64,000 bases of DNA from Escherichia coli (GTDB lineage Bacteria > Pseudomonadota > Gammaproteobacteria > Enterobacterales > Enterobacteriaceae): the NCBI RefSeq assembly GCF_001677475.2, contig NZ_CP015229.1; one strand, written 5' to 3'. Under the pieces are notes generated by a model. That model was not told the origin of the DNA, made no database searches, and saw only the letters and a program-made list of their open reading frames with translations. Made by a program: the position numbers and the translations under genes. This document shows positions 1-64,000 of the stretch, one piece after another. How positions within the stretch are numbered: position 1 is the stretch's first letter; each line of letters starts with the position of its first letter.

Positions 1-127
1 CCTTCAGCCGGGGTAAAAAGACATCGGCATTCAACTCCTGTTCTGAAGGGTGAGCGACCACACAGGCTACTTCACAAGTACGGCAGCCAATACAGTCAGC
101 CGGATTAACGATAACTAACGATTTCAT
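1..127 (-). CDS. ygfS: 4Fe-4S ferredoxin-type oxidoreductase subunit, N-terminal part only (gene continues past the left edge)
   Basis: Minus-strand ATG at 127-125 overlaps the ygfT stop (ATGA); translation [22 protein letters not shown] has a CxxCxxC ferredoxin motif; sits downstream of ygfT as in K-12. Confidence 0.6.
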
Positions 128-2046
128 CACGATGCCTTCGTATCAAACAGAGTTAACATATCGCGCGCCGCCTGCCTTCCTGCGGCCATTGCAGTGACAA
201 CCAGATCCGCGCCATGAACTGCATCACCACCAGCAAAGACTTTTTTCAGATGCGTCTGGGTAGGTAAATACCCGACGTCACCGGTTTGAATCAGGCCCCA
301 TTTATCGAGTTTAATTCCGCTGCCCTGCAACCACGGCATGGCATGCGCCTGGAAACCAAAGGCCATAATGAGAACATCGGCGGGCAATTCAAACTCTGAA
401 CCCGCTACCGGACGAGGACGACGGCGACCATCCGGCCCCGGCTCACCCATGGCGGTACGAATCAGGCCCACCGCAGTTAAACGCCCATCTTCGTCACAAG
501 CGATATATTGCGGCTGAACATTGAACTGAAACTCGACACCTTCCTCGCGCGCATTGACCACCTCTTTGCGCGAGCCCGGCATACTGACTTCATCACGACG
601 ATACGCGCAGGTCACGCTGGCGGCATTGAGGCGGATGGAAGTCCGCAAACAATCCATGGTCGTATCGCCACCGCCCAATACCACGACTCGCTTACCTTCC
701 ACATCCGTCAGCGGATACTCTTCAGACTCCGGCAACCCCATGAGCTGGCGGGTATGGGCAGTCAGGAATGGTAGAGCCTGAATGACACCGGGCGCATCTT
801 CATGCGGCAGATCTGCTCGCATCATCCCGTAAGTCCCCACGCCGATGAAAACTGCATCATATTCAGAAGTTAAATCGCTAAAGGCAATATCGCGGCCAAT
901 TTCACAGTTAAGATGAAAGTCGATTCCCATTGCGGTGAATATCTCTCGCCGCTGGCTTAATACCGTTTTATCGAGTTTGAAAGGAGGTATGCCAAAAGTC
1001 AGCATACCGCCAATTTCTGGATGGCGATCAAAGACATCAACCTGAACTCCTGCGCGCGCCAAAATATCAGCACACCCTAACCCTGCAGGCCCTGCGCCAA
1101 TCACCGCCACTTTTTCGATACGGGGAACAACTTTGCTGACATCGGGACGCCAGCCCATCGCCAGCGCGGTATCGGTAATGTAGCGTTCCAGATTCCCGAT
1201 AGAGACTGCGCCAGAGTGATCTTTCAAAGTACATGCGCCTTCACAAAGACGGTCCTGTGGACATACCCTGCCGCAGATTTCTGGCAAGGAACTGGTCTGG
1301 TGGCAAAGTTCTGCCGCTTCAATAATCTTTCCTTCCTGCACCAGACGGATGTAATCCGGAATAGCGTTATGCAGCGGGCAATGCCAGTTGCAGTTAGCTT
1401 TTTCGGCGCAATAAACACAGCGGTCACTCTCATAAGTCGCTTGTTGTGGATCCAGCCCGTAATAGATTTCGCCAAAGTGGGTTTTCCGTTCACTCGCTGA
1501 AATTTTATCTGCGCCTTTACGCGAGTTAACGGGGAGCAACGCTGCACTGCGAGATGGCTGAGCGTCTGATGACGCTTTTCCTGCTGCCGTTTTGCGCTGG
1601 CGGACCACCTTTATCTGTTGCAACCCTTTATCGTCCATCAGCCGTAACGCCTGTGTTGGGCAGACTTCAATACAGGCTTGCGTGCCGGAACTACGCTGGT
1701 TACAAAGGTCGCATTTCTGCGCAATCGTATCGACCATCTCAACGACGCCAAAGGGGCAAGCGATTGCGCATCTTTTACAACCAATACATTTTTGCTCGTC
1801 CAGTTGTACGCTATCGGGCTGGAAAGTCAGAGCATTAACCGGACAAGCCGTAACGCAAGGGGCATTGTTGCAGTGATGGCAGGCCACCGGATTCGCAGCC
1901 TGGCCTTTCCCTACAACGTGGATACGCGGTCGAAAGTCACTGTGACTCAGCGGCCAGTTTTCTTGATTATGTGCCATCGCACAGGCAATTTCACAAGCAT
2001 GACAGCCTATACATTCCGCAGCTTCAGCAGCGATAAACTTATTCAT
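127..2046 (-). CDS. ygfT: fused Fe-S / FAD-NAD(P)-binding oxidoreductase (GltD-like), 639 aa
   Basis: ORF 127..2061; N-terminal Cys clusters and GxGxxG motif ([10 protein letters not shown]); start at MNKFIAAE gives the K-12 length. Confidence 0.85.
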
Positions 2047-2481
2047 TTGCATCCCTTTCATTTAATGAGTTATGTCTTCTCAAATTTCGCGATGCAATAA
2101 ATGGGCATATATTAGGTAGCATGGCCGATTTAATTATAATTTTGCGACTGAGTTCAAATTATTGCCCCTCAATCTGTGCCGCTTTCATTATTTCAACATT
2201 GCCGACCAAAAGAGAGCTAACCAGATAAAAACGATTAAATACGAGAGTGCGACATGCCAGAATGATTAATGAAATATCAATATGAGAAAATTACAGATAA
2301 TTCCATTGTCAGGTTCTCTTCTCATTTTCGTGGTTTAACCACGATTATGTGATTGCCTCCGCAATTCCTGTCTCTAACTCCCCTTCCTCGCAAAAACTGG
2401 CACTCCACGAGCATGTGTTTAGACAGTTTCATTAACGTAAACGGTTGCTTTTTACTCTGGCGAGCGAAAGGAGAAACACTG

Positions 2482-3930
2482 ATGAGCGCCATAGATTCCC
2501 AACTTCCCTCATCTTCAGGGCAAGATCGCCCAACTGATGAGGTTGACCGCATATTATCACCAGGAAAGCTGATCATACTCGGTCTGCAACACGTCCTTGT
2601 CATGTACGCAGGTGCAGTCGCTGTTCCTCTTATGATTGGTGACCGACTGGGCCTCTCAAAAGAAGCTATTGCGATGCTCATTAGCTCGGATCTCTTTTGC
2701 TGCGGGATCGTCACATTATTGCAATGTATCGGTATCGGCCGCTTTATGGGGATCCGCCTGCCGGTGATTATGTCGGTGACCTTCGCCGCTGTAACACCAA
2801 TGATAGCCATTGGGATGAACCCGGATATCGGCCTGCTGGGGATATTCGGTGCCACTATCGCCGCGGGTTTTATCACCACATTATTAGCGCCACTTATCGG
2901 TCGCTTGATGCCTTTATTCCCGCCACTGGTTACCGGTGTGGTTATTACTTCTATCGGACTTAGCATCATTCAGGTGGGTATTGACTGGGCCGCAGGAGGT
3001 AAAGGGAATCCGCAATATGGTAATCCTGTTTATTTAGGTATCTCCTTTGCTGTCTTAATTTTTATCTTGCTCATTACTCGCTATGCGAAAGGATTTATGT
3101 CCAACGTCGCCGTATTACTGGGGATTGTATTTGGCTTTTTACTTTCGTGGATGATGAATGAAGTCAATTTATCCGGGCTACATGATGCTTCATGGTTTGC
3201 GATTGTCACGCCGATGTCATTTGGTATGCCGATTTTCGATCCCGTTTCCATTCTGACCATGACTGCCGTGTTAATCATCGTGTTTATCGAGTCGATGGGG
3301 ATGTTCCTGGCACTGGGTGAAATAGTCGGTCGTAAACTCTCTTCACACGATATTATTCGCGGGTTGCGTGTCGATGGCGTAGGGACAATGATAGGCGGAA
3401 CGTTTAACAGCTTCCCCCACACGTCATTTTCTCAAAACGTTGGCCTGGTTAGCGTGACGCGCGTTCATAGCCGCTGGGTGTGTATTTCTTCGGGAATTAT
3501 ATTAATCCTGTTTGGCATGGTGCCAAAAATGGCGGTGCTGGTCGCCTCCATTCCGCAATTTGTGCTGGGCGGTGCTGGGCTGGTGATGTTCGGCATGGTA
3601 CTGGCGACAGGGATTCGAATTCTGTCGCGCTGTAACTACACCACCAACCGTTACAACCTCTATATTGTGGCGATCAGTCTCGGCGTTGGCATGACTCCGA
3701 CGCTCTCTCACGATTTCTTTTCTAAGTTACCGGCCGTACTGCAACCGTTGCTGCATAGCGGCATTATGCTCGCAACCCTTAGCGCCGTTGTGCTGAACGT
3801 CTTCTTTAATGGCTATCAGCATCATGCTGATCTGGTGAAGGAATCCGTCTCTGATAAAGATTTAAAAGTCAGGACAGTACGTATGTGGCTTCTGATGCGC
3901 AAGCTGAAGAAAAATGAGCATGGAGAATAA
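2482..3930 (+). CDS. uacT: NCS2-family uric acid/xanthine permease, 482 aa
   Basis: ORF 2353..3930; start chosen at ATG 2482 with AGGAG 9 nt upstream; polytopic membrane protein; position between ygfT and idi. Confidence 0.85.
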   Translation: MSAIDSQLPSSSGQDRPTDEVDRILSPGKLIILGLQHVLVMYAGAVAVPLMIGDRLGLSKEAIAMLISSDLFCCGIVTLLQCIGIGRFMGIRLPVIMSVTFAAVTPMIAIGMNPDIGLLGIFGATIAAGFITTLLAPLIGRLMPLFPPLVTGVVITSIGLSIIQVGIDWAAGGKGNPQYGNPVYLGISFAVLIFILLITRYAKGFMSNVAVLLGIVFGFLLSWMMNEVNLSGLHDASWFAIVTPMSFGMPIFDPVSILTMTAVLIIVFIESMGMFLALGEIVGRKLSSHDIIRGLRVDGVGTMIGGTFNSFPHTSFSQNVGLVSVTRVHSRWVCISSGIILILFGMVPKMAVLVASIPQFVLGGAGLVMFGMVLATGIRILSRCNYTTNRYNLYIVAISLGVGMTPTLSHDFFSKLPAVLQPLLHSGIMLATLSAVVLNVFFNGYQHHADLVKESVSDKDLKVRTVRMWLLMRKLKKNEHGE

Positions 3931-3931
3931 T

Positions 3932-4057
3932 ATGAATCTTTTAATGCGCGCTATATTCAGTCTGTTGTTGCTTTTTACTCTCTCTATTCCTGTCATTTCT
4001 GACTGTGTTGCAATGGCCATTGAAAGTCGCTTCAAATATATGATGCTGCTTTTTTAA
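3932..4057 (+). CDS. candidate small hydrophobic protein, 41 aa (MNLLMRAIFSLLLLFTLSIPVISDCVAMAIESRFKYMMLLF)
   Basis: ATG 2 nt after the uacT stop with GGAG 6 nt upstream; single predicted TM helix; too short for the ORF track; not validated. Confidence 0.25.
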   Translation: MNLLMRAIFSLLLLFTLSIPVISDCVAMAIESRFKYMMLLF

Positions 4058-4178
4058 ATGGTTTTACCTGTCGACATCCGCTCAAAACGGGCGGTTGTCG
4101 ATAAACGCTCACTTGGTTAATCATTTCACTCTTCAATTATCTATAATGATGAGTGATCAGAATTACATGTGAGAAATT

Positions 4179-4727
4179 ATGCAAACGGAACACGTCATTT
4201 TATTGAATGCACAGGGAGTTCCCACGGGTACGCTGGAAAAGTATGCCGCACACACGGCAGACACTCTCTTACATCTCGCGTTCTCCAGTTGGCTGTTTAA
4301 TGCCAAAGGACAATTATTAGTTACCCGCCGCGCTCTGAGCAAAAAAGCATGGCCTGGCGTGTGGACTAACTCGGTTTGTGGGCACCCACAACTGGGAGAA
4401 AGCAACGAAGACGCGGTGATCCGCCGTTGCCGTTATGAGCTTGGCGTGGAAATTACGCCTCCTGAATCTATCTATCCTGACTTTCGCTATCGCGCCACCG
4501 ATCCGAATGGCATTGTGGAAAATGAAGTGTGTCCGGTATTTGCCGCACGCACGACCAGTGCATTACAGATCAACGATGATGAAGTGATGGATTATCAATG
4601 GTGTGATTTAGCAGATGTATTACACGGTATTGATGCCACACCGTGGGCGTTCAGTCCGTGGATGGTGATGCAGGCAGCCAATAGTGAAGCAAGAAAATTG
4701 TTGTCTGCTTTCGCGCAGCACAATTAA
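4179..4727 (+). CDS. idi: isopentenyl-diphosphate delta-isomerase, 182 aa
   Basis: ORF 4179..4727; Nudix-type IPP isomerase sequence; convergent with lysS. Confidence 0.9.
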
Positions 4728-4752
4728 AAAACCCCGACATTTGCCGGGGTTG
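4726..4752. terminator. bidirectional intrinsic terminator between convergent idi and lysS
   Basis: Stem CCCCG/CGGGG (4732-4749) flanked by an A-run upstream, which is a T-run on the lysS strand. Confidence 0.6.
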
Positions 4753-4769
4753 TGAGCATAACGTAATGC

Positions 4770-6287
4770 TTATTTTACCGGACGCATCGCCGGGAACAGA
4801 ATAACGTCGCGGATGGTATGGCTGTTGGTGAACAGCATTACCATACGGTCGATACCAATTCCCAGACCTGCTGTCGGCGGTAAGCCGTGTTCCAGTGCGG
4901 TGACATAATCTTCGTCGTAGAACATCGCTTCGTCGTCACCTGCATCTTTCGCGGCAACCTGATCCAGGAAGCGCTGCGCCTGATCTTCCGCGTCATTCAG
5001 CTCGCTAAAGCCGTTACCGATTTCACGACCACCGATAAAGAACTCAAAGCGGTCTGTGATTTCCGGGTTAACGTCGTTACGACGCGCCAGCGGAGAAACT
5101 TCTGCCGGATATTCAGTAATGAAGGTCGGCTGGATCAGATGTGCTTCTGCCACTTCTTCGAAGATCTCGGTAACGATACGGCCCAGACCCCAGCTCTTCT
5201 CAACGTGGATGCCGATAGATTCAGCAATCGCTTTCGCAGAGTCGAAGTTGTCCAGATCTGCCATGTCGGTTTCCGGGCGATATTTCTTGATCGCTTCACG
5301 CATGGTCAGTTTTTCGAACGGTTTACCGAAGTCCAGCGTTACGTCGCCGTAGGTCACTTCCGTCTTACCGAGAATATCCTGTGCCAGAGTACGGAACAGC
5401 GATTCGGTCAGCTCGATCAGATCTTTGTAATCTGCGTAAGCCATATAGAGTTCCATCATGGTGAACTCTGGGTTATGACGTACGGAAATACCTTCGTTAC
5501 GGAAGTTACGGTTGATTTCGAATACACGCTCGAAGCCACCGACCACCAGACGCTTGAGGTACAGTTCCGGCGCGATACGCAGGTACATGTCGAGATCCAG
5601 CGCATTATGGTGGGTGATGAACGGACGCGCAGCCGCACCGCCTGGGATCACCTGCATCATCGGCGTTTCAACTTCCATAAAGCCGCGATTCACCATGAAC
5701 TGGCGAATGCCAGAGAGGATCTGCGAGCGCACTTTAAAGGTGTTGCGGGATTCATCGTTAGAGATGAGATCCAGATAACGCTGACGATAGCGCGCTTCCT
5801 GGTCCTGCAAGCCGTGGAATTTGTCCGGCAGCGGACGCAGTGCTTTGGTCAGCAGACGCAGCTCGGTGCAGTGGATAGACAGTTCGCCAGTTTTGGTTTT
5901 GAACAGTTTACCTTTCGCGCCGAGGATGTCGCCGAGGTCCCATTTTTTGAACTGCTCGTTGTAAACGCCTTCCGGCAGATCGTCACGGGCAACGTACAGC
6001 TGAATGCGGCCCCCCACGTCCTGCAGGGTAACGAAAGACGCTTTACCCATAATACGACGGGTCATCATGCGGCCGGCAACGGCGACTTCGATGTTCAGCG
6101 CTTCCAGTTCTTCGTTCTCTTTACCGTCGAATTCTGCGTGCAATTGGTCAGAGGTATGATCGCGACGGAAATCGTTCGGGAAGGCAATCCCCTGCTCGCG
6201 CAGGTTCGCCAGCTTCTCACGACGCGTTTTCAGTTCATTGTTAAGATCGACTACCGCGTCAGCGCCCTGTGCGTGTTGTTCAGACAT
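4770..6287 (-). CDS. lysS: lysyl-tRNA synthetase (constitutive), 505 aa
   Basis: ORF 4770..6287; class II aaRS; immediately downstream of prfB as in the prfB-lysS operon. Confidence 0.95.
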
Positions 6288-6296
6288 GTTGGTTCC

Positions 6297-7395
6297 TCAT
6301 AACCCTGCTTTCAAACTTGCTTCGATAAATTGATCCAGGCTGCCGTCCAGCACGGCCTGCGTGTTACGGGTTTCTACCCCGGTACGCAGATCTTTAATGC
6401 GGGAGTCATCAAGGACATAAGAACGAATCTGGCTGCCCCAGCCGATGTCGGATTTGTTATCTTCCATCGCCTGCTTCTCGGCATTTTTCTTCTGCATCTC
6501 CAGTTCATAAAGCTTCGCTTTCATCTGCTTCATGGCCTGGTCTTTGTTCTTGTGCTGGGAACGGTCGTTCTGGCACTGGGTCACGATCCCAGTTGGGATG
6601 TGAGTAATACGCACCGCAGATTCGGTACGGTTAACGTGCTGACCGCCCGCGCCGGACGCGCGATAAACGTCAATGCGCAGATCCGCCGGGTTGATTTCGA
6701 TATCAATATCATCATCAACTTCCGGGTAAACAAACGCAGAGCTGAACGACGTGTGGCGACGACCGCCGGAGTCAAACGGGCTCTTACGCACCAGGCGGTG
6801 AACGCCAGTTTCTGTACGCAGCCAGCCGTAAGCGTAATCGCCGGAGATTTTGATCGTCACGGATTTAATACCCGCCACTTCACCTTCCGACTCTTCGATG
6901 ATTTCAGTTTTGAAACCACGCGATTCTGCCCAGCGCAGATACATACGCTCAAGCATGCTCGCCCAGTCCTGTGCTTCCGTACCGCCAGACCCCGCCTGAA
7001 TATCGAGGTAGCAGTCGGCGCTGTCATATTCGCCAGAGAACATACGGCGGAACTCAAGCTGCGCCAGTTTTTCTTCCAGGGCGTCGAGTTCAGCAACGGC
7101 TTCGTTAAAGGTTTCTTCGTCGTCAGCTTCTACAGCCAGTTCCAGCAGACCAGAAACATCTTCCAGCCCCTGTTTCATTTGGTCGAGGGTGTCGACAACG
7201 GCTTCGAGGGAGGAACGCTCTTTACCCAGCGCCTGTGCGCGTTCGGGTTCGTTCCAGACATCCGGCTGTTCCAGCTCGGCGTTTACTTCTTCCAGACGCT
7301 CTTTCTTGGCGTCGTAGTCAAAGATACCCCCTAAGAACGTCGGAGCGTTCCGTGAGGTCCTGAATGCGATTATTTACCGGATTAATTTCAAACAT
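6297..7395 (-). CDS. prfB: peptide chain release factor 2, made by programmed +1 frameshift (365 aa)
   Basis: Frame 0 is ATG 7395..7393 through Leu25 (7324..7322) then in-frame TGA (7320..7318); the +1 frame continues 7319..6297 and matches ORF 6297..7178. Site reads CTT AGG GGG TAT CTT TGA C with the internal SD AGGGGG. Confidence 0.95.
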
Positions 7396-7485
7396 GGTCT
7401 GATTTCTTTTATTGAGCTAGTCAAAATGCGGTGATAAGAGCGGGATTGTACCCAATCCACGCTCTTTTTTATAGAGAAGATGACG

Positions 7486-9219
7486 CTAAATTGGCCAGAT
7501 ATTGTCGATGATAATTTGCAGGCTGCGGTTGCCGCGAAACTCGTTAATATCGAGCTTGTAAGCCAGTTGTACTTCGCGCACGCCGTTATCCGGCCAGAGG
7601 GCGGTATCGACATTAAAAGCAATACCATCCAGCAGCGGACCGCCGCCGACCGGTTCGACCATCACCTTCAAATGACGTTCGCCCACCAGCCGCTGTTGCA
7701 GCAGACGGAAATGACCGTCAAACAGCGGCTCCGGGAACATCTGCCCCCACGGGCCAGCATCGCGCAGCAGCTGAGCCACTTCCATGGTCATTTCGGCCGG
7801 GCTTAACGGACCGTCTGACACTACTTCGCCTTGCAATAGCGAAGGGTCCAGCCACTCAGAAACCAGTTCGCCAAACCGTTGTTGAAAGAGTTCGAATTTA
7901 TCCTCTTCCAGCGACAAACCCGCCGCCATCGCATGACCGCCAAACTTGAGCATCATGCCGGGGTAGAGTGTGTCTAATCGCTCCAGCGCATCACGCATAT
8001 GCAGCCCCTGAATCGAGCGACCGGAACCTTTCAGCGTACCGTCACCTGCTGGCGCAAAGGCGATAACCGGACGGTGAAAACGCTCTTTGATGCGCGAAGC
8101 CAGAATACCGACAACGCCCTGATGCCATTCGGGGTGATACATTGCCAGCCCGCCGGGTAGCGTGTCACGGCTGCGCTCCAGTTTCTCGCACAGGGTCAGG
8201 GCTTCAATCTGCATTCCTTGTTCGATCTCTTTTCGCGTCTGGTTTAGCGCATCGAGTTCATTTGCCAGCACGCGCGCTTCGCCGATGTTGTCGCAGAGCA
8301 ACAGCGCCACACCGACGGACATATCATCCAGTCGCCCGGCAGCATTGAGACGTGGCCCCAGCGCAAAACCTAAATCGCTGGCGGCGAGTTTTTGTGCATC
8401 ACGGTTTGCCACTTCAAGCAGAGCTTTAATCCCTGGACGGCACTTTCCGGCACGGATGCGACTCATCCCCTGCCAGGTCAGAATGCGATTATTAGCGTCC
8501 AGCGGCACGACGTCCGCTACTGTCCCCAGCGCGACCAGATCCAGCAGTTCTGCCAGGTTAGGAATTGCGATGCCATGCTCATCAAACCAGCCCTGATCAC
8601 GCAAAAAGGTGCGCAGCGCCAGCATCAGATAAAACGCCACACCCACGCCTGCCAGTGATTTCGACGGGAAATTACAGTCGCGCAAGTTAGGGTTAATGAT
8701 CGCTTCCGCTGCGGGTAATGTGTCGCCCGGCAAATGGTGATCGGTAACAATAACCGGAATGCCCAACGAGCGAGCGTGTTCAACCCCCGCATGGGAGGAA
8801 ATTCCGTTATCCACCGTGACAATTAACTGCGCGCCACGGGCATGGGCCTGATCGACCACTTCCGGGCTTAAGCCGTAACCGTCTTCGAAACGGTTTGGAA
8901 CCAGGTAGTCGATATTGCTGCAACCAAGCGAGCGCATCGCCAGCACGCTTAGAGCCGTACTGGTGGCACCGTCTGCGTCGAAATCACCGACCACAATAAT
9001 CCGCGTTCCTTCGCGAAAAGCGTTGTAAAGGATCTCAACGGCCTTTTCGACGCCGCTCAGTTGCTGCCAGGGCAGCATACCTTTAACACTGCGTTCCAGT
9101 TCTTGCGCACTGCGTACTCCCCGGCTGGCGTATAAACGGCGCAGCAAGGGAGGCAATTCAGCGGGCAAGTCTGCCGTTTCATCGACTTCACGGCGACGAA
9201 GTTGTATCTGTTGTTTCAC
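7486..9219 (-). CDS. recJ: single-strand-specific 5'-3' DNA exonuclease RecJ, 577 aa
   Basis: ORF 7486..9219; DHH phosphoesterase motifs (VVGDFDADG, DHH); xerD-dsbC-recJ order. Confidence 0.95.
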   Translation of the reverse strand: MKQQIQLRRREVDETADLPAELPPLLRRLYASRGVRSAQELERSVKGMLPWQQLSGVEKAVEILYNAFREGTRIIVVGDFDADGATSTALSVLAMRSLGCSNIDYLVPNRFEDGYGLSPEVVDQAHARGAQLIVTVDNGISSHAGVEHARSLGIPVIVTDHHLPGDTLPAAEAIINPNLRDCNFPSKSLAGVGVAFYLMLALRTFLRDQGWFDEHGIAIPNLAELLDLVALGTVADVVPLDANNRILTWQGMSRIRAGKCRPGIKALLEVANRDAQKLAASDLGFALGPRLNAAGRLDDMSVGVALLLCDNIGEARVLANELDALNQTRKEIEQGMQIEALTLCEKLERSRDTLPGGLAMYHPEWHQGVVGILASRIKERFHRPVIAFAPAGDGTLKGSGRSIQGLHMRDALERLDTLYPGMMLKFGGHAMAAGLSLEEDKFELFQQRFGELVSEWLDPSLLQGEVVSDGPLSPAEMTMEVAQLLRDAGPWGQMFPEPLFDGHFRLLQQRLVGERHLKVMVEPVGGGPLLDGIAFNVDTALWPDNGVREVQLAYKLDINEFRGNRSLQIIIDNIWPI

Positions 9220-9224
9220 GCGAA

Positions 9225-9935
9225 TTATTTACCGCTGGTCATTTTTTGGTGTTCGTCGAGGAATTCTTTCATGTCTTTCGGTGGCTGGTAACCCGGAACA
9301 AGTGTGCCATTGCTCAGCACAATTGCCGGTGTGCCGCTAACGCCAAGCTGGACGCCAAGTGCGTAATGATCGGCAATATCGATATCGCAACTTGCCGGAG
9401 TGGCAGCTTTACCTGCCATCACATCATCAAACGCTTTGTTTTTATCTTTCGCACACCAGATAGCTTTCATTTCTTTCTCTGCATCGCTGTCCAGCCCCTG
9501 GCGCGGGAAAGCAAGATAACGCACGGTGATCCCCAGCGCGTTGTAGTCTGCCATTTGCTCATGCAGTTTGTGGCAGTAACCACAGGTAATATCAGTAAAC
9601 ACGGTGATGACGTGTTTTTCCTGCGGCGCTTTATAAACGATCATCTCTTTTTCAAGCGCATTCAACTGCTTTAACAGCATCTTATTGGTGACATTGACCG
9701 GAGCCGTGCCACTAACGTCATACATTGGCCCCTGAATGATATGTTTACCATCATCGGTGATGTACAACACACCGCTGTTAGTCAGAACTGTCTTCATGCC
9801 AGCTACAGGCGCGGGCTGAATATCGCTGCTTTTGATGCCCATTTTGGCTAACGTTTGTTGAATTGCCGCGTCATCAGCCTGAGCAAAGCCTGAAAACGCC
9901 GCTAACAAAGTAAACAACATAAAACCTTTCTTCAT
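9225..9935 (-). CDS. dsbC: periplasmic disulfide isomerase DsbC, 236 aa
   Basis: ORF 9225..9935; signal peptide and CGYC active site. Confidence 0.95.
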   Translation of the reverse strand: MKKGFMLFTLLAAFSGFAQADDAAIQQTLAKMGIKSSDIQPAPVAGMKTVLTNSGVLYITDDGKHIIQGPMYDVSGTAPVNVTNKMLLKQLNALEKEMIVYKAPQEKHVITVFTDITCGYCHKLHEQMADYNALGITVRYLAFPRQGLDSDAEKEMKAIWCAKDKNKAFDDVMAGKAATPASCDIDIADHYALGVQLGVSGTPAIVLSNGTLVPGYQPPKDMKEFLDEHQKMTSGK

Positions 9936-9959
9936 AAATCTTCCCGTTCTTTTCAGACA

Positions 9960-10856
9960 TCACGCCCGCGGGTGATGCTGTTGATGAAGTTGCCGCAGAC
10001 GCTCGGTAGCGACATGCGTATAAATTTGCGTGGTGGAGAGATCGCTGTGGCCCAGTAGCATCTGCACCACGCGTAAATCCGCACCATGATTTAATAAATG
10101 AGTGGCAAAAGCGTGACGCAACACATGCGGTGACAGCTTTTCGCTGTCGATACCCGCCAGCACGGCATAATGTTTAATGCGGTGCCAGAAGGTTTGTCGC
10201 GTCATCTGCTGCGCACGCTGGCTGGGGAACAACACATCAATAGAGACACCGTTCAACAACCACGGTCGCCCATGCTCGAGATACGTTTCCAGCCAGTAAA
10301 CCGCCTCTTCACCTAACGGTACCAGGCGCTCTTTGTTGCCTTTACCAATGACCCGCACTACGCCCTGACGCAGGCTGATATCACTCATTGTCAGTCCGAC
10401 CAGTTCAGAGACACGCAGCCCGGTAGCATACAACACTTCAAGCATGGCTTTATCGCGTAGCTCCAGTGGCTGATCAATTAATGGTGCCTGTAATAAACGT
10501 TCAACCTGCGCTTCGCTTAAATCTTTTGGCAAACGCTGGGGCAATTTCGGTGAAGCGAGATGCGCACTGGGATCGTCTTCACGAAACTTTTCGCGATAAA
10601 GATACTGGAACAATCGGCGCACTGCACTCAGCAAACGCGCTGAGCTGGTGGCTTTATACCCGCCCTCCAGCCGTTCTGCCAGTAATGCCTGCAAATCGTC
10701 ACTTTGCGCAGTCGCCAGCGTCAACCCGCGGTGATGCAACCACTCCACCATCATTGACAGATCGCGACGGTATGCGTTCAACGTATTTTCAGCCAGATTT
10801 TTTTCCAGCCACAGAGCATCAAGAAACTGCTCGATGCGTGCCAGATCCTGTTTCAC
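9960..10856 (-). CDS. xerD: site-specific tyrosine recombinase XerD, 298 aa
   Basis: ORF 9960..10856; tyrosine recombinase C-terminal motifs (HxLRH...Y); core gene, not an integrase of a mobile element. Confidence 0.95.
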   Translation of the reverse strand: MKQDLARIEQFLDALWLEKNLAENTLNAYRRDLSMMVEWLHHRGLTLATAQSDDLQALLAERLEGGYKATSSARLLSAVRRLFQYLYREKFREDDPSAHLASPKLPQRLPKDLSEAQVERLLQAPLIDQPLELRDKAMLEVLYATGLRVSELVGLTMSDISLRQGVVRVIGKGNKERLVPLGEEAVYWLETYLEHGRPWLLNGVSIDVLFPSQRAQQMTRQTFWHRIKHYAVLAGIDSEKLSPHVLRHAFATHLLNHGADLRVVQMLLGHSDLSTTQIYTHVATERLRQLHQQHHPRA

Positions 10857-10967
10857 TTGCGCCCCTTATGGTCACTCATTTGATCCATTATGCCTTATTG
10901 TGCCGTGACTAAAGCGATTCTGATACACTAGCCGCAAAAGCCACAGCAGAATCGAGAAGCTTACGTT

Positions 10968-11489
10968 ATGAATATGGGTCTTTTTTACGGTTCCAGCACC
11001 TGTTACACCGAAATGGCGGCAGAAAAAATCCGCGATATTATCGGCCCAGAACTGGTGACCTTACATAACCTCAAGGACGACTCCCCGAAATTAATGGAGC
11101 AGTACGATGTGCTCATTCTGGGTATCCCGACCTGGGATTTTGGCGAAATCCAGGAAGACTGGGAAGCCATCTGGGATCAGCTCGACGACCTGAACCTCGA
11201 AGGTAAAATTGTTGCGCTGTATGGGCTTGGCGATCAACTGGGATACGGCGAGTGGTTCCTCGATGCGCTCGGTATGCTGCATGACAAGCTCTCGACCAAA
11301 GGCGTGAAGTTCGTCGGCTACTGGCCAACGGAAGGATATGAGTTTACCAGCCCGAAACCGGTGATTGCTGACGGGCAACTGTTCGTGGGCCTGGCGCTGG
11401 ACGAAACTAATCAGTATGACCTTAGCGACGAGCGTATTCAGAACTGGTGCGAGCAAATCCTCAACGAAATGGCAGAGCATTACGCCTGA
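10968..11489 (+). CDS. fldB: flavodoxin 2, 173 aa
   Basis: ORF 10968..11489; flavodoxin fold sequence; divergent from xerD. Confidence 0.9.
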
Positions 11490-11528
11490 TGTCACTGACG
11501 GCTTAGCGCATATGCTTTGCCGTCATCT

Positions 11529-12195
<667 letters not shown>

Positions 12196-12425
12196 TCACG
12201 AAAATCCAGTACCCGGCTATTGTAACGTGTTTTTCGACTTCTTTTACGGGAATATCAGTAAACACAATCGCGATCGCGAAATTAATTCACAACAATTCAA
12301 GAGCTTCATTTTTTTGGAAGTCGCCTCGCAGAAGGCACAGATCGCGTAGTGAAAGCACTTGCATTGCCTCATAGCTCTTTTACCATTAGTTATTAATACG
12401 CCGTTAAGCAACTCAGGACTCTATT

Positions 12426-13406
12426 ATGGCTTTTACACCTTTTCCTCCCCGTCAGCCTACGGCTTCTGCCCGTTTACCGCTGACGCTGATGACGCTTGAT
12501 GACTGGGCGCTTGCCACCATTACTGGCGCGGACAGCGAAAAATATATGCAGGGTCAGGTGACAGCAGATGTCAGCCAGATGACAGAAAATCAGCATCTGC
12601 TCGCCGCCCATTGCGACGCCAAAGGTAAAATGTGGAGCAATTTACGTCTGTTCCGCGACGGCGATGGCTTTGCATGGATTGAACGGCGCAGCGTGCGTGA
12701 ACCGCAGCTGACTGAACTGAAAAAATATGCGGTGTTCTCTAAAGTGACCATCGCGCCAGACGACGAGCGTGTGCTGCTTGGTGTTGCCGGTTTTCAGGCG
12801 CGCGCCGCGCTGGCCAATCTCTTTAGTGAACTGCCTTCGAAAGAAAAACAGGTAGTTAAAGAAGGCGCGACCACTTTGCTATGGTTTGAACACCCGGCAG
12901 AACGTTTCCTGATCGTAACCGATGAAGCTACTGCCAATATGCTGACCGATAAACTGCGCGGTGAAGCGGAACTGAACAATAGCCAACAGTGGCTGGCATT
13001 AAACATTGAAGCGGGTTTCCCGGTGATTGATGCCGCGAACAGCGGGCAGTTTATCCCACAGGCGACCAATCTCCAGGCGCTGGGCGGTATCAGCTTTAAG
13101 AAAGGCTGTTATACCGGACAAGAGATGGTGGCGCGAGCAAAATTCCGTGGTGCCAATAAACGTGCGCTCTGGTTGCTGGCAGGTAGTGCCAGCCGACTGC
13201 CGGAAGCTGGTGAAGATTTAGAGCTGAAAATGGGCGAGAACTGGCGTCGCACCGGTACGGTGCTGGCTGCGGTAAAACTGGAAGATGGTCAGGTCGTGGT
13301 ACAGGTCGTCATGAATAACGATATGGAACCGGACAGCATCTTCCGCGTGCGTGACGATGCGAATACATTGCATATCGAGCCGCTGCCGTATTCGCTCGAA
13401 GAGTAA
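12426..13406 (+). CDS. ygfZ: folate-binding Fe-S cluster repair/tRNA modification protein YgfZ, 326 aa
   Basis: ORF 12426..13406; GcvT-like fold sequence with KGCYTGQE motif. Confidence 0.9.
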
Positions 13407-13413
13407 ATCTCTG

Positions 13414-13448
13414 TGTCGCATCAGGCATTTATCGCCTGATGCGACACG
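13414..13448. terminator. long perfect hairpin between convergent ygfZ and yqfA
   Basis: GTGTCGCATCAGGC / GCCTGATGCGACAC, 14-bp perfect stem with a 7-nt loop; arms contain the REP-like GCCTGATGCG motif. Confidence 0.6.
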
Positions 13449-13482
13449 GGTGTGTCTTTTCAGGCCTACAAAGGCACACCCA

Positions 13483-14145
<663 letters not shown>

Positions 14146-14305
14146 TTACTCCGGAGAAACGTACACGCACATGTATACCTCTCCAGCGTAACTGAGAATA
14201 GTTCCAGTGAACACCTGTTAGCTAAAATAAATTCTGATTTGAGACTAATCTCCGAAAAATCAGGAAATTAAATGCGAAATTTCAACTAACAGGCGTGAGT
14301 TCAAT

Positions 14306-14617
14306 TTAAAGGCATTTAAATTCAATCACATAAAACTGTGTCTGGCCGGGATAGATATCGGCAATGACCTTTTTCAGATCAGTCAGGGGCATATTTTCCT
14401 GCTCTGCATGTTTTTCCGTCAGTGTATCCAGCGTTACGGTTGAGGTTGCGGTGACTTCAATCGTGCAAAAATAACCGTCATCTTCAAAACGTCCGACACG
14501 AAGCACATCACCCGTTTTGAAGTGCGATTCAGACTCGTCGCGGATGGTGATGGTTTTACGCCCAGCCAGAATGTCATCCTGGAAACGTTGAAAAAAAGTG
14601 ATGTCGTTTGGCTGCAT
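14306..14617 (-). CDS. yqfB: ASCH-domain protein YqfB, 103 aa
   Basis: ORF 14306..14617; matches the K-12 length and position, divergent from bglA. Confidence 0.85.
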
Positions 14618-14634
14618 GGTACTATTTCCTGTAA

Positions 14635-16095
<1,461 letters not shown>

Positions 16096-16106
16096 GTAGA
16101 TGAAGT

Positions 16107-16139
16107 ACCGGATGCAATGCTTGTTGCGTTGCATCCGGT
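16107..16139. terminator. hairpin between convergent bglA and ygfF
   Basis: ACCGGATGCAA ... TTGCATCCGGT, 11-bp stem. Confidence 0.55.
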
Positions 16140-16156
16140 CAGACAACTTTCCTGCT

Positions 16157-16900
16157 TTATTTCCCGCCCGCCAAATCGATAAAACTTCCCGTGACATAAG
16201 AGGCTTTATCACTAAGCAGCCAGACAATGGCCTGCGCGACCTCTTCCGCCTGTCCGCCGCGCTGCATGGGGATGTTCGACTTAACGCGATCGACGCGTCC
16301 GGGTTCACCACCGCTGGCATGCATTTCGGTATAAATAAACCCAGGCCGCACGCCGTTAACGCGAATGCCCTGCGCGGCGACTTCCAGCGATAATCCGGTG
16401 GTTAACGTATCAATCGCCCCTTTCGATGCCGCATAATCAACGTATTCTCCGGGTGATCCCAGCCTGGCTGCTACCGAAGAAACATTGACGATAGCGCCGC
16501 CACTGCCGCCGTTTTTCAGCGCCATGCGTTTTACCGCCTCGCGGCAGCAGAGAAAATAACCCGTCACGTTGGTGGAAAGTACTTGGTTGATTCGCTCTGC
16601 CGTGAGATTTTCCACTGTGCATTGGGTAAACAATATTCCTGCGTTATTGACCAGCGCGGCTAACGGTTCATCACGCTGATCGATTGCTGTAAACATTGCG
16701 ATAACCTGATTTTCGTCGCTGATATCCGCCTGGAGCACAAATGCCTTGCCACCGGCTTGCGTTATTAAGTTCACCACTTCCTGCGCCGCGTGGAGGTTTT
16801 GCTGATAATTAACCGCCACCGTATACCCTTCTTTTACCAGCAGCAGCGCAGTTGCCCGCCCAATGCCGCGACTACCACCGGTCACAAGTGCTATAGCCAT
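16157..16900 (-). CDS. ygfF: short-chain dehydrogenase/reductase, 247 aa
   Basis: ORF 16157..16900; TGGSRGIG Rossmann motif and YAASK catalytic motif. Confidence 0.9.
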   Translation of the reverse strand: MAIALVTGGSRGIGRATALLLVKEGYTVAVNYQQNLHAAQEVVNLITQAGGKAFVLQADISDENQVIAMFTAIDQRDEPLAALVNNAGILFTQCTVENLTAERINQVLSTNVTGYFLCCREAVKRMALKNGGSGGAIVNVSSVAARLGSPGEYVDYAASKGAIDTLTTGLSLEVAAQGIRVNGVRPGFIYTEMHASGGEPGRVDRVKSNIPMQRGGQAEEVAQAIVWLLSDKASYVTGSFIDLAGGK

Positions 16901-16916
16901 TTGTTTTCCCCAAAAA

Positions 16917-17106
16917 TAAAGGCGCCGAAGCGCCTTTCAAATTGATGACAAAGTGCGTTTTTATGCCGGATGCGGCGTGAACGCCTTATCCAGCCTACAA
17001 GATCGTGCAAATTCAATACATTGCAGAGACCATGTAGGCCTGATAAACGAAGTGCATCAGGCAATGTTGAGTTTGTCATCAGCCTCAAAGGCGCCGAAGC
17101 GCCTTT
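16917..17106. repeat. REP pair (BIME/RIP-like): two inverted REP units with a linker, bracketed by duplicated hairpin AAAGGCGCCGAAGCGCCTTT
   Basis: REP unit TGCCGGATGCGGCGTGAACGCCTTATCCAGCCTAC (about 16964-16998) and inverted unit TGCCTGATGCACTTCGTTTATCAGGCCTAC (about 17033-17064); identical 20-bp hairpins at 16918-16937 and 17087-17106. Confidence 0.8.
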
Positions 17107-17128
17107 AGAAGATAGTCGAATCAGTAAA

Positions 17129-20002
17129 TTACTGGTATTCGCTAATCGGTACGCAGGAGCAGAACAGGTTACGGTCGCCGTAAACATCATCCAGACGTTT
17201 CACTGTTGGCCAGTATTTGTCTGCCACGCCTGCCGGGAATACTGCAACGTCACGGCTGTACGGATGCGCCCACTCGGCGACCAGTTCGCTCTGAATGTGC
17301 GGCGCGTTCACCAGCGGGTTATCTTCCAGCGGCCAGACACCAGCTTTCACCTGTTCAATTTCTGCGCGGATAGCCAGCATAGCGTCGATAAAGCGATCCA
17401 GTTCCACTTTGCTTTCAGATTCAGTCGGTTCAACCATCAGCGTACCCGCCACCGGGAACGACATCGTCGGCGCGTGGAAACCGTAGTCGATCAGGCGCTT
17501 GGCAATATCCAGCTCGCTGATGCCGGTTTCTTCTTTCAGCGGGCGAATATCGAGAATACATTCGTGCGCCACGCGACCGTCGCGACCGGTATACAGCACC
17601 GGGAAGGCATCCTGCAGGCGGCTGGCAATATAGTTGGCGTTAAGAATTGCCACCTGGCTTGCTTTTTTCAGCCCTTCTGCGCCCATCATGCGGATGTACA
17701 TCCAGCTGATTGGCAGAATGGATGCGCTACCGAACGGTGCCGCAGAAACCGCGCCCTGACGGGTTAACATGCCTTCGATTTGCACCACGCTATGACCCGG
17801 TACAAACGGTGCCAGATGCGCTTTCACACCGATCGGTCCCATACCCGGACCACCACCGCCGTGCGGAATGCAGAAAGTTTTATGCAGGTTAAGGTGCGAA
17901 ACATCCGCGCCAATAAAGCCCGGCGAAGTGATACCAACCTGAGCGTTCATGTTCGCGCCATCAAGGTAAACCTGACCACCGAACTGATGCACGACTTCAC
18001 ACACCTCACGGATCGTTTCTTCATACACGCCGTGGGTGGAAGGATAGGTCACCATGATACAGGAGAGGTTATCGCCCGCCTGTTCCGCTTTCGCGCGCAG
18101 ATCAGTCAGATCGATGTTGCCGTTTTTATCACACGCCACAACCACCACCTGCATTCCTGCCATATGTGCAGAAGCGGGGTTAGTTCCGTGCGCAGAAGCC
18201 GGGATCAGGCAGATATCGCGATGCCCTTCGTTGCGGCTTTCATGATAATGACGAATCGCCAGCAGGCCCGCATATTCGCCCTGTGCGCCAGAGTTCGGCT
18301 GCATACAAACGGCGTCGTAACCGGTCAGTTTCACCAGCCAGTCAGCCAACTGCGCAATCATCTGCTGATAACCTTCGGCCTGTTCCGGCGGGCAGAACGG
18401 GTGCAGTTCGGCAAATTCCGGCCAGGTGATTGGGATCATCTCGGCGGCGGCGTTCAGTTTCATGGTGCAGGAACCCAGCGGGATCATCGCCTGATTCAGC
18501 GCCAGATCTTTACGCTCCAGCGAGTGCATATAGCGCATCATTTCGGTTTCGCTGTGGTAGCGATTAAACACCGGATGAGTGAGGATTTCGTCGTCGCGCA
18601 GCATCGCAGGCTGAATAGAGCGGCTGTCGTGAGCCACGTCTTTGTCCAGCGTGTCGATCTCCAGCCCGTGGTTATCGCCCAGCAGCACGCTGAAAAGCTG
18701 CATCACGTTTTCACGCGTGGTGGTTTCATCAAGGGTGATCCCAACCGCGTTCAGGATATCGCTACGCAGGTTGATTTCAGCCGCTTCGGCACGCGTCAGT
18801 ACGCCCGCTTTGTCGGCCACTTCCACACACAAGGTGTCGAAATAGTGCGCATGACGCAGTTTCAGACCTTTTTGTTGCAGGCCCGCCGCCAGGATATCGG
18901 TCAGACGGTGGATGCGGTTAGCGATACGTTTCAGGCCCACCGGGCCGTGATAAACGGCATACAGGCTGGCGATGTTTGCCAGCAGTACCTGGGAAGTACA
19001 AATGTTGGAGTTCGCTTTCTCACGGCGAATATGTTGCTCGCGAGTCTGCATCGCCATGCGCAGCGCGGTATTGCCAGCTGCATCTTTCGATACACCGATA
19101 ATACGGCCCGGCATTGAGCGTTTGTATTCATCTTTCGCCGCAAAGAATGCCGCGTGTGGGCCTCCGTAGCCCATCGGCACGCCGAAACGTTGCGCCGAAC
19201 CAAAGACAATATCCGCGCCCTGTTTACCCGGCGCAGTTAACAGCACCAGCGCCATAATATCGGCGGCAACGCTGACCACGATTTTGCGTGATTTCAGTTC
19301 GCTGATAAGCGCAGTATAGTCGTGGATTTCACCGGTAGTGCCGACCTGCTGTAACAGCACGCCGAAGACGTCCTGATGATCGAGCACTTTTTGCGCGTCA
19401 TCGACAATCACTTCAAAACCAAAGGTTTCGGCACGAGTACGGACCACATCCAGCGTTTGCGGATGCACATCGGAAGCCACGAAGAAGCGGTTGGCATTTT
19501 TCAGTTTGCTGACGCGTTTCGCCATCGCCATTGCTTCGGCGGCAGCAGTGGCTTCGTCAAGAAGAGAAGCCGATGCCATATCCAGCCCGGTTAAATCCAG
19601 CGTTACCTGCTGGAAGTTGAGCAGTGCTTCAAGGCGGCCCTGGGAGACTTCAGGTTGATACGGAGTATACGCGGTATACCAGCCCGGATTTTCCAGCATG
19701 TTACGCAGGATAACCGGCGGTAACTGCACGGCGGTGTACCCCATGCCGATGTAAGACGTGAAGCGTTTATTGCGACTGGCAATAGCCTTGAGTTCTGCCA
19801 GTGCGGCGTATTCGGTCGCCGGTGCGCCAACCTGCGGCGGAGTCGCAAGCTGAATATCTTTCGGCACAATCTGGCCGGTCAGCGCGTTTAACGATTGTGC
19901 GCCAACGGCATTCAGCATTTCTTGCTGTTGCGCGGCGTCCGGTCCGATATGGCGTTCAATAAAAGCGCCGCTGTTTTCAAGCTGGCTTAACGTCTGTGTC
20001 AT
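17129..20002 (-). CDS. gcvP: glycine dehydrogenase (decarboxylating), glycine cleavage P protein, 957 aa
   Basis: ORF 17129..20086; start at [11 protein letters not shown] (ATG 20002..20000) gives the K-12 length. Confidence 0.95.
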
Positions 20003-20120
20003 GAGCGATGGTTCCTGAAACGTGCAGTGAATTGTGAACCTCTCTCCTTGCGAAGAGAGTGAGGGTGAGGCGTAAAAGTTCCTCACCCTGATCCTCTCCC
20101 GCAGAAGAGGAATAAAGCCG

Positions 20121-20510
20121 TTACTCGTCTTCTAACAATGCTTCGTATGCGGTCGCATCCAGCAGTGATTCCAGTTCGCTTTCATCGCTGGCTTTGATTT
20201 TGAAAATCCAGCCGCCTGCATACGGTTCGCTGTTCACCAGTTCCGGGGAATCGCTCAGTGCGTCGTTTACCGCCACGATTTCACCGCTTACTGGCGCATA
20301 AATGTCTGACGCCGCTTTTACTGATTCGGCAACCGCGCAGTCATCGCCCGCGCTAACCGTTGCGCCCACTTCCGGCAGGTCAACAAACACCATATCGCCT
20401 AACAGCTCCTGGGCATGTTCGGTGATACCAACGGTGTAAGTGCCGTCGGCTTCTTTACGCAGCCATTCGTGTTCTTTGCTGTATTTCAGTTCTGCTGGTA
20501 CGTTGCTCAT
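20121..20510 (-). CDS. gcvH: glycine cleavage system H protein (lipoyl carrier), 129 aa
   Basis: ORF 20121..20513; lipoyl-lysine motif ESVKAAS. Confidence 0.95.
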
Positions 20511-20533
20511 CAATCAATCTCCAAAAAAGTAAA

Positions 20534-21628
20534 TCACGCGACGGCTTTACCGTTACGCACAAAAACAGGTTTCGTCACTTTAACCGGCATTTCACGGTTG
20601 CGAATTTGCACAATCGCTGTTTCACCAATACCTTCCGGCACGCGCGCCAGCGCAATGCTGTAACCCAGCGTCGGGGAGAAAGTACCGCTGGTGATAATGC
20701 CTTCATGCTGGTTGCCCTGCGCATCGGTAAAGCGTACCGGCAGTTCATTACGCAGCACGCCTTTTTCGGTCATCACCAGACCAACCAGTTTTTCTGTGCC
20801 ATGCTCACGCTGCACTTCCAGGGCTTCACGACCGATAAAGTCACGATCTGCCGGTTCCCAGGCGATAGTCCAGCCCATGTTGGCGGCTAACGGAGAAATG
20901 GTTTCGTCCATCTCCTGACCATAAAGATTCATACCCGCTTCCAGACGCAGCGTGTCACGCGCGCCCAGGCCGCATGGCTTAACGCCCGCTTCCACCAGCG
21001 CACGCCAGAAATCGGCCGCTTTTTCATTGGGCAGCGCAATTTCATAGCCCGCTTCACCGGTATAACCAGTGGTGGCAATAAACAGATCGCCCGCCTGCAC
21101 GCCAAAGAACGGTTTCATCCCTTCCACCGCCTGACGCTGGGCGTCATTAAACAGTGTGGCAGCTTTTGCCTGCGCATTCGGCCCTTGTACGGCAATCATG
21201 GAAAGGTCATCACGAACGGTAATTTCGATGCCGAAAGGTTCAGCGTGTTGGGTGATCCAGGAGAGGTCTTTTTCGCGGGTGGCGGAGTTAACAACGAGGC
21301 GGAAGAAATCTTCAGTAAAATAGTAGACGATGAGATCATCTATCACACCGCCAGAGGCATTCAACATCCCCGAGTAAAGGGCTTTGCCGCTTTTGGTGAG
21401 TTTCGCCACATCGTTCGCCAGCAGATAACGCAGAAACTCCCGGGTGCGGCTGCCGCGGAGATCGACGATGGTCATATGTGACACATCAAACATTCCGGCA
21501 TCGGTACGTACCGCATGATGTTCGTCGATTTGCGAACCGTAATGCAGCGGCATCATCCAGCCGTGGAAATCCACCATGCGAGCGCCGCAAAGCGTGTGTT
21601 GTTCGTACAAAGGAGTCTGTTGTGCCAT
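20534..21628 (-). CDS. gcvT: aminomethyltransferase, glycine cleavage T protein, 364 aa
   Basis: ORF 20534..21628; first gene of gcvTHP. Confidence 0.95.
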
Positions 21629-21990
21629 CTTGTCCTCATTGAATAAGCGGGGCTGACAACTTTTTCATGGCGAAATTATCACCACGAAACCCAGCATCGG
21701 GGCCACTCCCGGTCCCCAACGCAATCGTTCTCTTTTGTCTGAACTTACCACCGAAACAGACTGTTAACCATAAGGTAAAATTGATCATCACATTAGCTTA
21801 TGGTTAAAAAACGCCAAAATCGCAACAGAATAAAAAACCAAAAAACACACCAGTTTCTATACAAAGATGATGCTATTAGAAAGTTAATTTGAATAAGGCA
21901 ATATTAAGAACTGAAAAAATGTCAAAAAATACTAAATCAAAAAATCATGGCATTAGAAAATATAATGCGAAAACGGAGGTGAAATTAGTT
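21629..21990 (-). promoter_or_regulatory. gcvTHP promoter and upstream control region
   Basis: About 450 bp of AT-rich non-coding DNA upstream of gcvT; in K-12 this region holds the gcvT promoter and the GcvA/Lrp/PurR sites. Individual sites not mapped here. Confidence 0.5.
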
Positions 21991-22000
21991 TATTTCAAAT

Positions 22001-22032
22001 GAGGAAAATCTCCCGGCGAAAAAACCGGGAGA
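22001..22032 (-). terminator. intrinsic terminator downstream of ubiI (end of pepP-ubiH-ubiI unit)
   Basis: Perfect 8-bp stem TCTCCCGG/CCGGGAGA with 8-nt loop, followed on the minus strand by TTTTCCTC. Confidence 0.7.
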
Positions 22033-22075
22033 TGAAAGTGTGATGGGTATCAAATAAACAACAGAGGAAAAATTT

Positions 22076-23278
22076 TTAACGCAGCCATTCAGGCAAATCG
22101 TTTAATCCCATTGCCTGGCGGATAAGTTGCGGCTTAACGCCAGGAAGCGTGTCGGCCAGTTTCAAACCAATATCACGCAGCAGTTTTTTCGCCGGATTGG
22201 TACCGGAAAACAGATCGCGGAATCCCTGCATACCAGCCAGCATCAGCGCCGCACTGTGCTTGCGGCTACGCTCATAGCGACGCAGATAAATGTACTGCCC
22301 GATGTCTTTCCCCTGACGATGCAACCGTTTCAGTTCAGCAATCAGCTCTGCAGCATCCATAAAGCCGAGATTTACCCCCTGCCCCGCCAGCGGGTGAATG
22401 GTATGCGCGGCGTCGCCCACCAGCGCCAGACGATGCGCGGCAAACTGGCGCGCATAACGCCCCGTCAGTGGGAACACCTGACGCGCGCTCTCAACCTTGC
22501 ATAAGCCAAGGCGATTATCAAAAGCGATATTTAACGCGCGATTAAATTCGTCTTCACTTGCCTGCTGCATCCGCTGCGCTTCCTCTGGCGACAGTGACCA
22601 GACAATCGAGCAAAGATGCGGATCGCTAAGCGGTAAAAAGGCCAGAATGCCTTCGCCATGGAAAACCTGCCGCGCCACCGCATCATGCGGTTCTTCCGTG
22701 CGAATGGTCGCTACCAGCGCGTGATGCTGATAATCCCAGAAAGTCAGCGGAATATCGGCTTTGTTGCGCAACCAGGAATTAGCGCCGTCCGCGCCAATCA
22801 CCAGGCGCGCCGTTAACATGCTGCCATCTTTCAGCGTCAGGAAGGTTTCGTTTTCTCCCCAGGCGACCTGCTGTAATTCTGCGGGGGCCAACAGAGTGAT
22901 ATCTGACGACTGATGCGCTTTGTTCCACAGCGCGTAGTGAATCACTGAGTTTTCAACGATATGCCCAAGATGGCTATAGCCCATGCTTTGATCGTCAAAC
23001 GAAATGTGACCAAAACTGTCTTTGTCCCACACTTCCATGCCGTGATAGCAGCTGGCCCTACGAGCGAGAATGTCCTGCCAGACGCCAAGACGGGTGAGTA
23101 ATTTTTCGCTGGCGGCATTGATAGCCGAAACGCGCAGTTGTGGTGGTGCATCCGCCGCCAGAGGTTCCGGTACGCGCTGCTCCAGTACGGCAACGCGTAA
23201 GCCGCTACCCTGTAAGCCGCAGGCAACCGCCAGCCCCACCATGCCGCCGCCAACAATGGCTACATCAACACTTTGCAT
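22076..23278 (-). CDS. ubiI: FAD-dependent 2-octaprenylphenol hydroxylase UbiI (VisC), 400 aa
   Basis: ORF 22076..23278; N-terminal GGGMVG FAD-binding motif. Confidence 0.9.
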   Translation of the reverse strand: MQSVDVAIVGGGMVGLAVACGLQGSGLRVAVLEQRVPEPLAADAPPQLRVSAINAASEKLLTRLGVWQDILARRASCYHGMEVWDKDSFGHISFDDQSMGYSHLGHIVENSVIHYALWNKAHQSSDITLLAPAELQQVAWGENETFLTLKDGSMLTARLVIGADGANSWLRNKADIPLTFWDYQHHALVATIRTEEPHDAVARQVFHGEGILAFLPLSDPHLCSIVWSLSPEEAQRMQQASEDEFNRALNIAFDNRLGLCKVESARQVFPLTGRYARQFAAHRLALVGDAAHTIHPLAGQGVNLGFMDAAELIAELKRLHRQGKDIGQYIYLRRYERSRKHSAALMLAGMQGFRDLFSGTNPAKKLLRDIGLKLADTLPGVKPQLIRQAMGLNDLPEWLR

Positions 23279-23300
23279 TGTTTATTCCTTAAAACCGCCT

Positions 23301-24479
23301 TCAACGCGCCACCCAACCGAGGGTGCGCTGCGCCAGCACATCGCGTGCCGGGGTGAATAATTCCATCGTCATCAGCCCGATGTTGCGCCCGACAACCAGC
23401 GGCGTCCAACGGTTGGCAAAAAGATGTACAAGGCTGTCCGTGACGCCAATGGTTGCTTCGCGATCGCTCTGTCGACGCTGCTGATAACGACACAATACGC
23501 CGTAATCACCCATGTCTTCTCCGCGCTCCTGCGCCTGAGTCAGGGTTTCCGCAAGACTCATGACATCTCGCATACCGAGGTTGAATCCTTGCCCGGCAAT
23601 TGGGTGCAGAGTTTGCGCCGCATTGCCCACCAGCACGGTACGATGGGTAATAGGTCTGGCGGCGCGGGTTAACGCCAGCGGATAAGCACTGCGTTTACCT
23701 GCGTGGGTAATTTTCCCAAGTCGCCAACCAAAGGCCGACTGGAGTTCACGGCAAAACTTCTCATCACTCCACGACAGCACCTCTTCGCGCCGTTCCAGTG
23801 GATGACACCAGACCAGCGAACAGCGTCCGTCAGACATCGGCAACATCGCCAGCGGGCCATGTTGTGTAAAGCGTTCAAAAGCGCGCCCTTCATGCGCAAC
23901 GGAAGTCGCAACGTTGGCAATCACAGCCAGTTGTTCGTAAGGCTCCTGCTGCCAGTCAACGCCGCACGCGGTGGCTAACGCTGAATGGGTGCCATCAGCG
24001 GCTACCAGCACGCGGCCCGTCAGCGTCTCGCCACTCTCCAGCGTCACTTCAACGTGACTCTGAGTACGGGCAACGTTAGCCACGCGATCCGGGCAATGCA
24101 GCGTTACGCCAGGTGCTTTTCGCAGCAATGCAAACAGCCGTTGCCCGACATTATGCAATTCGACAACCTGCCCCAGCGCCGCCAGTTGGTAATCTTCTGC
24201 GGCGAGGGTGACGAATCCGGCATGACCACGATCGCTGACATGCACGGTAGTGATGGCGGTTGCGCAATCAGCCAAAGATTGCCAGACGCCGATGCGCGCC
24301 AGTTGCTGACAGGTACCCGCCGCCAGCGCAATAGCTCGTCCATCAAAGCCCGGATGAGCATGTGACTCTGGTGCGGTCGCCTCAATTAAATGAACCGGCA
24401 GCGCCCCGTGACTTAACCGGGAAATAGCCAGCGCCAGCGTCGCGCCCGCCATGCCGCCACCGACGATGATTACGCTCAT
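23301..24479 (-). CDS. ubiH: 2-octaprenyl-6-methoxyphenol hydroxylase UbiH, 392 aa
   Basis: ORF 23301..24479; GGGMAG FAD motif; 4-nt overlap with the pepP stop. Confidence 0.9.
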   Translation of the reverse strand: MSVIIVGGGMAGATLALAISRLSHGALPVHLIEATAPESHAHPGFDGRAIALAAGTCQQLARIGVWQSLADCATAITTVHVSDRGHAGFVTLAAEDYQLAALGQVVELHNVGQRLFALLRKAPGVTLHCPDRVANVARTQSHVEVTLESGETLTGRVLVAADGTHSALATACGVDWQQEPYEQLAVIANVATSVAHEGRAFERFTQHGPLAMLPMSDGRCSLVWCHPLERREEVLSWSDEKFCRELQSAFGWRLGKITHAGKRSAYPLALTRAARPITHRTVLVGNAAQTLHPIAGQGFNLGMRDVMSLAETLTQAQERGEDMGDYGVLCRYQQRRQSDREATIGVTDSLVHLFANRWTPLVVGRNIGLMTMELFTPARDVLAQRTLGWVAR

Positions 24480-25801
24480 TGCTTTCTCGCAGCTGCCATC
24501 AACGCTTCGATTTCTTCCGGCTTTTTCACCACGCTGGCGGTGAGGTTTTCGTTGCCGGTTTCGGTAATCACAATGTCGTCTTCAATACGAATGCCGATAC
24601 CGCGATATTGTTCTGGCACATCCGCATCCGGCGCGATATACAGACCAGGCTCTACGGTCAGTACCATCCCCGGTTCCAGAATGCGCGAGCGATCCTGACC
24701 ATAAACGCCAACGTCATGGACATCCAGTCCTAACCAGTGGCTAAGGCCATGCATAAAGAAAGGACGATGGGCGTTCTGAGCGATCAGTTCATCAACATCA
24801 CCTTTCAGAATGCCGAGTTTTACCAGGCCGCTAACCATGATACGCACCACTTCACCGGTGACTTCCTGAATGGAAGTTCCCGGACGATACAGGCGCAGGC
24901 TGGTTTCAAGAGACTCCAGCACAATGTCGTAGATTTCACGCTGGGCCTGAGTGAATTTGCCGTTGACCGGGAAGGTGCGGGTAATATCGCCAGCGTAACC
25001 TTTGTATTCGCAACCCGCATCAATCAACACCAGGTCACCGTCACGCAGTTCACACTCGTTTTCGGTGTAATGCAGAATGCAGCCGTTTTCACCGCTGCCG
25101 ACGATGGTGTTGTAGGACGGATAACGCGCACCGTGGCGGTTAAATTCGTGGTGAATTTCGCCTTCCAGATGGTACTCGAACATTCCCGGACGGCATTTTT
25201 CCATCGCCCGGGTATGCGCCAGGGCGGTGATTTCTCCCGCGCGGCGAAGTACGGCAATCTCTTCCGGCGATTTGAACAGGCGCATTTCATGGACCATGGG
25301 ACGCCAGTCGATCATCGTTGCCGGTGCGGTGAGATTTTGCCGCGAACCTTTACGCAGTTTTTCCAGCGCGCTGTTCACGATTTCATCAGCATATGCATAT
25401 TCGCCCTGGGCGTGGTAAACCACATCCAGACCATTAAGTAGTTGATAAAGTTGCTGATTAATTTCGCTGAATGCCAGTGCGCGGTCAACGCCCAGTTTCT
25501 CTGGCGCGGCATCCTGACCTAAACGACGGCCAAACCAGATCTCCGCCGTCAGGTCGCGAACGCGGTTAAACAGAACGCTGTGATTATGAGTGTCATCGCT
25601 TTTAATCAGCACCAGCACCGCTTCCGGTTCGTTAAAGCCGGTGAAGTACCAGAAGTCACTGTTCTGACGATAGGGGTATTCGCTGTCGGCGCTACGTGTT
25701 ACTTCTGGTGCAGCAAAAATCAGCGCGGCGCTGCCGGGTTGCATTTGCTCCACCAGGGCCTGACGGCGACGCTGAAACTCTTGCCGGGATATCTCACTCA
25801 T
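24476..25801 (-). CDS. pepP: Xaa-Pro aminopeptidase (aminopeptidase P II), 441 aa
   Basis: ORF 24476..26014; start at MSEISRQEF (ATG 25801..25799) gives the K-12 length; M24 metallopeptidase motifs. Confidence 0.9.
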   Translation of the reverse strand: MSEISRQEFQRRRQALVEQMQPGSAALIFAAPEVTRSADSEYPYRQNSDFWYFTGFNEPEAVLVLIKSDDTHNHSVLFNRVRDLTAEIWFGRRLGQDAAPEKLGVDRALAFSEINQQLYQLLNGLDVVYHAQGEYAYADEIVNSALEKLRKGSRQNLTAPATMIDWRPMVHEMRLFKSPEEIAVLRRAGEITALAHTRAMEKCRPGMFEYHLEGEIHHEFNRHGARYPSYNTIVGSGENGCILHYTENECELRDGDLVLIDAGCEYKGYAGDITRTFPVNGKFTQAQREIYDIVLESLETSLRLYRPGTSIQEVTGEVVRIMVSGLVKLGILKGDVDELIAQNAHRPFFMHGLSHWLGLDVHDVGVYGQDRSRILEPGMVLTVEPGLYIAPDADVPEQYRGIGIRIEDDIVITETGNENLTASVVKKPEEIEALMAAARKQ

Positions 25802-25826
25802 AACACTCTCCTTACGTTTTTTGTTT

Positions 25827-26405
25827 TTAGTGTAGAGTCGGTTTTTGTACTTCTGGCGCGGTCGGTTGCGGATGAGTAAAGGTGTCGTGGCATAACAGCG
25901 CGGCAACACGAACGTATTCGATGATCTCTTCAAGCGACATTTCAAGCTCTTCCTGATCTTCGTCTTCGTCGTAGCCCAGCTGCGCGATGTTACGCAGATC
26001 GTCGATAGCTTCACCGGTTTCTCCGGTCACTTTGTCCAGCTTCGGTTGCGTAACGCCAAGACCAAGCAGGAAGTGATTGACCCAACCTGCCAGCGCATCA
26101 GCCCGATCGAAAACGCTGACATCATCGCCATCAGGCAGATAAAGCTGAAAAAGGAAGCCGTCATCCTGCAGGGCATCGCTGGTGGCAGAGTGCATTTTGC
26201 GCAGTGCCTGTGCCAGCTCATGACCGAAAGCCATGCCTTCGTTCGTCAGGTCGTGAAGTAGCGGCAGCCATGAGCTGTCATCGTTACCGCCACATATCAT
26301 CCCGCTGATTAAACCATGCATCTCAGCAGGGGTCAGACCCGTCCCTTGTTGGTTCAGATACTGGTTCATTTCGTTGTAACCAGGCATTTCGTTCTGTATA
26401 GACAT
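25827..26405 (-). CDS. ygfB: UPF0149 family protein YgfB, 192 aa
   Basis: ORF 25827..26411; start at MSIQNEM chosen for the K-12 length. Confidence 0.8.
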
Positions 26406-26506
26406 AAGCATTCGTCGTCAAAGGGAGGAATATTCATGATATGCTACCACTTTGGGCCCTGGTGGACCAGAAAAGGGCTTGTCTCTTCTCATCAGGGTAG
26501 CTATAG

Positions 26507-26902
<396 letters not shown>

Positions 26903-26943
26903 CACTTTTCGGTTTACTGTGGTAGAGTAACCGTGAAGACAAA

Positions 26944-27127
26944 ATTTCTCTGAGATGTTCGCAAGCGGGCCAGTCCCCTGAGCCGATATTTCATACCACA
27001 AGAATGTGGCGCTCCGCGGTTGGTGAGCATGCTCGGTCCGTCCGAGAAGCCTTAAAACTGCGACGACACATTCACCTTGAACCAAGGGTTCAAGGGTTAC
27101 AGCCTGCGGCGGCATCTCGGAGATTCC
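26944..27127 (+). ncRNA. ssrS: 6S RNA
   Basis: Matches the E. coli 6S RNA as I remember it from ATTTCTCTGAGATGTTCGCAAGCGGGCCAGTCCCC to GGCATCTCGGAGATTCC; ends approximate to a few nt. Confidence 0.9.
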
Positions 27128-27201
27128 CTTCTTATCTGGCACCAGCCATGACGCAACTACCAGAACTCCCACTGACATTATCCCGACAAGAAATCCGCAA
27201 A

Positions 27202-27750
27202 ATGATTCGGCAACGTCGTCGTGCGTTAACGCCGGAACAACAGCAGGAAATGGGTCAACAAGCCGCTACCCGGATGATGACGTATCCCCCGGTGGTGATG
27301 GCACATACGGTCGCTGTATTCCTCTCTTTTGATGGCGAACTCGACACCCAGCCACTCATAGAACAACTCTGGCGCGCCGGTAAGCGCGTATATCTTCCAG
27401 TTTTGCATCCCTTTAGTGCCGGTAATTTGCTGTTCCTGAATTACCATCCGCAAAGCGAACTGGTGATGAACAGGTTGAAGATCCATGAGCCAAAACTGGA
27501 TGTGCGTGACGTGCTACCCCTTTCCCGATTAGACGTGTTGATCACACCGCTGGTCGCCTTTGATGAGTACGGTCAGCGCCTGGGAATGGGCGGTGGTTTT
27601 TATGATCGGACCTTACAAAACTGGCAGCGCTATCAAATGCAACCGGTGGGTTATGCGCATGATTGTCAGTTGGTGGAAAAACTCCCCGTTGAAGAGTGGG
27701 ATATCCCACTTCCTGCGGTGGTTACACCGTCGAAAGTCTGGGAGTGGTAA
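27202..27750 (+). CDS. fau: 5-formyltetrahydrofolate cyclo-ligase, 182 aa
   Basis: 3' part of ORF 27004..27750; start at MIRQRRRALT (ATG 27202) lies outside the 6S RNA and gives the K-12 length. Confidence 0.85.
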   Translation: MIRQRRRALTPEQQQEMGQQAATRMMTYPPVVMAHTVAVFLSFDGELDTQPLIEQLWRAGKRVYLPVLHPFSAGNLLFLNYHPQSELVMNRLKIHEPKLDVRDVLPLSRLDVLITPLVAFDEYGQRLGMGGGFYDRTLQNWQRYQMQPVGYAHDCQLVEKLPVEEWDIPLPAVVTPSKVWEW

Positions 27751-27810
27751 GGGCGACACACCTGCATCGCCCTGATTGACATCGTTGATTCTTTAACCTA
27801 ATTTAGTGAG

Positions 27811-27951
27811 TAAGGGTAAGGGAGGATTGCTCCTCCCCTGAGACTGACTGTTAATAAGCTGGGAAACTTATGAGTAACAGTACAATCAGTATGATGACAA
27901 GTCGCATCATAACCCTTCTCCTTTAAGCCCTCGCTTCGGTGAGGGCTTTTC
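27811..27951 (+). ncRNA. sibC: Sib-family antitoxin sRNA (SibC), antisense to ibsC
   Basis: Promoter TTGACA (27776-27781), 17-nt spacer, TAATTT (27799-27804); terminator hairpin AGCCCTCGCTTCGGTGAGGGCT plus T-run at 27926-27951; ends approximate. Confidence 0.65.
27851..27910 (-). CDS. ibsC: type I toxin peptide IbsC, 19 aa (MMRLVIILIVLLLISFPAY as translated here)
   Basis: Minus-strand ATG 27910..27908 to TAA 27853..27851; short hydrophobic peptide fully inside the antisense sRNA. Confidence 0.7.
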   Translation of the reverse strand: MMRLVIILIVLLLISFPAY

Positions 27952-28085
27952 CGTTACAGCCCCATGCTGCCCTGCCATCGTAAATCCCCATTAAATAAAC
28001 ACAACGCATTGATCTGACTTTGATTTATTTTCTGGAGCAGACTCGCAAAGTAGAATGCGCAACGCGGCAACGGTGTGGAGAAGGG

Positions 28086-28117
28086 ATAAAAAAACGGGCA
28101 AGTCAGTGACCTGCCCG
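28086..28117 (-). terminator. serA intrinsic terminator
   Basis: Stem CGGGCA/TGCCCG followed on the minus strand by a T-run (plus-strand ATAAAAAAA at 28086-28094). Confidence 0.65.
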
Positions 28118-28138
28118 TTGATTGTCAGAGAAGGGGAA

Positions 28139-29371
28139 TTAGTACAGCAGACGGGCGCGAATGGTACCCGGAATAGCTTTCATTGCCTGCAGCGCTTTTT
28201 CGGCAACGTCTTCGTCGGCTTCAATATCAATAACTACATAACCCATCTGGGCGGAAGTTTGCAGATATTGCGCGGCGATGTTGACCCCCTGCTCGGCAAA
28301 AATTTTGTTGAGCGCAGTTAGCACGCCCGGACGGTTTTCGTGGATGTGCATCAGACGACGCCCACCGTGCAGTGGCAGCGAGACTTCCGGGAAGTTCACC
28401 GCAGAGAGCGTTGAGCCATTGTCAGAGTACTTGATCAATTTACCCGCAACTTCCAGGCCGATATTCTCCTGCGCTTCCTGAGTCGAACCGCCAATGTGTG
28501 GCGTCAGAAGAACGTTGTCGAATTCACACAGCGGAGAGGTAAATGGATCGCTATTGGTCGCCGGTTCCGTCGGGAATACGTCGATTGCCGCCCCCGCCAG
28601 ATGTTTGCTCGCCAGCGCGTCACACAGCGCTGGAATATCCACCACAGTACCGCGCGAGGCATTAATTAGCAGCGAGCCGGGCTTCATTAGTGAAATTTCT
28701 TTCGCGCCCATCATATTTTTGGTGGACGGATTCTCTGGTACATGCAGACTCACCACATCGCTCATATTCAGCAGGTCAGAAAGATGCTGTATCTGAGTGG
28801 CGTTGCCTAGCGGCAGTTTGTTTTCAATATCATAAAAGTAAACATACATTCCCAGCGATTCAGCCAGAATGCCCAATTGCGTACCAATATGACCGTAGCC
28901 GATGATACCCAGCTTTTTGCCGCGCGCTTCAAAAGAACCCGCCGCCAGTTTGTTCCACACGCCACGGTGCGCTTTAGCATTGGCTTCCGGCACGCCGCGC
29001 AATAGCAGCAGCAGTTCGCCAATCACCAGCTCCGCAACAGAGCGAGTATTTGAGAACGGTGCGTTAAATACCGGGATACCGCGTTTTGCCGCCGCATCCA
29101 GATCAACCTGGTTTGTTCCGATACAGAAACAGCCAATAGCGACCAGTTTTTCTGCGGCGTTGATCACGTCTTCAGTCAGATGGGTACGGGATCGCAGGCC
29201 GATGAAGTGGGCATCGCGGATGGATTCTTTTAATTGTTCATCATCCAGCGCGCCTTTGTGAAATTCGATGTTGGTGTAACCAGCTGCACGAAGGCTTTCC
29301 AGCGCCTTTTGGTGCACGCCTTCTACCAGCAGAAACTTAATCTTGTCTTTCTCCAGCGATACCTTTGCCAT
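28139..29371 (-). CDS. serA: D-3-phosphoglycerate dehydrogenase, 410 aa
   Basis: ORF 28139..29371; 2-hydroxyacid dehydrogenase motifs and C-terminal ACT domain region. Confidence 0.95.
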   Translation of the reverse strand: MAKVSLEKDKIKFLLVEGVHQKALESLRAAGYTNIEFHKGALDDEQLKESIRDAHFIGLRSRTHLTEDVINAAEKLVAIGCFCIGTNQVDLDAAAKRGIPVFNAPFSNTRSVAELVIGELLLLLRGVPEANAKAHRGVWNKLAAGSFEARGKKLGIIGYGHIGTQLGILAESLGMYVYFYDIENKLPLGNATQIQHLSDLLNMSDVVSLHVPENPSTKNMMGAKEISLMKPGSLLINASRGTVVDIPALCDALASKHLAGAAIDVFPTEPATNSDPFTSPLCEFDNVLLTPHIGGSTQEAQENIGLEVAGKLIKYSDNGSTLSAVNFPEVSLPLHGGRRLMHIHENRPGVLTALNKIFAEQGVNIAAQYLQTSAQMGYVVIDIEADEDVAEKALQAMKAIPGTIRARLLY

Positions 29372-29626
29372 TTACCCAATCCTGTCTTTTGAAATGTTGT
29401 GTGCGGATTTGCGTCCGCCTTTCAACATATCAAAAAATAATATTGCGGCAATATGAACGTTTGCGTCGCGATGTTGAGGAAATATCACGCAAAGGTAATT
29501 ATTGGATGAATATGCTGGTTTAGAGGATTTATTTAGAGCAATCGACAATAGCCAGGTAAAAACGTGACACATGTCACCAAATTTAATGAAGAGAATTTTT
29601 TTAACGGGGGAGGTTCCCCCGTCAGA

Positions 29627-30286
29627 TCATTTCACAATGGTTTTGACACCGTCAGGTGTGCCAATCAGCGCAACGTCCGCGCCACGGTTAGCAAACAAGC
29701 CAACAGTCACCACGCCAGGAATCGCATTTATGGCGTTTTCCATCGCTATCGGGTCAAGGATTTCCATGCCGTGGACGTCGAGGATCACGTTGCCGTTATC
29801 GGTCACCACGCCCTGACGGTATTCCGGACGACCGCCCAGTTTCACCAGCTGGCGCGCCACTGCACTACGTGCCATCGGGATAACTTCTACTGGCAGCGGG
29901 AATTTGCCCAGAATATCAACCTGCTTGGAGGCGTCGGCAATACAGATAAATTTTTCCGCAACCGAAGCAATGATTTTTTCACGGGTCAGCGCCGCGCCGC
30001 CGCCTTTGATCATTTGCATGTGGCCGTTGATTTCATCTGCGCCATCAACGTAGATGCCAAGGCTGTCGACTTCGTTGAGATCAAAAACGTGAATGCCGAG
30101 GCTTTTCAGTTTTTCAGTGGAAGCATCTGAACTGGAAACGGCCCCTTCAATCTGGCCTTTCATTGTACCGAGCGCGTCAATAAAGTGTGCGGCGGTGGAA
30201 CCTGTACCTACACCAACAATGGTGCCGGGCTGAACATACTGAAGTGCCGCCCATCCTACTGCTTTTTTCAATTCATCCTGCGTCAT
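29627..30286 (-). CDS. rpiA: ribose-5-phosphate isomerase A, 219 aa
   Basis: ORF 29627..30322; start at [10 protein letters not shown] (ATG 30286..30284) gives the K-12 length. Confidence 0.9.
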
Positions 30287-30322
30287 GATCGTTTCGCCTG
30301 TGGTATGAAATTTCACACGCAT

Positions 30323-30520
30323 TATACTCTAAATAATTCGAGTTGCAGGAAGGCGACAAGAGAGTGACAAATTCGTCAGGAACGAATTTGCCCAGCCGCA
30401 GGCTGGCCTTCGGTGAGAGACATGGATGTCTCTCATTAATCCCCAGGAGCTTACAGAAGTAAGTGACTGGGGTGAGCGAACGCAGACGCAGCACATGCAA
30501 CTTGAAGTATGACGAGTATA
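30323..30520. repeat. ERIC/IRU element, long form with a ~70-bp internal insertion
   Basis: Contains the ERIC core AAGTAAGTGACTGGGGTGAGCG; collinear with the inverted copy at 42381..42507 except for extra DNA at about 30368-30437. Confidence 0.8.
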
Positions 30521-30566
30521 TACAAAAAAAGCGATTCAGACCCCGTTGGCAAGCCGCGTGGTTAAC

Positions 30567-30770
30567 TCATCCATAAAATATCGCGCAATGGCGGGCATCC
30601 CCTTTCGCCCGGCAAATAAAGCATACAACGGTCTGGGTATGCCGCTCCACGGTGCGAACAGAGGCAATAACGCCACGCCATTCAACATAACCAGGGCGCG
30701 AAGTCGCTAAGCGAAATGCAATAGCGCAAATCCCTGATCTTTTAAGCTGCGCGTTTAACCATTGATACAA
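30567..30770 (-). pseudogene. yqfE: short ORF in the rpiA-argP spacer, possibly the yqfE remnant
   Basis: Only the ORF track (67 aa) and its position; no recognisable domain. Confidence 0.2.
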
Positions 30771-30862
30771 ATGTTACCCACCGACGGCTTCGGTATATGC
30801 AACCTGACACAAAATTGTGTCATAGTGCAGGAAAAAGCATTTACCAGGAGCAGACAACAGCA

Positions 30863-31756
30863 ATGAAACGCCCGGACTACAGAACATTACAGGCACTGGA
30901 TGCGGTGATACGTGAACGAGGATTTGAGCGCGCGGCACAAAAGCTGTGCATTACACAATCAGCCGTCTCACAGCGCATTAAGCAACTGGAAAATATGTTC
31001 GGGCAGCCGCTGTTGGTGCGTACCGTACCGCCGCGCCCGACGGAACAAGGGCAAAAACTGCTGGCACTGCTGCGCCAGGTGGAGTTGCTGGAAGAAGAGT
31101 GGCTGGGCGATGAACAAACCGGTTCAACTCCGCTGCTGCTTTCACTGGCGGTCAACGCTGACAGTCTGGCGACGTGGTTGCTTCCGGCGCTGGCTCCTGT
31201 GTTAGCTGATTCGCCTATCCGCCTCAACTTGCAGGTAGAAGATGAAACCCGCACTCAGGAACGTCTGCGCCGTGGCGAAGTGGTCGGCGCGGTGAGTATT
31301 CAACATCAGGCGCTGCCGAGTTGTCTTGTCGATAAGCTCGGTGCGCTTGACTATCTGTTCGTCAGCTCAAAACCGTTTGCCGAAAAATATTTCCCTAACG
31401 GCGTAACGCGTTCGGCATTATTGAAAGCACCTGTGGTCGCCTTTGACCATCTTGACGATATGCACCAGGCCTTTTTGCAGCAAAACTTCGATCTGCCCCC
31501 AGGCAGCGTACCGTGCCATATCGTTAATTCTTCAGAAGCGTTCGTACAACTTGCTCGCCAGGGCACCACCTGCTGTATGATCCCGCACCTGCAAATCGAG
31601 AAAGAACTGGCCAGCGGTGAATTGATTGACTTAACGCCGGGGCTATTTCAACGCCGGATGCTCTACTGGCACCGCTTTGCTCCTGAAAGCCGCATGATGC
31701 GTAAAGTCACTGATGCGTTGCTCGATTATGGTCACAAAGTCCTTCGTCAGGATTAA
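30863..31756 (+). CDS. argP: LysR-type transcriptional regulator ArgP (IciA), 297 aa
   Basis: ORF 30797..31756; start at [10 protein letters not shown] (ATG 30863); N-terminal LysR HTH. Confidence 0.9.
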
Positions 31757-31959
31757 TCCATCAAATAATGCCTGATAGCACATATCAGGCGTTATCCTCA
31801 CTTCTTTTTGTATTCCTTGAAACACATCACAAAATAGACAAATCTCAGGCGGCAAAAAACGACGTCTGAATGCATTTTTTTTGCTGGAGACAAACCCACG
31901 TAAAAAGCTCACCGTAAGCGCAAATACCCTCATTTTGATTGCGTTTTACGGAGCAAATA

Positions 31960-34104
31960 ATGTCTAAGGTGCAGGAGTGGCAACAGCTTGCCAACAAGGA
32001 ATTGAGCCGTCGGGAGAAAACTGTCGACTCGCTGGTTCAGCAAACCGCGGAAGGGATCGCCATCAAGCCGCTGTATACCGAAGCCGATCTCGATAATCTG
32101 GAGGTGACAGGTACCCTTCCTGGTTTGCCCCCCTACGTTCGTGGCCCGCGTGCCACTATGTATACCGCCCAACCGTGGACCATCCGTCAGTATGCTGGTT
32201 TTTCAACAGCAAAAGAGTCCAACGCTTTTTATCGCCGTAACCTGGCCGCCGGGCAAAAAGGTCTTTCCGTTGCGTTTGACCTTGCCACCCACCGAGGCTA
32301 CGACTCCGATAACCCGCGCGTGGCGGGCGACGTCGGCAAAGCGGGCGTTGCTATCGACACCGTGGAAGATATGAAAGTCCTGTTCGACCAGATCCCGCTG
32401 GATAAAATGTCGGTTTCGATGACCATGAATGGCGCAGTACTACCAGTACTGGCGTTTTATATTGTCGCCGCAGAAGAGCAAGGTGTTACACCCGATAAAC
32501 TGACCGGCACCATTCAAAACGATATCCTCAAAGAGTATCTTTGCCGCAACACCTATATTTACCCGCCAAAACCGTCAATGCGTATTATCGCAGACATCAT
32601 CGCCTGGTGTTCCGGCAACATGCCGCGATTTAATACCATCAGTATCAGCGGTTACCATATGGGTGAAGCGGGTGCCAACTGCGTGCAGCAGGTAGCATTT
32701 ACGCTCGCTGATGGGATTGAGTACATCAAAGCAGCAATCTCCGCCGGGCTGAAAATTGATGACTTCGCTCCTCGCCTGTCGTTCTTCTTCGGCATTGGCA
32801 TGGATCTGTTTATGAACGTCGCCATGTTGCGTGCGGCACGTTATTTATGGAGCGAAGCGGTCAGTGGATTTGGCGCACAGGATCCGAAATCACTGGCGCT
32901 GCGTACCCACTGCCAGACCTCAGGCTGGAGCCTGACTGAACAGGATCCGTATAACAACGTTATCCGCACCACCATTGAAGCACTGGCTGCAACGCTGGGC
33001 GGTACTCAGTCACTGCATACCAACGCCTTTGATGAAGCGCTTGGTTTGCCTACCGATTTCTCAGCACGCATTGCCCGCAATACCCAGATCATCATTCAGG
33101 AAGAATCAGAACTCTGCCGCACCGTCGATCCACTGGCCGGATCCTATTACGTTGAGTCGCTGACCGATCAAATCGTCAAACAAGCCAGAGCTATTATCCA
33201 ACAGATCGACGAAGCCGGTGGCATGGCGAAAGCGATCGAAGCAGGTCTGCCAAAACGAATGATCGAAGAGGCCTCAGCGCGCGAACAGTCGCTGATCGAC
33301 CAGGGCAAGCGTGTCATCGTTGGTGTCAACAAGTACAAACTGGATCACGAAGACGAAACCGATGTACTTGAGATCGACAACGTGATGGTGCGTAACGAGC
33401 AAATTGCTTCGCTGGAACGCATTCGCGCCACCCGTGATGATGCCGCCGTAACCGCCGCGTTGAACGCCCTGACTCACGCCGCACAGCATAACGAAAACCT
33501 GCTGGCTGCCGCTGTTAATGCCGCTCGCGTTCGCGCCACCCTGGGTGAAATTTCCGATGCGCTGGAAGCCGCTTTCGACCGTTATCTGGTGCCAAGCCAG
33601 TGTGTTACCGGCGTGATTGCGCAAAGCTATCATCAGTCTGAGAAATCGGCCTCCGAGTTCGATGCCATTGTTGCGCAAACGGAGCTGTTCCTTGCCGACA
33701 ATGGTCGTCGCCCGCGCATTCTGATCGCTAAAATGGGCCAGGATGGGCACGATCGCGGCGCAAAAGTGATCGCCAGCGCCTATTCCGATCTCGGTTTCGA
33801 CGTAGATTTAAGCCCGATGTTCTCTACACCTGAAGAGATCGCCCGCCTGGCAGTAGAAAACGACGTTCACGTAGTGGGCGCATCCTCACTGGCTGCCGGT
33901 CATAAAACGCTGATCCCGGAACTGGTCGAAGCGCTGAAAAAATGGGGACGCGAAGATATCTGCGTAGTCGCCGGTGGCGTCATTCCGCCGCAGGATTACG
34001 CCTTCCTGCAAGAGCGCGGCGTGGCGGCGATTTATGGTCCAGGTACACCTATGCTCGACAGCGTGCGCGACGTACTGAATCTGATAAGCCAGCATCATGA
34101 TTAA
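31960..34104 (+). CDS. scpA: methylmalonyl-CoA mutase (sleeping beauty mutase), 714 aa
   Basis: ORF 31939..34104; start at MSKVQEWQQ (ATG 31960); C-terminal B12-binding DxHxxG motif ([10 protein letters not shown]). Confidence 0.9.
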
Positions 34105-35092
34105 TGAAGCCACGCTGGCAGAAAGTATTCGCCGCTTACGTCAGGGTGAGCGTGCCACGCTCGCCCAGGCCATGACGTTGGTGGAAAGCCGTCACCCGCG
34201 TCATCAGGCGCTAAGTACGCAGCTGCTTGATGCCATTATGCCGTTCTGTGGTAACGCCCTGCGACTGGGCGTTACCGGCACACCCGGCGCGGGGAAAAGT
34301 ACCTTTCTTGAAGCCTTTGGCATGTTGTTGATTCGTGATGGATTAAAGGTTGCGGTTATTGCGGTCGATCCCAGCAGCCCGGTCACTGGCGGTAGCATCC
34401 TCGGGGATAAAACCCGCATGAATGACCTTGCGCGTGCCGAGGCGGCGTTTATTCGCCCGGTACCCTCCTCCGGCCATCTGGGCGGTGCCAGTCAGCGAGC
34501 GCGGGAATTAATGCTGTTATGCGAAGCGGCGGGTTATGACGTAGTGATTGTCGAAACGGTTGGCGTCGGGCAGTCAGAAACGGAAGTCGCCCGCATGGTG
34601 GACTGTTTTATCTCGTTGCAAATTGCCGGTGGCGGCGATGATCTGCAGGGCATTAAAAAGGGGCTGATGGAAGTGGCAGATCTGATCGTTATCAACAAAG
34701 ACGATGGCGATAACCATACCAATGTCGCCATTGCCCGGCATATGTACGAGAGTGCCCTGCATATTCTGCGACGTAAATACGACGAATGGCAGCCACGGGT
34801 TCTGACTTGTAGCGCACTGGAAAAACGTGGAATCGATGAGATCTGGCACGCCATCATCGACTTCAAAACCGCGCTAACTGCCAGTGGTCGATTACAACAA
34901 GTGCGGCAACAACAATCGGTGGAATGGCTGCGTAAGCAGACCGAAGAAGAAGTACTGAATCGCCTGTTCGCGAATGAAGATTTCGATCGCTATTACCGCC
35001 AGACGCTTTTAGCGGTCAAAAACAATACGCTCTCACCGCGCACCGGCCTGCGGCAGCTCAGTGAATTTATCCAGACGCAATATTTTGATTAA
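34097..35092 (+). CDS. argK: G3E-family GTPase ArgK/MeaB-like, 331 aa
   Basis: ORF 34097..35092; P-loop GTPGAGKST; 8-nt overlap with scpA. Confidence 0.9.
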
Positions 35093-35102
35093 AGGAATTT
35101 TT

Positions 35103-35888
35103 ATGTCTTATCAGTATGTGAACGTTGCCACTATCAACAAAGTGGCGGTCATTGAGTTTAACTATGGCCGAAAACTTAATGCCTTAAGTAAAGTCTTTAT
35201 TGATGATCTTATGCAGGCATTAAGCGATCTCAACCGGCCGGAAATTCGCTGTATCATTTTGCGCGCGCCGAGTGGATCCAAAGTCTTCTCCGCAGGTCAC
35301 GATATTCACGAACTGCCGTCTGGCGGTCGCGATCCGCTCTCCTATGATGATCCGTTGCGTCAAATCACCCGCATGATCCAAAAATTCCAGAAACCGATCA
35401 TTTCGATGGTGGAAGGTAGTGTTTGGGGTGGCGCATTTGAAATGATCATGAGTTCCGATCTGATCATCGCCGCCAGTACCTCAACCTTCTCAATGACGCC
35501 TGTAAACCTCGGCGTCCCGTATAACCTGGTCGGCATTCACAACCTGACCCGCGACGCGGGCTTCCACATTGTCAAAGAGCTGATTTTTACCGCTTCGCCA
35601 ATCACCGCCCAGCGCGCGCTGGCTGTCGGCATCCTCAACCATGTTGTGGAAGTGGAAGAACTGGAAGATTTCACCTTACAAATGGCGCACCACATCTCTG
35701 AGAAAGCGCCGTTAGCCATTGCCGTTATCAAAGAAGAGCTGCGTGTACTGGGCGAAGCGCACACCATGAACTCCGATGAATTTGAACGTATTCAGGGGAT
35801 GCGCCGCGCGGTTTATGACAGCGAAGACTACCAGGAAGGGATGAACGCTTTCCTCGAAAAACGTAAACCTAATTTCGTTGGTCATTAA
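35103..35888 (+). CDS. scpB: methylmalonyl-CoA decarboxylase (crotonase fold), 261 aa
   Basis: ORF 35061..35888; start at MSYQYVNVAT (ATG 35103). Confidence 0.85.
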   Translation: MSYQYVNVATINKVAVIEFNYGRKLNALSKVFIDDLMQALSDLNRPEIRCIILRAPSGSKVFSAGHDIHELPSGGRDPLSYDDPLRQITRMIQKFQKPIISMVEGSVWGGAFEMIMSSDLIIAASTSTFSMTPVNLGVPYNLVGIHNLTRDAGFHIVKELIFTASPITAQRALAVGILNHVVEVEELEDFTLQMAHHISEKAPLAIAVIKEELRVLGEAHTMNSDEFERIQGMRRAVYDSEDYQEGMNAFLEKRKPNFVGH

Positions 35889-35911
35889 TCCCTGCGAACG
35901 AAGGAGTTAAA

Positions 35912-37390
35912 ATGGAAACTCAGTGGACAAGGATGACCGCCGATGAAGCGGCAGAAATTATCCAGCATAACGACATGGTGGCATTTAGCGGCTTTACCCC
36001 AGCGGGTTCGCCGAAAGCCTTACCCACCGCGATTGCCCGCAGAGCTAACGAACAGCATGAGGCCAAAAAGCCGTATCAAATTCGCCTGCTGACGGGGGCG
36101 TCAATCAGCGCCGCCGCTGACGATGTACTTTCTGACGCCGATGCTGTTTCCTGGCGTGCGCCATATCAAACATCGTCCGGTTTACGTAAAAAGATCAATC
36201 AGGGCGCGGTGAGTTTCGTTGACCTGCATTTGAGCGAAGTGGCGCAAATGGTCAATTACGGTTTCTTCGGCGACATTGATGTTGCCGTCATTGAAGCATC
36301 GGCACTGGCACCGGATGGTCGAGTCTGGTTAACCAGCGGGATCGGTAATGCGCCTACCTGGCTGCTGCGGGCGAAGAAAGTGATCATTGAACTCAATCAC
36401 TATCACGATCCGCGCGTTGCAGAACTGGCAGATATTGTGATTCCTGGCGCGCCACCGCGGCGCAATAGCGTGTCGATCTTCCATGCAATGGATCGCGTCG
36501 GTACCCGCTATGTGCAAATCGATCCGAAAAAGATTGTCGCCGTCGTGGAAACCAATTTGCCCGACGCCGGTAATATGCTGGATAAGCAAAATCCCATGTG
36601 CCAGCAGATTGCCGATAACGTGGTCACGTTCTTGTTGCAGGAAATGGCGCATGGGCGTATTCCGCCGGAATTTCTGCCGCTGCAAAGTGGCGTGGGCAAT
36701 ATAAATAATGCAGTCATGGCGCGACTAGGGGAAAACCCGGAAATTCCTCCGTTCATGATGTATTCGGAAGTGCTACAGGAATCAGTGGTGCATTTACTGG
36801 AAACGGGCAAAATCAGCGGGGCCAGCGCCTCCAGCCTGACTATCTCGGCCGATTCCCTGCGCAAGATTTACGACAATATGGATTACTTTGCCAGCCGCAT
36901 TGTGTTGCGTCCGCAGGAAATTTCCAATAACCCGGAAATCATCCGTCGTCTGGGCGTCATCGCTCTGAACGTCGGCCTGGAGTTTGATATTTACGGGCAT
37001 GCCAACTCAACACACGTAGCCGGGGTCGATCTGATGAACGGCATCGGCGGCAGCGGTGATTTTGAACGCAACGCGTATCTGTCGATCTTTATGGCCCCGT
37101 CGATTGCTAAAGAAGGCAAGATCTCAACCGTCGTGCCAATGTGCAGCCATGTTGATCACAGCGAACACAGCGTCAAAGTGATCATCACCGAACAAGGGAT
37201 CGCCGATCTGCGCGGTCTTTCCCCGCTTCAACGCGCCCGCACGATCATTGATAATTGTGCACATCCTATGTATCGGGATTATCTGCATCGCTATCTGGAA
37301 AATGCGCCTGGCGGACATATTCACCACGATCTTAGCCACGTCTTCGACTTACACCGTAATTTAATTGCAACCGGCTCGATGCTGGGTTAA
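35912..37390 (+). CDS. scpC: propionyl-CoA:succinate CoA transferase, 492 aa
   Basis: ORF 35912..37390; last gene of the scpA-argK-scpB-scpC operon. Confidence 0.9.
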   Translation: METQWTRMTADEAAEIIQHNDMVAFSGFTPAGSPKALPTAIARRANEQHEAKKPYQIRLLTGASISAAADDVLSDADAVSWRAPYQTSSGLRKKINQGAVSFVDLHLSEVAQMVNYGFFGDIDVAVIEASALAPDGRVWLTSGIGNAPTWLLRAKKVIIELNHYHDPRVAELADIVIPGAPPRRNSVSIFHAMDRVGTRYVQIDPKKIVAVVETNLPDAGNMLDKQNPMCQQIADNVVTFLLQEMAHGRIPPEFLPLQSGVGNINNAVMARLGENPEIPPFMMYSEVLQESVVHLLETGKISGASASSLTISADSLRKIYDNMDYFASRIVLRPQEISNNPEIIRRLGVIALNVGLEFDIYGHANSTHVAGVDLMNGIGGSGDFERNAYLSIFMAPSIAKEGKISTVVPMCSHVDHSEHSVKVIITEQGIADLRGLSPLQRARTIIDNCAHPMYRDYLHRYLENAPGGHIHHDLSHVFDLHRNLIATGSMLG

Positions 37391-38283
37391 TGACTCGTCC
37401 CGTCACGATCTTCAGCAATATGCTGAAGCATCGTGGCGGTATAACGATGATTTCTGATTGAATAAAGATATTCCTGCATATACATCGGCCTGTGCGGTGC
37501 ATCAAAATATTTCAGCGTTGCCGGATTCACCAGTCGCCAGGCAAAATGCGGGATCACCGTCAGAAAATGTCCGCGCTCCACGGCGCTGATTTTGGCCATA
37601 AAACTGTAGGGACGATAAATAATGGTTGGATTGATCCCACAAGGTCGCATATTCGCATCAATCATTGCTTCGAAGTTGGCCCGGTTCTGAAAGCGCATTT
37701 GCAGCCAGGGCAGCTCCTGAAGCAGCTCTTGCTCTTGACGCTCTTCATAACGGCGAGAAACGAGAAAGCCCAATCGCAGCGGCGGTAGTTCACTGATAGT
37801 CAGGTTTTCCAGTTCCTGAACTCGTGAAGATACATGCTGTGGGGAGATAATAAAATCTAACTGACGGTCAAAAAGATTATCGATAACGCCGTTTTCGCTG
37901 AACTCAACTGGCTGGGCGGTCACGCCTTCATACTTATCTCCGAGACTAATCAACTGATCGAAAATAATTGTCGGATAAGTATTATCTATGCCAATCACAA
38001 TTTCTCGTGAACGACGCCCTGAGTTATGGATTTCATTATCAATCGCAGAAAGTCGTTGATAAACCGGGAACAGTTTTTGATACAGTTCCTGTCCGGCTTT
38101 ATTGAGGCTGATATTATTATCTTTGCGGGTAAATAGCGTATAGCCAATTTGTTCTTCCAGCGCGGCAATGCTTTTACCAAATGGCGAAGCCGTCATATGG
38201 ATTTTTTCTGCCGCCCGGGCAATATTATTGGTTTGCGCTAATAAAATGAAATTGCGCATCTTTTTCGAAATAAAAATGTCCAT
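37387..38283 (-). CDS. ygfI: LysR-family transcriptional regulator, 298 aa
   Basis: ORF 37387..38283; N-terminal HTH; 3' end overlaps the scpC stop by 4 nt (convergent). Confidence 0.85.
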   Translation of the reverse strand: MDIFISKKMRNFILLAQTNNIARAAEKIHMTASPFGKSIAALEEQIGYTLFTRKDNNISLNKAGQELYQKLFPVYQRLSAIDNEIHNSGRRSREIVIGIDNTYPTIIFDQLISLGDKYEGVTAQPVEFSENGVIDNLFDRQLDFIISPQHVSSRVQELENLTISELPPLRLGFLVSRRYEERQEQELLQELPWLQMRFQNRANFEAMIDANMRPCGINPTIIYRPYSFMAKISAVERGHFLTVIPHFAWRLVNPATLKYFDAPHRPMYMQEYLYSIRNHRYTATMLQHIAEDRDGTSH

Positions 38284-38421
38284 ACCCCCTCCCCCGCATC
38301 CTTGTCCGCTTAACCGTTTCAGTCAGCCTATCCTTGATGAAACCGCGAGCAAAGATAGGTGATTACGTCATGGTTTTACAGAAAATTACAGAAAAAGGAG
38401 GCAATATCGGGTAAAGGCATT

Positions 38422-38443
38422 AGCCCGACGAATACGTCGGGCT
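38422..38443 (-). other. 9-bp-stem hairpin just downstream of yggE (possible terminator or 3' stabiliser)
   Basis: AGCCCGACG-AATA-CGTCGGGCT; no clean T-run follows on the minus strand. Confidence 0.35.
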
Positions 38444-38450
38444 ACAAATA

Positions 38451-39191
38451 TTATTGTGCTGCAGGTGTTTTAGCGGGTTGTTGATCCACAGGTTCTAACT
38501 GGAAGACCACATCGACCTGATCATCAAACTGAATAGCGGCCTGCTCGTAAGTTTCCTGGGCGGACACCGGCGCGGCATCGGCTTTCATCATCCGCACCAT
38601 TGGGCTGGGCTGATAGTTGGAAACATGGTAGCGCACGCTATATACCGGCCCCAGTTTACGATGAAAGCCGTTCGCCAGTTCCTGCGCCTGATGAATCGCG
38701 TTATCAATCGCTGCCTTACGCGCTTTGTCTTTATAGGCATCCGGCTGCGCCACGCCCAGCGACACAGAACGAATTTCGTTAAGACCCGCCTTCAGCGCGC
38801 CATCCAGCAAGGAATTCAGTTTGTCTAACTGACGGAGCGTGACTTCCACCGTTCTCACAGCACGGTAGCCTTTCAGGATACTTTTACCATCCTGATAATC
38901 ATAATCTGGCTGGGTGCGTAAGTTCGCTGAGCTGATATCTTTTTTCGCGATCTGATTGAGTTCAAGGAAGGAAATGTATTGTGCGACGCGCTCATCCGCC
39001 TGTTTCTTGGCAGTAGCGGCATCCTTCGCGGCCACGTTGACTTCAATCGCAAGAGTGGCAATGTCTGGCACCGCATCCACGCTTGCCGTACCGGAGGTGA
39101 CAATATGCGGTCCATCCGGCAATTCGTTAGCCTGCGCTGCCATCCCGCTAATACCCATTAATGCCGCCAGGGCGATAACTTTGAACTTCAC
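38451..39191 (-). CDS. yggE: periplasmic DUF541/SIMPL-like protein YggE, 246 aa
   Basis: ORF 38451..39191; N-terminal signal peptide. Confidence 0.85.
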   Translation of the reverse strand: MKFKVIALAALMGISGMAAQANELPDGPHIVTSGTASVDAVPDIATLAIEVNVAAKDAATAKKQADERVAQYISFLELNQIAKKDISSANLRTQPDYDYQDGKSILKGYRAVRTVEVTLRQLDKLNSLLDGALKAGLNEIRSVSLGVAQPDAYKDKARKAAIDNAIHQAQELANGFHRKLGPVYSVRYHVSNYQPSPMVRMMKADAAPVSAQETYEQAAIQFDDQVDVVFQLEPVDQQPAKTPAAQ

Positions 39192-39283
39192 GTTAGTCTC
39201 TCCGTGTTAATTGACTTGCCTAAAATTCAGGACCTCTGGAGGCAAGCTTAGCGCCTCTGTTTTATTTTTCCATCAGATAGCGC

Positions 39284-39919
39284 CTAACTGAACAAGGCTT
39301 GTGCATGAGCAATACCGTCTCTCGCCAGCTGCAAAGCAATAAACCACATAACACATCCCACTACCAGATTGATAATGCGCTGTGATTTTGCCGTGCGCAG
39401 GCGCGGTGCCAGCCAGGCTGCGAGAATAGCCAGACCAAAGAACCACAGGAAAGAGGCGCTAATTGTCCCGAGCGCAAACCAACGTTTTGGTTCCACATCA
39501 AGTTGCCCGCCAAGGCTGCCCAGCACAACAAAAGTATCCAGGTAAACATGCGGGTTCAGCCAGGTCACTGCCAACATGGTGGCGATAATTTTCCATCTGC
39601 CTTGCTTCAGGACTTCGGCACTGGCTAACTCAATGTTACTGCTCATTGCTGTTTTAAAAGCGCCAAAACCATACCACAGCAAGAAGGCTACGCCGCCCCA
39701 GGTGACCAGCGCCAGCAACCACGGCGACTGCATCAATAACGCGCTGCCACCAAAAATCCCCGCGCAAATCAGGACCAAATCGCTGATAGCACAAAGTAAG
39801 GCAATCATAATGTGGTACTGACGACGAATGCCCTGATTCATCACAAAAGCATTTTGTGGACCGAGCGGTAGGATCATAGCTGCGCCAAGCACAAGACCTT
39901 GAAAGTAATAAGAAAACAC
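39284..39919 (-). CDS. argO: arginine exporter ArgO (LysE family), 211 aa
   Basis: ORF 39284..39919; multi-TM LysE-type sequence. Confidence 0.9.
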
Positions 39920-40004
39920 GTTGTATATTCCGAATTAAGTATCTGATGCAGAGACTATATCGCGGGATTGTTATTAGCGGAAATTGATAATATTAATTGG
40001 CAAT

Positions 40005-40048
40005 CAGAAAAACTAATAAGAGAGAGGCCAGAGAGTATTATCTGGCCT
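40005..40048 (-). terminator. hairpin downstream of mscS
   Basis: Perfect 8-bp stem AGGCCAGA/TCTGGCCT; T-rich tract on the minus strand about 10 nt after the stem. Confidence 0.45.
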
Positions 40049-40057
40049 CAGCGTTGA

Positions 40058-40918
<861 letters not shown>

Positions 40919-41050
40919 TCAATATTCCTTTTCAACTGACTCAAAATGGAGAAATACACTCCGCCGCCTTATGACGGGCAGTCTGACAAGGGTAAACAAT
41001 AAAGCATAATTTTGCCAAATAGATCACAGATTTCTCATCTGTATCACCTT

Positions 41051-41250
41051 GCTTTTGGCGAAAAATCCCCGCAGAGCGGGGCTCAGACAGATATCAATGT
41101 GCGCTTTGTCATGCCGGATGCGGCGTGAACGCCTTATCCGGCCTACAAAAACCTGCAAATTCAATATATTGCAGGATACGTGTAGGCCTGATAAGCGTAG
41201 CGCATCAGGCAACTTTTCTTTTGGCGAAAAAAAGACCCGCAGAGCGGGCC
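41051..41250. repeat. REP pair (BIME/RIP-like) bracketed by a ~30-bp direct repeat containing a small hairpin
   Basis: REP unit TGCCGGATGCGGCGTGAACGCCTTATCCGGCCTAC and inverted unit TGCCTGATGCGCTACGCTTATCAGGCCTAC; flanks TTTTGGCGAAAAA..CCCGCAGAGCGGG at 41054-41083 and 41220-41250. Confidence 0.8.
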
Positions 41251-41274
41251 TTGAGATAAGCAGAAAGGAATATC

Positions 41275-42354
41275 TTACAGAACGTCGATCGCGTTCAGTT
41301 CCTGGAATGCTTTTTCCAGACGAGCGATCATCGAAGTCTGACCGGCACGCAGCCATACACGCGGATCGTAGTATTTCTTGTTCGGCTGATCTTCGCCTTT
41401 CGGGTTACCCAGCTGACCCTGCAGATAAGCTTCGTTTGCTTTGTAGTAGTTCAGAACGCCTTCCCAGGTTGCCCATTGGGTATCGGTATCGATGTTCATT
41501 TTAACTACGCCGTAGCTTACGGAGTCTTTGATTTCCTGAGCAGTAGAACCGGAACCACCGTGGAATACGAAGTTCAGGCTGTTGTGCGGCAGGTTGTGTT
41601 TCTTAGAAACATATTCCTGAGAATCACGCAGGATGGTCGGAGTCAGAACCACGTTACCCGGCTTGTAAACACCGTGTACGTTACCGAAGGACGCTGCGAT
41701 GGTGAAACGCGGGCTGATTTTGCTCAGCTCGGTATACGCATAATCAACGTCTTCCGGCTGGGTGTACAGTGCAGAAGCGTCCATGTGGCTGTTGTCCACG
41801 CCGTCTTCTTCACCACCGGTGCAACCCAGTTCGATTTCCAGAGTCATGCCGATTTTGGACATGCGCTCCAGGTATTTAGAGCAGATTTCGATGTTCTCTT
41901 GCAGAGATTCTTCAGACAGGTCGATCATGTGAGAAGAGAACAGCGGCTTGCCGGTAGCTGCGAAGTGTTTTTCACCCGCGTCCAGCAGACCGTCGATCCA
42001 CGGCAGCAGTTTCTTCGCGCAGTGGTCGGTGTGCAGGATAACCGGAACACCATAATGTTCAGCCATCTGGTGAACGTGATGCGCACCAGAGATCGCGCCC
42101 AGGATAGCAGCACCCTGCGGAACATCAGATTTCACGCCTTTACCAGCGATAAAGGAAGCACCACCGTTGGAGAACTGAACGATAACCGGCGCTTTAACTT
42201 TAGCAGCGGTTTCCAGTACGGCGTTGATGGAGTCAGTACCGACGCAGTTTACTGCTGGCAGTGCGAAGTTGTTTTCTTTTGCTACCTGGAAAACTTTCTG
42301 TACGTCATCACCAGTGATTACGCCAGGTTTTACGAAATCAAAAATCTTAGACAT
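41275..42354 (-). CDS. fbaA: fructose-bisphosphate aldolase class II, 359 aa
   Basis: ORF 41275..42438; start at MSKIFDFVKPG (ATG 42354..42352) gives the K-12 length. Confidence 0.95.
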   Translation of the reverse strand: MSKIFDFVKPGVITGDDVQKVFQVAKENNFALPAVNCVGTDSINAVLETAAKVKAPVIVQFSNGGASFIAGKGVKSDVPQGAAILGAISGAHHVHQMAEHYGVPVILHTDHCAKKLLPWIDGLLDAGEKHFAATGKPLFSSHMIDLSEESLQENIEICSKYLERMSKIGMTLEIELGCTGGEEDGVDNSHMDASALYTQPEDVDYAYTELSKISPRFTIAASFGNVHGVYKPGNVVLTPTILRDSQEYVSKKHNLPHNSLNFVFHGGSGSTAQEIKDSVSYGVVKMNIDTDTQWATWEGVLNYYKANEAYLQGQLGNPKGEDQPNKKYYDPRVWLRAGQTSMIARLEKAFQELNAIDVL

Positions 42355-42380
42355 GTCTCTTGTCCTGTATCGTCGGGCCT

Positions 42381-42507
42381 TATACTCGTCATACTTCAAG
42401 TTGCATGTGATGCGTCTGCGTTCGCTCACCCCAGTCACTTACTTATGTAAGCTCCTGGGGATTCACTCTCTTGTCGCCTTCCTGCAACTCGAATTATTTA
42501 GAGTATG
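42381..42507. repeat. ERIC/IRU element, short ~127-bp form, in the pgk-fbaA intercistronic region
   Basis: Contains both ERIC core strings (ATGTAAGCTCCTGGGGATTCAC and the reverse complement of AAGTAAGTGACTGGGGTGAGCG); inverted relative to the copy at 30323..30520. Confidence 0.85.
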
Positions 42508-42568
42508 AAAAAGTGCGTGCTTTAAAAGCGCGCTGCAACAAGGGCAGGTTTCCCTGCCCTGTGATTTT

Positions 42569-43732
42569 TTACTTCTTAGCGCGCTCTTCGAGCATCGCTA
42601 CTGCAGGCAGTACTTTACCTTCCACGAATTCGAGGAATGCGCCGCCGCCAGTGGAGATGTAGGAGATTTTGTCAGCAATGCCGAACAGGTCGATTGCTGC
42701 CAGAGTGTCGCCGCCGCCAGCGATGGAGAACGCTTCGCTGTCTGCGATAGCGTTAGCCACGATTTCAGTACCTTTGCGGAAGTTCGGGAATTCGAACACG
42801 CCAACCGGACCGTTCCACAGAATGGTTTTCGCATTCTTCAGGATTTCAGCCAGTTCCTGAGCGGAAGCATCACCGATATCCAGGATCTGCTCGTCAGCTT
42901 TCACATCGTTAACAGATTTCAGGGTAGCCGGTGCAGTTTCAGAGAACTCGGTTGCTACGCGAACATCAGACGGAACCGGGATGTTGCAGGTGGTCAGCAG
43001 ACGTTTAGCTTCGTCAACCAGGTCAGCTTCGTAAAGGGATTTACCCACATCGTGGCCTTGTGCCGCGATAAAGGTGTTAGCGATACCACCACCAACAATC
43101 AGCTGGTCAGCGATTTTAGACAAGGAGTCCAGAACGGTCAGTTTGGTAGATACTTTAGAACCACCAACGATAGCCACCATCGGGCGAGCAGGTTCTTTCA
43201 GTGCTTTACCCAGCGCGTCCAGTTCAGCTGCCAGCAGCGGGCCTGCGCACGCAACGTCAGCGAATTTACCGATACCGTGAGTAGAAGCCTGCGCGCGGTG
43301 AGCAGTACCGAATGCGTCCATTACGAACACGTCACACAGTGCAGCGTATTTTTTGGACAGGGTTTCGTCGTCTTTCTTCTCGCCTTTGTTGAAGCGAACG
43401 TTTTCCAGAACAACCAGTTCACCTTCAGCAACGTCAACGCCGTCGAGGTAATCTTTAACCAGACGAACCGGGTTAGACAGTTTGTCTTTCAGGTAGTTAA
43501 CAACCGGCAGCAGAGAGAATTCTTCGTTGTACTCGCCTTCGGTAGGACGACCCAGGTGGGAAGTTACCATCACTTTTGCGCCTTGTTTCAGGGCCAGTTC
43601 GATGGTCGGCAGAGAAGCACGGATACGCGCATCGCTGGTTACTTTCCCGTCTTTTACTGGTACGTTCAGATCCGCACGGATAAATACACGTTTCCCAGCA
43701 AGATCCAGATCGGTCATCTTAATTACAGACAT
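42569..43732 (-). CDS. pgk: phosphoglycerate kinase, 387 aa
   Basis: ORF 42569..43795; start at [11 protein letters not shown] (ATG 43732..43730). Confidence 0.95.
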
Positions 43733-43781
43733 GGTGAATCCTCTCGTTGATTCTAAAAGTTTTGCAGACGCTGCTTGCGTC

Positions 43782-44801
43782 TTACCTGAAAGCAACAGTA
43801 GCCATAGCTAACGTCGTGTCGAGCATTCGGTTAGCAAAGCCCCATTCGTTATCGCACCAGACCAACGTTTTGATCAGGTGTGCACCACTGACCCGGGTTT
43901 GGGTGCCATCGACAATGGCACTGTGCGGATCGTGGTTAAAATCTACAGAGACCAACGGCAATTCCGTATAGTCAACTATACCATGAAATGCACCTTGTGC
44001 TGCTTTTTGCAGCAACAGGTTGACTTCATTGGCTTTTACAGGTTTCTTCACCGTCACGCTTAAATCGATTGCCGTCACATTTATGGTTGGCACACGTACC
44101 GCAATCGCCTCAAAGCGATCGTTAAATTGCGGAAAAAATCGTGTGATACCGGCGGCCAGTTTAGTATCGACCGGAATGATCGACTGGCTGGCTGCCCGGG
44201 TGCGACGCAGGTCAGGATGGTATGCATCAATAACCTGTTGATCGTGCATGGCGGAGTGAATTGTGGTCACAGTGCCGGACTCAATACCGTACGCATCATC
44301 TAACAATTTGATGACGGGAATTATGCAATTCGTGGTACAGGAAGCGTTAGAAACGATGCGGTGTTCCGCACGAAGTTGATCCTGATTGACGCCGTAAACA
44401 ACGGTCGCGTCGAGATCGTTACTGCCAGGATGTGAAAAGAGCACTTTTTTAGCCCCGGCGGCAATGTGCGCTTCGCCATGCTCGCGGGAGCCATATACGC
44501 CGGTGCAGTCGAGGACTACATCAACGCCAAGTTCACGCCAGGGGAGCGATTGCAGTGAACGTTCATGCAATACGCGGATGGCGTCATCACCAACAAAAAG
44601 TTGATCGCGTTCCTGTCGTACTTCCCATGCAAAACGGCCATGGCTGGTGTCATATTTCAACAAATGCGCCATGCCCGCAGCATCCGCCAGTTCGTTGATT
44701 GCCACCACGGTAATTTCCGCCCGACGTCCGGATTCATACAAAGCACGAACCACATTACGCCCGATGCGACCGAAGCCATTTATCGCTACGCGTACGGTCA
44801 T
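43782..44801 (-). CDS. epd: D-erythrose-4-phosphate dehydrogenase, 339 aa
   Basis: ORF 43782..44885; start at [15 protein letters not shown] (ATG 44801..44799); GAPDH-family Rossmann motif. Confidence 0.9.
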
Positions 44802-45028
44802 AGATCTCCTGCAAGGTTTTCCCTGAGCAAATTTGCCAGACAGAGTAATCCAGCAAATCGTCCGGGGAAACCTTACCTGTCGCAAACTGCGACTGATTGG
44901 TTAATTGTCGAACATTTAATCGACTGAAACGCTTCAGCTAGGATAAGCGAAACGTGGAATAAAAGGAATGATTGTCCAGTCAAAGAAGACAATTATCTGA
45001 CTTACGTCACGTTTTCAGCCCCGCCCCT

Positions 45029-45044
45029 GTGGAATTTATTCCAC
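45029..45044. promoter_or_regulatory. candidate operator: inverted repeat GTGGAAT-TT-ATTCCAC, with an extra GTGGAAT half-site at 44954..44960
   Basis: Perfect 7-2-7 inverted repeat in the divergent epd / PPC-ECF operon spacer; no binding factor identified. Confidence 0.3.
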
Positions 45045-45172
45045 TTTGCAGAATCACGAATAAGCGTAGCAAAATCTTTTCGTTGTGCCGTCACAAACCC
45101 TGACTTATATCAGAATATGACTGATGCAGCGTCGATATTATCCGCAATACGTCCGAGTTTCGGAGTACTCCA

Positions 45173-45604
45173 ATGATGACATTGCCCTACCCATATTCTT
45201 CCTCCGCACGCTTTTACTCGCTGCGCCTGCTCCCCGGGCAGGAAGTTCTCTCCCAATTGCGCGCCTTCACGCAGCAACAACAACTCCACGCCGCGTGGAT
45301 TGCAGGTTGTACCGGCAGTCTGACTGACGTCGCCTTACGCTATGCCGGACAAGAAAACACGGCCCTACTAAGCGGTAAGTTCGAAGTCATCGCATTGAAC
45401 GGCACGCTGGAACAGAGTGGTGAACATCTTCATCTCTGCGTTTCCGATCCACACGGCACGATGCTTGGCGGTCATATGATGCCCGGCTGTACCGTGCGGA
45501 CCACGCTTGAACTGGTGATCGGCTGCCTTGAGGAACTGGCGTTTAGCCGCCAGTCTTGCGCGCTTTCTGGTTACGACGAGTTGCATATTTCCCCCGTTAA
45601 ATAA
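45173..45604 (+). CDS. PPC/DUF296-like domain protein, 143 aa (first gene of the island operon)
   Basis: ORF 45173..45604; GGAG 9 nt upstream; domain assigned from memory of the family (AAWIxGCxGSL, HLHLCVSDPHG, GGH..PGCTV). Confidence 0.7.
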   Translation: MMTLPYPYSSSARFYSLRLLPGQEVLSQLRAFTQQQQLHAAWIAGCTGSLTDVALRYAGQENTALLSGKFEVIALNGTLEQSGEHLHLCVSDPHGTMLGGHMMPGCTVRTTLELVIGCLEELAFSRQSCALSGYDELHISPVK

Positions 45605-45626
45605 CTACTTTCAGAGAGGTTTTCTT

Positions 45627-46205
45627 ATGGCGCGTCGCCACTTTTCCAGTCAGGCGTTGGTGTTGATCGTTATATCTATCGCCATCAATATGATCGGCGG
45701 GCAACTGGCCAGCATGGTCAAATTACCTATATTTCTCGACTCCATCGGCACACTTATTAGCGCGGTACTGCTTGGTCCGGTGATCGGGATGCTGACCGGC
45801 TTACTGACCAATTTACTCTGGGGATTGCTAACCGACCCGATCGCCGCCGCATTTGCGCCCGTCGCGATGGTCATCGGCCTGGTCGCCGGTTGGCTGGCGC
45901 GAGCGGGTTGGTTCCGCACCCTGCCAAAAGTTGTTGTCAGCGGCGTGATTATTACGCTTGTGGTAACGGTCGTCGCTGTACCGCTGCGTACTGCGCTGTT
46001 CGGCGGTGTCACCGGTAGCGGAGCCGATTTGTTCGTTGCCTGGATGCACTCAATGGGGCAAAACCTGGTGGAGTCGGTGGCGATTACGGTGATAGGCGCG
46101 AACCTGGTCGATAAAGTTCTCACAGCGGTGATTGTCTGGCTTTTACTGCGTCAGCTGCCGATTCGCACCACGCGCCATTTTCCGGCAATGGCAGCCGTGC
46201 GCTAA
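45627..46205 (+). CDS. ECF-transporter substrate-specific (S) component-like membrane protein, 192 aa
   Basis: 3' part of ORF 45528..46205; start at MARRHFSSQ (ATG 45627) with GAGAGG upstream; about 6 hydrophobic helices. Confidence 0.65.
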   Translation: MARRHFSSQALVLIVISIAINMIGGQLASMVKLPIFLDSIGTLISAVLLGPVIGMLTGLLTNLLWGLLTDPIAAAFAPVAMVIGLVAGWLARAGWFRTLPKVVVSGVIITLVVTVVAVPLRTALFGGVTGSGADLFVAWMHSMGQNLVESVAITVIGANLVDKVLTAVIVWLLLRQLPIRTTRHFPAMAAVR

Positions 46206-46913
46206 ATGCATCCGTTTACCTCATTAACGCTGTGGGCGCTGGCAGCCTGCACCACGCTAATCCTGCCCGCGCAGACCATTTTGCCGGTCTATAGCGCGGC
46301 GACCTTTCTCTGCCTTATTGCGTTAAAGTCCACGCGGCGGCGAGCAAAATATGTCGTCTGGCTGATGTTCTCGCTGGGGGCTGGACTGTGGCTGGTACAC
46401 GGTGGCTGGCTGACAGAATGGCTAAGCGGCACGCCACGCTCGCCAGAACGGTGGGCGCATGCTATTACGCTCTGGTTGCGGATTCTGGCGATTGTTTCAA
46501 CCTCGCAGTTGTGGATGCAATTCGTCCCCGTGCAACGTTTTATCCGCGCTTTGTTTGCTTCTCGCCTGCCGCCAGGCGTCGCTTATCTGTTTGCCGGGCC
46601 GTTATTGGTCGTTGAGCAGTTAAAACGGCAATTAGCGATTATTCATGAAGCGCAGCGTGCCCGCGGCGTGCCTCTGGATGAGGGCTGGTATCAACGTTTA
46701 CATGCGATGCCCGCGTTAATTATTCCGCTAACACACAATGCGCTAAACGATCTTGCTGTCCGTGGTGCGGCGCTGGATATGCGGGCATTTCGGATCCACA
46801 GCCGACGAACAACGTTGTGGGCACCAGCCGATAGCCCCCTACAACGCGTAGCGCGTTACACCATGATCTTGCTGATGCTGGCAGAATTCGGAGCGTGGAT
46901 ATGGTTACGTTAG
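46206..46913 (+). CDS. ECF-transporter transmembrane (T) component, CbiQ/EcfT family, 235 aa
   Basis: ORF 46206..46913; start abuts the previous stop (TAAATG); C-terminal coupling-helix motifs QRARG and AVRGAA. Confidence 0.75.
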   Translation: MHPFTSLTLWALAACTTLILPAQTILPVYSAATFLCLIALKSTRRRAKYVVWLMFSLGAGLWLVHGGWLTEWLSGTPRSPERWAHAITLWLRILAIVSTSQLWMQFVPVQRFIRALFASRLPPGVAYLFAGPLLVVEQLKRQLAIIHEAQRARGVPLDEGWYQRLHAMPALIIPLTHNALNDLAVRGAALDMRAFRIHSRRTTLWAPADSPLQRVARYTMILLMLAEFGAWIWLR

Positions 46914-47578
46914 AACAGTTTCGCTATTGCCCGACAAACTCAACGCATCCTCCGTTCTGTTATGACTTTCACTATGTCAAACCGGGGATAGTCGCCATCT
47001 TTGGTGACAACGGCAGTGGCAAAAGTACGCTGGCGCAACTGATGGCGGGCTGGTATCCAGACTTTCTACCAGGAGAGATAACCGGCACGGGGACACTTCT
47101 CGGTACGCCCATTGGGCATCTCCCGCTTAATGAACAATCCGCCACCATCCAGCTCGTCCAGCAATCGCCCTATTTGCAGCTCTCCGGCTGTACCTTTAGC
47201 GTGGAAGAAGAAGTTGCCTTTGGGCCAGAAAATCTGTGTCTTGCTGAAAAAGAGATTATGGCGAGGATTGATGCCGCCCTGACTCTGAGCGAGTGCCAGC
47301 CGTTGCGCCATCGACACCCGGCAACACTCTCCGGTGGAGAGACACAGCGCGTGGTCATCGCCTGCGCTATCGCGATGCAGCCAAAACTATTAATTCTTGA
47401 TGAAGCCTTTAGCCGCCTGACGCCGCAGGCCAGCGAAATGCTGTTGCAGCGCTTACAACACTGGGCGTTTGAACGTGGTTCGCTGATTATTCTTTTTGAA
47501 CGTCATCGCACACCTTTCCTGAACTACTGCCAGCAAGCGTGGCAACTGCAAAACGGAGCGCTCCAGCCACTATGTTAA
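46895..47578 (+). CDS. ABC ATPase (EcfA-like), 227 aa
   Basis: ORF 46895..47578; Walker A GDNGSGKST, signature LSGGETQR, Walker B LLILDEA; overlaps the T gene by 19 nt. Confidence 0.85.
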   Translation: MDMVTLEQFRYCPTNSTHPPFCYDFHYVKPGIVAIFGDNGSGKSTLAQLMAGWYPDFLPGEITGTGTLLGTPIGHLPLNEQSATIQLVQQSPYLQLSGCTFSVEEEVAFGPENLCLAEKEIMARIDAALTLSECQPLRHRHPATLSGGETQRVVIACAIAMQPKLLILDEAFSRLTPQASEMLLQRLQHWAFERGSLIILFERHRTPFLNYCQQAWQLQNGALQPLC

Positions 47579-48249
47579 CGTTAAATCAGGTAACTTATCG
47601 CTGGCCTGGCGCGGCAACGGATTGTCTTTGCGACATTTCTCTGCAACTCAAACAAGGCGAATGGCTGGCGCTGACCGGCGACAATGGCGCAGGGAAATCG
47701 ACGCTGTTACGAGTAATGGCAGGTCTTCTTACGCCCACAGCCGGTACAGTTATGCTGCAACAACAGACGATGAAAAACCTGAAAAACCGCCAGCGCGCGG
47801 CAAAGATTGGCGTACTGTTTCAGGAAGCGGAAAACCAGCTTTTTCACAGCACCGTCGCTGACGAGATCGCATTTGGTTTGAAACTGCAAAAATGCCCGGC
47901 GGATGAAATCACTCAACGTACCCATGCTGCCCTGCAATGCTGTCAGTTAGCAGACACTGCCAGCGCGCACCCGTTGGATCTGCATAGTGCGCAGCGACGG
48001 ATGGTCGCCGTCGCCTGCCTGGAAGCACTCTCTCCGCCACTATTGCTGCTGGACGAGCCGAGTCGGGATTTTGACGAAAATTGGTTGAGCGTGTTTGAAA
48101 GCTGGCTGGAGAAGTGCCGCCAGCGAGGCTCGAGCGTCGTAGCAATCAGTCATGACGCCGCATTTACCCGGCGTCATTTCTCTCGTGTGGTGCGACTGGA
48201 AGATGGTGTAATCAGGAACGTTAATCCACCAGACGATATTCACCCGTAG
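47572..48249 (+). CDS. ABC ATPase (EcfA'-like) with a degenerate signature motif, 225 aa
   Basis: 3' part of ORF 47539..48249; start at MLTLNQVTY (ATG 47572, ATGTTAA overlap with the upstream stop); Walker A GDNGAGKST, Walker B LLLLDEP, H-loop ISHD; signature position reads LHSAQR. Confidence 0.8.
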   Translation: MLTLNQVTYRWPGAATDCLCDISLQLKQGEWLALTGDNGAGKSTLLRVMAGLLTPTAGTVMLQQQTMKNLKNRQRAAKIGVLFQEAENQLFHSTVADEIAFGLKLQKCPADEITQRTHAALQCCQLADTASAHPLDLHSAQRRMVAVACLEALSPPLLLLDEPSRDFDENWLSVFESWLEKCRQRGSSVVAISHDAAFTRRHFSRVVRLEDGVIRNVNPPDDIHP

Positions 48250-48934
48250 CGGTCATCATTAAAGTCAAATTTGCAGGCAGACTCTCTTCCAGCACCCGGC
48301 GAACATTCGGCCCGTCGGTACGGTCATAAAAAGCTTCTGCGTCTGCCAGTGATAACCCTCCCGCCAGCTTGCGCCCCACCAGTCGTTCCCGCAACGCAGT
48401 AGCTGGCGCATTGATAAAGATCGAGAAATCACAAAATTGCGCAAGCTGGCACCACTTCTCGTCGTCCAGCAACAACCAGTTTCCTTCGACGATGACGAGT
48501 GGTGCGGTAACGTGCAACGCATCTTCAACAGGATCATGCTTTTGTCGATCATACTGCGGCCACGCACAATCCCCTTCCACTACCTGGCGCAGGTTTTCCG
48601 CCAGTTTCGCTACATCGAATGTCTCTGGTGCGCCTTTGAAGGGGCGCAATTGATGCGCATCCAGCCAGCTATTGTAATGGTGAAAACCATCCATCGGGAG
48701 TGTCTGAATAGCGGGTAGTTCCGGGTCTTGTTGCGCGAGATATTCCCAGAAGGTGGTTAGGGTAGATTTACCCGTCCCCGGCGGAGCGCAAAGAAAAACC
48801 ACCGTACGCCGCTGCGGATTTACCGTCTGTAAGGCCGCCAGCATACGCAGTAGCGTTTTATGAACATTCTCAATTTCATCATCAGAGTACTGCGCCTGTA
48901 CCTTTAGTCCATTCACCGTCAGTTCGATTTTCAC
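48221..48934 (-). CDS. yggC: P-loop nucleoside/pantothenate kinase-like protein YggC, 237 aa
   Basis: ORF 48221..48934; P-loop GTGKST; 3' end overlaps the convergent EcfA' gene by 29 nt. Confidence 0.85.
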   Translation of the reverse strand: MKIELTVNGLKVQAQYSDDEIENVHKTLLRMLAALQTVNPQRRTVVFLCAPPGTGKSTLTTFWEYLAQQDPELPAIQTLPMDGFHHYNSWLDAHQLRPFKGAPETFDVAKLAENLRQVVEGDCAWPQYDRQKHDPVEDALHVTAPLVIVEGNWLLLDDEKWCQLAQFCDFSIFINAPATALRERLVGRKLAGGLSLADAEAFYDRTDGPNVRRVLEESLPANLTLMMTATGEYRLVD

Positions 48935-49440
48935 GGCGTTAATTCCTTTAAGGTTGTCGTTACTGCCAGCGTCAGCGCCGTTTTGACCATCCCGCTAAAA
49001 CGCGCCTCTGACCAGACGGCGAAATCGGCGAACTTCATCGCTTTCAACGCGTCATAGAGCGTCGCATTGCGGATTATGCTATTGACGTTGCTGATAAAAT
49101 CCCAGGTCATGTCATCGGCAAATCCGGGCATTTCATCCTGTTCGTTCAGGTAATGCCAGAACTGGGAAAAATGCGTGATATCGGCGTACAGCCATTTATC
49201 CATTTTCCCCAGCGCATAAATCAAACGCAGTGCAACATCAATATCGTCAAGCGGGCCGCTTTGGGCGAGTAACGGCTTCACTGCATATTCGACGATCTCT
49301 TCATCATTATCGACAAACAGCGACGGCAGAAACTGGCGTATCCCCTGGAGCAAAATAGAATGCGCAGTTTTCATAAATGAAAATAAATTGTCCTGTGCCT
49401 CCAGTTGCTCAAGCACATCATCTTCTGTCAGCGTCGCCAT
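48931..49440 (-). CDS. yggD: MtlR-like putative transcriptional regulator YggD, 169 aa
   Basis: ORF 48931..49440; 4-nt overlap with yggC. Confidence 0.85.
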   Translation of the reverse strand: MATLTEDDVLEQLEAQDNLFSFMKTAHSILLQGIRQFLPSLFVDNDEEIVEYAVKPLLAQSGPLDDIDVALRLIYALGKMDKWLYADITHFSQFWHYLNEQDEMPGFADDMTWDFISNVNSIIRNATLYDALKAMKFADFAVWSEARFSGMVKTALTLAVTTTLKELTP

Positions 49441-49461
49441 TGGTCTTCCGATAGATCACCA

Positions 49462-50427
49462 TCAATGCAGGGAGTCTATTATATTACACGTTTGGTCCGC
49501 GCCGCCGATCAGTAATGTCTGCGTCCGCACCCCATTCGCCGTCTGTTGGATTCCGTTCACCAACTCGCCGCCCGTCACGCCCGTAGCGCTAAAGAGGATA
49601 TCGTTCCCCCTCACCAGTTCATCGAGCGAGTACACACGGTTAACGTCAACGCCCATTTCCTTGCAACGCTTGCGCTCCTGCTCTGCAATCTGCCGATTTT
49701 CCGTGTAATCCCCTTTAGCCTGACAAAAGTCAATCAGCTCGGCCTGCATATCCCCGCCTAATGCTTTAACGGCACAGGCAGAAATCACGCCTTCTGGCGC
49801 ACCGCCGATGGTGTACATCACATCGTAAGGATTATCCTGCCAGCAGGTCAGCACGCTGGCGGCGACATCGCCATCCGGCAGGGCAAAAACCTTCACGCCC
49901 AGCTGTGTTGCTTCCTCAATTGCGGCACTCAGGCGCGGTTTATCCAGCGTAACCATACGCAGCTTGTCCAGCGGTTTGCCTAACGCTTTCGCCACGTTGC
50001 GCAAGTTGTCCGCCAGAGGCATGGACAGATCAATCGCGCCCGCCGCCAGCCGATTAACAACCAGTTTTTTCATATACATATCGGGCGCGTGTAACAGGCT
50101 ATCTCGAGGGGCGAAAGCCATGACCGCCAGCGCATTGCTCTGCCCCATCGCCACCATCCGCGTGCCTTCAATGGGATCGACCGCGATATCGACTTCTGGC
50201 CCATCGCCTTTGCCCACCTCTTCGCCAATCCACAGCATCGGCGCATGGTCAATTTCTCCCTCGCCGATAACCACTCGCCCACGAAAAGCGACGTCGTTCA
50301 ACGCCTGGCGCATCGCGGTGACCGCCAGGCCGTCGATTTTGTTTTTATCGCCACATCCGGTTTGCGGCCAGGCAGCCAACGCTGCCTGTTCCGTAACGCG
50401 AAATAATGGCCACGCCAGGGACATCAT
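49462..50427 (-). CDS. yggF: class II (GlpX-type) fructose-1,6-bisphosphatase YggF, 321 aa
   Basis: ORF 49462..50427. Confidence 0.85.
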   Translation of the reverse strand: MMSLAWPLFRVTEQAALAAWPQTGCGDKNKIDGLAVTAMRQALNDVAFRGRVVIGEGEIDHAPMLWIGEEVGKGDGPEVDIAVDPIEGTRMVAMGQSNALAVMAFAPRDSLLHAPDMYMKKLVVNRLAAGAIDLSMPLADNLRNVAKALGKPLDKLRMVTLDKPRLSAAIEEATQLGVKVFALPDGDVAASVLTCWQDNPYDVMYTIGGAPEGVISACAVKALGGDMQAELIDFCQAKGDYTENRQIAEQERKRCKEMGVDVNRVYSLDELVRGNDILFSATGVTGGELVNGIQQTANGVRTQTLLIGGADQTCNIIDSLH

Positions 50428-51701
50428 TGCGTGGTCTCCCCAATATCAACGCCAAATTGTGCCAGCAGATATTTCTCGGCCTGTTCATTCCAGATGCCGT
50501 GCGTTTCCTCAACCAACCGCGCCAGCTCTTTAAACAGCGGATCGGTTTTGCCTTTTTCGGCAAAATCGGCAATGGCAGTGAGCGGCATGGTCACGCCGTT
50601 ATAAATGAGTTTTTTACCGCCAGGGATATCCGGCAGATTGAGCACGGTTTCTGGCACCGCATCCAGGCCACCAATATGGGTCACCATAAACGACGGCTGT
50701 AACTGTCCTGTGGCGCTAAGGGCAATCGCCTCTTTCATGTCGTCCGTTGAACCGCCAGATGTACCGACGACGTGCGTGCTGTTGTAATGGACGTTGTAGA
50801 AATTAAACGGCACTTTGAAGTTTTTATCCGTCGGACCGGCAAAGAAGTTCAGACAGCCATCTTCCGCCAGTAATTCGTCAGCCATCTCAACGACAGCAGG
50901 CACCGCCGCATAAACAAAAATGTCATCGAACCCGGCATCTCCTGTAAGCGCCCGCAGCATCTGGACTGGATCGCTCATCCCTTTGGTATTCACATACACC
51001 AGCTCAATGCCTTTACTAGCCGCCAGTTCCACCGGCAGCAGCTTCTGTACCTGCGCCAGGCGTTTGTCGTCGATATCGACCACCACCACCCGCGACGGTT
51101 GTATGCCACCGTTAATGGCGTAATCGATAGCGCCAATGCCCATTGGACCAGCACAGGCCAGCAGTGCAATATTGCCGCCAGGTTTGACGCCCATGCGATG
51201 CTCATAAACATATTGCGTGGTGTGATAATTGGCATGATAAGCGCCAATAATGCAGCACATAGGCTCTGCCAGCGACGCAGCAGCAAAATAAGAGCCGTGA
51301 TACGGTAATACGCAGCCCAAATTAATGGCTACCTCTGGAATAATCATATAGGTGGCGTTACCGCCAAAATATTCGTAGCTGTAGCCCGCTGAATATCCGC
51401 TTGGTAACCCCATTGCCGGTTGCAATACAAAACGCTGGCCTTTTTTATATTTGCCGGTGAGATTTTTACCCACTTCAACAATAACCCCGGCACATTCATG
51501 TCCGGTAATGACCGGATGATTTTCTAAATCGTCGGATACGCGTTTATGTTCACTACCGAGTAACGCCGCTTTCCAGGTGGATAAACAGACGCTGTCAGAA
51601 ATTACACTCACTAACAGTTCATTATCGGTAATTTCTGGCAGTTCAAATTCGCGCAGACGGACATCCCGCTTGCCATAAATAGCAGCAACTTTGGTTTTCA
51701 T
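50424..51701 (-). CDS. yggP: Zn-dependent polyol/sugar-phosphate dehydrogenase (MDR family) YggP, 425 aa
   Basis: ORF 50424..51701; 4-nt overlap with yggF. Confidence 0.85.
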   Translation of the reverse strand: MKTKVAAIYGKRDVRLREFELPEITDNELLVSVISDSVCLSTWKAALLGSEHKRVSDDLENHPVITGHECAGVIVEVGKNLTGKYKKGQRFVLQPAMGLPSGYSAGYSYEYFGGNATYMIIPEVAINLGCVLPYHGSYFAAASLAEPMCCIIGAYHANYHTTQYVYEHRMGVKPGGNIALLACAGPMGIGAIDYAINGGIQPSRVVVVDIDDKRLAQVQKLLPVELAASKGIELVYVNTKGMSDPVQMLRALTGDAGFDDIFVYAAVPAVVEMADELLAEDGCLNFFAGPTDKNFKVPFNFYNVHYNSTHVVGTSGGSTDDMKEAIALSATGQLQPSFMVTHIGGLDAVPETVLNLPDIPGGKKLIYNGVTMPLTAIADFAEKGKTDPLFKELARLVEETHGIWNEQAEKYLLAQFGVDIGETTQ

Positions 51702-51715
51702 TTTTACCTCTGTAA

Positions 51716-53104
51716 TCAGTGTTTATGTTCGGCGGTTAATTGATTAAATAAAGTGTCGAGTTTTGGATCGCCAATATAGTTACTAATCAATATCAGTGGT
51801 TTATCCGTCACACGTTTCACGCGCCCTTCCAGACTGGCATGAGTAACGACGATATCCGCATCCGCAGGCACGTTTTCTATCGCGTAATGTTTTACTTCAA
51901 TTGCCAGCCCCGCTTTTTCCAGGCGTTTACGGAAGGTGGTCGCGCCCATCGCACTGGAGCCCATCCCCGCATCGCAAACAAAGGCGATACGCTTAACCTT
52001 GCTTAACGAGAATGCACCTTCTTGTTTCATCGCCTTAACCGCATTGGCTGACTGAGCAAACTCATATTCGCTCTCCGTTTCCACCGTTTTTTCCATCTTC
52101 AGTATCAGCGAAGTGATAGCAAAGGACACCAGGGTACCTACCGTAACACCGGCAATTGTCGCCAGGAATGAGCCTTTCGGCGTCAGCGCCAGGTAAGCAA
52201 AGATAGACCCCGGACTTGGGCCAGCCACCAGACCACCGTCCAGTAAGTTAAACATCCAGGTGCCAGACATACCGCCCGCAATCATGGCAATAATGGTCAG
52301 CGGCTTCATCAGCACATATGGGAAATACAGTTCGTGGATCCCACCGAGGAAGTGAATAATCATCGCCCCGGGCGCAGAACGTTTACTCATCCCTTTACCA
52401 AACAAGGTAAACGCCAGCAGCAGCCCCAGGCCCGGACCTGGGTTAGAGGCCACCATAAAGAAGATGGATTTACCGTTAACCGAAGCCTGTTGCATTCCCA
52501 GCGGATAATAGACGCCCTGATCGATCGCGTTATTGAGGAAAAGCACTTTCGCCGGTTCATTGATGACTGACAGCAGAGGCAGATAACCCGCATGTACCAG
52601 CGCCTCAATACACTCTTTGACGAAAGTATTGGCAATTAACACCGCCGGGCCGATCACTTCAAAACCCAGCAGACAAAGGAGCATCCCCGCGATACCTAAT
52701 GAGAAGTTATTGATAACCATCTCAAAACCGGCAGGTATGCGTTTTTCCAGTGCCTTATCGACATATTTTATGACCAGACCACCGAGCGGCCCCATAATCA
52801 TCGAACCAAGGAACATCGGGATCTCTGCGCCGACGATCACACCAATAGTACCTATTCCGCCCATGACCGCCCCGCGTTTACCGCCGACCAGATGACCACC
52901 GGTAGAACCAATCATCACGGGCAATAAATAGGTAATCATCGGGCCGACAATTTTGGCGAAATGTTCATTCGGCAGCCAACCGGTGGGAATAAATAACGCA
53001 GTTATAAAACCCCAGGCAATAAAAGCACCGATATTGGGAATGACCATTGCAGTCAAAAAGCCCCCAAAAGCCTGGACCCTTGCACGAGCAGACTTGTTTT
53101 CCAT
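51716..53104 (-). CDS. cmtA: PTS mannitol-family EIICB component (cryptic), 462 aa
   Basis: ORF 51716..53104; polytopic N-terminal domain plus C-terminal EIIB with conserved Cys (AFVCDAGMGSS). Confidence 0.9.
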   Translation of the reverse strand: MENKSARARVQAFGGFLTAMVIPNIGAFIAWGFITALFIPTGWLPNEHFAKIVGPMITYLLPVMIGSTGGHLVGGKRGAVMGGIGTIGVIVGAEIPMFLGSMIMGPLGGLVIKYVDKALEKRIPAGFEMVINNFSLGIAGMLLCLLGFEVIGPAVLIANTFVKECIEALVHAGYLPLLSVINEPAKVLFLNNAIDQGVYYPLGMQQASVNGKSIFFMVASNPGPGLGLLLAFTLFGKGMSKRSAPGAMIIHFLGGIHELYFPYVLMKPLTIIAMIAGGMSGTWMFNLLDGGLVAGPSPGSIFAYLALTPKGSFLATIAGVTVGTLVSFAITSLILKMEKTVETESEYEFAQSANAVKAMKQEGAFSLSKVKRIAFVCDAGMGSSAMGATTFRKRLEKAGLAIEVKHYAIENVPADADIVVTHASLEGRVKRVTDKPLILISNYIGDPKLDTLFNQLTAEHKH

Positions 53105-53131
53105 AATATTATCCTGTAGAGGAGAGAGTCA

Positions 53132-53575
53132 TTATCCGCGGCTGATTATGTCCGCTAATTGTTTTTCTGATGATGCTGTTAAGAGTTGTTCGAGTATTTC
53201 TTCTTCGCTCAGTAATTCACTTAACGCCTGAATAGCGCCAATGTGCGAATCGGCATCGGCAGCAGAAAGCCCGATGAGTAATTTAATCGGTTCGTCATTC
53301 CCCGGGAAATAAACGCCTTGTTTAAGTAACGTTAAAGACATCCCGGTTTTAAGCGCCCCACATTCCGGTCGAGCATGAGGCATTGCCACGCCTGGTGCGA
53401 GAATATAATAAGGACCATTGCTGATGGTGGAGTCTTTAATAGACTGAATGTAATTCTCGCTGATATAGTTTTTATCCAGCAATGATGCCATCGAGAAATC
53501 GATAGCTTCCTGCCAATCTTTTGCTGAATGTATAACTGAGATTGATGATTCTGGAAAATAATCAATAAGCCGCAT
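53132..53575 (-). CDS. cmtB: PTS mannitol-family EIIA component (cryptic), 147 aa
   Basis: ORF 53132..53575; EIIA-Mtl active-site His region (VAMPHAR). Confidence 0.9.
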   Translation of the reverse strand: MRLIDYFPESSISVIHSAKDWQEAIDFSMASLLDKNYISENYIQSIKDSTISNGPYYILAPGVAMPHARPECGALKTGMSLTLLKQGVYFPGNDEPIKLLIGLSAADADSHIGAIQALSELLSEEEILEQLLTASSEKQLADIISRG

Positions 53576-53951
53576 AAATTATCCTTATTTTATTTTTAGG
53601 GTACCGTCCGGCGGTAAAAATAAAATACTCGTGCGGTTTAATGAAAGCAATTGGGTACGCGAGAAGAAAAACCCCATGAACAAAAATAATAAAACTTTAA
53701 ATAACAACAACATGAAATTGATATTTTTAAAGTCAACTTTGTATTTGTTATGTTTATCACAAAATCAACATTTTGATTGTTGTTGTATTTGTGATGCATA
53801 TCGCCATTTATTTATTGAATGTCCGAAAACATACTTTTTTAATGCAATGTTTTTTCGCTATACCCCTTTATAGATTCTGAATTCTCACCTGTCGGCTATT
53901 TTCTCCTCACCTCATGTGACATATTCCCCACTTTACTCAAGGAAGATTCAT

Positions 53952-54860
53952 ATGAAAGCACCTGTTTCATTAACCTCATTTCGCCCACAAAAATCTATTG
54001 CTATCGCCATTGGCGTGCTTGCCGTGGTTGTGCTGCCATTTCTCTCGTATTACACCGTTAATGAAGGTGAACGCGGCATTTTGCTGCGCTACGGAAAAAT
54101 CGTAAAAGTTGCCGAGCCGGGTCTGGGTTTTAAGATCCCTTTTATGGAAAGCGTGGAGAAAATTTCCACGCGTAATCAGGCTGTGGTTTATCAGGGATTA
54201 CAGGCCTACAGCCGCGACCAGCAACCGGCACAAATGACAGTATCAGTCAGCTTCCACATTAAACCTTCAGAAGCTGGCGCAGTTTATACAACCTACAACA
54301 CCATTGAATCTTTAAAAGAGCGTCTGATCGTCCGCCAGCTGCCAACCCAACTGGAGAACGTTTTCGGGCAATATACAGCCATCAGCGCGGTACAGGATCG
54401 TACAAAACTGGTTCAGGATCTGCAAAATGCCATGCGTAAAGCCGTTGTTGGCCCGGTGGTGATTGATGGTGTTCAGATTGAAAATATTGATTTTTCTGAC
54501 GCTTATGAAAAATCGATTGAAGATCGAATGAAAGCAGAAGTCGCCATTGCCACACGTAAGCAAAATCTGGAAACAGAGAAAATCCAGGCGCAAATAGCGG
54601 TAACTCAGGCCCAGGCAGAGGCAGACAGTAAACTGGCGGCAGCCAAAGCAGAAGCGGAAACTATTCGCGTAAGAGGCGCGGCAGAGGCTTAAACTATTCG
54701 TTTAAAAAGTGCGGCTGAAGCAGAAGCGATCCGCCTGCGCGGTGAAGCTCTGCGGGATAATCCCGGACTTGTTGCCCTCACCACTGCTGAGCGTTGGGAC
54801 GGTAAGCTACCCGATACCATGATCCCCGGCAGTACAGTTCCGTTTATCTCTACTAAGTAA
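53952..54860 (+). pseudogene. SPFH/band-7 (prohibitin-like) membrane protein gene interrupted by an in-frame TAA at 54690..54692
   Basis: ORF 53916..54692 (start probably ATG 53952 with AAGGAAG upstream); N-terminal TM helix, SPFH-like core, AEA-rich tail; the same frame continues 54693..54860 (55 codons); the stop sits where the upstream repeat copy has GAA. Confidence 0.65.
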
Positions 54861-54885
54861 AAAAAGGGCCGATTTCGCGGCCCTT
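54859..54885 (-). terminator. tktA intrinsic terminator
   Basis: Stem GGGCCG/CGGCCC (54866-54883) followed on the minus strand by a 7-nt T-run (plus-strand A-run 54859-54865). Confidence 0.7.
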
Positions 54886-54905
54886 CTCACAAAGCATCTT
54901 ACCGA

Positions 54906-56897
54906 TTACAGCAGCGCTTTGGCTTTCGCAACAACGTTGTCAACGGTGAAGCCGAACTCTTCAAACAGCAGTTCTGCCGGAGCAGATTCACCGAAGGTGG
55001 TCATGCCGACGATAGCACCGTTCAGGCCAACATACTTGTACCAGTAGTCAGCAATGCCAGCTTCCACCGCAACGCGTGCAGTAACCGCTTTCGGCAGTAC
55101 GGATTCACGGTAAGCCGCATCCTGCTTGTCGAATGCGTCGGTAGACGGCATGGAAACCACGCGCGCTTTCACGCCTTCGGCAGTCAGTTTTTCGTAGGCA
55201 GCAACCGCCAGTTCAACTTCAGAACCGGTAGCGATGAAGATCAGTTCCGGCTGACCGGCACAGTCTTTCAGCACATAACCACCGCGCGCGATGTTTGCCA
55301 GCTGCTCTTCAGTACGTTCCTGCTGCGCCAGGTTCTGACGGGAGAGGATAAGCGCAGTCGGGCCGTCCTGACGCTCAACGCCGTATTTCCACGCGACCGC
55401 GGATTCAACCTGGTCACACGGACGCCATGTGGACATGTTCGGGGTCACGCGCAGAGAAGCGACCTGCTCTACCGGCTGGTGAGTCGGGCCATCTTCGCCC
55501 AGACCGATGGAGTCGTGGGTGTAAACCATCACCTGACGCTGTTTCATCAGCGCAGCCATACGTACGGCGTTACGTGCGTATTCCACGAACATCAGGAAGG
55601 TGGAGGTGTACGGCAGGAAGCCACCGTGCAGGGAGATACCGTTAGCAATCGCGGTCATACCGAACTCGCGAACACCGTAGTGGATGTAGTTACCCGCAGC
55701 ATCTTCGTTGATTGCTTTAGAACCAGACCACAGGGTCAGGTTAGACGGTGCCAGGTCAGCAGAGCCGCCGAGGAATTCCGGCAACAGCGGACCGAACGCT
55801 TCAATCGCATTCTGAGACGCTTTACGGCTGGCGATTTTCGCCGGATTAGCCTGCAGTTTAGCGATGAATTCTTTCGCTTTGGCGTCGAAGTCAGACGGCA
55901 TTTCGCCTTTCATACGGCGGGTAAATTCAGCGGCTTCCTGCGGATAAGCTTTCGCGTAAGCCGCGAATTTCTCGTTCCATGCGGATTCTTTCGCCTGGCC
56001 TGCTTCTTTCGCATCCCACTGAGCATAGATTTCAGACGGGATTTCGAACGGTGCATATTTCCAGCCCAGCTGTTCGCGGGTCAGGGCGATTTCAGCGTCG
56101 CCCAGCGGCGCACCGTGGGAGTCGTGCGTACCGGCTTTGTTCGGGGAACCGAAACCGATGATGGTTTTGCACATCAGCAGGGACGGTTTGTCAGTCACTG
56201 CGCGCGCTTCTTCTACTGCGCGTTTGATGGATGCCGCGTCATGACCGTCGATGCCGCGAATAACGTGCCAGCCGTAAGCTTCGAAACGCATTGCGGTGTC
56301 GTCGGTGAACCAGCCTTCAACGTGGCCATCGATAGAGATACCGTTGTCATCGTAGAACGCAATCAGTTTACCCAGCTTCAGCGTACCCGCCAGAGAGCAA
56401 ACTTCGTGGGAGATACCTTCCATCATGCAGCCGTCGCCCATGAAGGCGTAGGTGTAGTGGTCGACGATGTCGTGGCCCGGACGGTTAAACTGCGCCGCCA
56501 GCGTTTTTTCTGCAATCGCCATACCGACTGCGTTGGCAATACCCTGACCCAGCGGACCAGTAGTGGTTTCCACACCAGCGGTGTAACCCACTTCCGGGTG
56601 ACCCGGAGTTTTAGAGTGCAGCTGACGGAAGTTTTTCAGTTCTTCCATCGGCAGATCGTAACCGGTGAGGTGCAGCAGGCTGTAGATCAGCATGGAGCCG
56701 TGGCCGTTGGACAGCACGAAGCGGTCACGGTCAGCCCAGGACGGATTCTGCGGGTTGTGTTTCAGGAAATCACGCCACAGGACTTCGGCAATGTCAGCCA
56801 TACCCATAGGGGCACCCGGGTGACCGGATTTGGCTTTCTGTACTGCGTCCATGCTCAGCGCACGAATAGCATTGGCAAGCTCTTTACGTGAGGACAT
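54906..56897 (-). CDS. tktA: transketolase 1, 663 aa
   Basis: ORF 54906..56927; start at [12 protein letters not shown] (ATG 56897..56895); TPP-binding motifs. Confidence 0.95.
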
Positions 56898-57174
56898 TTT
56901 GACTCCAGATCGGATGATGAAGGGCACGCCCTTAACGACTTGACGACAGCGCGTTTTGGGCTACGCCAGAAAATTTGCCAACAATTTACCGCAAGCCGCG
57001 CGTCATGTACATGGAACATCCTTTTGCCGCTTCAGAAATCTCTGGATCATGCTCGCATGTTGCGCAATCTGCTCGCCCGTCCGCTGCGCTTTTCCTTATA
57101 CTGAGACTGAGCGTCGATTCACCTGCAAACGGCGCATTTTTAGAATAATCCTGACCTTGTGCGGAAGAGAAAAC

Positions 57175-57933
57175 ATGAAAATTCGCGCCTTATTGGTAGC
57201 AATGAGCGTGGCAACGGTACTGACCGGTTGCCAGAATATGGACTCCAACGGACTGCTCTCATCAGGAGCGGAAGCTTTTCAGGCTTACAGTTTGAGTGAT
57301 GCGCAGGTGAAAACCCTGAGCGATCAGGCATGTCAGGAGATGGACAGCAAGGCGACGATTGCGCCAGCCAATAGCGAATACGCTAAACGTCTGACAACTA
57401 TTGCCAATGCGCTAGGCAACAATATCAACGGTCAGCCGGTGAATTACAAAGTGTATATGGCGAAGGATGTGAACGCCTTTGCAATGGCTAACGGCTGTAT
57501 CCGCGTCTATAGCGGGCTGATGGATATGATGACGGATAACGAAGTCGAAGCGGTGATCGGTCACGAGATGGGGCACGTGGCGTTAGGCCATGTGAAAAAA
57601 GGGATGCAGGTGGCGCTTGGTACAAATGCCGTGCGAGTAGCTGCGGCCTCTGCGGGCGGGATTGTCGGCAGTTTATCGCAATCACAACTTGGTGATCTGG
57701 GCGAGAAATTAGTCAATTCGCAATTCTCCCAGCGCCAGGAAGCAGAAGCCGATGATTACTCTTATGATCTTCTGCGCCAACGCGGCATCAGCCCGGCAGG
57801 TCTTGCCACCAGCTTTGAAAAACTGGCGAAACTGGAAGAAGGCCGCCAAAGCTCAATGTTTGACGACCACCCAGCATCCGCCGAACGCGCCCAGCATATT
57901 CGCGATCGTATGAGCGCGGATGGGGTTAAGTGA
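57175..57933 (+). CDS. loiP: outer-membrane M48-family metalloprotease LoiP, 252 aa
   Basis: 3' part of ORF 56956..57933; start at MKIRALLVAM (ATG 57175); lipobox LTGC; HEMGH zinc motif. Confidence 0.9.
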   Translation: MKIRALLVAMSVATVLTGCQNMDSNGLLSSGAEAFQAYSLSDAQVKTLSDQACQEMDSKATIAPANSEYAKRLTTIANALGNNINGQPVNYKVYMAKDVNAFAMANGCIRVYSGLMDMMTDNEVEAVIGHEMGHVALGHVKKGMQVALGTNAVRVAAASAGGIVGSLSQSQLGDLGEKLVNSQFSQRQEAEADDYSYDLLRQRGISPAGLATSFEKLAKLEEGRQSSMFDDHPASAERAQHIRDRMSADGVK

Positions 57934-57940
57934 TTTCATA

Positions 57941-57972
57941 TTTCTCCGACAGGAATGTCGGAGAAATTTTCA
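57941..57972 (+). terminator. loiP intrinsic terminator
   Basis: TTTCTCCGACA-GGAAT-GTCGGAGAAA followed by TTTTCATTC. Confidence 0.75.
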
Positions 57973-58018
57973 TTCAGGATCGGTCACAGTCATTAAACAA
58001 GCTCAATCATTGGGGGCA

Positions 58019-59581
58019 TCAATTCGCTTCGTAGATTGCTTTATCCGGTGTATCCGATTGCACCTCTACTACATCGGCAGTGCTTACGCCACAAGCCCAG
58101 GCAAAAGCCGTCTCTGTTCCTTCAGGTAATGGAGTATCCCAGGGTAAAGTACGCCACGGACTCCCCTGCTCTTTTAATAAAGATGTAATGGCTTTCTTAA
58201 AAAGAATATGGGTAATCAGGTGCCGTTTATCCGTTGCTTTCCAGTACCAACGGGCCAGCAAAAAATGTCCGGCCAATTCGCGCCAGCTTCTGTAATGTTG
58301 CTGTACGCGTCTGGCTGCCAGCATCGAAAAATCGACCATTTCACGCTGGGTAATGTATCCCACTTGCGCCCCGCTATTACATAGCATGACAAAGCGCACC
58401 ATATCCCAGGCACAAAAATCTATGTCGCATATTTTACGTCGATTTTTTCTGACCATCTGTAGCTGCCACAAACGCTCTTTCGCTTCGCTACTTAATTTCG
58501 CGTTCTGAGCTAATTGCTGAGCGAACGCGCTATATTCAGCATCCGGCATTTCGCTATCGTTTTTGATCTGTTCTTCATAAACTGAACGATGCCCTGCTAC
58601 AAACAAAGCTAAGAGTTGCTCAAGTAACGAATCCCGATCAAAGACGCCCCACATGTCAGCAAGGGACTCAACTTCACTTTTGCAATCATTCTCTGCTTCC
58701 ACGGAATCATCATTAACGACTCGTCGCGCCCAGTGATTGTTACCCGCAATGGCATAAGGCGCGCCGACTGCCATTGCCCAACGTTCGGCAGCAGGAATTT
58801 TTTGAATTGAGGGATCTTTACAGGATGCTTTGAAAAGGCGATGTCCGGCGAACACCAGGCCATAACCAATCCACAAAACAGCCACCAAGGCGAGAATAAG
58901 TATTATCGCTACCAGATAAAGGGCATATTTGCCTATTGTCAGTAAGACATCCAGCCAGGAAGAGTCTGGCTCCGTAACTGTTTGCTCCACCGATGTCAAA
59001 GGGGACTTACTGACCCGCTCTGGCGCGGTCCTCGTCAACAGAGGGAAATCCCTATGTTGCTTGAATGAGCGTTTTTTAAGCAAATCTATTTTTTTCTGCA
59101 CCTCATCAGTAACCCGACCGTTTTTTTCAAACTCATGTAACGATGCAAAATCAATCGCCGCAATCTTCCATTTACCATCCCCTTCACGGATTAATTCCAT
59201 TGGAATATCAATATAAGATTGGTGACCAAAAAAAGCACCAATCTGCGCCTTGTCGCCTTCGACGAAGGTCGCTAAAGGATCGCTATAACTGGGGAAACGT
59301 CGTTTACACGTTTTGGGTGACTCTTGCCAGTATTTCAGTACAGGCTCCATTAAAGCAGGCGTAAATACTTGCTGCATTTCCACAAGGCGATCGTGCGAAT
59401 CTGTGCTGGTGACAAACTCAGGGCCACATAATGCGCGATAACTCTTTTTGACGACAGAGGAAATAGCTTCTTTGTCTTGTTGCAGCTGTGCGGCAATTTT
59501 CTGTTTTTCTGCTCTATCGCAGCCAGTTGATAAAAGAAATAACAAACAAAGAAGAGGCTTCCAGGGAAGAGTGCGTTCCAT
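58019..59581 (-). CDS. hypothetical membrane protein, 520 aa: N-terminal signal/lipobox-like segment, one internal TM helix, large C-terminal domain (possibly DUF1266-like)
   Basis: ORF 58019..59581; N-terminus MERTLPWKPLLCLLFLLSTGC; internal hydrophobic segment YALYLVAIILILALVAVLWIGYGLVFAG; domain assignment is from memory and tentative. Confidence 0.7.
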   Translation of the reverse strand: MERTLPWKPLLCLLFLLSTGCDRAEKQKIAAQLQQDKEAISSVVKKSYRALCGPEFVTSTDSHDRLVEMQQVFTPALMEPVLKYWQESPKTCKRRFPSYSDPLATFVEGDKAQIGAFFGHQSYIDIPMELIREGDGKWKIAAIDFASLHEFEKNGRVTDEVQKKIDLLKKRSFKQHRDFPLLTRTAPERVSKSPLTSVEQTVTEPDSSWLDVLLTIGKYALYLVAIILILALVAVLWIGYGLVFAGHRLFKASCKDPSIQKIPAAERWAMAVGAPYAIAGNNHWARRVVNDDSVEAENDCKSEVESLADMWGVFDRDSLLEQLLALFVAGHRSVYEEQIKNDSEMPDAEYSAFAQQLAQNAKLSSEAKERLWQLQMVRKNRRKICDIDFCAWDMVRFVMLCNSGAQVGYITQREMVDFSMLAARRVQQHYRSWRELAGHFLLARWYWKATDKRHLITHILFKKAITSLLKEQGSPWRTLPWDTPLPEGTETAFAWACGVSTADVVEVQSDTPDKAIYEAN

Positions 59582-59664
59582 CTATTTATTCCATTAAAAA
59601 CACGGTAATAACAATCCATTAAAAAACAGCAGTCAGGGTAAAGATGACTTAATTAACAGGATAG

Positions 59665-59701
59665 GTTTTAAATGATAAGTCCCTTGTGCCAGACAAGGGA
59701 C
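59665..59701 (-). terminator. hairpin downstream of speB
   Basis: Perfect 8-bp stem GTCCCTTG/CAAGGGAC followed on the minus strand by a T-rich tract. Confidence 0.5.
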
Positions 59702-59730
59702 TGTGCAAAAAATTCGACCAGGCAGGTTAC

Positions 59731-60651
59731 TTACTCGCCCTTTTTCGCCGCCTGAATATACAGCATCTCCAGCGCCAGCGTTGCCGCTGCCAGAGCAGTG
59801 ATTTCCGACTGATCGTATGCCGGAGCCACTTCCACTACGTCCATCCCAACGATGTTGAGATCTTTCAGGCCGCGTACCAGTTTAATGGCGCGATCGGAGG
59901 TCAGGCCGCCAATTACCGGCGTACCGGTGCCTGGTGCAAAAGCAGGATCCAGGCAGTCGATATCAAAGGTCAGGTAAACCGGCATATCACCCACAATCTG
60001 TTTCACCTGGGCGATAACATCATCCACGCTGCGATCGTTCACCTGGCAGGCGTCCAGCACGGTAAAGCCGTTGTCTTTATCAAACTCGGTACGAATACCA
60101 ATCTGCACGGAATGATTCGGGTCAATCAGACCTTCTTTTGGCGCGGTATAGAACATCGTGCCGTGGTCAAATTCACAACCGTTCGCATAGGTATCGGTGT
60201 GAGCGTCAAAGTGTACCAGCGCCATTTTGCCGAAATGTTTTGCATGGGCGCGCAGCAGCGGCAGCGTAACAAAGTGGTCACCACCGAAGGAGAGCATACG
60301 CTTACCGGCAGCCAGCAGTTTCTCTGCGTGCGCCTGCAATTTCTCGCTCATCTCACGGGCATCGCCGAAGGCATATACCAGATCGCCGCAGTCCACGACG
60401 TTCAGGCGCTCGCGCATGTCGAAATTCCACGGGAAACGGTTGTGTTCCCAGGCCAGGTTAGTTGATACCTGACGGATAGCCGCCGGACCGTGACGACCAC
60501 CCGCACGACCAGAAGTGGCCATATCGAACGGTACGCCGGTAATCACCCAGTCAGCATCGCTGTCATACGGCTGGAAGTTCATCGGCAGGCGTAAAAAACC
60601 AAAGGCGTTGGAAACCAGTGAGTTATCGTATTGATGCCCTAAGGTGCTCAT
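59731..60651 (-). CDS. speB: agmatinase (agmatine ureohydrolase), 306 aa
   Basis: ORF 59731..60651; arginase-fold metal-binding motifs ([14 protein letters not shown]). Confidence 0.95.
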
Positions 60652-60678
60652 GGATGGACTCCTATTACAAAGTCGATA

Positions 60679-60721
60679 TAAAAAAACCCTTCCGCGTCGT
60701 TAGGCCCGACGAGGAAGGGTT
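60679..60721 (-). terminator. strong intrinsic terminator after the lipoprotein gene, about 30 nt upstream of the speB start codon
   Basis: Long stem AACCCTTCC...GGAAGGGTT with an inner CGTCG/CGACG pairing, followed on the minus strand by a 7-nt T-run. Confidence 0.7.
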
Positions 60722-60786
60722 GGATTTGCGAAACACAAGTTTGTGCTAATTATCGCCTTAAATGGGCGAGGCATCAAGCGAGGTTG

Positions 60787-61518
60787 CTATTTCCGACACG
60801 GTGGCGGCGCATAGCCATTGTTATCTGCTGGAAAAGCTTGTCCAGAGCACGGTGGCAGCGCGTTTTGCGCCGGGCCTTGTAATTCAAAGGCGGCAAAGCC
60901 GATTACCCCGGTATTACGCACATCGCCTTGCGCCGAATTGGCGGCGTAGGAATCAGCAACGTTGGCGAACTGAAAAGCCGCTTCGGTATGTTTATCTTTG
61001 CGGAATCCTTTAATCGCTAACGAATCTCCGGCATTCACAATATAACCGTTGTTATTCAGCGAACCTTGCTTGCCGTTCAGCACATCCAGGCCATCAACCG
61101 TAGCAACGATCTCGTAATTGGTGTTCCGGCTGTAGTTACGGACATATAATTGATAATTCATCCCCACTCTGGCATGAACAATATATCGCGGTTCATTATT
61201 TGATGAATCATAAACTCGCGTAATAGGTAGAGAATTAAAATTCGCATCACGAATAGCATATTCCAGTTCGTTAATACGAATGCTATAAACACGGTCGTAG
61301 CCGGAAGGAATATTTGTCGAATAATTAATAACGATCATCTCTGCCGGATCGCGCCAGGCGCGTTCAGCAGATACGCCCTGAACCGTTGAGTGCACATCTC
61401 CACCCCAGGCAGTGCCGACATTGCCCGATGCACTGCTATTATACTGCGCATTACTTGAGCAACCAGCCAACAACACGACTAATGCCACCAACGCGCTACG
61501 TACTTTCCATTTTTTCAT
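60787..61518 (-). CDS. hypothetical lipoprotein, 243 aa
   Basis: ORF 60787..61518; signal peptide with classic lipobox (VVLLAG-C, Cys20); N/S/Y-rich mature part; no domain recognised. Confidence 0.7.
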   Translation of the reverse strand: MKKWKVRSALVALVVLLAGCSSNAQYNSSASGNVGTAWGGDVHSTVQGVSAERAWRDPAEMIVINYSTNIPSGYDRVYSIRINELEYAIRDANFNSLPITRVYDSSNNEPRYIVHARVGMNYQLYVRNYSRNTNYEIVATVDGLDVLNGKQGSLNNNGYIVNAGDSLAIKGFRKDKHTEAAFQFANVADSYAANSAQGDVRNTGVIGFAAFELQGPAQNALPPCSGQAFPADNNGYAPPPCRK

Positions 61519-61600
61519 TACCGTTCCCTCTATTTAATTAATACAGCGATTGTAGGGGGGTTATTTAATAATAAAAGCAGCCAAATTATTTTTAAGAATA

Positions 61601-61644
61601 TATAAAAAGAAAGCGGGCCGATTTACGTAAATAAATCGACCCGC
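61601..61644 (-). terminator. speA intrinsic terminator
   Basis: GCGGGCCGATTTA ... TAAATCGACCCGC, 13-bp stem with one mismatch, followed on the minus strand by TTTCTTTTTATA. Confidence 0.7.
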
Positions 61645-61661
61645 CAGCGGAATAATCTTAA

Positions 61662-63638
61662 TTATTCATCTTCAAGATAGGTATATCCGTACAACCCTGC
61701 CTCGAACTCTTCAAGGAACTGTTGTTGCAATTCAGCATCAAGATCGGTTTTCTTCACTTGATCACGGAACTGAGTTAACAGCGTTTTCGGATCGAGCTGT
61801 ACATATTGCAGCATGTCCGCCACGGTATCGCCTTCGTCAGACAGTTCTACTTCTACGCTACCGTCAGGGAAGACGAACACGTCAACCGCTTCGGTATCAC
61901 CGAACAGGTTGTGCATATTGCCGAGGATCTCCTGATATGCGCCGACCATAAAGAAACCGAGCATCGGCGGATTCTCCGGATCGTACTCCGGCATTGGCAT
62001 TGTCGTGGCAATACCGTCACCATCAATATAGTGGTCGATAGCACCGTCAGAGTCACAGGTAATATCCAGCAACACAGCGCGGCGTTCCGGCACTTGATCC
62101 AGCCCTTCCAGCGGCAGAACCGGGAACAACTGGTCGATCCCCCATGCGTCCGGCATCGACTGGAACAGCGAGAAGTTGACGTACATTTTGTCCGCCATAC
62201 GTTCCTGCAGCTCGTCGATAATCGGGCGATGCGCACGGTTTTGCGGATCCAGTTGCTTCTGCACTTCATGGCACATGCTCAGATAGAGTTGTTCTGCCCA
62301 TGCACGTTCTTGCAGATTGTAAGTGCCCGAAGAGTATCCGATATGAATATCGTGCAGATCCATCTGGCTGTCATGCAGCCACTCACGCAGAGAACGGCGA
62401 GTCCCCGGTTCGTGCATTTCCTGCCAGGTTTCCCACATGCTTTGCAGGGCGCGCGGTGCGTCTTCTGCAGGTGCGGTCGGCACCGTGTATTCGTTACGTT
62501 CCACGCCGATGATATTTGACACCAGCACGGTGTGATGCGCAGTCACCGCACGACCCGACTCGGTGATTACCGTCGGATGCGGCAGACCATTTTCTTCACA
62601 CGCATCACCAATCGCCCAGATGATGTTGTTAGCGTATTCATTGAGGCCGTAGTTCACCGAACAGTCGGACTGCGAACGGGTGCCTTCATAATCCACGCCC
62701 AGGCCGCCGCCGACGTCGAAGCACTGAATATTGACGCCCAGCTTGTGCAGTTCCACATAGAAACGCGCGGATTCACGAACGCCTGTCGCGATATCGCGAA
62801 TATTCGCCATCTGCGAACCGAGGTGGAAGTGCAGCAGTTGCAGACTGTCGAGACGCCCGGCTTCACGCAGCGTTTCAACCAGTTGCAGTACCTGAGTCGC
62901 AGCCAGGCCGAACTTCGATTTTTCCCCGCCGGAGGACTGCCATTTACCGGAGCCCTGCGAAGCCAGACGTGCACGCACGCCCAGACGAGGAACGACATTC
63001 AGACGTTCTGCTTCATCCAGCACAATGGCAATTTCTGACATCTTCTCAATGACCAGATAGACCTTGTGGCCCATCTTCTCGCCAATTAATGCCAGGCGGA
63101 TATATTCGCGGTCCTTATAACCGTTGCAAACGATGACGCTACGGGTCATGCCAGCATGTGCCAGCACCGCCATCAACTCCGCTTTGGAACCGGCTTCCAG
63201 GCCCAGCGGTTCGCCCGAATGAATCAGGGACTCAATCACGCGGCGGTGCTGGTTAACTTTGATCGGATAAACGAGGAAGTAATCGCCGTTATAGCCGTAG
63301 GATTCCCGCGCACGTTTGAACGCGGCGTTAATAGAACGCAAACGGTGCTGCAGGATCTGTGGGAAACAGAACAGTGCAGGCAGACGCTGGCCCTGTGCTT
63401 CACGAGTTTTCACTAACTGCGCGAGATCGACGCGAGCTTCCGGGACGTCCGGGTCCGGGCACACGCTAATGTGGCCCAGCTCGTTAACGTCATAGTAGTT
63501 ATTGCCCCACCAGGCAATATTGTAAGTACGCAGCATCTTGCTGGCTTCCTGGGAGCTCATTGCAACCTCCTGCATGGAGCGTAGTACACCGTGTTCGCCC
63601 GCTGACGAAGGCAAACCCATAGACATGTCGTCAGACAT
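61662..63638 (-). CDS. speA: biosynthetic arginine decarboxylase, 658 aa
   Basis: ORF 61662..63650; start at [12 protein letters not shown] (ATG 63638..63636) gives the K-12 length. Confidence 0.95.
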
Positions 63639-63646
63639 AGCGAACC

Positions 63647-63778
63647 TCAAATTATTTTATTAAGTGTAAAACAGTTAACGACTATCGCAGCCTGGAACTG
63701 CGATAACAACCCATAAGCACATGGATTTTCCAGCAGTGAATGCTGACGCTCCAACTGCGCAACCGGTTTCTTTTTCAT
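63647..63778 (-). CDS. yqgB: small protein YqgB, 43 aa ([43 protein letters not shown])
   Basis: Minus-strand ATG 63778..63776 to TGA 63649..63647, ending 8 nt before the speA start; matches my recollection of K-12 YqgB; too short for the ORF track. Confidence 0.65.
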
Positions 63779-63913
63779 AACATTATTAAGCACATAACCG
63801 AACGTAAGTGTGACAGTTCGGCGAAACCACGAGAAAACTCTTGTTTTTACAAGAGCGCCCTTGTTCAGTCCTCAGTAACTGTAACCAGCTCTTGAATCCT
63901 GAGAAGCGCCGAG

Positions 63914-64000
63914 ATGGGTATAACATCGGCAGGTATGCAAAGCAGAGATGCAGAGTGCGGGGAACGAATCTTCACCAGAACGGTGAGACAGGTTAAGCAG
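63914..64000 (+). CDS. yqgC: possible 5' part of yqgC (runs off the right edge)
   Basis: ATG at 63914 opens a frame ([20 protein letters not shown]...) still open at the window end; position matches K-12 yqgC but the sequence was not verified. Confidence 0.25.

Follow-up and report, generated by a model that had tools for sequence, protein, structure and literature searches.

The window, a stretch of 64,000 nucleotides of the Escherichia coli contig NZ_CP015229.1, carries an operon of five plus-strand genes in the order PPC-ecfS-ecfT-ecfA1-ecfA2, in which neighbouring genes abut or overlap by 7–13 nt. A gene for a PPC/DUF296 protein (45173–45604), an unusual partner for an ECF transporter, comes first and is followed by those for the ECF S component (45627–46205), the ECF T component (46206–46913) and two ABC ATPases, ecfA1 (46901–47578) and ecfA2 (47572–48249). 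The final gene, ecfA2, was delimited from its open reading frame (ORF) and translation, with PGAP coordinates transferred from the loci of E. coli HH97 and O157:H7 FRIK944, and was assigned using Pfam and NCBIfam: EcfA2 scores 96.8 bits against ABC_tran and also matches NCBIfam ECF ATPase models. EcfA1 matches ABC_tran as well, and the best NCBIfam models for the two ATPases are ECF_ATPase_1 and ECF_ATPase_2, with scores below the equivalog cut-offs. The S component matches PF12822 (35.2 bits, cut-off 30.7) and is most similar to the uncharacterised CD3073 family (NF045596), at 138 bits and thus below the cut-off of 180; the T component scores 21.1 bits against PF02361 (CbiQ), under the cut-off of 25, and its orthologue is named an ECF T component by PGAP. 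Both ATPases are short (225 aa) and do without the C-terminal helical domain of solved EcfA/A' proteins, and the ABC signature motif of EcfA2 is degenerate (about residues 140–150), reading LHSAQ instead of LSGGQ. An Rfam scan of positions 44000–50000 at E-values up to 1 returned no riboswitch, small RNA or other family, and therefore no riboswitch or small RNA explains the locus or hints at a substrate. Our search for literature on the expression or function of the operon retrieved only a brief mention in the E. coli W genome paper, in which a 'cbiQ-O2' system between epd and yggC had already been noted (PMC3032704). In E. coli OkiPb01695 (2207–5614 of its own locus), ecfT has an internal stop, an IS91-family element truncates ecfA2 beyond the first 528 nt, and the segment from yggC through part of cmtA is deleted.

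On the minus strand, yggC (48221–48934) encodes a 237-aa protein of a nucleoside/nucleotide kinase family, as identified from its ORF, its translation and a full-length match to NF006742 (519 bits). It is the final gene of the minus-strand run cmtA-yggP-glpX(yggF)-fumE(yggD)-yggC. In E. coli HH97 (6963–7455 of its own locus), the glpX-like yggF consists of two pseudogene fragments and about 650 bp are missing relative to the window (about 49613–50259).

The two genes meet in a convergent coding overlap of 29 nt (48221–48249), which can be read directly from the sequence and in which the 3' end of ecfA2 lies opposite that of yggC. According to a mechanically generated ORF list, the plus-strand stop of ecfA2 is TAG at 48247–48249, and the minus-strand stop of yggC is TAA at 48223–48221, which reads tta on the plus strand (48221–48223). 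Across the overlap, the EcfA2 residues (V)NPPDDIHP and stop are encoded opposite the YggC residues (A)TGEYRLVD and stop. PGAP annotates the identical pair with the identical 29-nt overlap in E. coli HH97 and O157:H7 FRIK944, in agreement with the first-pass annotation of the window, which had placed the shared ORF ends at exactly these positions. A search with a 301-nt query spanning the junction, at thresholds of at least 95% identity and at least 80% query coverage, retrieved 3318 of 5426 complete E. coli genomes; in every full-coverage match listed the query was aligned over its full length, and both genes were annotated under the match. Records labelled as plasmids account for one match of this query and for two matches of a query with the 5-kb region. 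Both partners are real protein-coding genes, as shown by their family-model matches and by orthologues in many genera, and the overlap is reproducible in the 3318 E. coli genomes and in 17 loci of other genomes from at least five genera. A frameshift or false stop, which had been named at the outset as something that might abolish the overlap, was checked for and excluded; since matching ORF ends recur in other genera and in thousands of complete genomes sequenced independently, an artefact of annotation or assembly has a negligible probability.

Conservation and drift of the overlap across genera

To place the junction in a wider context, 57 loci with a yggC orthologue were fetched, one genome per species, and their neighbouring genes were mapped, in addition to three E. 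coli loci fetched earlier. This gave a comparison set of 17 loci from 16 other genomes in which the operon lies between epd and yggC. Besides E. coli itself, the operon is carried by E. albertii, E. whittamii, six genomes of the Citrobacter freundii group, C. koseri, Silvania confinis, two Superficieibacter, the Enterobacteriaceae metagenome-assembled genome (MAG) UBA5654 and Phytobacter massiliensis; one more locus comes from a MAG labelled Citrobacter, the sequence of which is nearly identical to the Escherichia type. Wherever the operon adjoins yggC, ecfA2 and yggC overlap (17 of 17 loci, at least five genera). The lengths of the orthologous overlaps are 29, 44, 26, 68, 41, 92 and 11 nt, and every one of them equals 2 modulo 3, which implies that the two gene cores keep a fixed spacing and phase and that only the stop codons move. 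In the longest case, that of UBA5654 (about 7700–7790 of its own locus), YggC has lost its usual stop and extends by ~16 extra residues into antisense ecfA2, and thus the stops of both partners drift.

The length of the overlap in the window is not above chance expectation. Nine stops occur in the ecfA2 frame across the 714 nt of antisense yggC, an average spacing of 79 nt, so that it is unsurprising for the first stop to be reached after 29 nt. Less trivial is the presence of an overlap in all genera with the gene pair. The nucleotide-binding core of EcfA2 ends at about 48213–48216 (..RLEDGVI-R), leaving about 5–8 nt to the yggC stop, and the final ~10 codons encode a variable tail. Accordingly, in alignments of EcfA2 the core is conserved up to ..ISHDAAFT.RHFSRVVRL.. 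and is followed by a tail that differs between genera, and PDB alignments with ABCB-type nucleotide-binding domains end at EcfA2 residues 212–215 of 225, although some EcfA1 chains formally extend to residue 225. Since the overlap corresponds to EcfA2 residues 216–225, it falls within the variable tail beyond the conserved core.

On the other strand, the C-terminus of YggC is of about equal length and ends in a GxYR-type motif (..L.M...G.YR..) in taxa with and without the operon. A comparison of operon-bearing and operon-less taxa had been proposed as a check for remodelling of this C-terminus; as the end position is homologous and the motif is alike in both, the C-terminus was not remodelled, and it is the K-12 allele that stands out (see below). 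On these alignments, YggC is the constrained partner of the overlap. The YggC C-terminal sequences of Citrobacter braakii and Raoultella (two loci) are nearly identical (..LEMLESGEYRIA) despite the generic distance, which suggests exchange of the yggC locus between genera.

In Buttiauxella, Klebsiella, Enterobacter and Lelliottia, epd mostly adjoins yggC without the operon. Because it is the more basal genera that mostly show this arrangement, an older insertion in an ancestor of the Escherichia/Citrobacter group is likely. Buttiauxella sp. B2 has a second configuration, in which a PPC-ecfS-ecfT-ecfA operon (3–1908 of its own locus) lies on the other side of the cmt-ygg cluster, divergent from cmtB, and epd abuts yggC. 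Linkage to the cmt-ygg cluster in two configurations hints at a functional connection. Homologues of yggC in Alkalibacterium lie near housekeeping-type ecfA-ecfA'-ecfT genes, which is probably coincidental.

Haplotype boundaries and the history of the operon

The operon is carried by 61% of complete E. coli genomes and is missing from K-12 and the remaining 39%. The overlap had been taken as the right-hand junction of a presumed insertion, and we therefore aligned the boundaries in the window, O157, K-12 and one further locus. On the left, the K-12 blastn segment ends at 45022, and pairwise alignment shows residual similarity to about 45045, which places the limit of homology at 45023–45050, in the epd-PPC intergenic region. 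On the right, the K-12 blastn alignment starts only from 48290, and a sliding comparison gives 47–70% identity from 48221 to about 48460 and 95–100% beyond. This jump, supported by the alignment, puts the breakpoint between the operon haplotype and the K-12-type haplotype at 48455–48470, about 235 nt inside yggC and not at the overlap. The segment is thus bounded by an intergenic region on one side and by the interior of yggC on the other, with no tRNA.

In K-12, epd is followed by 284 bp and then yggC; no remnant of ecfA2 was found in this spacer, and the 132 bases of K-12 that remain unmatched are the diverged yggC 3' end plus spacer. Operon-bearing and operon-less strains have homologous yggC alleles, which do not differ in length. 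The 5' 470 nt of these alleles are 91–97% identical regardless of operon status, whereas the 3' 240 nt show about 60% identity between haplotypes (48221–48470 in the window; 2587–2830 in the K-12 locus). The same holds at the protein level, with 95% identity between K-12 and the window over the N-terminal 160 aa and 63% over the C-terminal 77 aa. The window-type C-terminus is 71–79% identical to that of Citrobacter, whereas the C-terminal 77 aa of K-12 YggC are at most 65% identical to those of every other sampled genus and have no close relative among the 57 sampled species. Operon-less alleles differ among themselves by 5–13%. The K-12-type segment is hence the outlier, and has the appearance of a replacement that came from a distant, unsampled lineage.

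Two cryptic-clade genomes retain traces of the operon. In Escherichia sp. E1V33, the equivalent of window positions 44802–45254 is joined to that of 48011–48335 at a microhomology, GGAAG..TCTCTCC (45241–45253 and 48021–48035). The scar, which lies between yggC (7001–7711) and epd (8354–) in the coordinates of its own locus, forms an intact in-frame PPC'(23 aa)-'EcfA2(76 aa) ORF, which joins the N-terminus of the PPC protein to the C-terminus of EcfA2 and still ends at the ecfA2 stop overlapping yggC. Escherichia sp. MOD1-EC7003 has a separate deletion scar with its left edge at 45196 and a decayed remnant, and both scars still hold the ecfA2 3' end and the overlap.

These observations bear on the proposal that the overlap is the scar of a recently inserted foreign island, which became fused into yggC and rewrote its C-terminus. 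The absence of the operon from K-12 and from more than a third of E. coli genomes would fit such an event, as would the strong difference in the yggC 3' end between strains with and without it. However, the operon-type C-terminus is the one that resembles Citrobacter, the breakpoint lies well inside yggC, and the operon and overlap occupy the matching site in E. albertii, E. whittamii, Citrobacter, Silvania, Superficieibacter and Phytobacter. Among the sister lineages that ought to lack a recent island, E. albertii and E. whittamii are occupied and the two cryptic-clade genomes bear deletion scars. Base composition gives no sign of an island either, with a GC content of 53–59% in the operon against 49–57% in the flanks, and no integrase or transposase is found among the five operon genes (PPC, S, T, A and A'). 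A recent insertion is therefore highly improbable, and the first-pass reading of the junction has to be revised on this point. From the distribution and the scars we infer instead that the operon and its overlapping junction were ancestral in Escherichia and were lost several times.

Transcription through the junction and an embedded hairpin

The first-pass annotation had also stated that no room is left for a terminator between the two genes and that transcription must run antisense in both directions. The first statement holds, the intergenic space between ecfA2 and yggC being zero, and from it the second can be deduced: lacking an intergenic space for a terminator, each mRNA necessarily runs at least 29 nt into the opposite gene. 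For either stop, the roughly 280 nt that follow contain no canonical terminator according to a consensus scan and a hairpin-plus-T scan. On the plus strand, positions 48250–49500 yielded no credible terminator in the hairpin-plus-T scan, in agreement with the consensus scan. The latter reported one weak minus-strand site (47803–47787), with counts below shuffle expectation. As both stops have to be encoded, it follows from the sequence that the ecfA2 and yggC mRNAs must share a complementary stretch of at least 29 nt. Beyond the ecfA2 stop, the plus-strand RNA is rich in C and poor in G, with a C/G ratio of 1.3–1.65 for about 350 nt. Untranslated RNA of this composition is a substrate for Rho, and the RNA 3' of the ecfA2 stop would be untranslated and hence a predicted Rho substrate.

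Such an arrangement could be regulatory, in the manner of an excludon or of mscL/arfA, with convergent transcription or duplexes between 3' ends making the ECF and cmt-ygg operons mutually antagonistic. Besides the lack of a canonical terminator near either stop, the conservation of the arrangement across genera would be in keeping with this, as would the linkage of the ECF operon to cmt-ygg in Buttiauxella sp. B2 even on its other side. There is a precedent in E. coli, the antisense regulation of mscL by the tail-to-tail gene arfA (PMC10070815), and synthetic antisense transcription is reported to tune expression (PMC4731013). Against a regulatory role, the overlap is conserved in phase but in neither length nor sequence, and yggC is kept without the operon in 39% of E. 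coli genomes and in many genera. In Buttiauxella, moreover, the operon is divergent from the cluster, so that convergence is not required; we regard a regulatory role as unlikely.

A GC-rich hairpin (48152–48177) is embedded in ecfA2 and begins, on the minus strand, 44 nt past the yggC stop, with a perfect 9-bp stem (ATGACGCCG, an 8-nt loop and CGGCGTCAT) and a predicted stability of about −15 kcal/mol, which coincides with the codons for HDAAFTRRH. The 64-kb window contains 12 distinct hairpins this strong, against about 1.9 in shuffles (~six-fold). The other eleven, perfect hairpins of 9–14 bp (13413–13447, 57940–57967, 34250–34276, 38421–38444, 59678–59702 and others), are presumably terminators or REP-like elements. 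RNAalifold recovers the hairpin at 48152–48177 independently. Pairing is kept in 90.3% of alignment cells when the sequences are read as minus-strand RNA (16 sequences) and in 79.4% when read as plus-strand RNA (14 sequences), where the minus-strand set comprises the 14 plus-strand sequences and the two deletion-scar genomes. All one-sided stem transitions give G.U on the minus strand and an A.C mismatch on the plus strand, and two pairs are compensatory. On the minus strand the stem is not directly followed by a U-tract, the sequence continuing GACUGAUUGC; on the plus strand it continues UUCUCUCGUG, a borderline U-tract that the consensus scan did not report. The hairpin was also considered as an intragenic terminator on the plus strand; this idea was set aside, because termination there would cut ecfA2 short, 70 nt ahead of its stop, and because the pairing pattern agrees better with the minus strand.

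The minus-strand hairpin is a candidate for a functional 3'-end element of the yggC operon, either a terminator or a block to exonucleases, which would be compatible with an overlap that is itself neutral. The enrichment of such perfect hairpins over shuffles speaks for this, as does the minus-strand bias of the pairing, in which G.U pairs replace the plus-strand mismatches and two pairs co-vary. The hairpin is also perfectly intact in the decayed MOD1-EC7003 scar, where it is no longer under protein-coding constraint. However, the minus-strand U-tract is missing and the hairpin is degraded in Superficieibacter and Phytobacter. Folds of the whole region (131 nt) are not significantly more stable than shuffles on either strand (z = −0.01 and −1.08), and the shuffle control used in counting pairs ignores the relatedness of the sequences. 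Furthermore, the arms encode conserved H-loop residues (SHD..RRH), so that much of the conservation is explained by codon constraint. We hold a role as a 3'-end element to be a tentative possibility, somewhat doubtful on this balance; if it applies, the two transcripts would overlap by no more than about 70 nt, with minimal interference.

Origin of the overlap and comparison with known systems

Taken together, the ecfA2/yggC junction is probably a passive, neutral tail-to-tail overlap, which would be old and ancestral in Escherichia, with operon-less strains arising by deletion or replacement and with transcripts that are expected to overlap. The conserved cores of the two genes lie almost end to end: since the EcfA2 core ends 5–8 nt before the yggC stop, an earlier stop is not likely and there is no space for a terminator. 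Having no stop of its own before yggC, ecfA2 is read antisense through the last yggC codons to the first chance stop. Point mutations would then shift this stop, giving overlaps of 11 to 92 nt between genera at constant phase, and the overlapping EcfA2 residues would form a tail free of constraint, with a sequence imposed by the better conserved C-terminus of YggC. In the cryptic clades the operon has been lost by deletion, as the two scars show, and in K-12-type strains the segment from about 45023–45050 to about 48460, comprising the operon and the yggC 3' end, would have been replaced by a short, very divergent, operon-less allele. Each transcript would run some way into the opposite gene with little regulatory consequence, and would be ended probably by Rho acting on the untranslated C-rich antisense RNA and/or be trimmed to the embedded hairpin.

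Some of the observations sit less easily with neutrality. That an overlap has persisted in several genera could be a sign of functional coupling rather than inertia, as could the second configuration in Buttiauxella sp. B2, and the conserved hairpin may indicate that some non-coding selection acts near the overlap. In its strongest form, the conserved abutment would itself be functional, with the minus-strand hairpin in the H-loop codons serving as the 3'-end element of cmt-ygg and the transcript overlap negatively coupling the orphan ECF importer to the adjacent sugar-phosphate/kinase operon; we give this combination only a slim chance. On the neutral account, the junction is one more tail-to-tail overlap explained by stop-codon drift; the idea of an island junction is corrected by the position of the breakpoint. 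The epd-yggC region represents a sharp dimorphism of E. coli, between a probably ancestral five-gene ECF haplotype and a short replacement allele of apparently distant origin. The common statement that 'E. coli lacks ECF transporters' is also affected, as 61% of complete genomes carry one.

As in dedicated (group I-like) ECF operons such as CbiMNQO and BioMNY, the S, T and ABC ATPase genes of the present operon are found together. It differs from these in having two 225-aa ATPases that lack the helical domain found at the C-terminus of the solved EcfA/A' proteins (280 aa), a PPC/DUF296 protein as its first gene, an S component that is CD3073-like yet below the family cut-off, and no riboswitch in 44000–50000. 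With bidirectional intrinsic terminators the locus shares a GC-rich hairpin near the meeting point of convergent transcription units; here, however, the hairpin is inside coding sequence, with no U-tract on the minus strand and a weak one on the plus strand (UUUCUCUCG).

Excludons, long antisense transcripts opposing neighbouring operons, have been described in Listeria. By analogy, read-through from one operon here could be antisense to the other, but the definition of an excludon requires that long antisense RNAs have been mapped and that they affect two gene sets in opposite ways, whereas here a complementarity of at least 29 nt can be deduced. Closer in layout is the convergent mscL/arfA pair of E. 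coli, whose mRNAs are complementary between the 3' region of one and the 3' coding sequence of the other (PMC10070815). Its antisense regulation has been shown experimentally, whereas that of ecfA2/yggC would be a prediction, and unlike mscL and arfA, ecfA2 and yggC are both the last genes of long operons.

The closest counterparts are the convergent overlapping gene pairs of bacterial genomes, a well-known and frequent class of which 75 have been counted in the E. coli reference genome (PMC4161906). The ecfA2/yggC pair is not among these 75, because it is absent from K-12. In such pairs, as here, two genuine genes, one on each strand, overlap at their 3' ends, and movement of stop codons creates or alters the overlap. 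Nothing essential sets ecfA2/yggC apart from them; its overlap is retained in several genera, with a length that drifts between 11 and 92 nt.

Follow-up and report, generated by a model that had tools for sequence, protein, structure and literature searches.

Background

In the galactitol (gat) operon a PTS delivers a hexitol phosphate which a Zn-dependent MDR dehydrogenase (GatD) converts to a ketose phosphate; a kinase step leads from this to the bisphosphate, the substrate of a class II aldolase (GatY). In the L-sorbose (sor) operon SorE, a ketose-1-phosphate reductase, converts L-sorbose-1-phosphate to D-sorbitol-6-phosphate (PMC12817954). The mannitol repressor MtlR needs R167 and L178 for its contact with CRP, as well as two CRP sites 43–46 bp apart, and it reads the spacing of the CRP sites rather than the DNA sequence (PMC13421365).

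The cmt cluster of E. coli owes the label "cryptic" to its historical name, cryptic mannitol. The cmtB/cmtA promoter of K-12 is CRP-dependent (PMC3105977; PMC12412646). In a screen of 198 compounds published in 2025 a PcmtA-gfp fusion had no polyol inducer, no polyol of the Biolog PM1/PM2 plates stood out, and the best inducers were nucleosides (PMC12412646). As uridine induced 13–14 transporter promoters in that study, the nucleoside effect is a general one. Deletion of cmtA raises the tobramycin MIC (PMC12412646), and the effect of mannitol on antibiotic tolerance in K-12 requires mtlA, not cmtA (PMC11656735).

Here we tentatively propose, while giving the proposal somewhat less than even confidence, that the six genes of this cluster constitute a single, horizontally mobile PTS operon which depends on CRP and serves the catabolism of a mannitol-like hexitol, with the steps given below.

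Organization of the locus

In the 64-kb stretch of DNA that was analysed (the window), the list of open reading frames contains six intact, closely packed genes on the minus strand between positions 48221 and 53575, where the sequence-only reading had placed yggC to cmtB. The locus is the K-12 cluster cmtB-cmtA-yggP-yggF-yggD(fumE)-yggC, which has already been catalogued and is not new. All six gene starts are preceded by a Shine-Dalgarno-like motif (AAGGA in the case of cmtB). The claim that the genes mostly overlap by 4 nt was overstated, since only two of the five junctions (yggP/yggF and yggD/yggC) do so and the other three have gaps of 27, 14 and 21 nt. No terminator-like sites were found at the gene junctions by a consensus scan, which gave four matches in total and thus fewer than the shuffled sequences (mean 6.6).

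Both flanks are strain-variable, as had been suggested, with an ECF island on one side and an SPFH gene on the other. Both are absent from K-12 and both are present in H1827/12, and the other genomes compared carry one without the other. The 3' end of yggC overlaps a convergent ECF ATPase gene by 29 nt, and the SPFH gene, which lies on the opposite strand, separates the module from tkt in the window. The cmt cluster itself is core in E. coli: of 5426 complete genomes, 5388 carry 80% or more of it, with an identity of 95–97%, and dN/dS values of 0.03–0.17 across all six genes indicate purifying selection.

Occurrence of the module in other species

For comparison 82 loci from other species were used. 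The same six genes are found in the same order in 21 Enterobacterales species and in at least four chromosomal contexts: beside tkt in Escherichia and Citrobacter, between menF and menD in Hafnia, and at other chromosomal sites in Limnobaculum and Providencia. Vibrionaceae, Clostridia and Alkalibacterium share with them a conserved core that consists of the EIIA and EIICB of the Mtl-type PTS, YggP and YggC. The extras vary between loci and comprise FBP enzymes, namely GlpX, PPi-PFK (4/82 loci within the counted span, while the PFK cluster covers five) and a class II FBP aldolase, whose gene directly follows YggC-YggP in four loci and of which one representative scored 394 against TIGR01859 (cut-off 343). 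The preservation of gene order across contexts, the recurring core, the dN/dS values and the tight spacing together argue for one functional module, which bears out the sequence-only reading on this point.

Transporter and enzymes

Profile models confirmed the families that had been assigned from the sequence, i.e. PTS EIIA and EIICB, GlpX-type, MtlR-like and P-loop kinase. CmtB (53132..53575, minus strand; 147 aa, PF00359) is a PTS EIIA of the mannitol/fructose class that scores 318 bits against the EIIA(Mtl) equivalog NF007358 (cut-off 192). CmtA (51716..53104, minus strand; 462 aa, PF02378 and PF02302) is an EIICB of the mannitol family which barely clears the mannitol models (590 vs 589 for PRK15083, 478 vs 468 for TIGR00851). 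It shares 52% identity with the IICB portion of a genuine MtlA, and the IIB active-site loop, C377-DAGMGSSAMGA, is the same in both. In Rahnella the module directly adjoins a complete mtlADR operon, which argues for a substrate other than mannitol, and mannitol is indeed a doubtful cmt substrate. The earlier reading, which described the substrate as unknown, agrees with the literature in this respect (PMC12412646).

YggP (50424..51701, minus strand; 425 aa, PF08240 and PF00107) is a Zn-dependent MDR dehydrogenase whose nearest named relative is SorE from the canonical Klebsiella sor operon (45.6% identity over 98% of the length, as against at most 29% for the next MDRs). An alignment of 45 YggP/SorE sequences shows almost no variation at the Zn ligands C39, H68, E69 and E146, the basic motifs are common to SorE, and the AF2 model has a pLDDT of 95.9. 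No solved structure of a close relative was found among the structure matches. The profiles thus uphold the earlier designation as a Zn-dependent dehydrogenase, whereas the sugar-phosphate part of that designation is an inference. In Firmicute operons of the type IICB, PRD-regulator, IIA, (kinase), YggP, the YggP gene sits in the mtlD slot. In about eight loci, however, YggP relatives (55–58% identity) occur with a 2-oxoacid dehydrogenase complex and without the kinase, so that the YggP clade is not bound to one pathway.

YggC (48221..48934, minus strand; 237 aa) belongs to the P-loop kinases, more precisely to family PRK09270 (PanK/Udk/PRK-like), and scores 519 bits against NF006742 (cut-off 402). 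Among structures 3C8U, which was deposited under the name "fructokinase", comes closest (E 1e-22); NCBI names the protein "nucleoside/nucleotide kinase family protein", and an independent prediction for its family is "sugar/polyol kinase" (PMC3223725). YggC adjoins YggP in 57/82 loci, and FruK, present in 10/82, never co-occurs with it. In eight Clostridia loci a PfkB gene lies directly upstream of YggP; two of these proteins were tested, and both clear the 1-phosphofructokinase equivalog (332 and 338 vs 292), remaining far under the tagatose-6-phosphate kinase cut-offs (160–180 vs 409–469). Because FruK replaces YggC in this mutually exclusive manner, YggC is probably a sugar-phosphate kinase, and we propose it as a candidate ketose-1-phosphate (fructose-1-phosphate) 6-kinase.

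YggF (49462..50427, minus strand; 321 aa) is a GlpX-type class II fructose-1,6-bisphosphatase paralog (585 bits against TIGR00330, cut-off 259) that matches the GlpX structure 1NI9 (E 1e-110) and also 3ROJ and 5A5L, GlpX-type bifunctional FBPase/SBPases. The K-12 protein is reported to have FBPase activity in vitro (Brown et al. 2009, cited in PMC8719807). According to PMC8719807, YggF is the less efficient FBPase paralog and its deletion impairs fermentative growth on glycerol. A yggF/GlpX FBPase is present in only 21/82 loci; it is absent from the Rahnella, Budvicia, Vibrionaceae and Firmicute modules, and yggF is deleted in the Nissle-derived SYNB1934, with the same gap in three further E. 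coli genomes. YggF is for these reasons an accessory FBPase of the module, and the idea of a "complete" uptake-plus-catabolism route is unsupported in that form.

Proposed pathway

The kinship with SorE, the exchange of YggC for FruK and the FBP enzymes among the extras point to a route from a hexitol-1-phosphate via a ketose-1-phosphate, probably fructose-1-phosphate, to FBP. The polyol would be taken up and phosphorylated by CmtB/CmtA to the hexitol-1-phosphate, which YggP may then oxidise to a ketose-1-phosphate, most likely D-fructose-1-phosphate; the known enzyme of its clade, SorE, acts on a C2 carbonyl beside a phosphorylated C1. With the stereochemistry of SorE the polyol phosphate would be D-mannitol-1-phosphate, and the product would contrast with the fructose-6-phosphate made by MtlD. 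YggC is predicted to phosphorylate the ketose-1-phosphate to the 1,6-bisphosphate (FBP), as FruK would in some Clostridia, for cleavage by the housekeeping aldolase, while YggF, an Enterobacterales add-on, might send part of the FBP back to fructose-6-phosphate for biosynthesis, much like glpX in the glycerol operon. A point against this route is that E. coli possesses FruK, which would make YggC redundant for fructose-1-phosphate.

The same module could also carry out other chemistry, which we consider unlikely although worth some weight. YggP would then form a ketose-6-phosphate or a non-hexose ketose phosphate, e.g. from a talitol/altritol-type hexitol, a pentitol or a heptitol, YggC would phosphorylate C1 in the manner of phosphoribulokinase, and YggF (in Vibrio a PHP phosphatase) would strip one phosphate to give sedoheptulose-7-phosphate, xylulose-5-phosphate or a similar product for transketolase. 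Such chemistry would suit the position of YggC within the wider PRK/Udk/PanK kinase group, the bifunctional enzymes among the YggF matches and the silence of the Biolog polyols. In Vibrionaceae a YcdX-type PHP protein keeps the phosphatase slot in 14/14 loci, and transketolase genes adjoin the module in 17/82 loci from three lineages (Enterobacterales, Vibrionaceae with tal-tkt and Clostridia with a split tkt). However, the Enterobacterales adjacency may be plain synteny, the SPFH gene intervenes in the window, and the phosphatase is missing from Rahnella, Budvicia and most Firmicutes modules and hence cannot be an obligatory step. The replacement of YggC by a 1-phosphofructokinase rather than a tagatose-6-phosphate kinase and the FBP aldolase equivalog behind YggC-YggP also speak for fructose-1-phosphate and FBP.

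YggD and the cmtB promoter

YggD (48931..49440, minus strand; 169 aa) matches Pfam MtlR (PF05068, E 7e-52) as its sole family in the profile search, in which no fumarase family was matched, and is nearly identical to structure 3C8G. Its current RefSeq name is "fumE, fumarase E", and it has been reported as a "verified fumarase E" that gave no ChIP-exo peaks (PMC8464067). Its role is disputed because of this annotation and the missing DNA binding, although a lack of ChIP-exo peaks fits anchoring through CRP. The MtlR residues R167 and L178 align with R147 and L158 of YggD, which are invariant in 42/42 module proteins. YggD is the sole regulator-like gene in 39/39 proteobacterial modules, and Firmicute modules have PRD-type or DeoR-type regulators in its place.

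The AT-rich cmtB promoter/operator region (53576..53915, minus strand; about 33% GC) contains a distal CRP-like site, GGCGATATGCATCACA (53790..53805, minus strand; 8/10 core matches), and a proximal one, TGTGATAAACATAACA (53746..53761, minus strand; 9/10), centred 222.5 and 178.5 nt upstream of the cmtB ATG. These pattern matches are 44 bp apart both in the window and in K-12, where the distal site has the same position and a different sequence, and they are the sole CRP-like pair at 43–46 bp within the window. Such a pair occurs in 25/27 Enterobacterales modules (shuffles: mean 0.53, maximum 4) and, at a stricter threshold, in 15/27 (0.007 in shuffles). The scan was validated on the mtl operator, where it recovered the published site spacings. 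Only loci with a YggD gene show the spacing peak at 44–45 bp, and the spacing is kept while the site sequences drift.

Taken together this favours YggD as a CRP-anchored regulator of the MtlR type. Being devoid of a DNA-binding domain, it would act as the repressor of the operon by docking on the two CRP dimers 44 bp apart upstream of cmtB, so that activation by CRP is blocked, and it would presumably be removed by the dephosphorylated IIB domain of CmtA during substrate transport.

The combination of nucleoside induction and tandem CRP-like sites could instead mean control of the CytR type. CytR also acts between tandem CRP dimers, and MtlR, which does not read the sequence, could bind any 44-bp pair. 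That the sites serve such another anti-activator, by CytR-type control or MtlR cross-repression, with YggD not being the operon's regulator, seems to us rather improbable: nucleosides are the best PcmtA inducers, yet theirs is a general effect, and the spacing peak restricted to YggD-encoding loci as well as the two invariant contact residues favour YggD. Cross-repression by MtlR could, however, add to the effect of YggD.

Integrity of the module

That there is no dedicated pathway at all, the cluster being a silent evolutionary remnant whose parts act independently, is quite improbable. YggD would then be a minor fumarase (FumE), YggF a back-up FBPase, YggC a nucleoside/nucleotide kinase and CmtAB a low-level transporter that also admits aminoglycosides. 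The "cryptic" label, the reported activities of YggD and YggF with the glycerol phenotype, the tobramycin effect, the NCBI name of YggC along with the nucleoside induction and the loss of yggF in some E. coli would agree with this, but all six genes are under purifying selection and the cluster is retained in nearly all of the complete genomes. The module also travels as one block across chromosomal sites and phyla, its core and order being conserved, and YggD, which matched no fumarase family, keeps its CRP-contact residues beside a conserved tandem-CRP promoter.

A reductive, sorbose-like route, in which the PTS yields a ketose-1-phosphate that YggP reduces to a hexitol phosphate for oxidation to fructose-6-phosphate by an unlinked MtlD or SrlD, is exactly the reaction of SorE, the nearest characterised relative of YggP, and the Fru/Mtl PTS family includes ketose transporters, but it is very improbable in that it gives the conserved kinase nothing to do and leaves both the FruK replacement and the neighbouring FBP enzymes unexplained, in that CmtA clears mannitol-specific models and shares 52% identity with MtlA, and in that sor operons have their own second dehydrogenase (SDR), which the cmt module lacks.

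Comparison with known systems

The proposed cmt operon resembles mtlA-mtlD-mtlR in its Mtl-family PTS, after which come a dehydrogenase and a protein of the MtlR family, and in a CRP-dependent promoter with CRP sites (CRP-like in cmt) 44 bp apart. In contrast to mtl, it encodes the EIIA as a protein of its own, has a Zn-MDR of the SorE clade instead of MtlD, and also includes a P-loop kinase and a GlpX paralog. The identity between YggD and MtlR is just 26–29%, YggD matches a different NCBIfam model, two CRP-like sites compare with five at mtl, and K-12 cmt is neither induced by mannitol nor needed for it.

The cmt operon is linked to the sor operon (sorCDFBAME) by YggP and SorE, which make up a small MDR clade of their own (46% identity at full length) with shared Zn ligands and basic motifs and are both encoded in PTS operons. 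The sor operon, however, has a mannose-family EIIABCD, a SorC regulator, a second dehydrogenase (SDR) and no kinase, and the direction proposed for cmt is oxidative.

The proposed flow from a ketose-1-phosphate to FBP is that of fruBKA, and FruK stands in YggC's place in 8–10 Clostridia loci. YggC is nevertheless a P-loop kinase of a sequence family unrelated to the PfkB kinase FruK, and fructose-1-phosphate would come from dehydrogenation of a polyol phosphate and not directly from the PTS. The order of steps proposed for cmt is the same as in the gat operon, although the proteobacterial cluster does not include an aldolase, the PTS belongs to another family and GatD is not among the YggP sequence matches to solved structures. 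Finally, glpFKX has another substrate and transporter, and YggF is the less efficient paralog, dispensable in several lineages; but glpFKX, too, is a catabolic operon that carries a GlpX-type FBPase and feeds its product into glycolysis at the level of FBP or lower down.

Gene layout and conservation of the cmt cluster

The six genes of the cmt cluster, the "cryptic mannitol" operon of E. coli K-12, were found in tandem on the minus strand, precisely in the place that the sequence-only reading had given: cmtB (53132-53575, PTS EIIA type 2), cmtA (51716-53104, PTS EIIC and EIIB), yggP (50424-51701, Zn-MDR dehydrogenase), yggF (49462-50427, GlpX class II FBPase), yggD (48931-49440, Pfam MtlR) and yggC (48221-48934, a P-loop kinase of the PRK09270 group with a distant likeness to PanK and Udk). 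The domain content ascribed to the six proteins was borne out by Pfam and NCBIfam family scans. The description of the junctions as mostly 4-nt overlaps was overstated, as only two of the five are overlaps; in order from cmtB there are a 27-nt gap, a 14-nt gap, a 4-nt overlap, a 21-nt gap and a 4-nt overlap. A Shine-Dalgarno-like motif precedes all six start codons. A consensus scan found no terminator-like site at the gene junctions, which is a weak negative because its matches were intragenic and fewer than expected by chance, and a consensus promoter scan of the cluster gave no usable promoter.

The locus itself is no discovery, its genes being known from catalogues of E. coli K-12 since the 1990s; the order in K-12 is epd-yggC-fumE-glpX(yggF)-yggP-cmtA-cmtB-tkt. 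Of 5426 complete E. coli genomes, 5388 carry at least 80% of the cluster with 95–97% identity to the window, and the cluster in the window is 92% identical to that of E. albertii. In comparisons with K-12, E. albertii and Citrobacter, dN/dS of the six intact genes ranges from 0.03 to 0.17. A decaying cluster is rejected by values of at most 0.17 together with the near-universal presence, and "cryptic" does not equal decaying here.

The DNA on both flanks had been taken to be strain-variable, and indeed the two flanks vary independently between strains. The layout of the window is also seen in strain H1827/12, an ECF-transporter island lying past yggC and a prohibitin/SPFH gene past cmtB. This SPFH/prohibitin gene, located in the window between cmtB and tktA (53952-54860, plus strand), matches WP_000646928 of H1827/12 in 299 of 302 residues and has an in-frame stop at codon 247 (54690-54692) that removes the final 55 residues, making this a nonsense allele and perhaps a pseudogene. 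On the other side, the yggC allele of the window is mosaic, its protein showing 85% identity to K-12 (dN 0.107, dS 0.65) and 95–96% to E. albertii and H1827/12, which indicates that the allele moves together with the ECF island. At their 3' ends, yggC and the convergent ECF ATPase gene (47539-48249) overlap by 29 nt.

NZ_CP137739.1 (187 kb) and CP088472.1 (33 kb), both listed as plasmids of E. coli, contain yggP (and glpX/yggF) with 97–99% protein identity and are either real plasmid copies or mis-assigned chromosomal contigs. A predicted E. coli protein of 671 aa (P0015), which combines PTS_EIIC with two ADH domains, looks like a cmtA-yggP read-through or a fusion call in some assemblies.

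Distribution of the module

When a single genome of each GTDB species was scanned by pattern, at least 570 contig stretches were found to encode YggP relatives. The best 80 of these and the loci obtained by exact protein look-up gave 82 non-redundant loci, which were analyzed by tblastn of the six proteins, clustering of ORFs, Pfam and NCBIfam scans of the cluster representatives and architecture strings. EIIA was found in 59 of these 82 loci, EIICB and YggC in 57 each, a YggD-type protein in 39, a GlpX paralog in 21 and a PHP-domain protein in 14.

All six genes in the same order are found in 21 species of Enterobacterales in at least four chromosomal contexts, including beside tkt (Escherichia, Citrobacter), between menF and menD (Hafnia) and elsewhere (Limnobaculum, Providencia). 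Rahnella and Budvicia share this order minus GlpX. In Rahnella (loci L028 and L029, 8078-17822) the five-gene module is located between glyQS and a full canonical mtlA-mtlD-mtlR operon, immediately upstream of the latter, so that two MtlR-family proteins and two Mtl-type PTSs are encoded side by side. The Vibrionaceae, with 14 loci (L004, L032, L035-L041, L045, L046, L048, L049 and L057), have EIIA, EIICB, YggP, a YggD-like protein and YggC, followed by a YcdX-type PHP phosphoesterase; tkt is located upstream in four of them, three of which also have tal.

Clostridia and Alkalibacterium show the order PRD-type regulator, EIIA, YggC, EIICB and YggP, sometimes accompanied by a PPi-dependent PFK, a split transketolase or HPr/EI. 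Eight loci of Clostridia have a PfkB kinase directly upstream of YggP, the longer contigs reading EIICB, PRD regulator, EIIA, PfkB kinase and YggP. Clostridium ljungdahlii and Geosporobacter are examples of bacteria with such operons containing FruK. Anaerostipes-like Lachnospiraceae possess a YggC-YggP pair, in most cases next to a divergently oriented DeoR regulator. In four loci (L053, L056, L058 and L059) the pair is directly followed by a class II aldolase gene, and two of these loci have the divergent DeoR; as no PTS gene adjoins the pair there, uptake must use something else. Finally, about eight loci combine DeoR, YggP and a 2-oxoacid dehydrogenase complex without the kinase, indicating that the YggP clade is not bound to one pathway.

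The conserved core of the module consists of the Mtl-type PTS, YggP and the kinase. The view of the six genes as a complete route of uptake and catabolism is partly supported: the module is real and mobile, YggF being an add-on outside its conserved core. That the genes work together as one functional catabolic module is very likely.

YggF as an add-on to the module

YggF is a class II FBPase of the GlpX type by its match to TIGR00330 (585 versus a model cut-off of 259) and to the structures 1NI9 and 3D1R (E 1e-110), the activity being taken from the literature on the K-12 protein, which is 99% identical to that of the window. According to the passage of PMC8719807 that cites Brown et al. 2009, YggF is active as an FBPase in vitro, and fermentative growth on glycerol suffers when it is deleted. 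The name "YggF" in one preprint was set aside as a misprint for YgfF.

The status of an add-on fits the deletion of about 650 bp in the Nissle-derived strain SYNB1934 (locus L089, 2663-2978), where yggF is internally deleted and annotated as a pseudogene while the other five genes are intact. Three further genomes (matches H6, H7 and H44) show the same gap at the level of coverage, suggesting that one E. coli lineage has lost the FBPase paralog.

In all 14 Vibrionaceae loci, the PHP phosphoesterase (248 aa, YcdX-type, 357 bits to NF006702) follows YggC, about 2.6 kb downstream of the YggP start. Enterobacterales lack a gene at this place, and the phosphoesterase may substitute for the GlpX paralog.

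YggP belongs to the SorE clade

The nearest named relative of YggP is the sorE product of the canonical Klebsiella sor operon, with 45.6% identity over 98% of the length, followed by a sor-type gene product of Lactiplantibacillus with 42%, whereas the next MDRs after the SorE types reach at most 29%. The clade is small, comprising 221 representatives at E ≤1e-30 among 1.84 billion. The Zn ligands C39, H68, E69 and E146 are nearly invariant in an alignment of 45 YggP/SorE sequences and present in SorE, and the basic motifs HK[RK]VP and GGKKLIY are common to both proteins. By sequence, YggP is thus a member of the SorE-type ketose-1-phosphate reductase clade of Zn-MDRs. The operon context of SorE, with a sorbose PTS of the mannose family and a sorbitol-6-phosphate dehydrogenase, is not found around yggP, which has a Mtl-type PTS and a kinase beside it and no SDR partner, so that YggP constitutes a paralogous subfamily and not SorE itself.

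For YggP no close solved structure was found. Its AlphaFold model reached a pLDDT of 95.9 with 45 sequences (a model from a 14-sequence alignment, with a pLDDT of 56, was discarded). As the Foldseek matches were all generic Zn-MDRs (polyol, threonine and alcohol dehydrogenases) with 16–22% identity, the structure adds no information on the substrate.

SorE is a reductase that forms D-sorbitol-6-phosphate from L-sorbose-1-phosphate (PMC12817954). This pair of substrate and product implies that it acts on the C2 carbonyl beside the phosphorylated C1. L-sorbose-1-phosphate and D-fructose-1-phosphate are identical from C1 to C4 in their textbook configurations, and fructose-1-phosphate, if reduced along the stereochemical course of SorE, would yield D-mannitol-1-phosphate. 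In the Firmicute operons, YggP takes the position of mtlD in the classical layout mtlA-mtlR-mtlF-mtlD. Judging from clade and gene neighborhood, YggP probably acts on a phosphorylated hexitol/ketose pair.

Within yggP, the motif CTGGCGGCAATATTGCA (51165-51181, minus strand) is kept exactly in the window; in K-12 yggP this motif has been reported to bind sigma-54 as an intragenic site, which lies 744 nt upstream of yggF (PMC4591121).

YggC as a candidate 1-phosphofructokinase

YggC is a member of the P-loop PanK/Udk/PRK-like kinases (PRK09270 "FrcK/YggC"), as seen from its match to NF006742 (519 versus a cut-off of 402), weak matches to PanK and Udk models, an E value of 1e-22 to 3C8U and a Walker A motif GTGKST in the translation. 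It is not a member of the PfkB family. A prediction from 2011 made the YggC family a "sugar/polyol kinase" and described tests as "in progress" (PMC3223725).

YggC (57 loci) and FruK (10 loci) never co-occur in the 82 analyzed loci, which is the pattern expected of a non-orthologous replacement. Both tested representatives of the PfkB genes beside yggP pass the 1-phosphofructokinase equivalog (332 and 338 versus 292). The other variable metabolic neighbors of the module, namely the GlpX FBPase, the PPi-PFK and the FBP aldolase (the representative from L053 scoring 394 versus 343 with TIGR01859), all handle fructose-1,6-bisphosphate (FBP). From these comparisons, YggC is reasonably likely to be a sugar-phosphate kinase, and its putative role as a 1-phosphofructokinase, forming FBP from fructose-1-phosphate, is indirectly supported by its mutually exclusive replacement by FruK and by the neighboring FBP enzymes.

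The PTS proteins CmtA and CmtB

CmtA contains the EIIC and EIIB domains (PF02378 and PF02302) and is by sequence a mannitol-family EIICB resembling MtlA, barely clearing the mannitol models (590.2 versus 589 for PRK15083 and 477.8 versus 468.4 for TIGR00851). The active-site loop of its IIB domain, C377-DAGMGSSAMGA, is the same as in MtlA. CmtB is a PTS EIIA type 2 of the Mtl/Fru class (PF00359 with E 1e-30; NF007358, 318.5 versus 192) with the motif GVAMPHA in the translation. The mannitol phenotype of K-12 depends on mtlA and is independent of cmtA (PMC11656735). CmtAB influences aminoglycoside uptake, which gives the operon a medical interest (PMC12412646).

YggD and a proposed regulation anchored on CRP

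YggD matches PF05068 over residues 5-167 (E 7e-52) as its sole Pfam match and is nearly identical to the structure 3C8G; it is a member of the MtlR family without a canonical DNA-binding domain. In the passages of PMC8464067 on the K-12 protein, YggD is described as having no ChIP-exo peaks and is termed "verified as fumarase E". A fumarase activity in vitro is reported for it, as cited there. Our Pfam and NCBIfam scans gave MtlR-family models only and no match to any fumarate hydratase family of class I or class II. The current RefSeq name of yggD, fumE, is a probable mis-annotation.

MtlR does not bind DNA by itself. [quoted passage not shown] When MtlR of E. coli and of Rahnella is aligned with five YggD orthologs, no more than 21 columns are invariant, and both residues fall within them. 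The corresponding R147 and L158 of YggD do not vary in any of the 42 module proteins, in which only 25 positions are conserved to at least 95%.

Upstream of cmtB, pattern matches in the window reveal a distal CRP-like site (53790-53805) and a proximal one (53746-53761), centered at -222.5 and -178.5 relative to the cmtB ATG and hence 44 bp apart from center to center. K-12 has CRP-like sites with different sequences at the same two positions. A pair spaced by 43–46 bp with at least 7 of 10 core matches exists in 25 of 27 Enterobacterales modules (shuffled sequences: mean 0.53, maximum 4), and at 8 of 10 core matches in 15 of 27 (shuffled sequences: 0.007), the spacing histogram having a sharp peak at 44. 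The same scan applied to mtl found all five published sites with spacings of 43, 44, 73 and 44 bp, and within the 64-kb window the pair at cmtB is the sole one spaced by 43–46 bp. A search of the window with the single CRP consensus was not significant (2 matches versus 2.04 expected), so that only the spacing of the pair and its conservation carry weight. Among the 14 Vibrionaceae modules the pair was found in none at the stricter threshold and in seven at the looser one, which agrees with the remark in PMC13421365 on divergence outside Enterobacterales.

The cmtB promoter thus has the two predicted CRP sites at the spacing used by MtlR, and activation of the cmtB/cmtA promoter by CRP has been reported (PMC3105977; PMC12412646). 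The YggD-type protein is the only regulator-like gene product of the proteobacterial modules; Firmicutes have PRD-type or DeoR-type regulators instead. Taking residues and site spacing together, we consider YggD to be more likely than not a CRP-anchored regulator of the cmt operon, most likely its repressor. The negative ChIP-exo result would also be explained by such anchoring. The IIB loop of CmtA is conserved, and sequestration of YggD by the dephosphorylated IIB domain, in competition with HPr, may operate here as well.

The spacer between the two sites (53762-53789) contains in its K-12 equivalent the sequence TGCAAT, which we take to resemble a CytR half-site, and an input of CytR at the cmt promoter is possible. 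Among 198 Biolog compounds tested with PcmtA-gfp, the best inducers were uridine and other nucleosides and no polyol, uridine also inducing 13–14 transporter promoters (PMC12412646). A link between this induction and the name "nucleoside kinase" of YggC was set aside because those promoters are unrelated.

A possible route and its alternatives

The chemistry of the SorE type and the replacement of YggC by FruK lead to a model in which YggP would convert a hexitol-1-phosphate to a ketose-1-phosphate, probably fructose-1-phosphate, which YggC would phosphorylate to FBP. YggF would then return FBP to fructose-6-phosphate for biosynthesis, as glpX does in the glycerol operon. The ATP cost of this route is equal to that of the MtlD route followed by PfkA. 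That the pathway runs specifically via fructose-1-phosphate to FBP is a serious but still tentative proposal.

The recurrence of transketolase neighbors, seen in 17 of the 82 analyzed loci and in three lineages, together with the phosphatase slot in Vibrio, leaves room for another possibility, namely that the bisphosphate is trimmed to an intermediate of the pentose phosphate pathway. The substrate might then be a heptitol, via sedoheptulose, or a pentitol, for which the adjoining tkt and the SBPase relatives of GlpX can be cited; however, the kinase and aldolase that replace or extend the module elsewhere are FBP-specific equivalogs, and the route via a ketose-1-phosphate to FBP remains our lead. 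Mannitol, with no induction, no K-12 phenotype and a Rahnella module beside a full mtl operon, is a weak candidate and unlikely to be the natural substrate.

In the literature we found no report of a substrate of the cmt cluster, and the Biolog plates may not include the true polyol.

Comparison with known systems

As a near-universal E. coli operon catalogued as a "known unknown", the cluster makes for a modest finding as written, and the names of three of its products are weak or disputed ("zinc-binding dehydrogenase" for YggP, "nucleoside/nucleotide kinase family" for YggC, "fumarase E" for YggD). The gain lies in a concrete model, testable at low cost, for an operon that has been an orphan for 30 years, and in a likely second case of MtlR/CRP anchoring. 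The full combination, in which cmt would be an undescribed polyol route from hexitol-1-phosphate to fructose-1-phosphate by a SorE-clade enzyme, with YggC as a non-PfkB 1-phosphofructokinase and YggD as a second MtlR-type anti-activator on the 44-bp CRP pair, maybe with cross-talk to MtlR, is conceivable from the sequences but rather doubtful as a whole. If true, it would define a new kinase family for ketose-1-phosphates and correct the fumE annotation that has spread to thousands of genomes.

The spacing of 43–46 bp has been called unique to mtl among the annotated CRP-regulated units in PMC13421365, in which neither YggD nor cmt is mentioned. If our model holds, cmt would be the second promoter with this geometry, and the CRP-anchoring mechanism of MtlR would reach a second operon.

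Follow-up and report, generated by a model that had tools for sequence, protein, structure and literature searches.

A probable CRP-dependent control region in the AT-rich divergent spacer between the cmt operon and an SPFH gene of Escherichia coli

The bgl operon of E. coli is a cryptic PTS operon that is silenced by H-NS, dependent on CRP and activated by IS insertion. Like cmt, the mtlADR operon encodes a mannitol-type PTS and has at least two CRP sites upstream, and both operons encode a protein of the MtlR/MltR family; they are different paralogues, unlike in the number and spacing of their CRP sites. Two CRP sites each are listed at mtlA and at the divergent yibI (Haycocks et al., 2015, Table 1; PMC4287617). 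For the cmt operon itself, a CRP site, CGTGTTGTAGATCACA, was located by Genomic SELEX (SELEX-chip) in the spacer labelled 'cmtBA-yggPFDC< <tktA', and mutation of crp lowered the activity of a K-12 cmtB-lacZ reporter (Shimada et al., 2011; PMC3105977). A CRP ChIP-seq peak was subsequently reported at cmtB in ETEC H10407, with the site TGTGATCTACAACACG, which is the SELEX site (Haycocks et al., 2015; PMC4287617). In EHEC in bovine gut contents, cmtB was up 2- to 3-fold relative to M9-glucose, and the cmtB promoter is therefore not simply silent.

The DNA analysed here, referred to as the window, is a 64-kb stretch of E. coli sequence in which a six-gene operon, cmtB-cmtA-yggP-yggF-yggD-yggC, spans positions 48221-53575 on the minus strand, with gaps or overlaps between the open reading frames of at most 27 bp. 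The cmtB product matched NCBIfam NF007358 with 318 bits (cut-off 192), and among the other products are a Zn-dehydrogenase (yggP), a GlpX-type FBPase (yggF), an MltR-family regulator (yggD) and a kinase (yggC). The sole sizeable non-coding DNA upstream of the operon is the spacer 53576-53951. Because the start codon of cmtB, on the minus strand, extends to 53575 and the ATG of an SPFH gene, preceded by an AAGGAAG ribosome-binding site, begins at 53952 on the plus strand, this interval is exactly the divergent cmtB/SPFH spacer, and both the interval and the divergent layout given in the first-pass annotation of this DNA were exact. The features referred to below are as follows.

53132-53575, minus strand: cmtB, PTS mannitol-type IIA, 147 aa, first of the six operon genes
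53576-53951: AT-rich divergent spacer, GC 0.314, probable control region of the cmt operon and putative control region of the SPFH gene
53576-53654, minus strand: cmtB-proximal segment, with ribosome-binding site AGGA (complement of 53582-53585) and leader or core-promoter candidates
53586-53627: perfect 13-nt inverted repeat, TATTTTATTTTTA / TAAAAATAAAATA, directly upstream of the cmtB ribosome-binding site
53631-53873, plus strand: spurious 80-aa open reading frame with a GTG start
53730-53736, minus strand: AAGTCAA, candidate cmtB -35 element (TTGACT on the minus strand, 53736-53731), near-invariant in eight aligned sequences
53739-53802, plus strand: 20-nt direct repeat, two copies (53739-53758 and 53783-53802), 85% identical and 44 bp apart
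53746-53761: CRP-type site 1, TGTTATGTTTATCACA, PWM score 15.4, rank 2 in the 64-kb window
53790-53805: CRP-type site 2, TGTGATGCATATCGCC, PWM score 13.0, rank 3 in the 64-kb window
53813-53843, plus strand: conserved block TATTGAATGTCCGAAAAC (53813-53830) and sigma-70-like candidate TTGAAT (53815)-17 nt-TTTAAT (53838), putative SPFH promoter
53952-54860, plus strand: SPFH/Band-7 ('prohibitin family') gene, Pfam Band_7 E = 9e-34

The GC content of the spacer was 0.314 as against 0.516 in the window, corresponding to z = -4.4 among all 376-bp segments, and just 0.2% of the 376-bp segments in the 64 kb matched its low GC. The AT maxima of the entire window were all located inside the spacer (88%, 82% and 76% AT in segments of 50, 100 and 200 bp, respectively) and the TpA density was approximately twice the window average. 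The sliding-window calculation therefore bears out the first-pass description of a strong AT outlier. When compared with 24 crude intergenic spacers of the window (mean GC 0.43, sd 0.064), the cmtB spacer ranked lowest, and it is therefore only approximately 2 sd out relative to other spacers; another spacer interval, 21731-22106, had a GC content of 0.316, near that of the cmtB spacer. Repeated TTGTT/AACAA tracts and long A/T runs had also been pointed out in this DNA. The former were nominally enriched, with three plus three copies versus 2.7 expected from dinucleotide shuffles (P = 0.04), whereas A/T homopolymer runs of at least 5 were not significantly so (seven versus 4.7 from shuffles, P = 0.14). 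The TTGTT tracts derive from the 20-nt direct repeat, each copy of which holds the left half of one CRP-type site.

Scoring of CRP-type sites was carried out using a PWM built from 106 ChIP-seq sites (Haycocks et al., 2015, Table 1) with the cmtB site left out, for which the training median was 13.2. Among the approximately 64,000 positions of the window, sites 1 and 2 ranked second and third (consensus TGTGA-N6-TCACA), and shuffles of the spacer attained a score of 15.4 with P = 0.0015. The top-ranking site of the window, TGTGATGGGTATCAAA (22039-22054), is identical to a site reported between gcvTHP and visC (Shimada et al., 2011), and the spacer that holds it, 21629-22106, is the second most AT-rich in the window (GC 0.32-0.36). 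Positions homologous to site 1 scored 13.2-16.3 in five of the seven other alleles, including those of K-12 and E. albertii, and positions homologous to site 2 scored 12.1-17.0 in six of the seven; with this window included, site 1 reached at least 13 in six of eight sequences and site 2 at least 12 in seven of eight. In K-12 the two homologous positions scored 13.2 and 13.9. The positions of both sites and their 44-bp spacing are fixed in E. whittamii, Escherichia sp. MOD1, E. albertii and K-12, within a central spacer that is just 49-54% identical in K-12 and E. albertii. The right half of site 2 is weaker in this allele (TCGCC) than in its homologues, and the positional homologue of this site is the experimentally bound K-12/ETEC site TGTGATCTACAACACG. 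The experimental CRP data were all obtained with the K-12-type allele, whose central segment is approximately 50% identical to the present one, and from the sequence comparison we infer that the CRP sites would work in this allele as they do in K-12. Of the regulatory reading offered in the first-pass annotation, the AT-rich divergent control region stands; CRP, with two strong conserved sites and published K-12 data, had been missed.

An alignment of the eight sequences displayed near-invariant islands in a fast-evolving background, two of the islands being the CRP-type sites. This pattern bears on the reading of the spacer as non-functional AT drift of unconstrained non-coding DNA, which would account for the approximately 50% identity of the central 190 bp between this allele and that of K-12 or E. 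albertii, and with which an A/T run count not above that of shuffles is in keeping. However, the islands TATTTGTGAT, ATCACA, AAGTCAA and TATTGAA-GT-CGAAAAC were near-invariant in all eight sequences (in AAGTCAA the second base differs in K-12 alone), the SPFH-proximal blocks were conserved at 0.9-0.99 and the CRP-site scores were maintained across species, and drift is considered very unlikely. The extreme AT content is attributed to weakly constrained promoter and upstream DNA lying between conserved protein-binding islands.

The cmtB region of K-12 and ETEC H10407 (PMC3105977, PMC4287617) occupies the orthologous position, has a similar GC content (0.33 versus 0.31 here) and carries both CRP-type sites at homologous positions. 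It differs in the remainder of the spacer and in what lies beyond it. In K-12 MG1655 the SPFH gene is absent and 313 bp separate cmtB from tktA; since tktA lies on the far side, the K-12 spacer is not divergent. K-12 shares with the present spacer just the first 78 bp (53576-53653, 99% identical); beyond 53654 its spacer is collinear but approximately 50% identical as far as approximately 53845, after which it ends in a different tktA terminator. K-12, to which the cryptic status of cmtAB had been referred, is thus an unsuitable reference for this locus. The drop in identity between the haplotypes from 99% to approximately 50% occurs at 53654, the flanks being 97-99% identical. Strain TW10598 carries an IS1 element inserted exactly at this haplotype breakpoint (53647-53655) with a 9-bp target duplication, GCAATTGGG; the co-occurrence may be a coincidence or may reflect a recombination or insertion hot spot. 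As the two haplotypes, with and without the SPFH gene, are deeply diverged, regulatory data from K-12 transfer only via the CRP sites and the proximal 78 bp.

The full spacer and the SPFH gene are present in approximately 1,825 of 5,426 complete E. coli genomes, the others being K-12-like and sharing 53576-53653 only. Such polymorphic presence, together with IS elements at the locus in some strains, could be taken to indicate a horizontally acquired islet, consisting of the spacer and the SPFH gene, that entered certain strains between cmtB and tktA. However, E. albertii, E. whittamii and a cryptic-clade Escherichia share the collinear gene order cmtA-cmtB-spacer-SPFH-tktA, and SPFH and tktA are neighbours in Pseudocitrobacter as well. 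The K-12 arrangement thus represents a derived loss and the AT-rich DNA an ancestral feature, which already contradicts an islet. In addition, the SPFH coding region has a genome-like GC content of 45-54%, and K-12 keeps a diverged, collinear AT-rich segment with both CRP sites. Horizontal acquisition is accordingly judged highly improbable. All Escherichia versions of the spacer had GC contents of 0.30-0.33. Over the 24 kb from 40000 to 64000, the best match of the window among the 5,426 genomes was just 97.5%, and the source lineage is therefore absent from those genomes. An IS200C element in the best-matching strain, EFF60, was considered and set aside, as it sits in the SPFH-tkt gap and not in the spacer. 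Elsewhere in this part of the window, loiP and speB, neighbours in K-12, flank a 520-aa open reading frame (58019-59581, minus strand) with no NCBIfam match; a DUF1266 protein is annotated somewhere in that stretch in the E. coli genomes that match best.

The cmtB-proximal segment 53576-53654 was 99% identical to that of K-12; identity was 85-99% for the remaining E. coli and cryptic-clade alleles and 67% for E. albertii. It matches the p-cmtB-R primer sequence of Shimada et al. The perfect 13-nt inverted repeat within it encloses a small GC hairpin, TACCG-N5-CGGTA; the repeat is almost unchanged among the aligned E. coli and cryptic-clade sequences, and E. albertii retains the inner hairpin. 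A role as an operator or as a leader hairpin is conceivable. The repeat might also be taken to suggest that the spacer encodes a product of its own, either a small or cis-regulatory RNA or the 80-aa protein, whose reading frame is open in the window and in one close allele. However, one to nine in-frame stops interrupted that frame in six of the seven other alleles, its start is GTG, its N/K-rich product matched no Pfam family, and none of the five SPFH-bearing RefSeq genomes examined annotates it; the first-pass judgement that it is a composition artefact is upheld. An Rfam search with permissive filters returned no match at E <= 1, and the candidate cmtB leader (156 nt) folded no better than its shuffles (z = 0.31), for which reason a structured RNA was dropped. 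That the spacer encodes a product of its own is regarded as extremely improbable.

Promoter candidates were scored using a sigma-70 PWM with approximate hexamer frequencies. On the plus strand, one candidate exceeded background, with a score of 10.8 versus 7.6 +/- 1.3 for the best match in random 431-bp chunks and a predicted start near 53850; the conserved block 53813-53830 within which its -35 element begins is conserved in all alleles, K-12 included. No candidate above background was identified on the cmtB strand of the spacer, which is consistent with an activator-dependent cmt promoter. The candidate -35 element TTGACT scored 6.9, within background, and is without a good -10 element. A simpler promoter and terminator consensus scan identified no promoter-like site in the spacer at its thresholds, and the portion of the K-12 transcription start site tables of Kim (2012) that was searched contained no cmtB entry. 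Taking TTGACT for cmtB and TTGAAT for SPFH as best-guess promoters, the CRP sites are placed symmetrically at approximately -52 and -96; these predicted positions are not canonical activating positions (-41.5, -61.5, -71.5, -82.5, -92.5). A cmtB promoter inside the proximal 78 bp would place the CRP sites 140-185 bp upstream. Visual inspection revealed a match to the IHF core, WATCAANNNNTTR (53763-53775), between the two CRP sites; the match was not conserved across alleles and was given no weight.

On the far side of the spacer, the SPFH gene is truncated in the window by a GAA to TAA change at 54690-54692, codon 247 of 302 when aligned to an intact 302-aa E. coli gene. The nonsense change did not occur in any of 1,829 complete E. 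coli genomes that carry the gene, and the truncation is therefore private to the lineage of the window. The type strain ATCC 11775 is among the carriers of the gene. The gene that, according to the first-pass annotation, the spacer may also control thus has a premature stop here. In Pseudocitrobacter, Enterobacter and Mixta, where the SPFH gene is located away from cmtB, the DNA upstream of it is 51-56% GC and contains no CRP site. Since the SPFH gene elsewhere is without a CRP site and K-12 keeps the segment without the SPFH gene, the AT-rich CRP segment is assigned chiefly to the cmt side. The SPFH and tktA genes are convergent, and between them lies a hairpin, GGGCCG-ATTTCG-CGGCCC (54859-54890), which, with a T-run on the minus strand, looks like the tktA terminator and is entirely unlike that of K-12.

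The first-pass annotation had proposed that the spacer is H-NS-bound, silenced DNA, in keeping with the cryptic status of cmt, and had suggested a comparison with H-NS ChIP data. As a fuller explanation, the spacer would primarily be an H-NS nucleation and silencing region that keeps both the cmt operon and the SPFH gene off. The AT maxima and the elevated TpA density given above are what such a region might display, and the K-12 transcription unit cmtBA-yggPFDC is flagged as H-NS-bound (promoter, intergenic or coding) in S2 Table of Higashi et al. (2016; PMC4720273). However, the flag comes without a position and yggD itself was scored as unbound in the same dataset (PMC4720273), so that the flag applies to the transcription unit and does not point to the spacer. 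Within E. coli the central spacer is 72-93% identical as compared with approximately 97% in the flanks, and diversification of this kind has been tied to H-NS-bound DNA (Higashi et al., 2016). The missing cmtB entry in the searched portion of the Kim (2012) start site tables points weakly in the same direction. Against this, the H-NS motif TCGATAAATT occurred in the spacer as a single match with two mismatches and was not enriched, no AA/TT helical periodicity at 10-11 bp (A-tract phasing) was detected, cmtB-lacZ was active and CRP-dependent in wild-type K-12, cmtB was inducible in EHEC, and the spacer DNA is ancestral to the genus and not foreign. The supplements of Freddolino (2021) contained no cmt entry, a mention of cmtA in Aquino (2017) refers to genic Nac peaks and has no bearing on H-NS here, and the literature search found no main-text report of derepression of cmt in hns mutants. 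Neither the motif search nor the phasing analysis lends support to the proposal; as the primary role of the spacer, H-NS silencing is possible but doubtful, and silencing as the cause of cmt 'crypticity' is a conjecture.

H-NS and CRP are compatible explanations and do not exclude one another. By analogy with bgl, and given a content of 74-82% AT, H-NS occupancy is plausible as an added repressive layer; in view of the H-NS flag on the transcription unit in one dataset, repression may prevail in vivo. The likeness to bgl is one of analogy alone and consists in an AT-rich region with one or more CRP sites upstream of a 'cryptic' PTS sugar operon, to which the IS1 in the cmt spacer of the single strain TW10598 adds a further bgl-like trait; it differs in that the cmt spacer shows no enrichment of the H-NS motif and in that cmt is not known to have hns-dependence, a mapped silencer or an IS-activation phenotype. 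Extended to its full form, the analogy would make cmt a bgl-type silencer, in which a filament of H-NS covering the 74-82% AT centre blocks both CRP sites and both divergent promoters, the operon is silenced and not gene-defective, IS1-like insertions relieve the silencing, and the haplotype divergence stems from H-NS-associated diversification or from old trans-lineage recombination. This full form is thought unlikely.

The reading favoured here is that the spacer is probably an ordinary cis-regulatory region of two divergent units, CRP-dependent on the cmt side. The central 190 bp (74% AT) would present two cAMP-CRP sites 44 bp apart; in the absence of glucose, cAMP-CRP would bind both sites and the bound complex would activate a weak, activator-dependent cmt promoter. 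Activation of this kind is the best-supported mechanism because of the published binding in K-12 and ETEC and the crp-dependent reporter. CRP might also act on the SPFH promoter, and a specific regulator might act on the palindrome or the conserved blocks, for which the operon-encoded MltR-family protein YggD is a candidate.

The spacer is essentially an already characterised CRP-dependent control region. For annotation, the region would be labelled as the CRP-dependent control region of cmtBA-yggPFDC and not as a gene, with little significance beyond that. If co-regulation by H-NS were demonstrated, cmt would be a second bgl-like cryptic PTS operon, a result of moderate specialist interest.

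Follow-up and report, generated by a model that had tools for sequence, protein, structure and literature searches.

The gene for a prohibitin-like protein between cmtB and tktA, in a 64,000-nucleotide stretch of an E. coli chromosome (the window; contig NZ_CP015229.1), very probably carries a real nonsense mutation passed on by vertical descent, GAA to TAA at codon 247 (Glu247stop), in a dispensable accessory SPFH gene of one E. coli lineage. In its ancestral form, the gene specifies an SPFH protein of 302 aa that is anchored in the membrane. Among the assembled sequences sampled, the stop is found in several independent assemblies of this lineage and is absent from all other Escherichia. The locus is judged to be a lineage-fixed nonsense pseudogene or, at best, a gene for a crippled protein, two outcomes that sequence by itself would not separate. 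Either way, it represents ordinary gene decay, with no new mechanism.

The SPFH gene occupies positions 53952..54860 on the + strand as a single reading frame broken by the TAA at 54690..54692, and its orthologues are annotated in RefSeq as a 909-bp “prohibitin family protein.” Its ATG at 53952 is the start annotated in these orthologues; the list of open reading frames chose the GTG at 53916 instead. The gene is flanked by cmtB (53132..53575, - strand), which is divergent, and by tktA (54906.., - strand), which is convergent. The following features were located:

53940-53943, + strand: AGGA Shine-Dalgarno-like motif, read directly from the sequence
53952..54692, + strand: truncated coding sequence, 246 codons plus the premature TAA, with the start matched to RefSeq orthologues
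54651..54749, + strand: three diverged tandem 33-nt (11-codon) units encoding part of an Ala/Glu-rich helix
54651-54683, + strand: repeat unit 1, EAETIRVRGAA
54684-54716, + strand: repeat unit 2, EA*TIRLKSAA, with the stop as its third codon
54717-54749, + strand: repeat unit 3, EAEAIRLRGEA
54690..54692, + strand: premature stop TAA, with T at 54690 in place of the G of GAA (Glu247)
54693..54860, + strand: orphaned 3' tail by translation, 55 in-frame codons plus the ancestral TAA at 54858..54860
54864..54885, no strand assigned: GC-rich hairpin GGGCCG...CGGCCC between the convergent SPFH gene and tktA

Sequence and translation bear out the first-pass annotation, which had described an SPFH frame cut by the TAA at 54690..54692 and remaining open for 55 further codons up to the TAA at 54858..54860. 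The orphaned tail reads TIRLKS...VPFISTK (an example tail peptide is WDGKLPDTMIPGSTVPFISTK), and its 55 codons specify the same amino acids as the tails of intact orthologues. The GC-rich hairpin is positioned after the ancestral stop, not after the premature one. It folds as RNA with -14.8 kcal/mol (z -3.4), a stability equaled in none of 200 shuffles, and next to it is an A-run on the + strand, read as a T-run in the direction of tktA. The hairpin probably acts as a terminator common to the SPFH gene and tktA; its + strand was not flagged by a consensus terminator scan, and the consensus scans for terminators and promoters returned nothing useful for the SPFH gene.

The origin of the stop by a single G-to-T change, as proposed from the window alone, is upheld by comparison with intact alleles. 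A gap-free alignment was obtained with four E. coli orthologues (L001-L004); each carries G at the site (GAA, Glu247), and their proteins of 302 aa end in ...VPFISTK. G is likewise present, and the site read through, in E. whittamii, E. albertii, and two other Escherichia species representatives (L007-L009 and L014). Intact orthologues thus comprise 302 codons and the window product 246, the frame being closed, as in other nonsense pseudogenes, by a stop where the orthologues encode an amino acid. In 5426 complete RefSeq E. coli genomes, a 30-mer centered on position 54690 was found with T in none and with G in 1823, and the best matches over 110 nt around the site were all one mismatch away. 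The G in orthologues and these counts together identify the change, at the level of sequence, as a single transversion.

At least 24 contigs, spread over 27 index blocks, carry the exact 246-aa product. T was found at the position equivalent to 54690 in four compared loci, of which two are NCBI assemblies (L089, GCA_018683435.1; L090, GCA_037967675.1) and two are Logan assemblies (L088, SRR15047267, whose contig occurs in at least 20 samples; L091, ERR3309126). These place the stop reproducibly in four distinct contexts and two sub-lineages. Over 15-20 kb, L088, L089, and L091 match the window at 99.975-99.994% identity. For L090 the overall identity is 99.47%; most of its differences flank a 3.3-kb ECF-transporter island missing there, and it still has the TAA and an identical SPFH gene. 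The island itself (window about 45010-48289) consists of four genes of an ECF-type transporter, namely an S component, a T component, and two ABC ATPases, with a gene for a PPC-domain protein upstream; the set is present in the window, L088, and L089 and absent from L090, whose SNPs relative to the window concentrate at the island junctions. One of the carrier assemblies, JAGEXB01, derives from an stx2-prophage-bearing E. coli isolated in Germany in 2018 (PMC8951638).

A sequencing error, which had been named as an alternative at the outset, is contradicted by these independent assemblies and runs. It would mean that one base was misread or misassembled and that the real genome has GAA, as the lack of T in all 5426 complete RefSeq E. 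coli genomes might suggest. The same stop nevertheless recurs on at least 24 contigs, in two NCBI assemblies and in Logan assemblies of unrelated runs; moreover, the site lies outside any homopolymer, and a substitution would be atypical for a systematic error. An error is therefore extremely improbable, and a genuine mutation shared by descent is retained as the explanation.

The closest intact allele is that of L087, a metagenome contig, with 99.15% identical DNA and GAA at the site. Its protein equals the read-through product of the window with E247 and is the only exact match for the repaired protein. Because L087 has GAA and all carriers, including the island-less L090, have TAA, the alleles sampled place the origin of the mutation between the separation from L087-like relatives and the diversification of the carriers. 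The SPFH genes of the carriers differ by one synonymous change (divergence of about 0.1%), and in five sequences with the TAA, the 741 nt upstream are free of secondary lesions. As the carriers are only about 0.1% divergent, this lack of lesions says nothing either way; similarly, no signal of selection on the truncated allele was found among the carriers, whose divergence is too low. The window (positions 1-20000 and 44000-64000 tested) is 97.2-97.8% identical to the best of the 5426 complete RefSeq E. coli genomes, which marks the carrier lineage as under-sampled, divergent, and E. coli-like. E. whittamii and other Escherichia species representatives are 90-95% identical to the window at the DNA level; E. 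whittamii comes closest among the GTDB species representatives, with about 92-95%, and none of them is the source of the window. Single genes have much closer matches than the window as a whole (tktA 99.5%, SPFH gene 99.1%), which, in terms of sequence similarity, hints at a recombination mosaic.

The protein belongs to the SPFH/Band 7 superfamily by profile match, with Pfam Band_7 (PF01145) on residues 35-210, covering model positions 2-176 of 176 (E 4e-30), a region that the truncated product retains. An AlphaFold2 model of the intact protein (pLDDT 82.7, from a 33-sequence alignment) comprises a TM helix at residues 12-31, an SPFH domain at 33-181, and a long helix at 183-269, the 87-residue CC1. 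These are followed by a short helix at 271-280, in the position of CC2, and by a tail at 281-302 that is disordered in the monomer; confidence in the monomer model is low beyond residue 270. The predicted helix 12-31 (IAIAIGVLAVVVLPFLSYY) would serve as an N-terminal membrane anchor, presumably with the positively charged N-terminus inside. Foldseek matched the model with probability 1.00 to HflC, PHB, erlin, stomatin, and QmcA (TM-scores 0.5-0.55), so that the alpha/beta fold of the SPFH domain and the long helix resemble solved cage subunits. The closest matches in both sequence and structure are thus cage formers, namely HflC/HflK, PHB1/2, erlin1/2, stomatin, and QmcA.

HflC and HflK, modulators of E. 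coli FtsH with the reference structures PDB 7VHP, 7WI3, and 9CZ1, are the best of these matches (HflC: sequence match E 4e-14, Foldseek 5e-17 to 7vhq_G). They share with the SPFH protein an N-terminal TM anchor, the SPFH domain, a long Ala/Glu-rich wall helix, and a C-terminal cap. The protein nevertheless falls far below their equivalog cut-offs (HflC 61 vs 134.4 bits, HflK 37.7 vs 159.4 bits); against the four NCBIfam models tested (TIGR01932, TIGR01933, NF008259, and NF008181), the pairs of score and cut-off were 61/134.4, 53.5/427, 37.7/159.4, and 36.4/660 bits. In addition, HflK and HflC form a hetero-oligomer, whereas the SPFH gene is single, with no paired paralogue adjoining. Unlike HflC and HflK it is accessory, not core, and in the window its cap region is cut off. 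It is consequently a relative of HflC and HflK and neither of them.

QmcA-YbbJ, an SPFH-NfeD complex (PDB 8Z5G), and stomatin represent homo-oligomer-type SPFH proteins of similar length. QmcA matches with E 5e-7 in sequence and 2.9e-12 in Foldseek, at a TM-score of 0.55 and about 22% identity, and a CC1 of 87 residues predicts about 26 subunits by a published regression (PMC12624060), which is the number in QmcA. In contrast to an SPFH-NfeD operon, no NfeD-type partner lies beside the SPFH gene, the neighbors being cmtB and tktA. The cages of prohibitin 1/2 and erlin 1/2 (PDB 8RRH, 9O9Z, and 9O9U) are built in the same order of TM, SPFH1/2, CC1, CC2, and CT, with a hydrophobic, Pro-containing C-terminal motif after the cap helix (TMIPGSTVPF here, IPNMF in erlins). 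Prohibitins and erlins differ in being eukaryotic organellar hetero-oligomers with 16-20% identity to the SPFH protein, and the resemblance of the two motifs is taken as an analogy, not as demonstrated homology.

In this architecture, codon 247 falls inside CC1. The predicted product of the window retains the membrane anchor and the SPFH domain; as the stop lies within the wall helix 183-269, CC1 is cut to 64 of its 87 residues, and its final 23 residues are lost together with the cap helix (CC2) and the C-terminal motif. CC1, CC2, and the C-terminal cap are complete in one frame in all orthologues and incomplete in the window. The gene of the window is therefore a member of the SPFH family with an incomplete product. 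A natural C-terminus at codon 246, one of two observations that the first-pass annotation had named as refuting its own reading, is ruled out: of 80 aligned relatives, ranging from Escherichia to Rhizobiales (Escherichia, Pseudocitrobacter, Yersinia, Shewanella, Pseudomonas, and Brucella/Rhizobium), all 79 with a complete 3' end read through the site into a strongly conserved tail, and none ends there. The tail motif, NPxLVxLTxAERWDGxLPxTMxPxxxVPF, counts among the best-conserved stretches of the protein, with invariant columns at N270, L273, L276, E280, W282, G284, L286, P287, T289, P292, and P297. By this alignment, no part outside the SPFH core is more conserved than the removed region.

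In solved SPFH cages, the CC2 helices, the strand that follows them, and the C-terminal motif form the cap; assembly fails in erlin mutants affected in CC2 packing or in the C-terminal IPNMF motif, and CC2 mutations are the most damaging ones in PHB1/2 (PMC12624060). This assembly role of CC2 and the C-terminus comes from distant homologues with 16-24% identity and not from the SPFH protein itself. By analogy with erlins and prohibitins, the CC2 and C-terminal elements would hold a ring of about 24-26 subunits together. The 246-aa product would then be membrane-anchored and probably unable to form a closed cage, so that the gene would functionally be a pseudogene.

Such a functional loss is in keeping with the absence of the gene from two thirds of E. 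coli and with its independent disruption in other strains. The SPFH gene is present in 1830 of the 5426 complete E. coli genomes, and several lesions unrelated to the TAA were identified in other lineages, making its loss here unsurprising. One allele carries Q84* (L096, GCA_900449945.1), two share a 1-bp deletion in a T-run (L092/L093), and two (L094 and L095) are reduced to a 142-aa remnant by different 5' deletions. The frameshift of the L092 type may partly reflect assembly error, given the further indels in L092. In L095, a metagenome scaffold, a gene for a class A beta-lactamase (Pfam Beta-lactamase2, positions 197-1072) adjoins the SPFH remnant in place of cmtB/cmtA, which suggests insertion of a resistance gene at this locus. 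With ordinary nonsense pseudogenes of E. coli accessory genes, the allele of the window shares a single-base in-frame stop followed by an intact downstream frame, fixation in one clade, variable gene presence, and independent breaks elsewhere. It differs solely in the coincidence that the stop fell into a repeat, where the ancestral codon can be read from the paralogous units.

Two other readings grant that the stop is real. The first holds that a stable 246-aa protein is retained and works differently, the allele being adaptive in a Shiga-toxin-associated lineage; the protein could, for example, form open, uncapped rings or arcs or act on HflK/C, QmcA, or YqiK complexes. The allele is indeed common to sub-lineages that differ in island content and all have an intact 5' part, the carrier assembly JAGEXB01 comes from an isolate with an stx2 phage, and open, non-closed HflK/C assemblies are reported in two studies (PMC12048511, PMC13220708). 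Yet the divergence of the carriers is too small to show purifying selection, the lost tail is the most conserved non-core segment across the 79 relatives, and the frequent absence or breakage of the gene in E. coli points to relaxed selection and not to adaptive tuning. This reading is consequently considered unlikely. Its most specific form, in which the 246-aa protein is made, is stable, and occurs in uncapped or open SPFH assemblies with altered properties that are kept by selection, is rated slightly lower still; if true, the 246-aa form would be a “cap-less” SPFH variant of natural origin, in an Escherichia lineage associated with Shiga toxin.

The second reading assumes that the stop is bypassed by programmed read-through, by a suppressor tRNA, or by re-initiation, for example at the ATT at 54696 after GAGG. 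A GAGG motif does precede the stop, and the downstream frame is still open and unchanged, as is expected of any young nonsense mutation. UAA is the most efficiently recognized stop codon in E. coli, and it is the one present here. The sole canonical in-frame start downstream is Met290, which would yield 13 residues, and a search at the stop, including Rfam, found no known signal for an RNA or recoding element. A bypass is thus very improbable, and loss of function by a nonsense mutation remains the preferred account.

The stop lies in a tandem repeat, whose description in the first-pass annotation requires two corrections. The identity of 24/32 and the alignment of the stop with GAA hold, whereas the repeat comprises three units rather than two, and the copy said to be the 32 nt before the stop was off by one. 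At the correct offset of 33 nt, 54657..54688 and 54690..54721 are 24/32 identical, with the TAA aligned to the GAA at 54657; shifting the alignment by one base leaves 7/32. The three 33-nt units are identical to one another at 24/33, 21/33, and 18/33 positions. The top in-frame 33-nt self-match in the gene reaches 25/33, a value attained in none of 200 codon shuffles (maximum 23, mean 19.1), and the repeat is thus above chance. Tandem Repeats Finder did not report the 33-nt repeat of this gene, as the copies are too diverged. Gene conversion from a neighboring unit was rejected as the source of the stop, since both other units have GAA at the aligned codon.

Alignment of relatives indicates that those outside Escherichia carry two units and that the extra unit is specific to Escherichia. 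Comparison of the window with loci L007-L086 identifies the stop-bearing 11-residue unit as the Escherichia-specific insertion in the CC1 wall helix, with two units in Pseudocitrobacter, Enterobacter, Mixta, Shewanella, and Pseudomonas. Yersinia and Brucella/Rhizobiales show independent 11-residue insertions elsewhere in the same helix. CC1 length predicts the number of subunits by the published regression, under which 87 versus 76 CC1 residues would predict about 26 versus about 24 subunits (PMC12624060). These observations suggest that cage size may be tuned in 11-residue steps of CC1. A smaller change was seen in E. albertii NBRC 107761 (L009), where an in-frame duplication of three residues at codons about 82-87 (YQGLQGLQAYS vs YQGLQAYS) results in a protein of 305 aa.

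For annotation, the locus in the carrier lineage should be labeled neither as an intact gene nor as an assembly error, but as a pseudogene with an internal stop or as a C-terminally truncated prohibitin-family protein. As a SNP, the T at 54690 could be used to mark this under-sampled clade. The allele is also a naturally occurring cap deletion that can be compared with the intact 302-aa form in studies of bacterial SPFH cage assembly. Beyond correct annotation and strain typing, its importance is small.

Several observations concern the surroundings of the gene. Comparison of 80 loci found no neighbor family conserved across genera, and the SPFH gene therefore appears to stand alone. In E. coli E1433, an IS1 element lies in the cmtB-SPFH intergenic region (L002, positions 534-1231), upstream of an intact SPFH gene, which adds to the signs that changes are frequent at this locus. 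The spacer between the SPFH gene and tkt contains one to three copies resembling window 41095-41211 in five other loci (L003, L004, L007, L008, and L014), and these inserted copies account for spacer length differences of 170-350 bp; the SPFH-tktA spacer of the window is free of any such copy. The REP-like ES036 (CssrF) has two Rfam copies in the window, at 41147-41189 and 16999-17041. Rfam also identified 6S RNA (ssrS) and a Sib antitoxin RNA at gathering score at window positions 26944-27127 and 27776-27926, both of which are expected features of this chromosomal region. Finally, a gene for a DUF1266-domain protein of 520 aa is located between loiP and speB (58019-59581, - strand) and has the same annotation in E. 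coli KK19-02.

Follow-up and report, generated by a model that had tools for sequence, protein, structure and literature searches.

The 64,000-nucleotide stretch of Escherichia coli contig NZ_CP015229.1 analyzed here (assembly GCF_001677475.2; hereafter, the window) carries, between loiP (57175–57933, plus strand) and speB (59731–60651, minus strand), a minus-strand open reading frame that starts with ATG and encodes a 520-amino-acid protein of the DUF1266 family (Table 1). The first-pass annotation had reported an extra gene at this position relative to K-12, and comparison with strain MG1655 bore this out: there loiP ends at 3082671, speB starts at 3082877, and nothing is annotated in the 205-bp spacer between them, the DUF1266 gene being absent from the site. 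The spacer of an empty-site, K-12-type strain is made up of REP/BIME-type palindromic repeats. Homology between occupied and empty sites ends precisely at the stop codons of loiP and speB, indicating that the 1,797-bp segment and the REP spacer are alternative cassettes. The two hairpins said to bound the gene are present, that on the loiP side being followed by the letters TTTTCATTC. No sigma-70 promoter consensus was found in the AT-rich region 5′ of the gene. We detected no flanking direct or inverted repeats, integrase, or other mobility genes between loiP and speB, where repeats are short and at chance level; the segment does not qualify as a mobile element or genomic island as recognized by an integrase or transposase, flanking repeats, or a tRNA attachment site, and Rfam searches returned no RNA family within or close to it.

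Table 1 Features of the loiP–speB interval in the window, with the predicted domains of the DUF1266-family protein
Feature	Position	Strand	Basis or remark
Variable segment, loiP stop to speB stop	57934..59730	.	1,797 bp, 45.4% GC; replaced by 205-bp REP/BIME spacer in K-12-type genomes
Hairpin terminator between convergent loiP and DUF1266 genes	57940..57967	+	12-bp stem, T-rich tail
CDS, 520-aa DUF1266-family predicted inner-membrane lipoprotein	58019..59581	-	ORF, Pfam match, homologues, dN/dS
All-alpha DUF1266 domain, predicted cytoplasmic, aa 246-490	58112..58846	-	Pfam match aa 306-481, nt 58139-58666
Predicted transmembrane helix, aa 208-245, hydrophobic core 220-238	58847..58960	-	Hydropathy and AlphaFold2; acidic flank before, basic after
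Linker, aa 179-207, disordered at about aa 189-204	58961..59047	-	pLDDT < 50 at 189-204; 10-19% identity between genera
Putative NTF2-like domain, predicted periplasmic, aa 22-178, helices and 4-stranded sheet	59048..59518	-	AlphaFold2 pLDDT mostly 87-97; Cys52/Cys92 pair
Putative lipoprotein signal peptide, aa 1-21, lipobox LSTG/C21	59519..59581	-	Lipobox regular expression; Asp22 (+2) as inner-membrane retention signal, lipidation inferred
AT-rich 5′ region of DUF1266 gene	59582..59677	-	Direct repeat TCCATTAAAAA at 59590-59600 and 59615-59625
Hairpin downstream of speB, upstream of DUF1266-gene 5′ region	59678..59702	- (speB strand)	10-bp stem

The DUF1266 gene is a real, intact, stand-alone accessory gene that codes for protein and is under selection. 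It is not a chance reading frame, because it encodes a Pfam domain, has homologues in other genera, and evolves with dN/dS ratios of 0.14–0.31. Its GC content of 46.4% (44% at third codon positions, GC3) compares with 53–57% (GC3 57–63%) in tkt, loiP, speB, and speA and falls in the lowest 4% among equal-sized windows of the 64 kb, so that the AT-richness earlier noticed by eye is confirmed. Five E. coli alleles, including that of the window, differ by dS values of 0.02–0.12, comparable to those of tkt (0.06–0.16) and loiP (0.05–0.11), and their dN/dS is below 1 in both domains, although constraint is weaker than in the core neighbors (dN/dS 0.00–0.09). One pair of alleles is mosaic: the N-terminal halves are identical, and the C-terminal halves differ by a dS of 0.17. 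In one class of alleles, a nonsense codon at position 90 interrupts the frame, which annotation splits into two ORFs, and truncated versions of the gene are common in sequencing-run assemblies; the window and, by a wide margin, most of the carriers listed have the complete reading frame.

Low GC content together with absence from outgroup representatives points to horizontal acquisition, which probably took place early in E. coli diversification and was followed by repeated loss or replacement through recombination in the flanking core genes. The gene had first been described as inserted; its absence from K-12 stands, and the description is refined to an old presence/absence polymorphism between the gene and the REP cassette, because its alleles have diverged (dS up to 0.12) about as much as the flanking core genes. 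Read most simply, the gene is an old acquisition, with the direction of the original event inferred, that has persisted as a polymorphism while homologous recombination in the flanks shuffled it.

Within E. coli, 211 of 5,426 complete genomes (3.9%) carry the gene, always as a single chromosomal copy annotated as ‘DUF1266 domain-containing protein’, and natural carriers include O121:H19 and O103:H2 strains. It lies between loiP and speB in every carrier inspected; in 175 genomes a single place covers at least 80% of a 4.7-kb loiP–speA query, which means that the gene must occupy that position. A candidate second location in strain IH5 (H60) was rejected: it is pieced together from partial genes and is probably an artefact of assembly. 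Beyond the species, HMMER was run against 1.84 billion representative proteins and yielded 1,230 DUF1266 relatives (clusters at E ≤ 1e-3). Setting aside representatives that are fragments of the E. coli gene, only two of these (P0009 and P0010) match over approximately the full length; in a third cluster, from Leminorella, the match begins at the linker. The full-length matches named in AFDB50 are from E. coli, Hafnia alvei, and Leminorella grimontii, and all AFDB50 matches are either DUF1266-labelled or uncharacterized. Homologues in other genera are 39–59% identical to the E. coli protein. When one genome per species was scanned with two invariant peptide patterns (~100,000 species), only Klebsiella spallanzanii and Leminorella grimontii were recovered, with no match in another Escherichia species, Salmonella, or Citrobacter. 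Searches for phage matches found none, and the plasmid matches were distant only. The gene is therefore rare and sporadic in E. coli and a handful of Enterobacterales. Its neighbors differ among E. coli, Klebsiella, Hafnia-type, Leminorella, and Proteus loci, the contexts outside E. coli being marC, an ADH/ABC transporter, cupin/flavodoxin, and uvrB–moaA, and no neighboring gene recurs for the membrane-anchored clade across seven homologue neighborhoods.

The N-terminus has the build of a lipoprotein signal peptide, with two basic residues followed by a hydrophobic stretch and the lipobox, in keeping with what was first noticed there. Residues 11–21 (LCLLFLLSTGC) match a PROSITE-style lipobox pattern, taken here as [LVI][ASTVI][GAS]C after an n-region and an h-region with Asp at +2, and each of the ten family members, even those as low as 39% identity, has both the lipobox pattern and the Cys-Asp pair. 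Under the +2 rule of Enterobacterales, Asp at this position holds a lipoprotein in the inner membrane, as in AcrA and NlpA, which avoid the Lol system. The 520-aa protein is thus predicted to be lipidated and retained in the inner membrane. Classical Asp+2 lipoproteins share the lipobox and Cys-Asp arrangement, but they have the lipid anchor only, whereas the window protein adds a transmembrane helix and a large cytoplasmic domain as predicted; such a double anchor of lipid and helix is uncommon.

The part that follows the signal peptide had been described as a Lys/Glu-rich domain of about 200 residues. That composition holds (9.3% Lys, 7.7% Glu), and the description is refined to a folded, putatively NTF2-like domain rather than a low-complexity region. 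An AlphaFold2 model built from a 104-sequence alignment has a mean pLDDT of 88, and the best PDB matches of the N-terminal domain found with Foldseek (PARC6, limonene epoxide hydrolase, Tai3, and YybH), although weak (E 0.4–3, target-normalized TM-scores 0.3–0.5), are all NTF2-like folds. These NTF2-like/SnoaL-type proteins, which include the intermembrane-space domain of PARC6 and the immunity protein Tai3, share the alpha+beta cone topology predicted for the N-terminal domain, whose helices would pack against a curved four-stranded sheet; at E values above 0.4, TM-scores of up to 0.51, and 10–18% identity, their catalytic and binding residues are not transferable to it. Pfam gave no match for the domain, and our searches for independent homologues outside the family returned nothing beyond fragments of this E. 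coli gene. A conserved pair of cysteines, Cys52 and Cys92, is confined to this domain and would fit an oxidizing compartment. In the Leminorella relative, the lipobox, linker, helix, and DUF1266 domain are kept and the NTF2-like domain is missing, a natural deletion.

The single strongly hydrophobic helix that had been placed near residue 230 is indeed the only one in the protein (Kyte–Doolittle peak 3.07, residues 220–238) and, together with the lipobox N-terminus, agrees with the bitopic architecture proposed at first. Acidic residues precede it and H247, R248, K251, K255, and K262 follow it, which by the positive-inside rule suggests that the C-terminal domain is cytoplasmic. These sequence features predict a topology in which the NTF2-like domain would lie in the periplasm and the DUF1266 domain in the cytoplasm.

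The C-terminal domain, tentatively recognized beforehand as Trp-rich and DUF1266-like, contains 4.1% Trp and matches the whole of the Pfam DUF1266 model (PF06889) at residues 306–481 (model positions 1–175 of 175, E = 3.5e-29, score 102.7). In the 104-sequence alignment, conservation is complete or at least 90% at W311, G330-H331-R332, W392-D393, R396, E414, W433, R444, W447, P475, and W481, and the window protein contains the full set of family motifs (W..GHR, AWD..R, E, SW, GR.FW, and PW). DUF1266 has no solved structure, and searches of the PDB found no structural relative; the folds that resemble it do so only in part and are TPR-like helical repeats or helix bundles. TPR repeats are the most frequent fusion partner in multi-domain DUF1266 proteins, and one soluble homologue is encoded directly downstream of a TPR protein. 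Signal peptides occur in some DUF1266 proteins, and these members are probably periplasmic.

The nearest relatives of the C-terminal domain (~28–38% identity) are anchored DUF1266 proteins of 300–350 residues, found for example in Proteus, Photorhabdus, Xenorhabdus, and Providencia. Like the window family, they appear to be tethered at the cytoplasmic face by one helix and are encoded by stand-alone genes amid housekeeping genes; unlike it, they have almost no periplasmic part, and the window family adds to this plan the lipoprotein signal and the NTF2-like domain of ~155 residues (the latter not in Leminorella). In 22 of the 29 nearest DUF1266-only cluster representatives, an N-terminal hydrophobic anchor is followed by a net-positive flank, which suggests that their DUF1266 domain is cytoplasmic as well. 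These 22 anchored relatives, together with the Proteus gene, which stands alone between uvrB and yvcK/moaA, suggest that members of this clade typically reside at the cytoplasmic membrane face and have no operon partner.

K-12 itself encodes two DUF1266 proteins, YbeR and YbeU, whose homology to the window protein is supported by BLASTP (E = 1e-8 and 2e-9) and hhalign (probability 99%), and which share with it the motifs WG..R, GH, AWD..R, SW, and GR.(Y/F)W. Both are soluble proteins of 235 residues with 21–24% identity to the window protein, which differs from them in carrying a lipobox, a periplasmic domain, and a transmembrane helix of its own, as predicted, and in not having a J-protein neighbor. 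The ybeR and ybeU genes overlap djlB and djlC, respectively, by 4 bp, are translationally coupled to them, and have Sel1-repeat genes and hscC, an Hsp70 gene, as neighbors. On an Erwinia plasmid the genes are ordered likewise: a DUF1266 gene overlaps a gene for an 887-aa J-protein (N-terminal J domain, C-terminal membrane domain) that is followed by hscC. With loiP and speB as its neighbors, the window gene does not belong by adjacency to a ybeR–djlB or ybeU–djlC–hscC module, and no J-protein, Hsp70, TPR, or Sel1 gene adjoins it or any of its full-length homologues. DjlC stimulates HscC, and DjlB, like DjlC, is a tail-anchored inner-membrane protein (PMC8215388); according to the same review, the clients of HscC–DjlB/DjlC are not known and the phenotype of the system is Cd2+ sensitivity (PMC8215388). 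Literature searches for ybeU and ybeR found no functional study.

We propose, tentatively and short of calling it probable, that the 520-aa protein is a doubly anchored inner-membrane adaptor, possibly linked to DjlB/DjlC–HscC. Cleavage at the lipobox would leave an acylated Cys21 that Asp22 keeps in the inner membrane; the NTF2-like domain would then face the periplasm, a single helix (residues ~216–243) would cross the membrane, and the conserved all-alpha DUF1266 domain would be placed at the cytoplasmic membrane face, so that the product is anchored twice. The fast-evolving periplasmic domain might bind an envelope ligand or protein, and the DUF1266 domain might serve as a protein-binding platform under the inner membrane that possibly engages DjlB/DjlC and the Hsp70 HscC. 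The adaptor idea follows from the partial TPR-like fold resemblance, the TPR fusions and TPR neighbor found in the family, and the coupling of ybeR/ybeU to djlB/djlC and hscC. Both the protein-binding role and the HscC link are read from the context of paralogues only, and for the latter these are the 21–24%-identical K-12 proteins, because the full-length homologues have no J-protein or Hsp70 neighbor. The NTF2-like domain is 27–42% identical between genera and the DUF1266 domain 51–68%, an asymmetry that suggests a variable sensor coupled to a conserved output. Two observations on the wider family run against an adaptor: some members are probably periplasmic, and that compartment has no Hsp70; and the invariant His, Arg, Asp, and Glu residues are also compatible with an enzyme or small-ligand site.

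The main rival, less likely than the adaptor, is an orphan immunity or defense protein. Through its periplasmic NTF2-like domain, its membrane-tethered DUF1266 domain, or both, such a protein would neutralize an incoming T6SS, CDI, or colicin-type toxin, or it would block a step of phage infection at the inner membrane, and it would be kept only in exposed lineages. The sporadic occurrence and low GC content of the gene are what this predicts, as are a single-gene cassette that sits at a different site in each genus, the nonsense and truncated alleles, the weaker constraint on the gene than on its core neighbors, and the faster evolution of the domain that would face outward. A Bacteroides finegoldii plasmid carries two tandem DUF1266 genes within an array of Imm5, PoNe-immunity, and ankyrin genes that looks like a poly-immunity island, and the T6SS immunity protein Tai3 is among the weak fold matches of the N-terminal domain. 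Set against this, an immunity-array context was seen at only one of ~10 loci examined, and no toxin, immunity, T6SS, CDI, or Rhs gene adjoins the gene, either in the window or at homologous loci. PADLOC-DB 2.0 returned no family at E ≤ 0.1, carriage by phages was not found and carriage by plasmids is not notable, and the best-conserved part of the protein is the one predicted to be cytoplasmic, which is common to the housekeeping-like ybeR and ybeU.

Rather less probable, in our judgment, is that DUF1266 is an all-alpha enzyme or small-ligand-binding domain whose substrate, for instance a lipid or an envelope precursor, is associated with the membrane; the anchor would position the domain and the periplasmic domain would regulate it. 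The (near-)invariance of H331, R332, D393, R396, E414, and R444 across more than 100 divergent sequences, along with many conserved Trp residues, is in line with such a site, and the existence of cytoplasmic, membrane-tethered, and apparently secreted DUF1266 forms would be expected if the substrate occurs on both membrane faces.

It is very doubtful that the gene is the decaying remnant of an old horizontal transfer, without current function. The nonsense codon in one allele class, the many truncated versions, and absence from 96% of complete genomes would suit decay, but the ORF is full-length in most carriers, both domains are under the purifying constraint described above, and the lipobox, the Cys pair, and the DUF1266 motifs are kept in other genera down to 39% identity. 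We rejected a functional link to loiP or speB, in which the protein would work with the LoiP protease or with SpeB/SpeA in polyamine synthesis, because synteny is not conserved elsewhere: physical adjacency is all that speaks for it, hairpin terminators separate the gene from both neighbors, its contexts in other genera are unrelated, and most E. coli run from loiP to speB without it.

The adaptor reading can be extended, more speculatively, to a one-component trans-envelope device in which the NTF2-like domain is a receptor that controls the DUF1266 module through the helix, and the module either recruits or regulates HscC–DjlB/DjlC or acts as a single-gene membrane immunity or defense effector. 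We consider this improbable as a complete scheme; if true, it would open the whole DUF1266 family to functional study for the first time.

The 520-aa protein is already present in RefSeq and UniProt under an automatic DUF label, which is correct, and NCBIfam adds one weak, sub-threshold match (PRK11380, ‘hypothetical protein’). Profile, structure, and literature searches returned no characterized function for it, in agreement with the first-pass annotation. Literature searches with ‘PF06889’ and the protein accessions found nothing, nor did we find a characterized DUF1266 protein; the only mention of the domain was in an H-NS regulon table, for another locus tag, EC042_RS03510, which by its position is probably the ybeR/ybeU locus. 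What is new here is the fusion of a lipobox, a putative NTF2-like domain, and a transmembrane helix to DUF1266.

Accessory ORFs without an assigned function are common in the variable spacers of E. coli, and current knowledge is not overturned by this one. Its value is as a tractable entry to an unstudied, structurally novel, and widespread family: DUF1266 occurs widely across bacteria (over 1,200 clusters at 50% identity), functional literature on it is lacking, and its soluble K-12 members sit in the poorly understood HscC–DjlB–DjlC chaperone locus. By fixing DUF1266 at what is predicted to be the cytoplasmic face and coupling a periplasmic domain to it, the natural fusion makes topology, partners, and phenotype accessible to experiment in natural carriers. 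At the level of the locus, the arrangement loiP–[X]–speB–[Y]–speA contains two slots in which lipoprotein genes are present or absent independently of each other, and these might be of use as a lineage marker.

DUF1266 (PF06889) genes in Erwinia and in K-12 belong to a conserved module in which the DUF1266 gene overlaps the gene of a membrane J-domain protein and hscC adjoins, an arrangement that lends some support to the adaptor reading favoured for the window's protein. Both K-12 copies of the module, ybeR-djlB and ybeU-djlC, also adjoin Sel1-repeat genes. One observation on the side of the rival reading, in which the window's protein would be an orphan immunity or defence protein, comes from a Bacteroides finegoldii plasmid. 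There a tandem DUF1266 pair lies in a same-strand array with Imm5, PoNe-immunity, ankyrin-repeat and hypothetical genes that looks like a poly-immunity island, a hint that some members of the family may act in immunity.

The E. coli DUF1266 gene, which lies between loiP and speB, is not intact everywhere. In one allele class, about 97.1% identical, codon 90 is a nonsense codon; sequencing-run assemblies also contain many truncated versions. E. coli IH5 (NZ_CP168949.1) has a 647-bp piece of the gene, surrounded by a 12-kb stretch made up entirely of unrelated partial gene fragments; this locus is most likely a misassembly within a "complete" genome.

Synonymous divergence of the window's speB, at 59731-60651, from five other E. 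coli alleles (dS 0.20-0.24) was higher than among those five (0.10-0.17), with no amino-acid changes between the window's allele and the others. The highest identity of the 25 kb at window positions 39001-64000 to any complete E. coli genome was only 97.4%, which suggests either that the Escherichia lineage of origin is a divergent one or that the tract is recombinant.

Besides the DUF1266 gene, the window holds a second variable gene, in the speB-speA gap, with a GC content of 48%. Its product, a predicted lipoprotein, had no Pfam match. K-12 lacks the gene, but among 5,426 complete E. coli genomes 3,556 carry it; none of these carriers has an allele more than 95.6% identical to the one in the window.

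The AT-rich region directly upstream of the DUF1266 start codon showed no sigma-70 promoter of consensus type; it contains two copies of the repeat TCCATTAAAAA, which could be a regulator binding site. Elsewhere in the window, the Rfam matches to 6S RNA, Sib RNA and ES036 are expected in E. coli and are unrelated to the DUF1266 gene.

Features of the window and of comparison loci (the latter in local coordinates)
Feature	Sequence	Coordinates	Strand	Detail
Variable gene, speB-speA gap	window	60787-61518	-	predicted lipoprotein of 243 aa; lipobox LLAG|C20 with Ser at +2
Direct repeat TCCATTAAAAA	window	59590-59600, 59615-59625		exact, 11 nt; two copies 25 nt apart
6S RNA	window	26944-27127		Rfam match
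Sib antitoxin RNA	window	27776-27926		Rfam match
ES036 element, first	window	16999-17041		Rfam match
ES036 element, second	window	41147-41189		Rfam match
Nonsense allele of DUF1266 gene	E. coli EC9, NZ_CP060950.1 (L016)	3999-5561		annotated as two ORFs
Module copy	Erwinia persicina pEP2 (L019)	5989-11088		J-protein 887 aa, C-terminal DUF805 membrane domain
Module, two copies	K-12 (L008)	2712-9394		ybeR-djlB, ybeU-djlC
Two tandem DUF1266 genes	Bacteroides finegoldii plasmid NZ_OY725934.1 (L020)	5620-7435

Follow-up and report, generated by a model that had tools for sequence, protein, structure and literature searches.

Agmatinase is encoded by speB, a gene that reportedly has a promoter of its own and is also co-transcribed with speA, according to work by Szumanski and Boyle from 1990. 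Agmatine reportedly induces transcription of speB, and cAMP reportedly represses it (Satishchandran and Boyle 1984; Szumanski and Boyle 1992). In K-12, speA and speB are adjacent, as a first-pass annotation of the DNA analysed here had stated, and are separated by a 137-nt spacer that lacks any lipoprotein gene. This spacer harbors the same hairpin, T-run, ribosome-binding site and downstream spacer as the locus described below, together with homologous −35 and −10 hexamers 17 nt apart. In O157:H7, the same position is occupied by the same gene as in the present locus (97% amino acid and 95% DNA identity; product WP_000758914.1, annotated as 'lipoprotein') and is followed by an identical downstream spacer, the allele studied here being somewhat divergent (dS about 0.2).

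Terminators located in 5' leaders are a described class in which the region from promoter to start codon contains a stem-loop with a U-tract and a mapped RNA 3' end, as in the ispU 5' UTR and others (Adams et al. 2021, PMC7815308). The speB leader resembles them; it differs in that neither a leader peptide nor an alternative structure, a riboswitch aptamer or a known regulator was found. In the Term-seq data of that study, a K-12 3' end maps at 3083827(-), position −30 from speB, which is the sixth U of the T-run. The table that lists it keeps only those 3' ends with a start site 21–200 nt upstream, and the text of the paper gives no description of the speB leader hairpin. The same work counts yqgB-speA among the K-12 upstream ORFs that have a Rho-dependent 3' end close by.

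The window, a stretch of 64,000 nt of Escherichia coli DNA (NZ_CP015229.1), carries the lipoprotein-bearing arrangement. The ORF map places the end of speA at 61662 and the start of speB at 60651, the spacer thus being exactly 60652..61661; all features of this interval lie on the minus strand, and it contains a single substantial ORF (Table 1). SpeA has 99% amino acid identity to its K-12 and O157 counterparts, and SpeB 100% to those of E. coli and E. albertii. The reading favored here, with a probability of roughly 0.8, is that an accessory lipoprotein cassette occupies a variable slot and that the ancestral speB control unit downstream of it is intact.

Table 1. Coordinates of the features in and around the speA–speB interval of the window.
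Feature	Position	Strand	Basis
speA (biosynthetic arginine decarboxylase), 658 aa	61662..63638	-	ORF; annotated speA in matching E. coli records
Cassette terminator ending speA, 15-bp stem 61645..61612 and T-rich tail	61601..61645	-	Folding, scan
Candidate promoter of the lipoprotein gene, TTAAAA-16-TATTAT	61568..61595	-	Consensus scan only, 9/12 matches
Lipoprotein gene, 243 aa	60787..61518	-	ORF; stop codon 60789..60787; ribosome-binding site GAGGGA 61530..61525
Predicted speB promoter, −35 TTGATG 60777..60772, 17-nt spacer, −10 GATAAT 60754..60749	60749..60777	-	Scan and conservation
speB leader hairpin/intrinsic terminator, stem-loop 60719..60687 (CCCTTCCTCGTCGGGCCTAACGACGCGGAAGGG), T7 60686..60680	60680..60721	-	Folding, K-12 identity
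Spacer with ribosome-binding site AGGAG (60663..60659)	60652..60679	-	Sequence
speB (agmatinase), 306 aa	59731..60651	-	ORF

Some features of the surroundings deserve mention. The small ORF yqgB (43 aa, 63647..63778, minus strand) lies directly upstream of speA. On the other side, between speB and loiP, a 520-aa DUF1266-domain protein is encoded (58019..59581, minus strand). Its N-terminus resembles a lipobox (LLSTGC, with Asp at +2), and a hydrophobic segment lies further inside; at ≥80% coverage, only 210 of the 5426 complete E. coli genomes have this protein, and K-12 and O157 lack it. The speA–lipoprotein–speB segment (59731..63638) has 95–97% DNA identity to the best E. coli genomes, with dS 0.17–0.23 against O157, and the adjoining 2.7 kb are 98.8% identical to one E. 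coli strain, which suggests that the allele at this locus is either divergent or recombinant.

The lipoprotein gene is framed by two hairpins, both of which show the stable, G+C-rich stem-loop followed by a U-tract that characterizes intrinsic terminators. The upstream one, with its T-rich tail, folds at −23.4 kcal/mol (z = −4.5 against shuffled sequences), and the downstream one, a 33-nt stem-loop followed by T7, at −24.4 kcal/mol (z = −5.0), in agreement with the first-pass annotation, which had placed a strong terminator on either side of the gene. The downstream hairpin was overlooked by the consensus scanner because of one internal U/C mismatch. Its T-run ends 28 nt before the ATG of speB, AGGAG included, so the distance of about 30 nt and the room for little beyond the ribosome-binding site had also been judged correctly. 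An RNA 3' end within the U-tract is on record for the downstream hairpin only, from K-12 data, and the sequence there is identical. The upstream terminator, which follows speA, is absent from K-12 and is found in the lipoprotein-bearing loci of six genera, where its stem differs from genus to genus with compensated changes. As K-12 lacks the cassette, the downstream hairpin is therefore the only terminator after speA in that strain; it would end the speA transcript there and the lipoprotein transcript in the present arrangement.

It was proposed at first reading that insertion of the lipoprotein gene might have rewired speB, by bringing a terminator to speB and removing its promoter. Apart from the absence of the lipoprotein gene from K-12, the extra terminator that now follows speA, the lack of room for a promoter between hairpin and ATG, and the distinct promoter variant of the gene-bearing haplotypes all speak for such a change. 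The spacer comparison with K-12 that was suggested as a check confirms the absence of the gene and, at the same time, contradicts the proposal, as the window, O157 and K-12 are identical in a three-way alignment from 'CAAATCCAACCC' through the hairpin, the T-run and the ribosome-binding site into speB. With hairpin, T-run, spacer and ribosome-binding site 100% identical in a strain without the gene, a terminator 30 nt before speB is therefore the normal K-12 layout and not a product of the lipoprotein gene. The same arrangement recurs in all 84 enterobacterial sequences surveyed, whether the gene is present or not, a conserved promoter lies between gene and hairpin, and K-12 has its RNA 3' end at −30, in this same T-run. 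Rewiring by insertion is thus regarded as quite improbable.

That conserved promoter falls within the very interval in which no obvious speB promoter had been noticed. It is a σ70-like site detected by consensus scan, TTGATG and GATAAT at a distance of 17 nt, inside the 16–18 nt range expected for −35 and −10 elements, and it begins 10 nt past the lipoprotein stop codon and ends 29 nt ahead of the hairpin; the homologous K-12 site reads TTGAAT-17-GATAAT. Its conservation was surveyed in the speB loci of 80 Enterobacteriaceae species representatives, taking the 170 nt upstream of each (84 sequences). A promoter of the type TTGNNN-16/17-GATAAT is present in 82 of the 84, regardless of the lipoprotein gene, and the hairpin is kept in every one of them, with or without it. 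The distance from −10 to hairpin is 27–34 nt, and 29–30 nt in 65 sequences, while the segment from hairpin to ATG measures 31–52 nt across species and contains indels. Therefore, the survey reveals a conserved promoter 5' of the hairpin and none 3' of it. From consensus and conservation, the site is predicted to be active as the speB promoter, with a start near 60742, and the fact that the K-12 3' end was retained in the table of Adams et al. (2021, PMC7815308) indirectly supports a start site upstream of it.

Other positions for the promoter were considered and set aside. The segment between hairpin and ATG is too short and too variable (31–52 nt, rich in indels, without conserved hexamers), and none is conserved there. 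A second promoter-like site, at 60844..60817 in the 3' end of the lipoprotein gene, came up in the scan; a promoter inside the gene is not needed, because the conserved one sits just past its stop codon. With only 28 nt from T-run to ATG and no promoter conserved in them, speB transcripts must therefore read through the hairpin. Hence, of the two routes that had been offered for speB expression, read-through of the terminator stands and a promoter within the lipoprotein gene is superfluous. A strong terminator in this position, between promoter and gene, predicts that most transcripts are short.

Departures from the common layout are few. In an Enterobacter MAG, the hairpin follows the speA stop codon directly, without a promoter, and in Citrobacter gillenii about 140 extra nt with no recognizable promoter lie between lipoprotein gene and hairpin. 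In Salmonella, a multi-gene island separates the lipoprotein gene from speB; the hairpin is retained and the usual promoter sequence is not recognizable. Edwardsiella (Hafniaceae) has both promoter and hairpin, and Providencia has neither.

The model proposed for this locus joins these elements in the following way. The speB control unit would consist of a σ70 promoter, about 22 nt, the 33-nt hairpin with its U-tract, about 30 nt with the ribosome-binding site, and speB itself. In the genome analysed here, speB would be transcribed from its own promoter, just 3' of the lipoprotein stop codon, and every speB transcript would read through the leader hairpin, as it would in K-12 and in all Enterobacteriaceae. 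The hairpin would double as terminator of the upstream gene, which is the lipoprotein gene here and speA in K-12. The cassette, made up of a dedicated speA terminator, a probable promoter and the lipoprotein gene, would sit in the slot that extends from the speA stop codon to the −35 element of speB, leaving the speB unit untouched.

Nine of the 80 species representatives have the lipoprotein gene between speA and speB: three Escherichia, three Citrobacter, one Enterobacter, Kluyvera georgiana and Klebsiella spallanzanii. Most of the remaining representatives have speA and speB adjacent, and in further Klebsiella loci and in Salmonella the lipoprotein gene is found directly 3' of speA. Every gene-bearing locus has a homologous 'TTAAGA..TATTCC' segment and the terminator after the stop codon of speA, and the cassette is therefore defined as terminator, promoter and gene, located at one fixed site. 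It occupies this same site, with a patchy distribution, in Escherichia, Salmonella, Klebsiella, Citrobacter, Kluyvera and Enterobacter, and the orthologous lipoproteins of the six genera are 63–76% identical. As for the slot itself, its length from the speA stop codon to the speB −35 element varies in the surveyed loci (L010–L086) between about 17 nt and over 150 nt, often with REP-like palindromes such as GCCGGATAAGGCG...CATCCGGCA, and it seems to act generally as a hotspot of small insertions.

Within E. coli, the gene-bearing arrangement is carried by 3542 of 5426 complete genomes and the K-12-type junction by 1867. About 60 nt including the promoter are only ~60% identical between the K-12 and O157 haplotypes, with both flanks identical, because the speB promoter differs in a systematic way between gene-bearing and gene-free haplotypes. 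In the −35 element, position six is G in all eight distinct lipoprotein-linked sequences and in none of the 52 without the gene, and the mean Hamming distance is 10.5 between the two classes against 6.8 within them. Therefore, a simple, recent deletion from the O157 state does not account for the K-12 state, and there are two old haplotypes, with and without the cassette. Their scattered occurrence within genera points either to repeated loss or to recombinational exchange through the very conserved speA and speB flanks. An insertion, as the first-pass annotation called it, is not established as the origin of the present state. As part of the favored reading, and as probable as the whole of it, presence or absence of the cassette is considered an old polymorphism at a fixed site in several genera and not a strain-specific insertion.

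It could be argued, on the other hand, that the cassette was acquired recently, as a mobile or phage-derived element restricted to this lineage, as its patchiness within genera and its absence from a third of E. coli genomes might suggest. The marks of a mobile element or genomic island, namely flanking repeats, mobility genes and variable sites, are however missing from what is a single gene: no direct or inverted repeats flank the cassette, it includes no mobility gene, and neither PHROG nor PADLOC gives a match for it. The site, the flanking terminator and the orthologous protein are common to six genera, and the gene is under strong purifying selection, all of which makes a recent mobile origin very hard to sustain.

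Genomes with the gene carry a distinct speB promoter variant, and therefore quantitative differences in speB expression are possible; some cassette-linked difference in speB control may exist. In such genomes, read-through from speA to speB would have to cross two terminators and about 1 kb, versus one terminator otherwise, and co-transcription of speA and speB is expected to be weaker when the cassette is present.

The leader hairpin itself is the element that stands out. Among 79 distinct sequences, 25 of its 33 columns do not vary and the mean pairwise identity reaches 0.95, whereas in speB of the same taxa third codon positions have an identity of 0.64 and only 1.7% of four-fold degenerate sites are invariant. 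The loop GGGYYTAA, the inner stem CGTCG/CGACG and the internal U/C mismatch are essentially fixed, and variation is confined to the outer stem, in the form of wobble or compensated changes; the lowest pair of the stem, for instance, is A-U instead of U-A in 15 of 42 sequences. The speA terminator of the same loci serves as an internal control, and it drifts like an ordinary terminator. By this comparison, the hairpin is conserved far beyond what termination needs.

It is possible that the hairpin is just a leaky terminator that serves two purposes and is under unusual constraint. A more ambitious proposal, tentative and held to be rather less probable than its negation, is that it is an ultraconserved enterobacterial cis-element acting as a conditional terminator, a regulated attenuator whose loop (GGGCCUAA), inner stem and mismatch would be read by a protein factor or small molecule, and/or that it forms the 3' module of a conserved, ~63-nt RNA predicted to originate at the speB promoter. 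The fixation of loop, inner stem and mismatch beside a drifting speA terminator argues for it, as do the fixed distance from promoter to hairpin, the in vivo 3' end in K-12 and the survival of the hairpin in Salmonella after loss of speA adjacency and of the usual promoter; the induction by agmatine and repression by cAMP that speB reportedly undergoes would also fit. As in attenuators, a terminator is located in the 5' leader, conditional on the promoter prediction. No alternative structure, aptamer or known RNA family of the kind that defines attenuators and riboswitches was found, however: RNAalifold applied to 42 leaders gives only the terminator helix and one helix over the ribosome-binding site and start codon, with no conserved antiterminator pairing, and an Rfam scan of 59400..64000 has no match at E ≤ 1. 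Likewise, the succession of promoter, ~22 nt, hairpin and U7-8 corresponds to the promoter and U-tailed terminator of Hfq-type small RNAs, but the conserved single-stranded seed of such RNAs is lacking, as the ~20 nt at the 5' end are the least conserved part of the predicted RNA. There is also no known ligand or regulator, and the conservation could instead reflect a DNA operator.

Two further pairings were looked at and set aside. A 13-nt segment of the speA 3' coding region is complementary to the 5' arm of the hairpin, but this match is not kept beyond Escherichia, with 7–9 of 13 pairs including wobble in most genera, and it was attributed to chance. The loop segment GGCCUAA (60701..60707) faces UUAGGUC in codons 4–6 of speB (60636..60642), forming 7 bp with one G-U in K-12 and 5 bp with a mismatch here; the Leu4 codon TTA of speB is nearly invariant across genera. 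This complementarity could be due to chance or to a translational contact, and it was not counted, as there is no covariation to test.

For annotation, these results mean that the speA–speB spacer is best treated as two parts, a variable slot and, after it, a conserved speB control unit; the slot may contain REP-like sequences, the lipoprotein cassette or, in Salmonella, a whole island. The oddity, a sequence-invariant terminator hairpin between promoter and gene, is general to speB and not specific to a strain. For the transcriptional control of agmatinase, long unexplained, the speB leader hairpin offers a concrete and testable candidate and, if the proposal of a conditional terminator is true, it could be the missing mechanism of the reported agmatine induction; the lipoprotein cassette would then matter only through its distinct promoter and leader haplotype. 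Thousands of E. coli genomes have the lipoprotein gene annotated, and the layout before speB is the normal one in K-12. The finding is an ordinary one in itself: the gene is an already annotated, uncharacterized accessory gene, and a terminator before speB is the conserved norm. What interest is left resides in the ultraconserved leader hairpin and, to a lesser degree, in the lipoprotein family.

The lipoprotein was correctly recognized at first reading as a 243-aa product with a LAGC lipobox encoded between speA and speB. It starts with MKKWKVRSALVALVVLLAGC, followed by SS, and displays the charged N-region, hydrophobic core and lipobox [LVI][ASTVI][GAS]C of signal peptidase II substrates, here MKKWKVRSALVALVVLLAG directly followed by Cys. 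The signal peptide comprises residues 1–19, Cys20 is invariant in 39 homologues, and the protein is predicted to be lipid-anchored at this residue; Ser at +2, with no Asp in this position, suggests Lol-dependent sorting to the outer membrane. In these traits, from the basic N-terminus to the invariant Cys, it resembles classical Sec/SPase II lipoproteins sorted by Lol, and it differs from them in a mature domain without a Pfam, NCBIfam or solved-structure match. With dN/dS of 0.035–0.045 against three other Escherichia alleles, the gene is real and under strong purifying selection.

In RefSeq annotation of E. coli, the product is termed 'lipoprotein' or 'hypothetical protein' (WP_000758914.1, for example). 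Pfam gives no match even at E ≤ 10, the only NCBIfam match is one of 16 bits on the signal peptide against a cut-off of 375 bits, the PDB contains no sequence relative, and a literature search by locus tags retrieved nothing on the protein. The AlphaFold (AF2) model, a confident one (pLDDT 83, pTM 0.78), is all-beta after the signal peptide, with a predicted fold of two beta-sandwich-like domains. Its AFDB matches are uncharacterized 'outer membrane lipoproteins' of Pseudomonas, Acinetobacter, Kingella, Ralstonia, Comamonas, Providencia and others, and a profile search recovers 4217 cluster representatives (50% identity) at E ≤ 0.001, 3264 of them at E ≤ 1e-10. It is, then, a large, uncharacterized, proteobacterial family (about 4200 clusters at 50% identity) that has no Pfam model, solved structure or known function, and a candidate for a new domain-of-unknown-function entry. 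The best guess, by inference only, is a Lol-sorted, lipid-anchored beta-sandwich protein with a binding or structural role in the cell envelope.

The gene neighborhoods give no functional link between the lipoprotein and polyamines. Outside Enterobacteriaceae the neighborhood is not conserved, the homologues being located in the his operon in Comamonadaceae and elsewhere next to unrelated genes or standing alone. In Acidovorax and a related contig (L088, 5001..5831; L091, 4001..4813), the homologue lies between hisD and hisC and is followed by a small unannotated ORF of 115–129 aa, a second case in which a member of this family is lodged between conserved biosynthetic genes.
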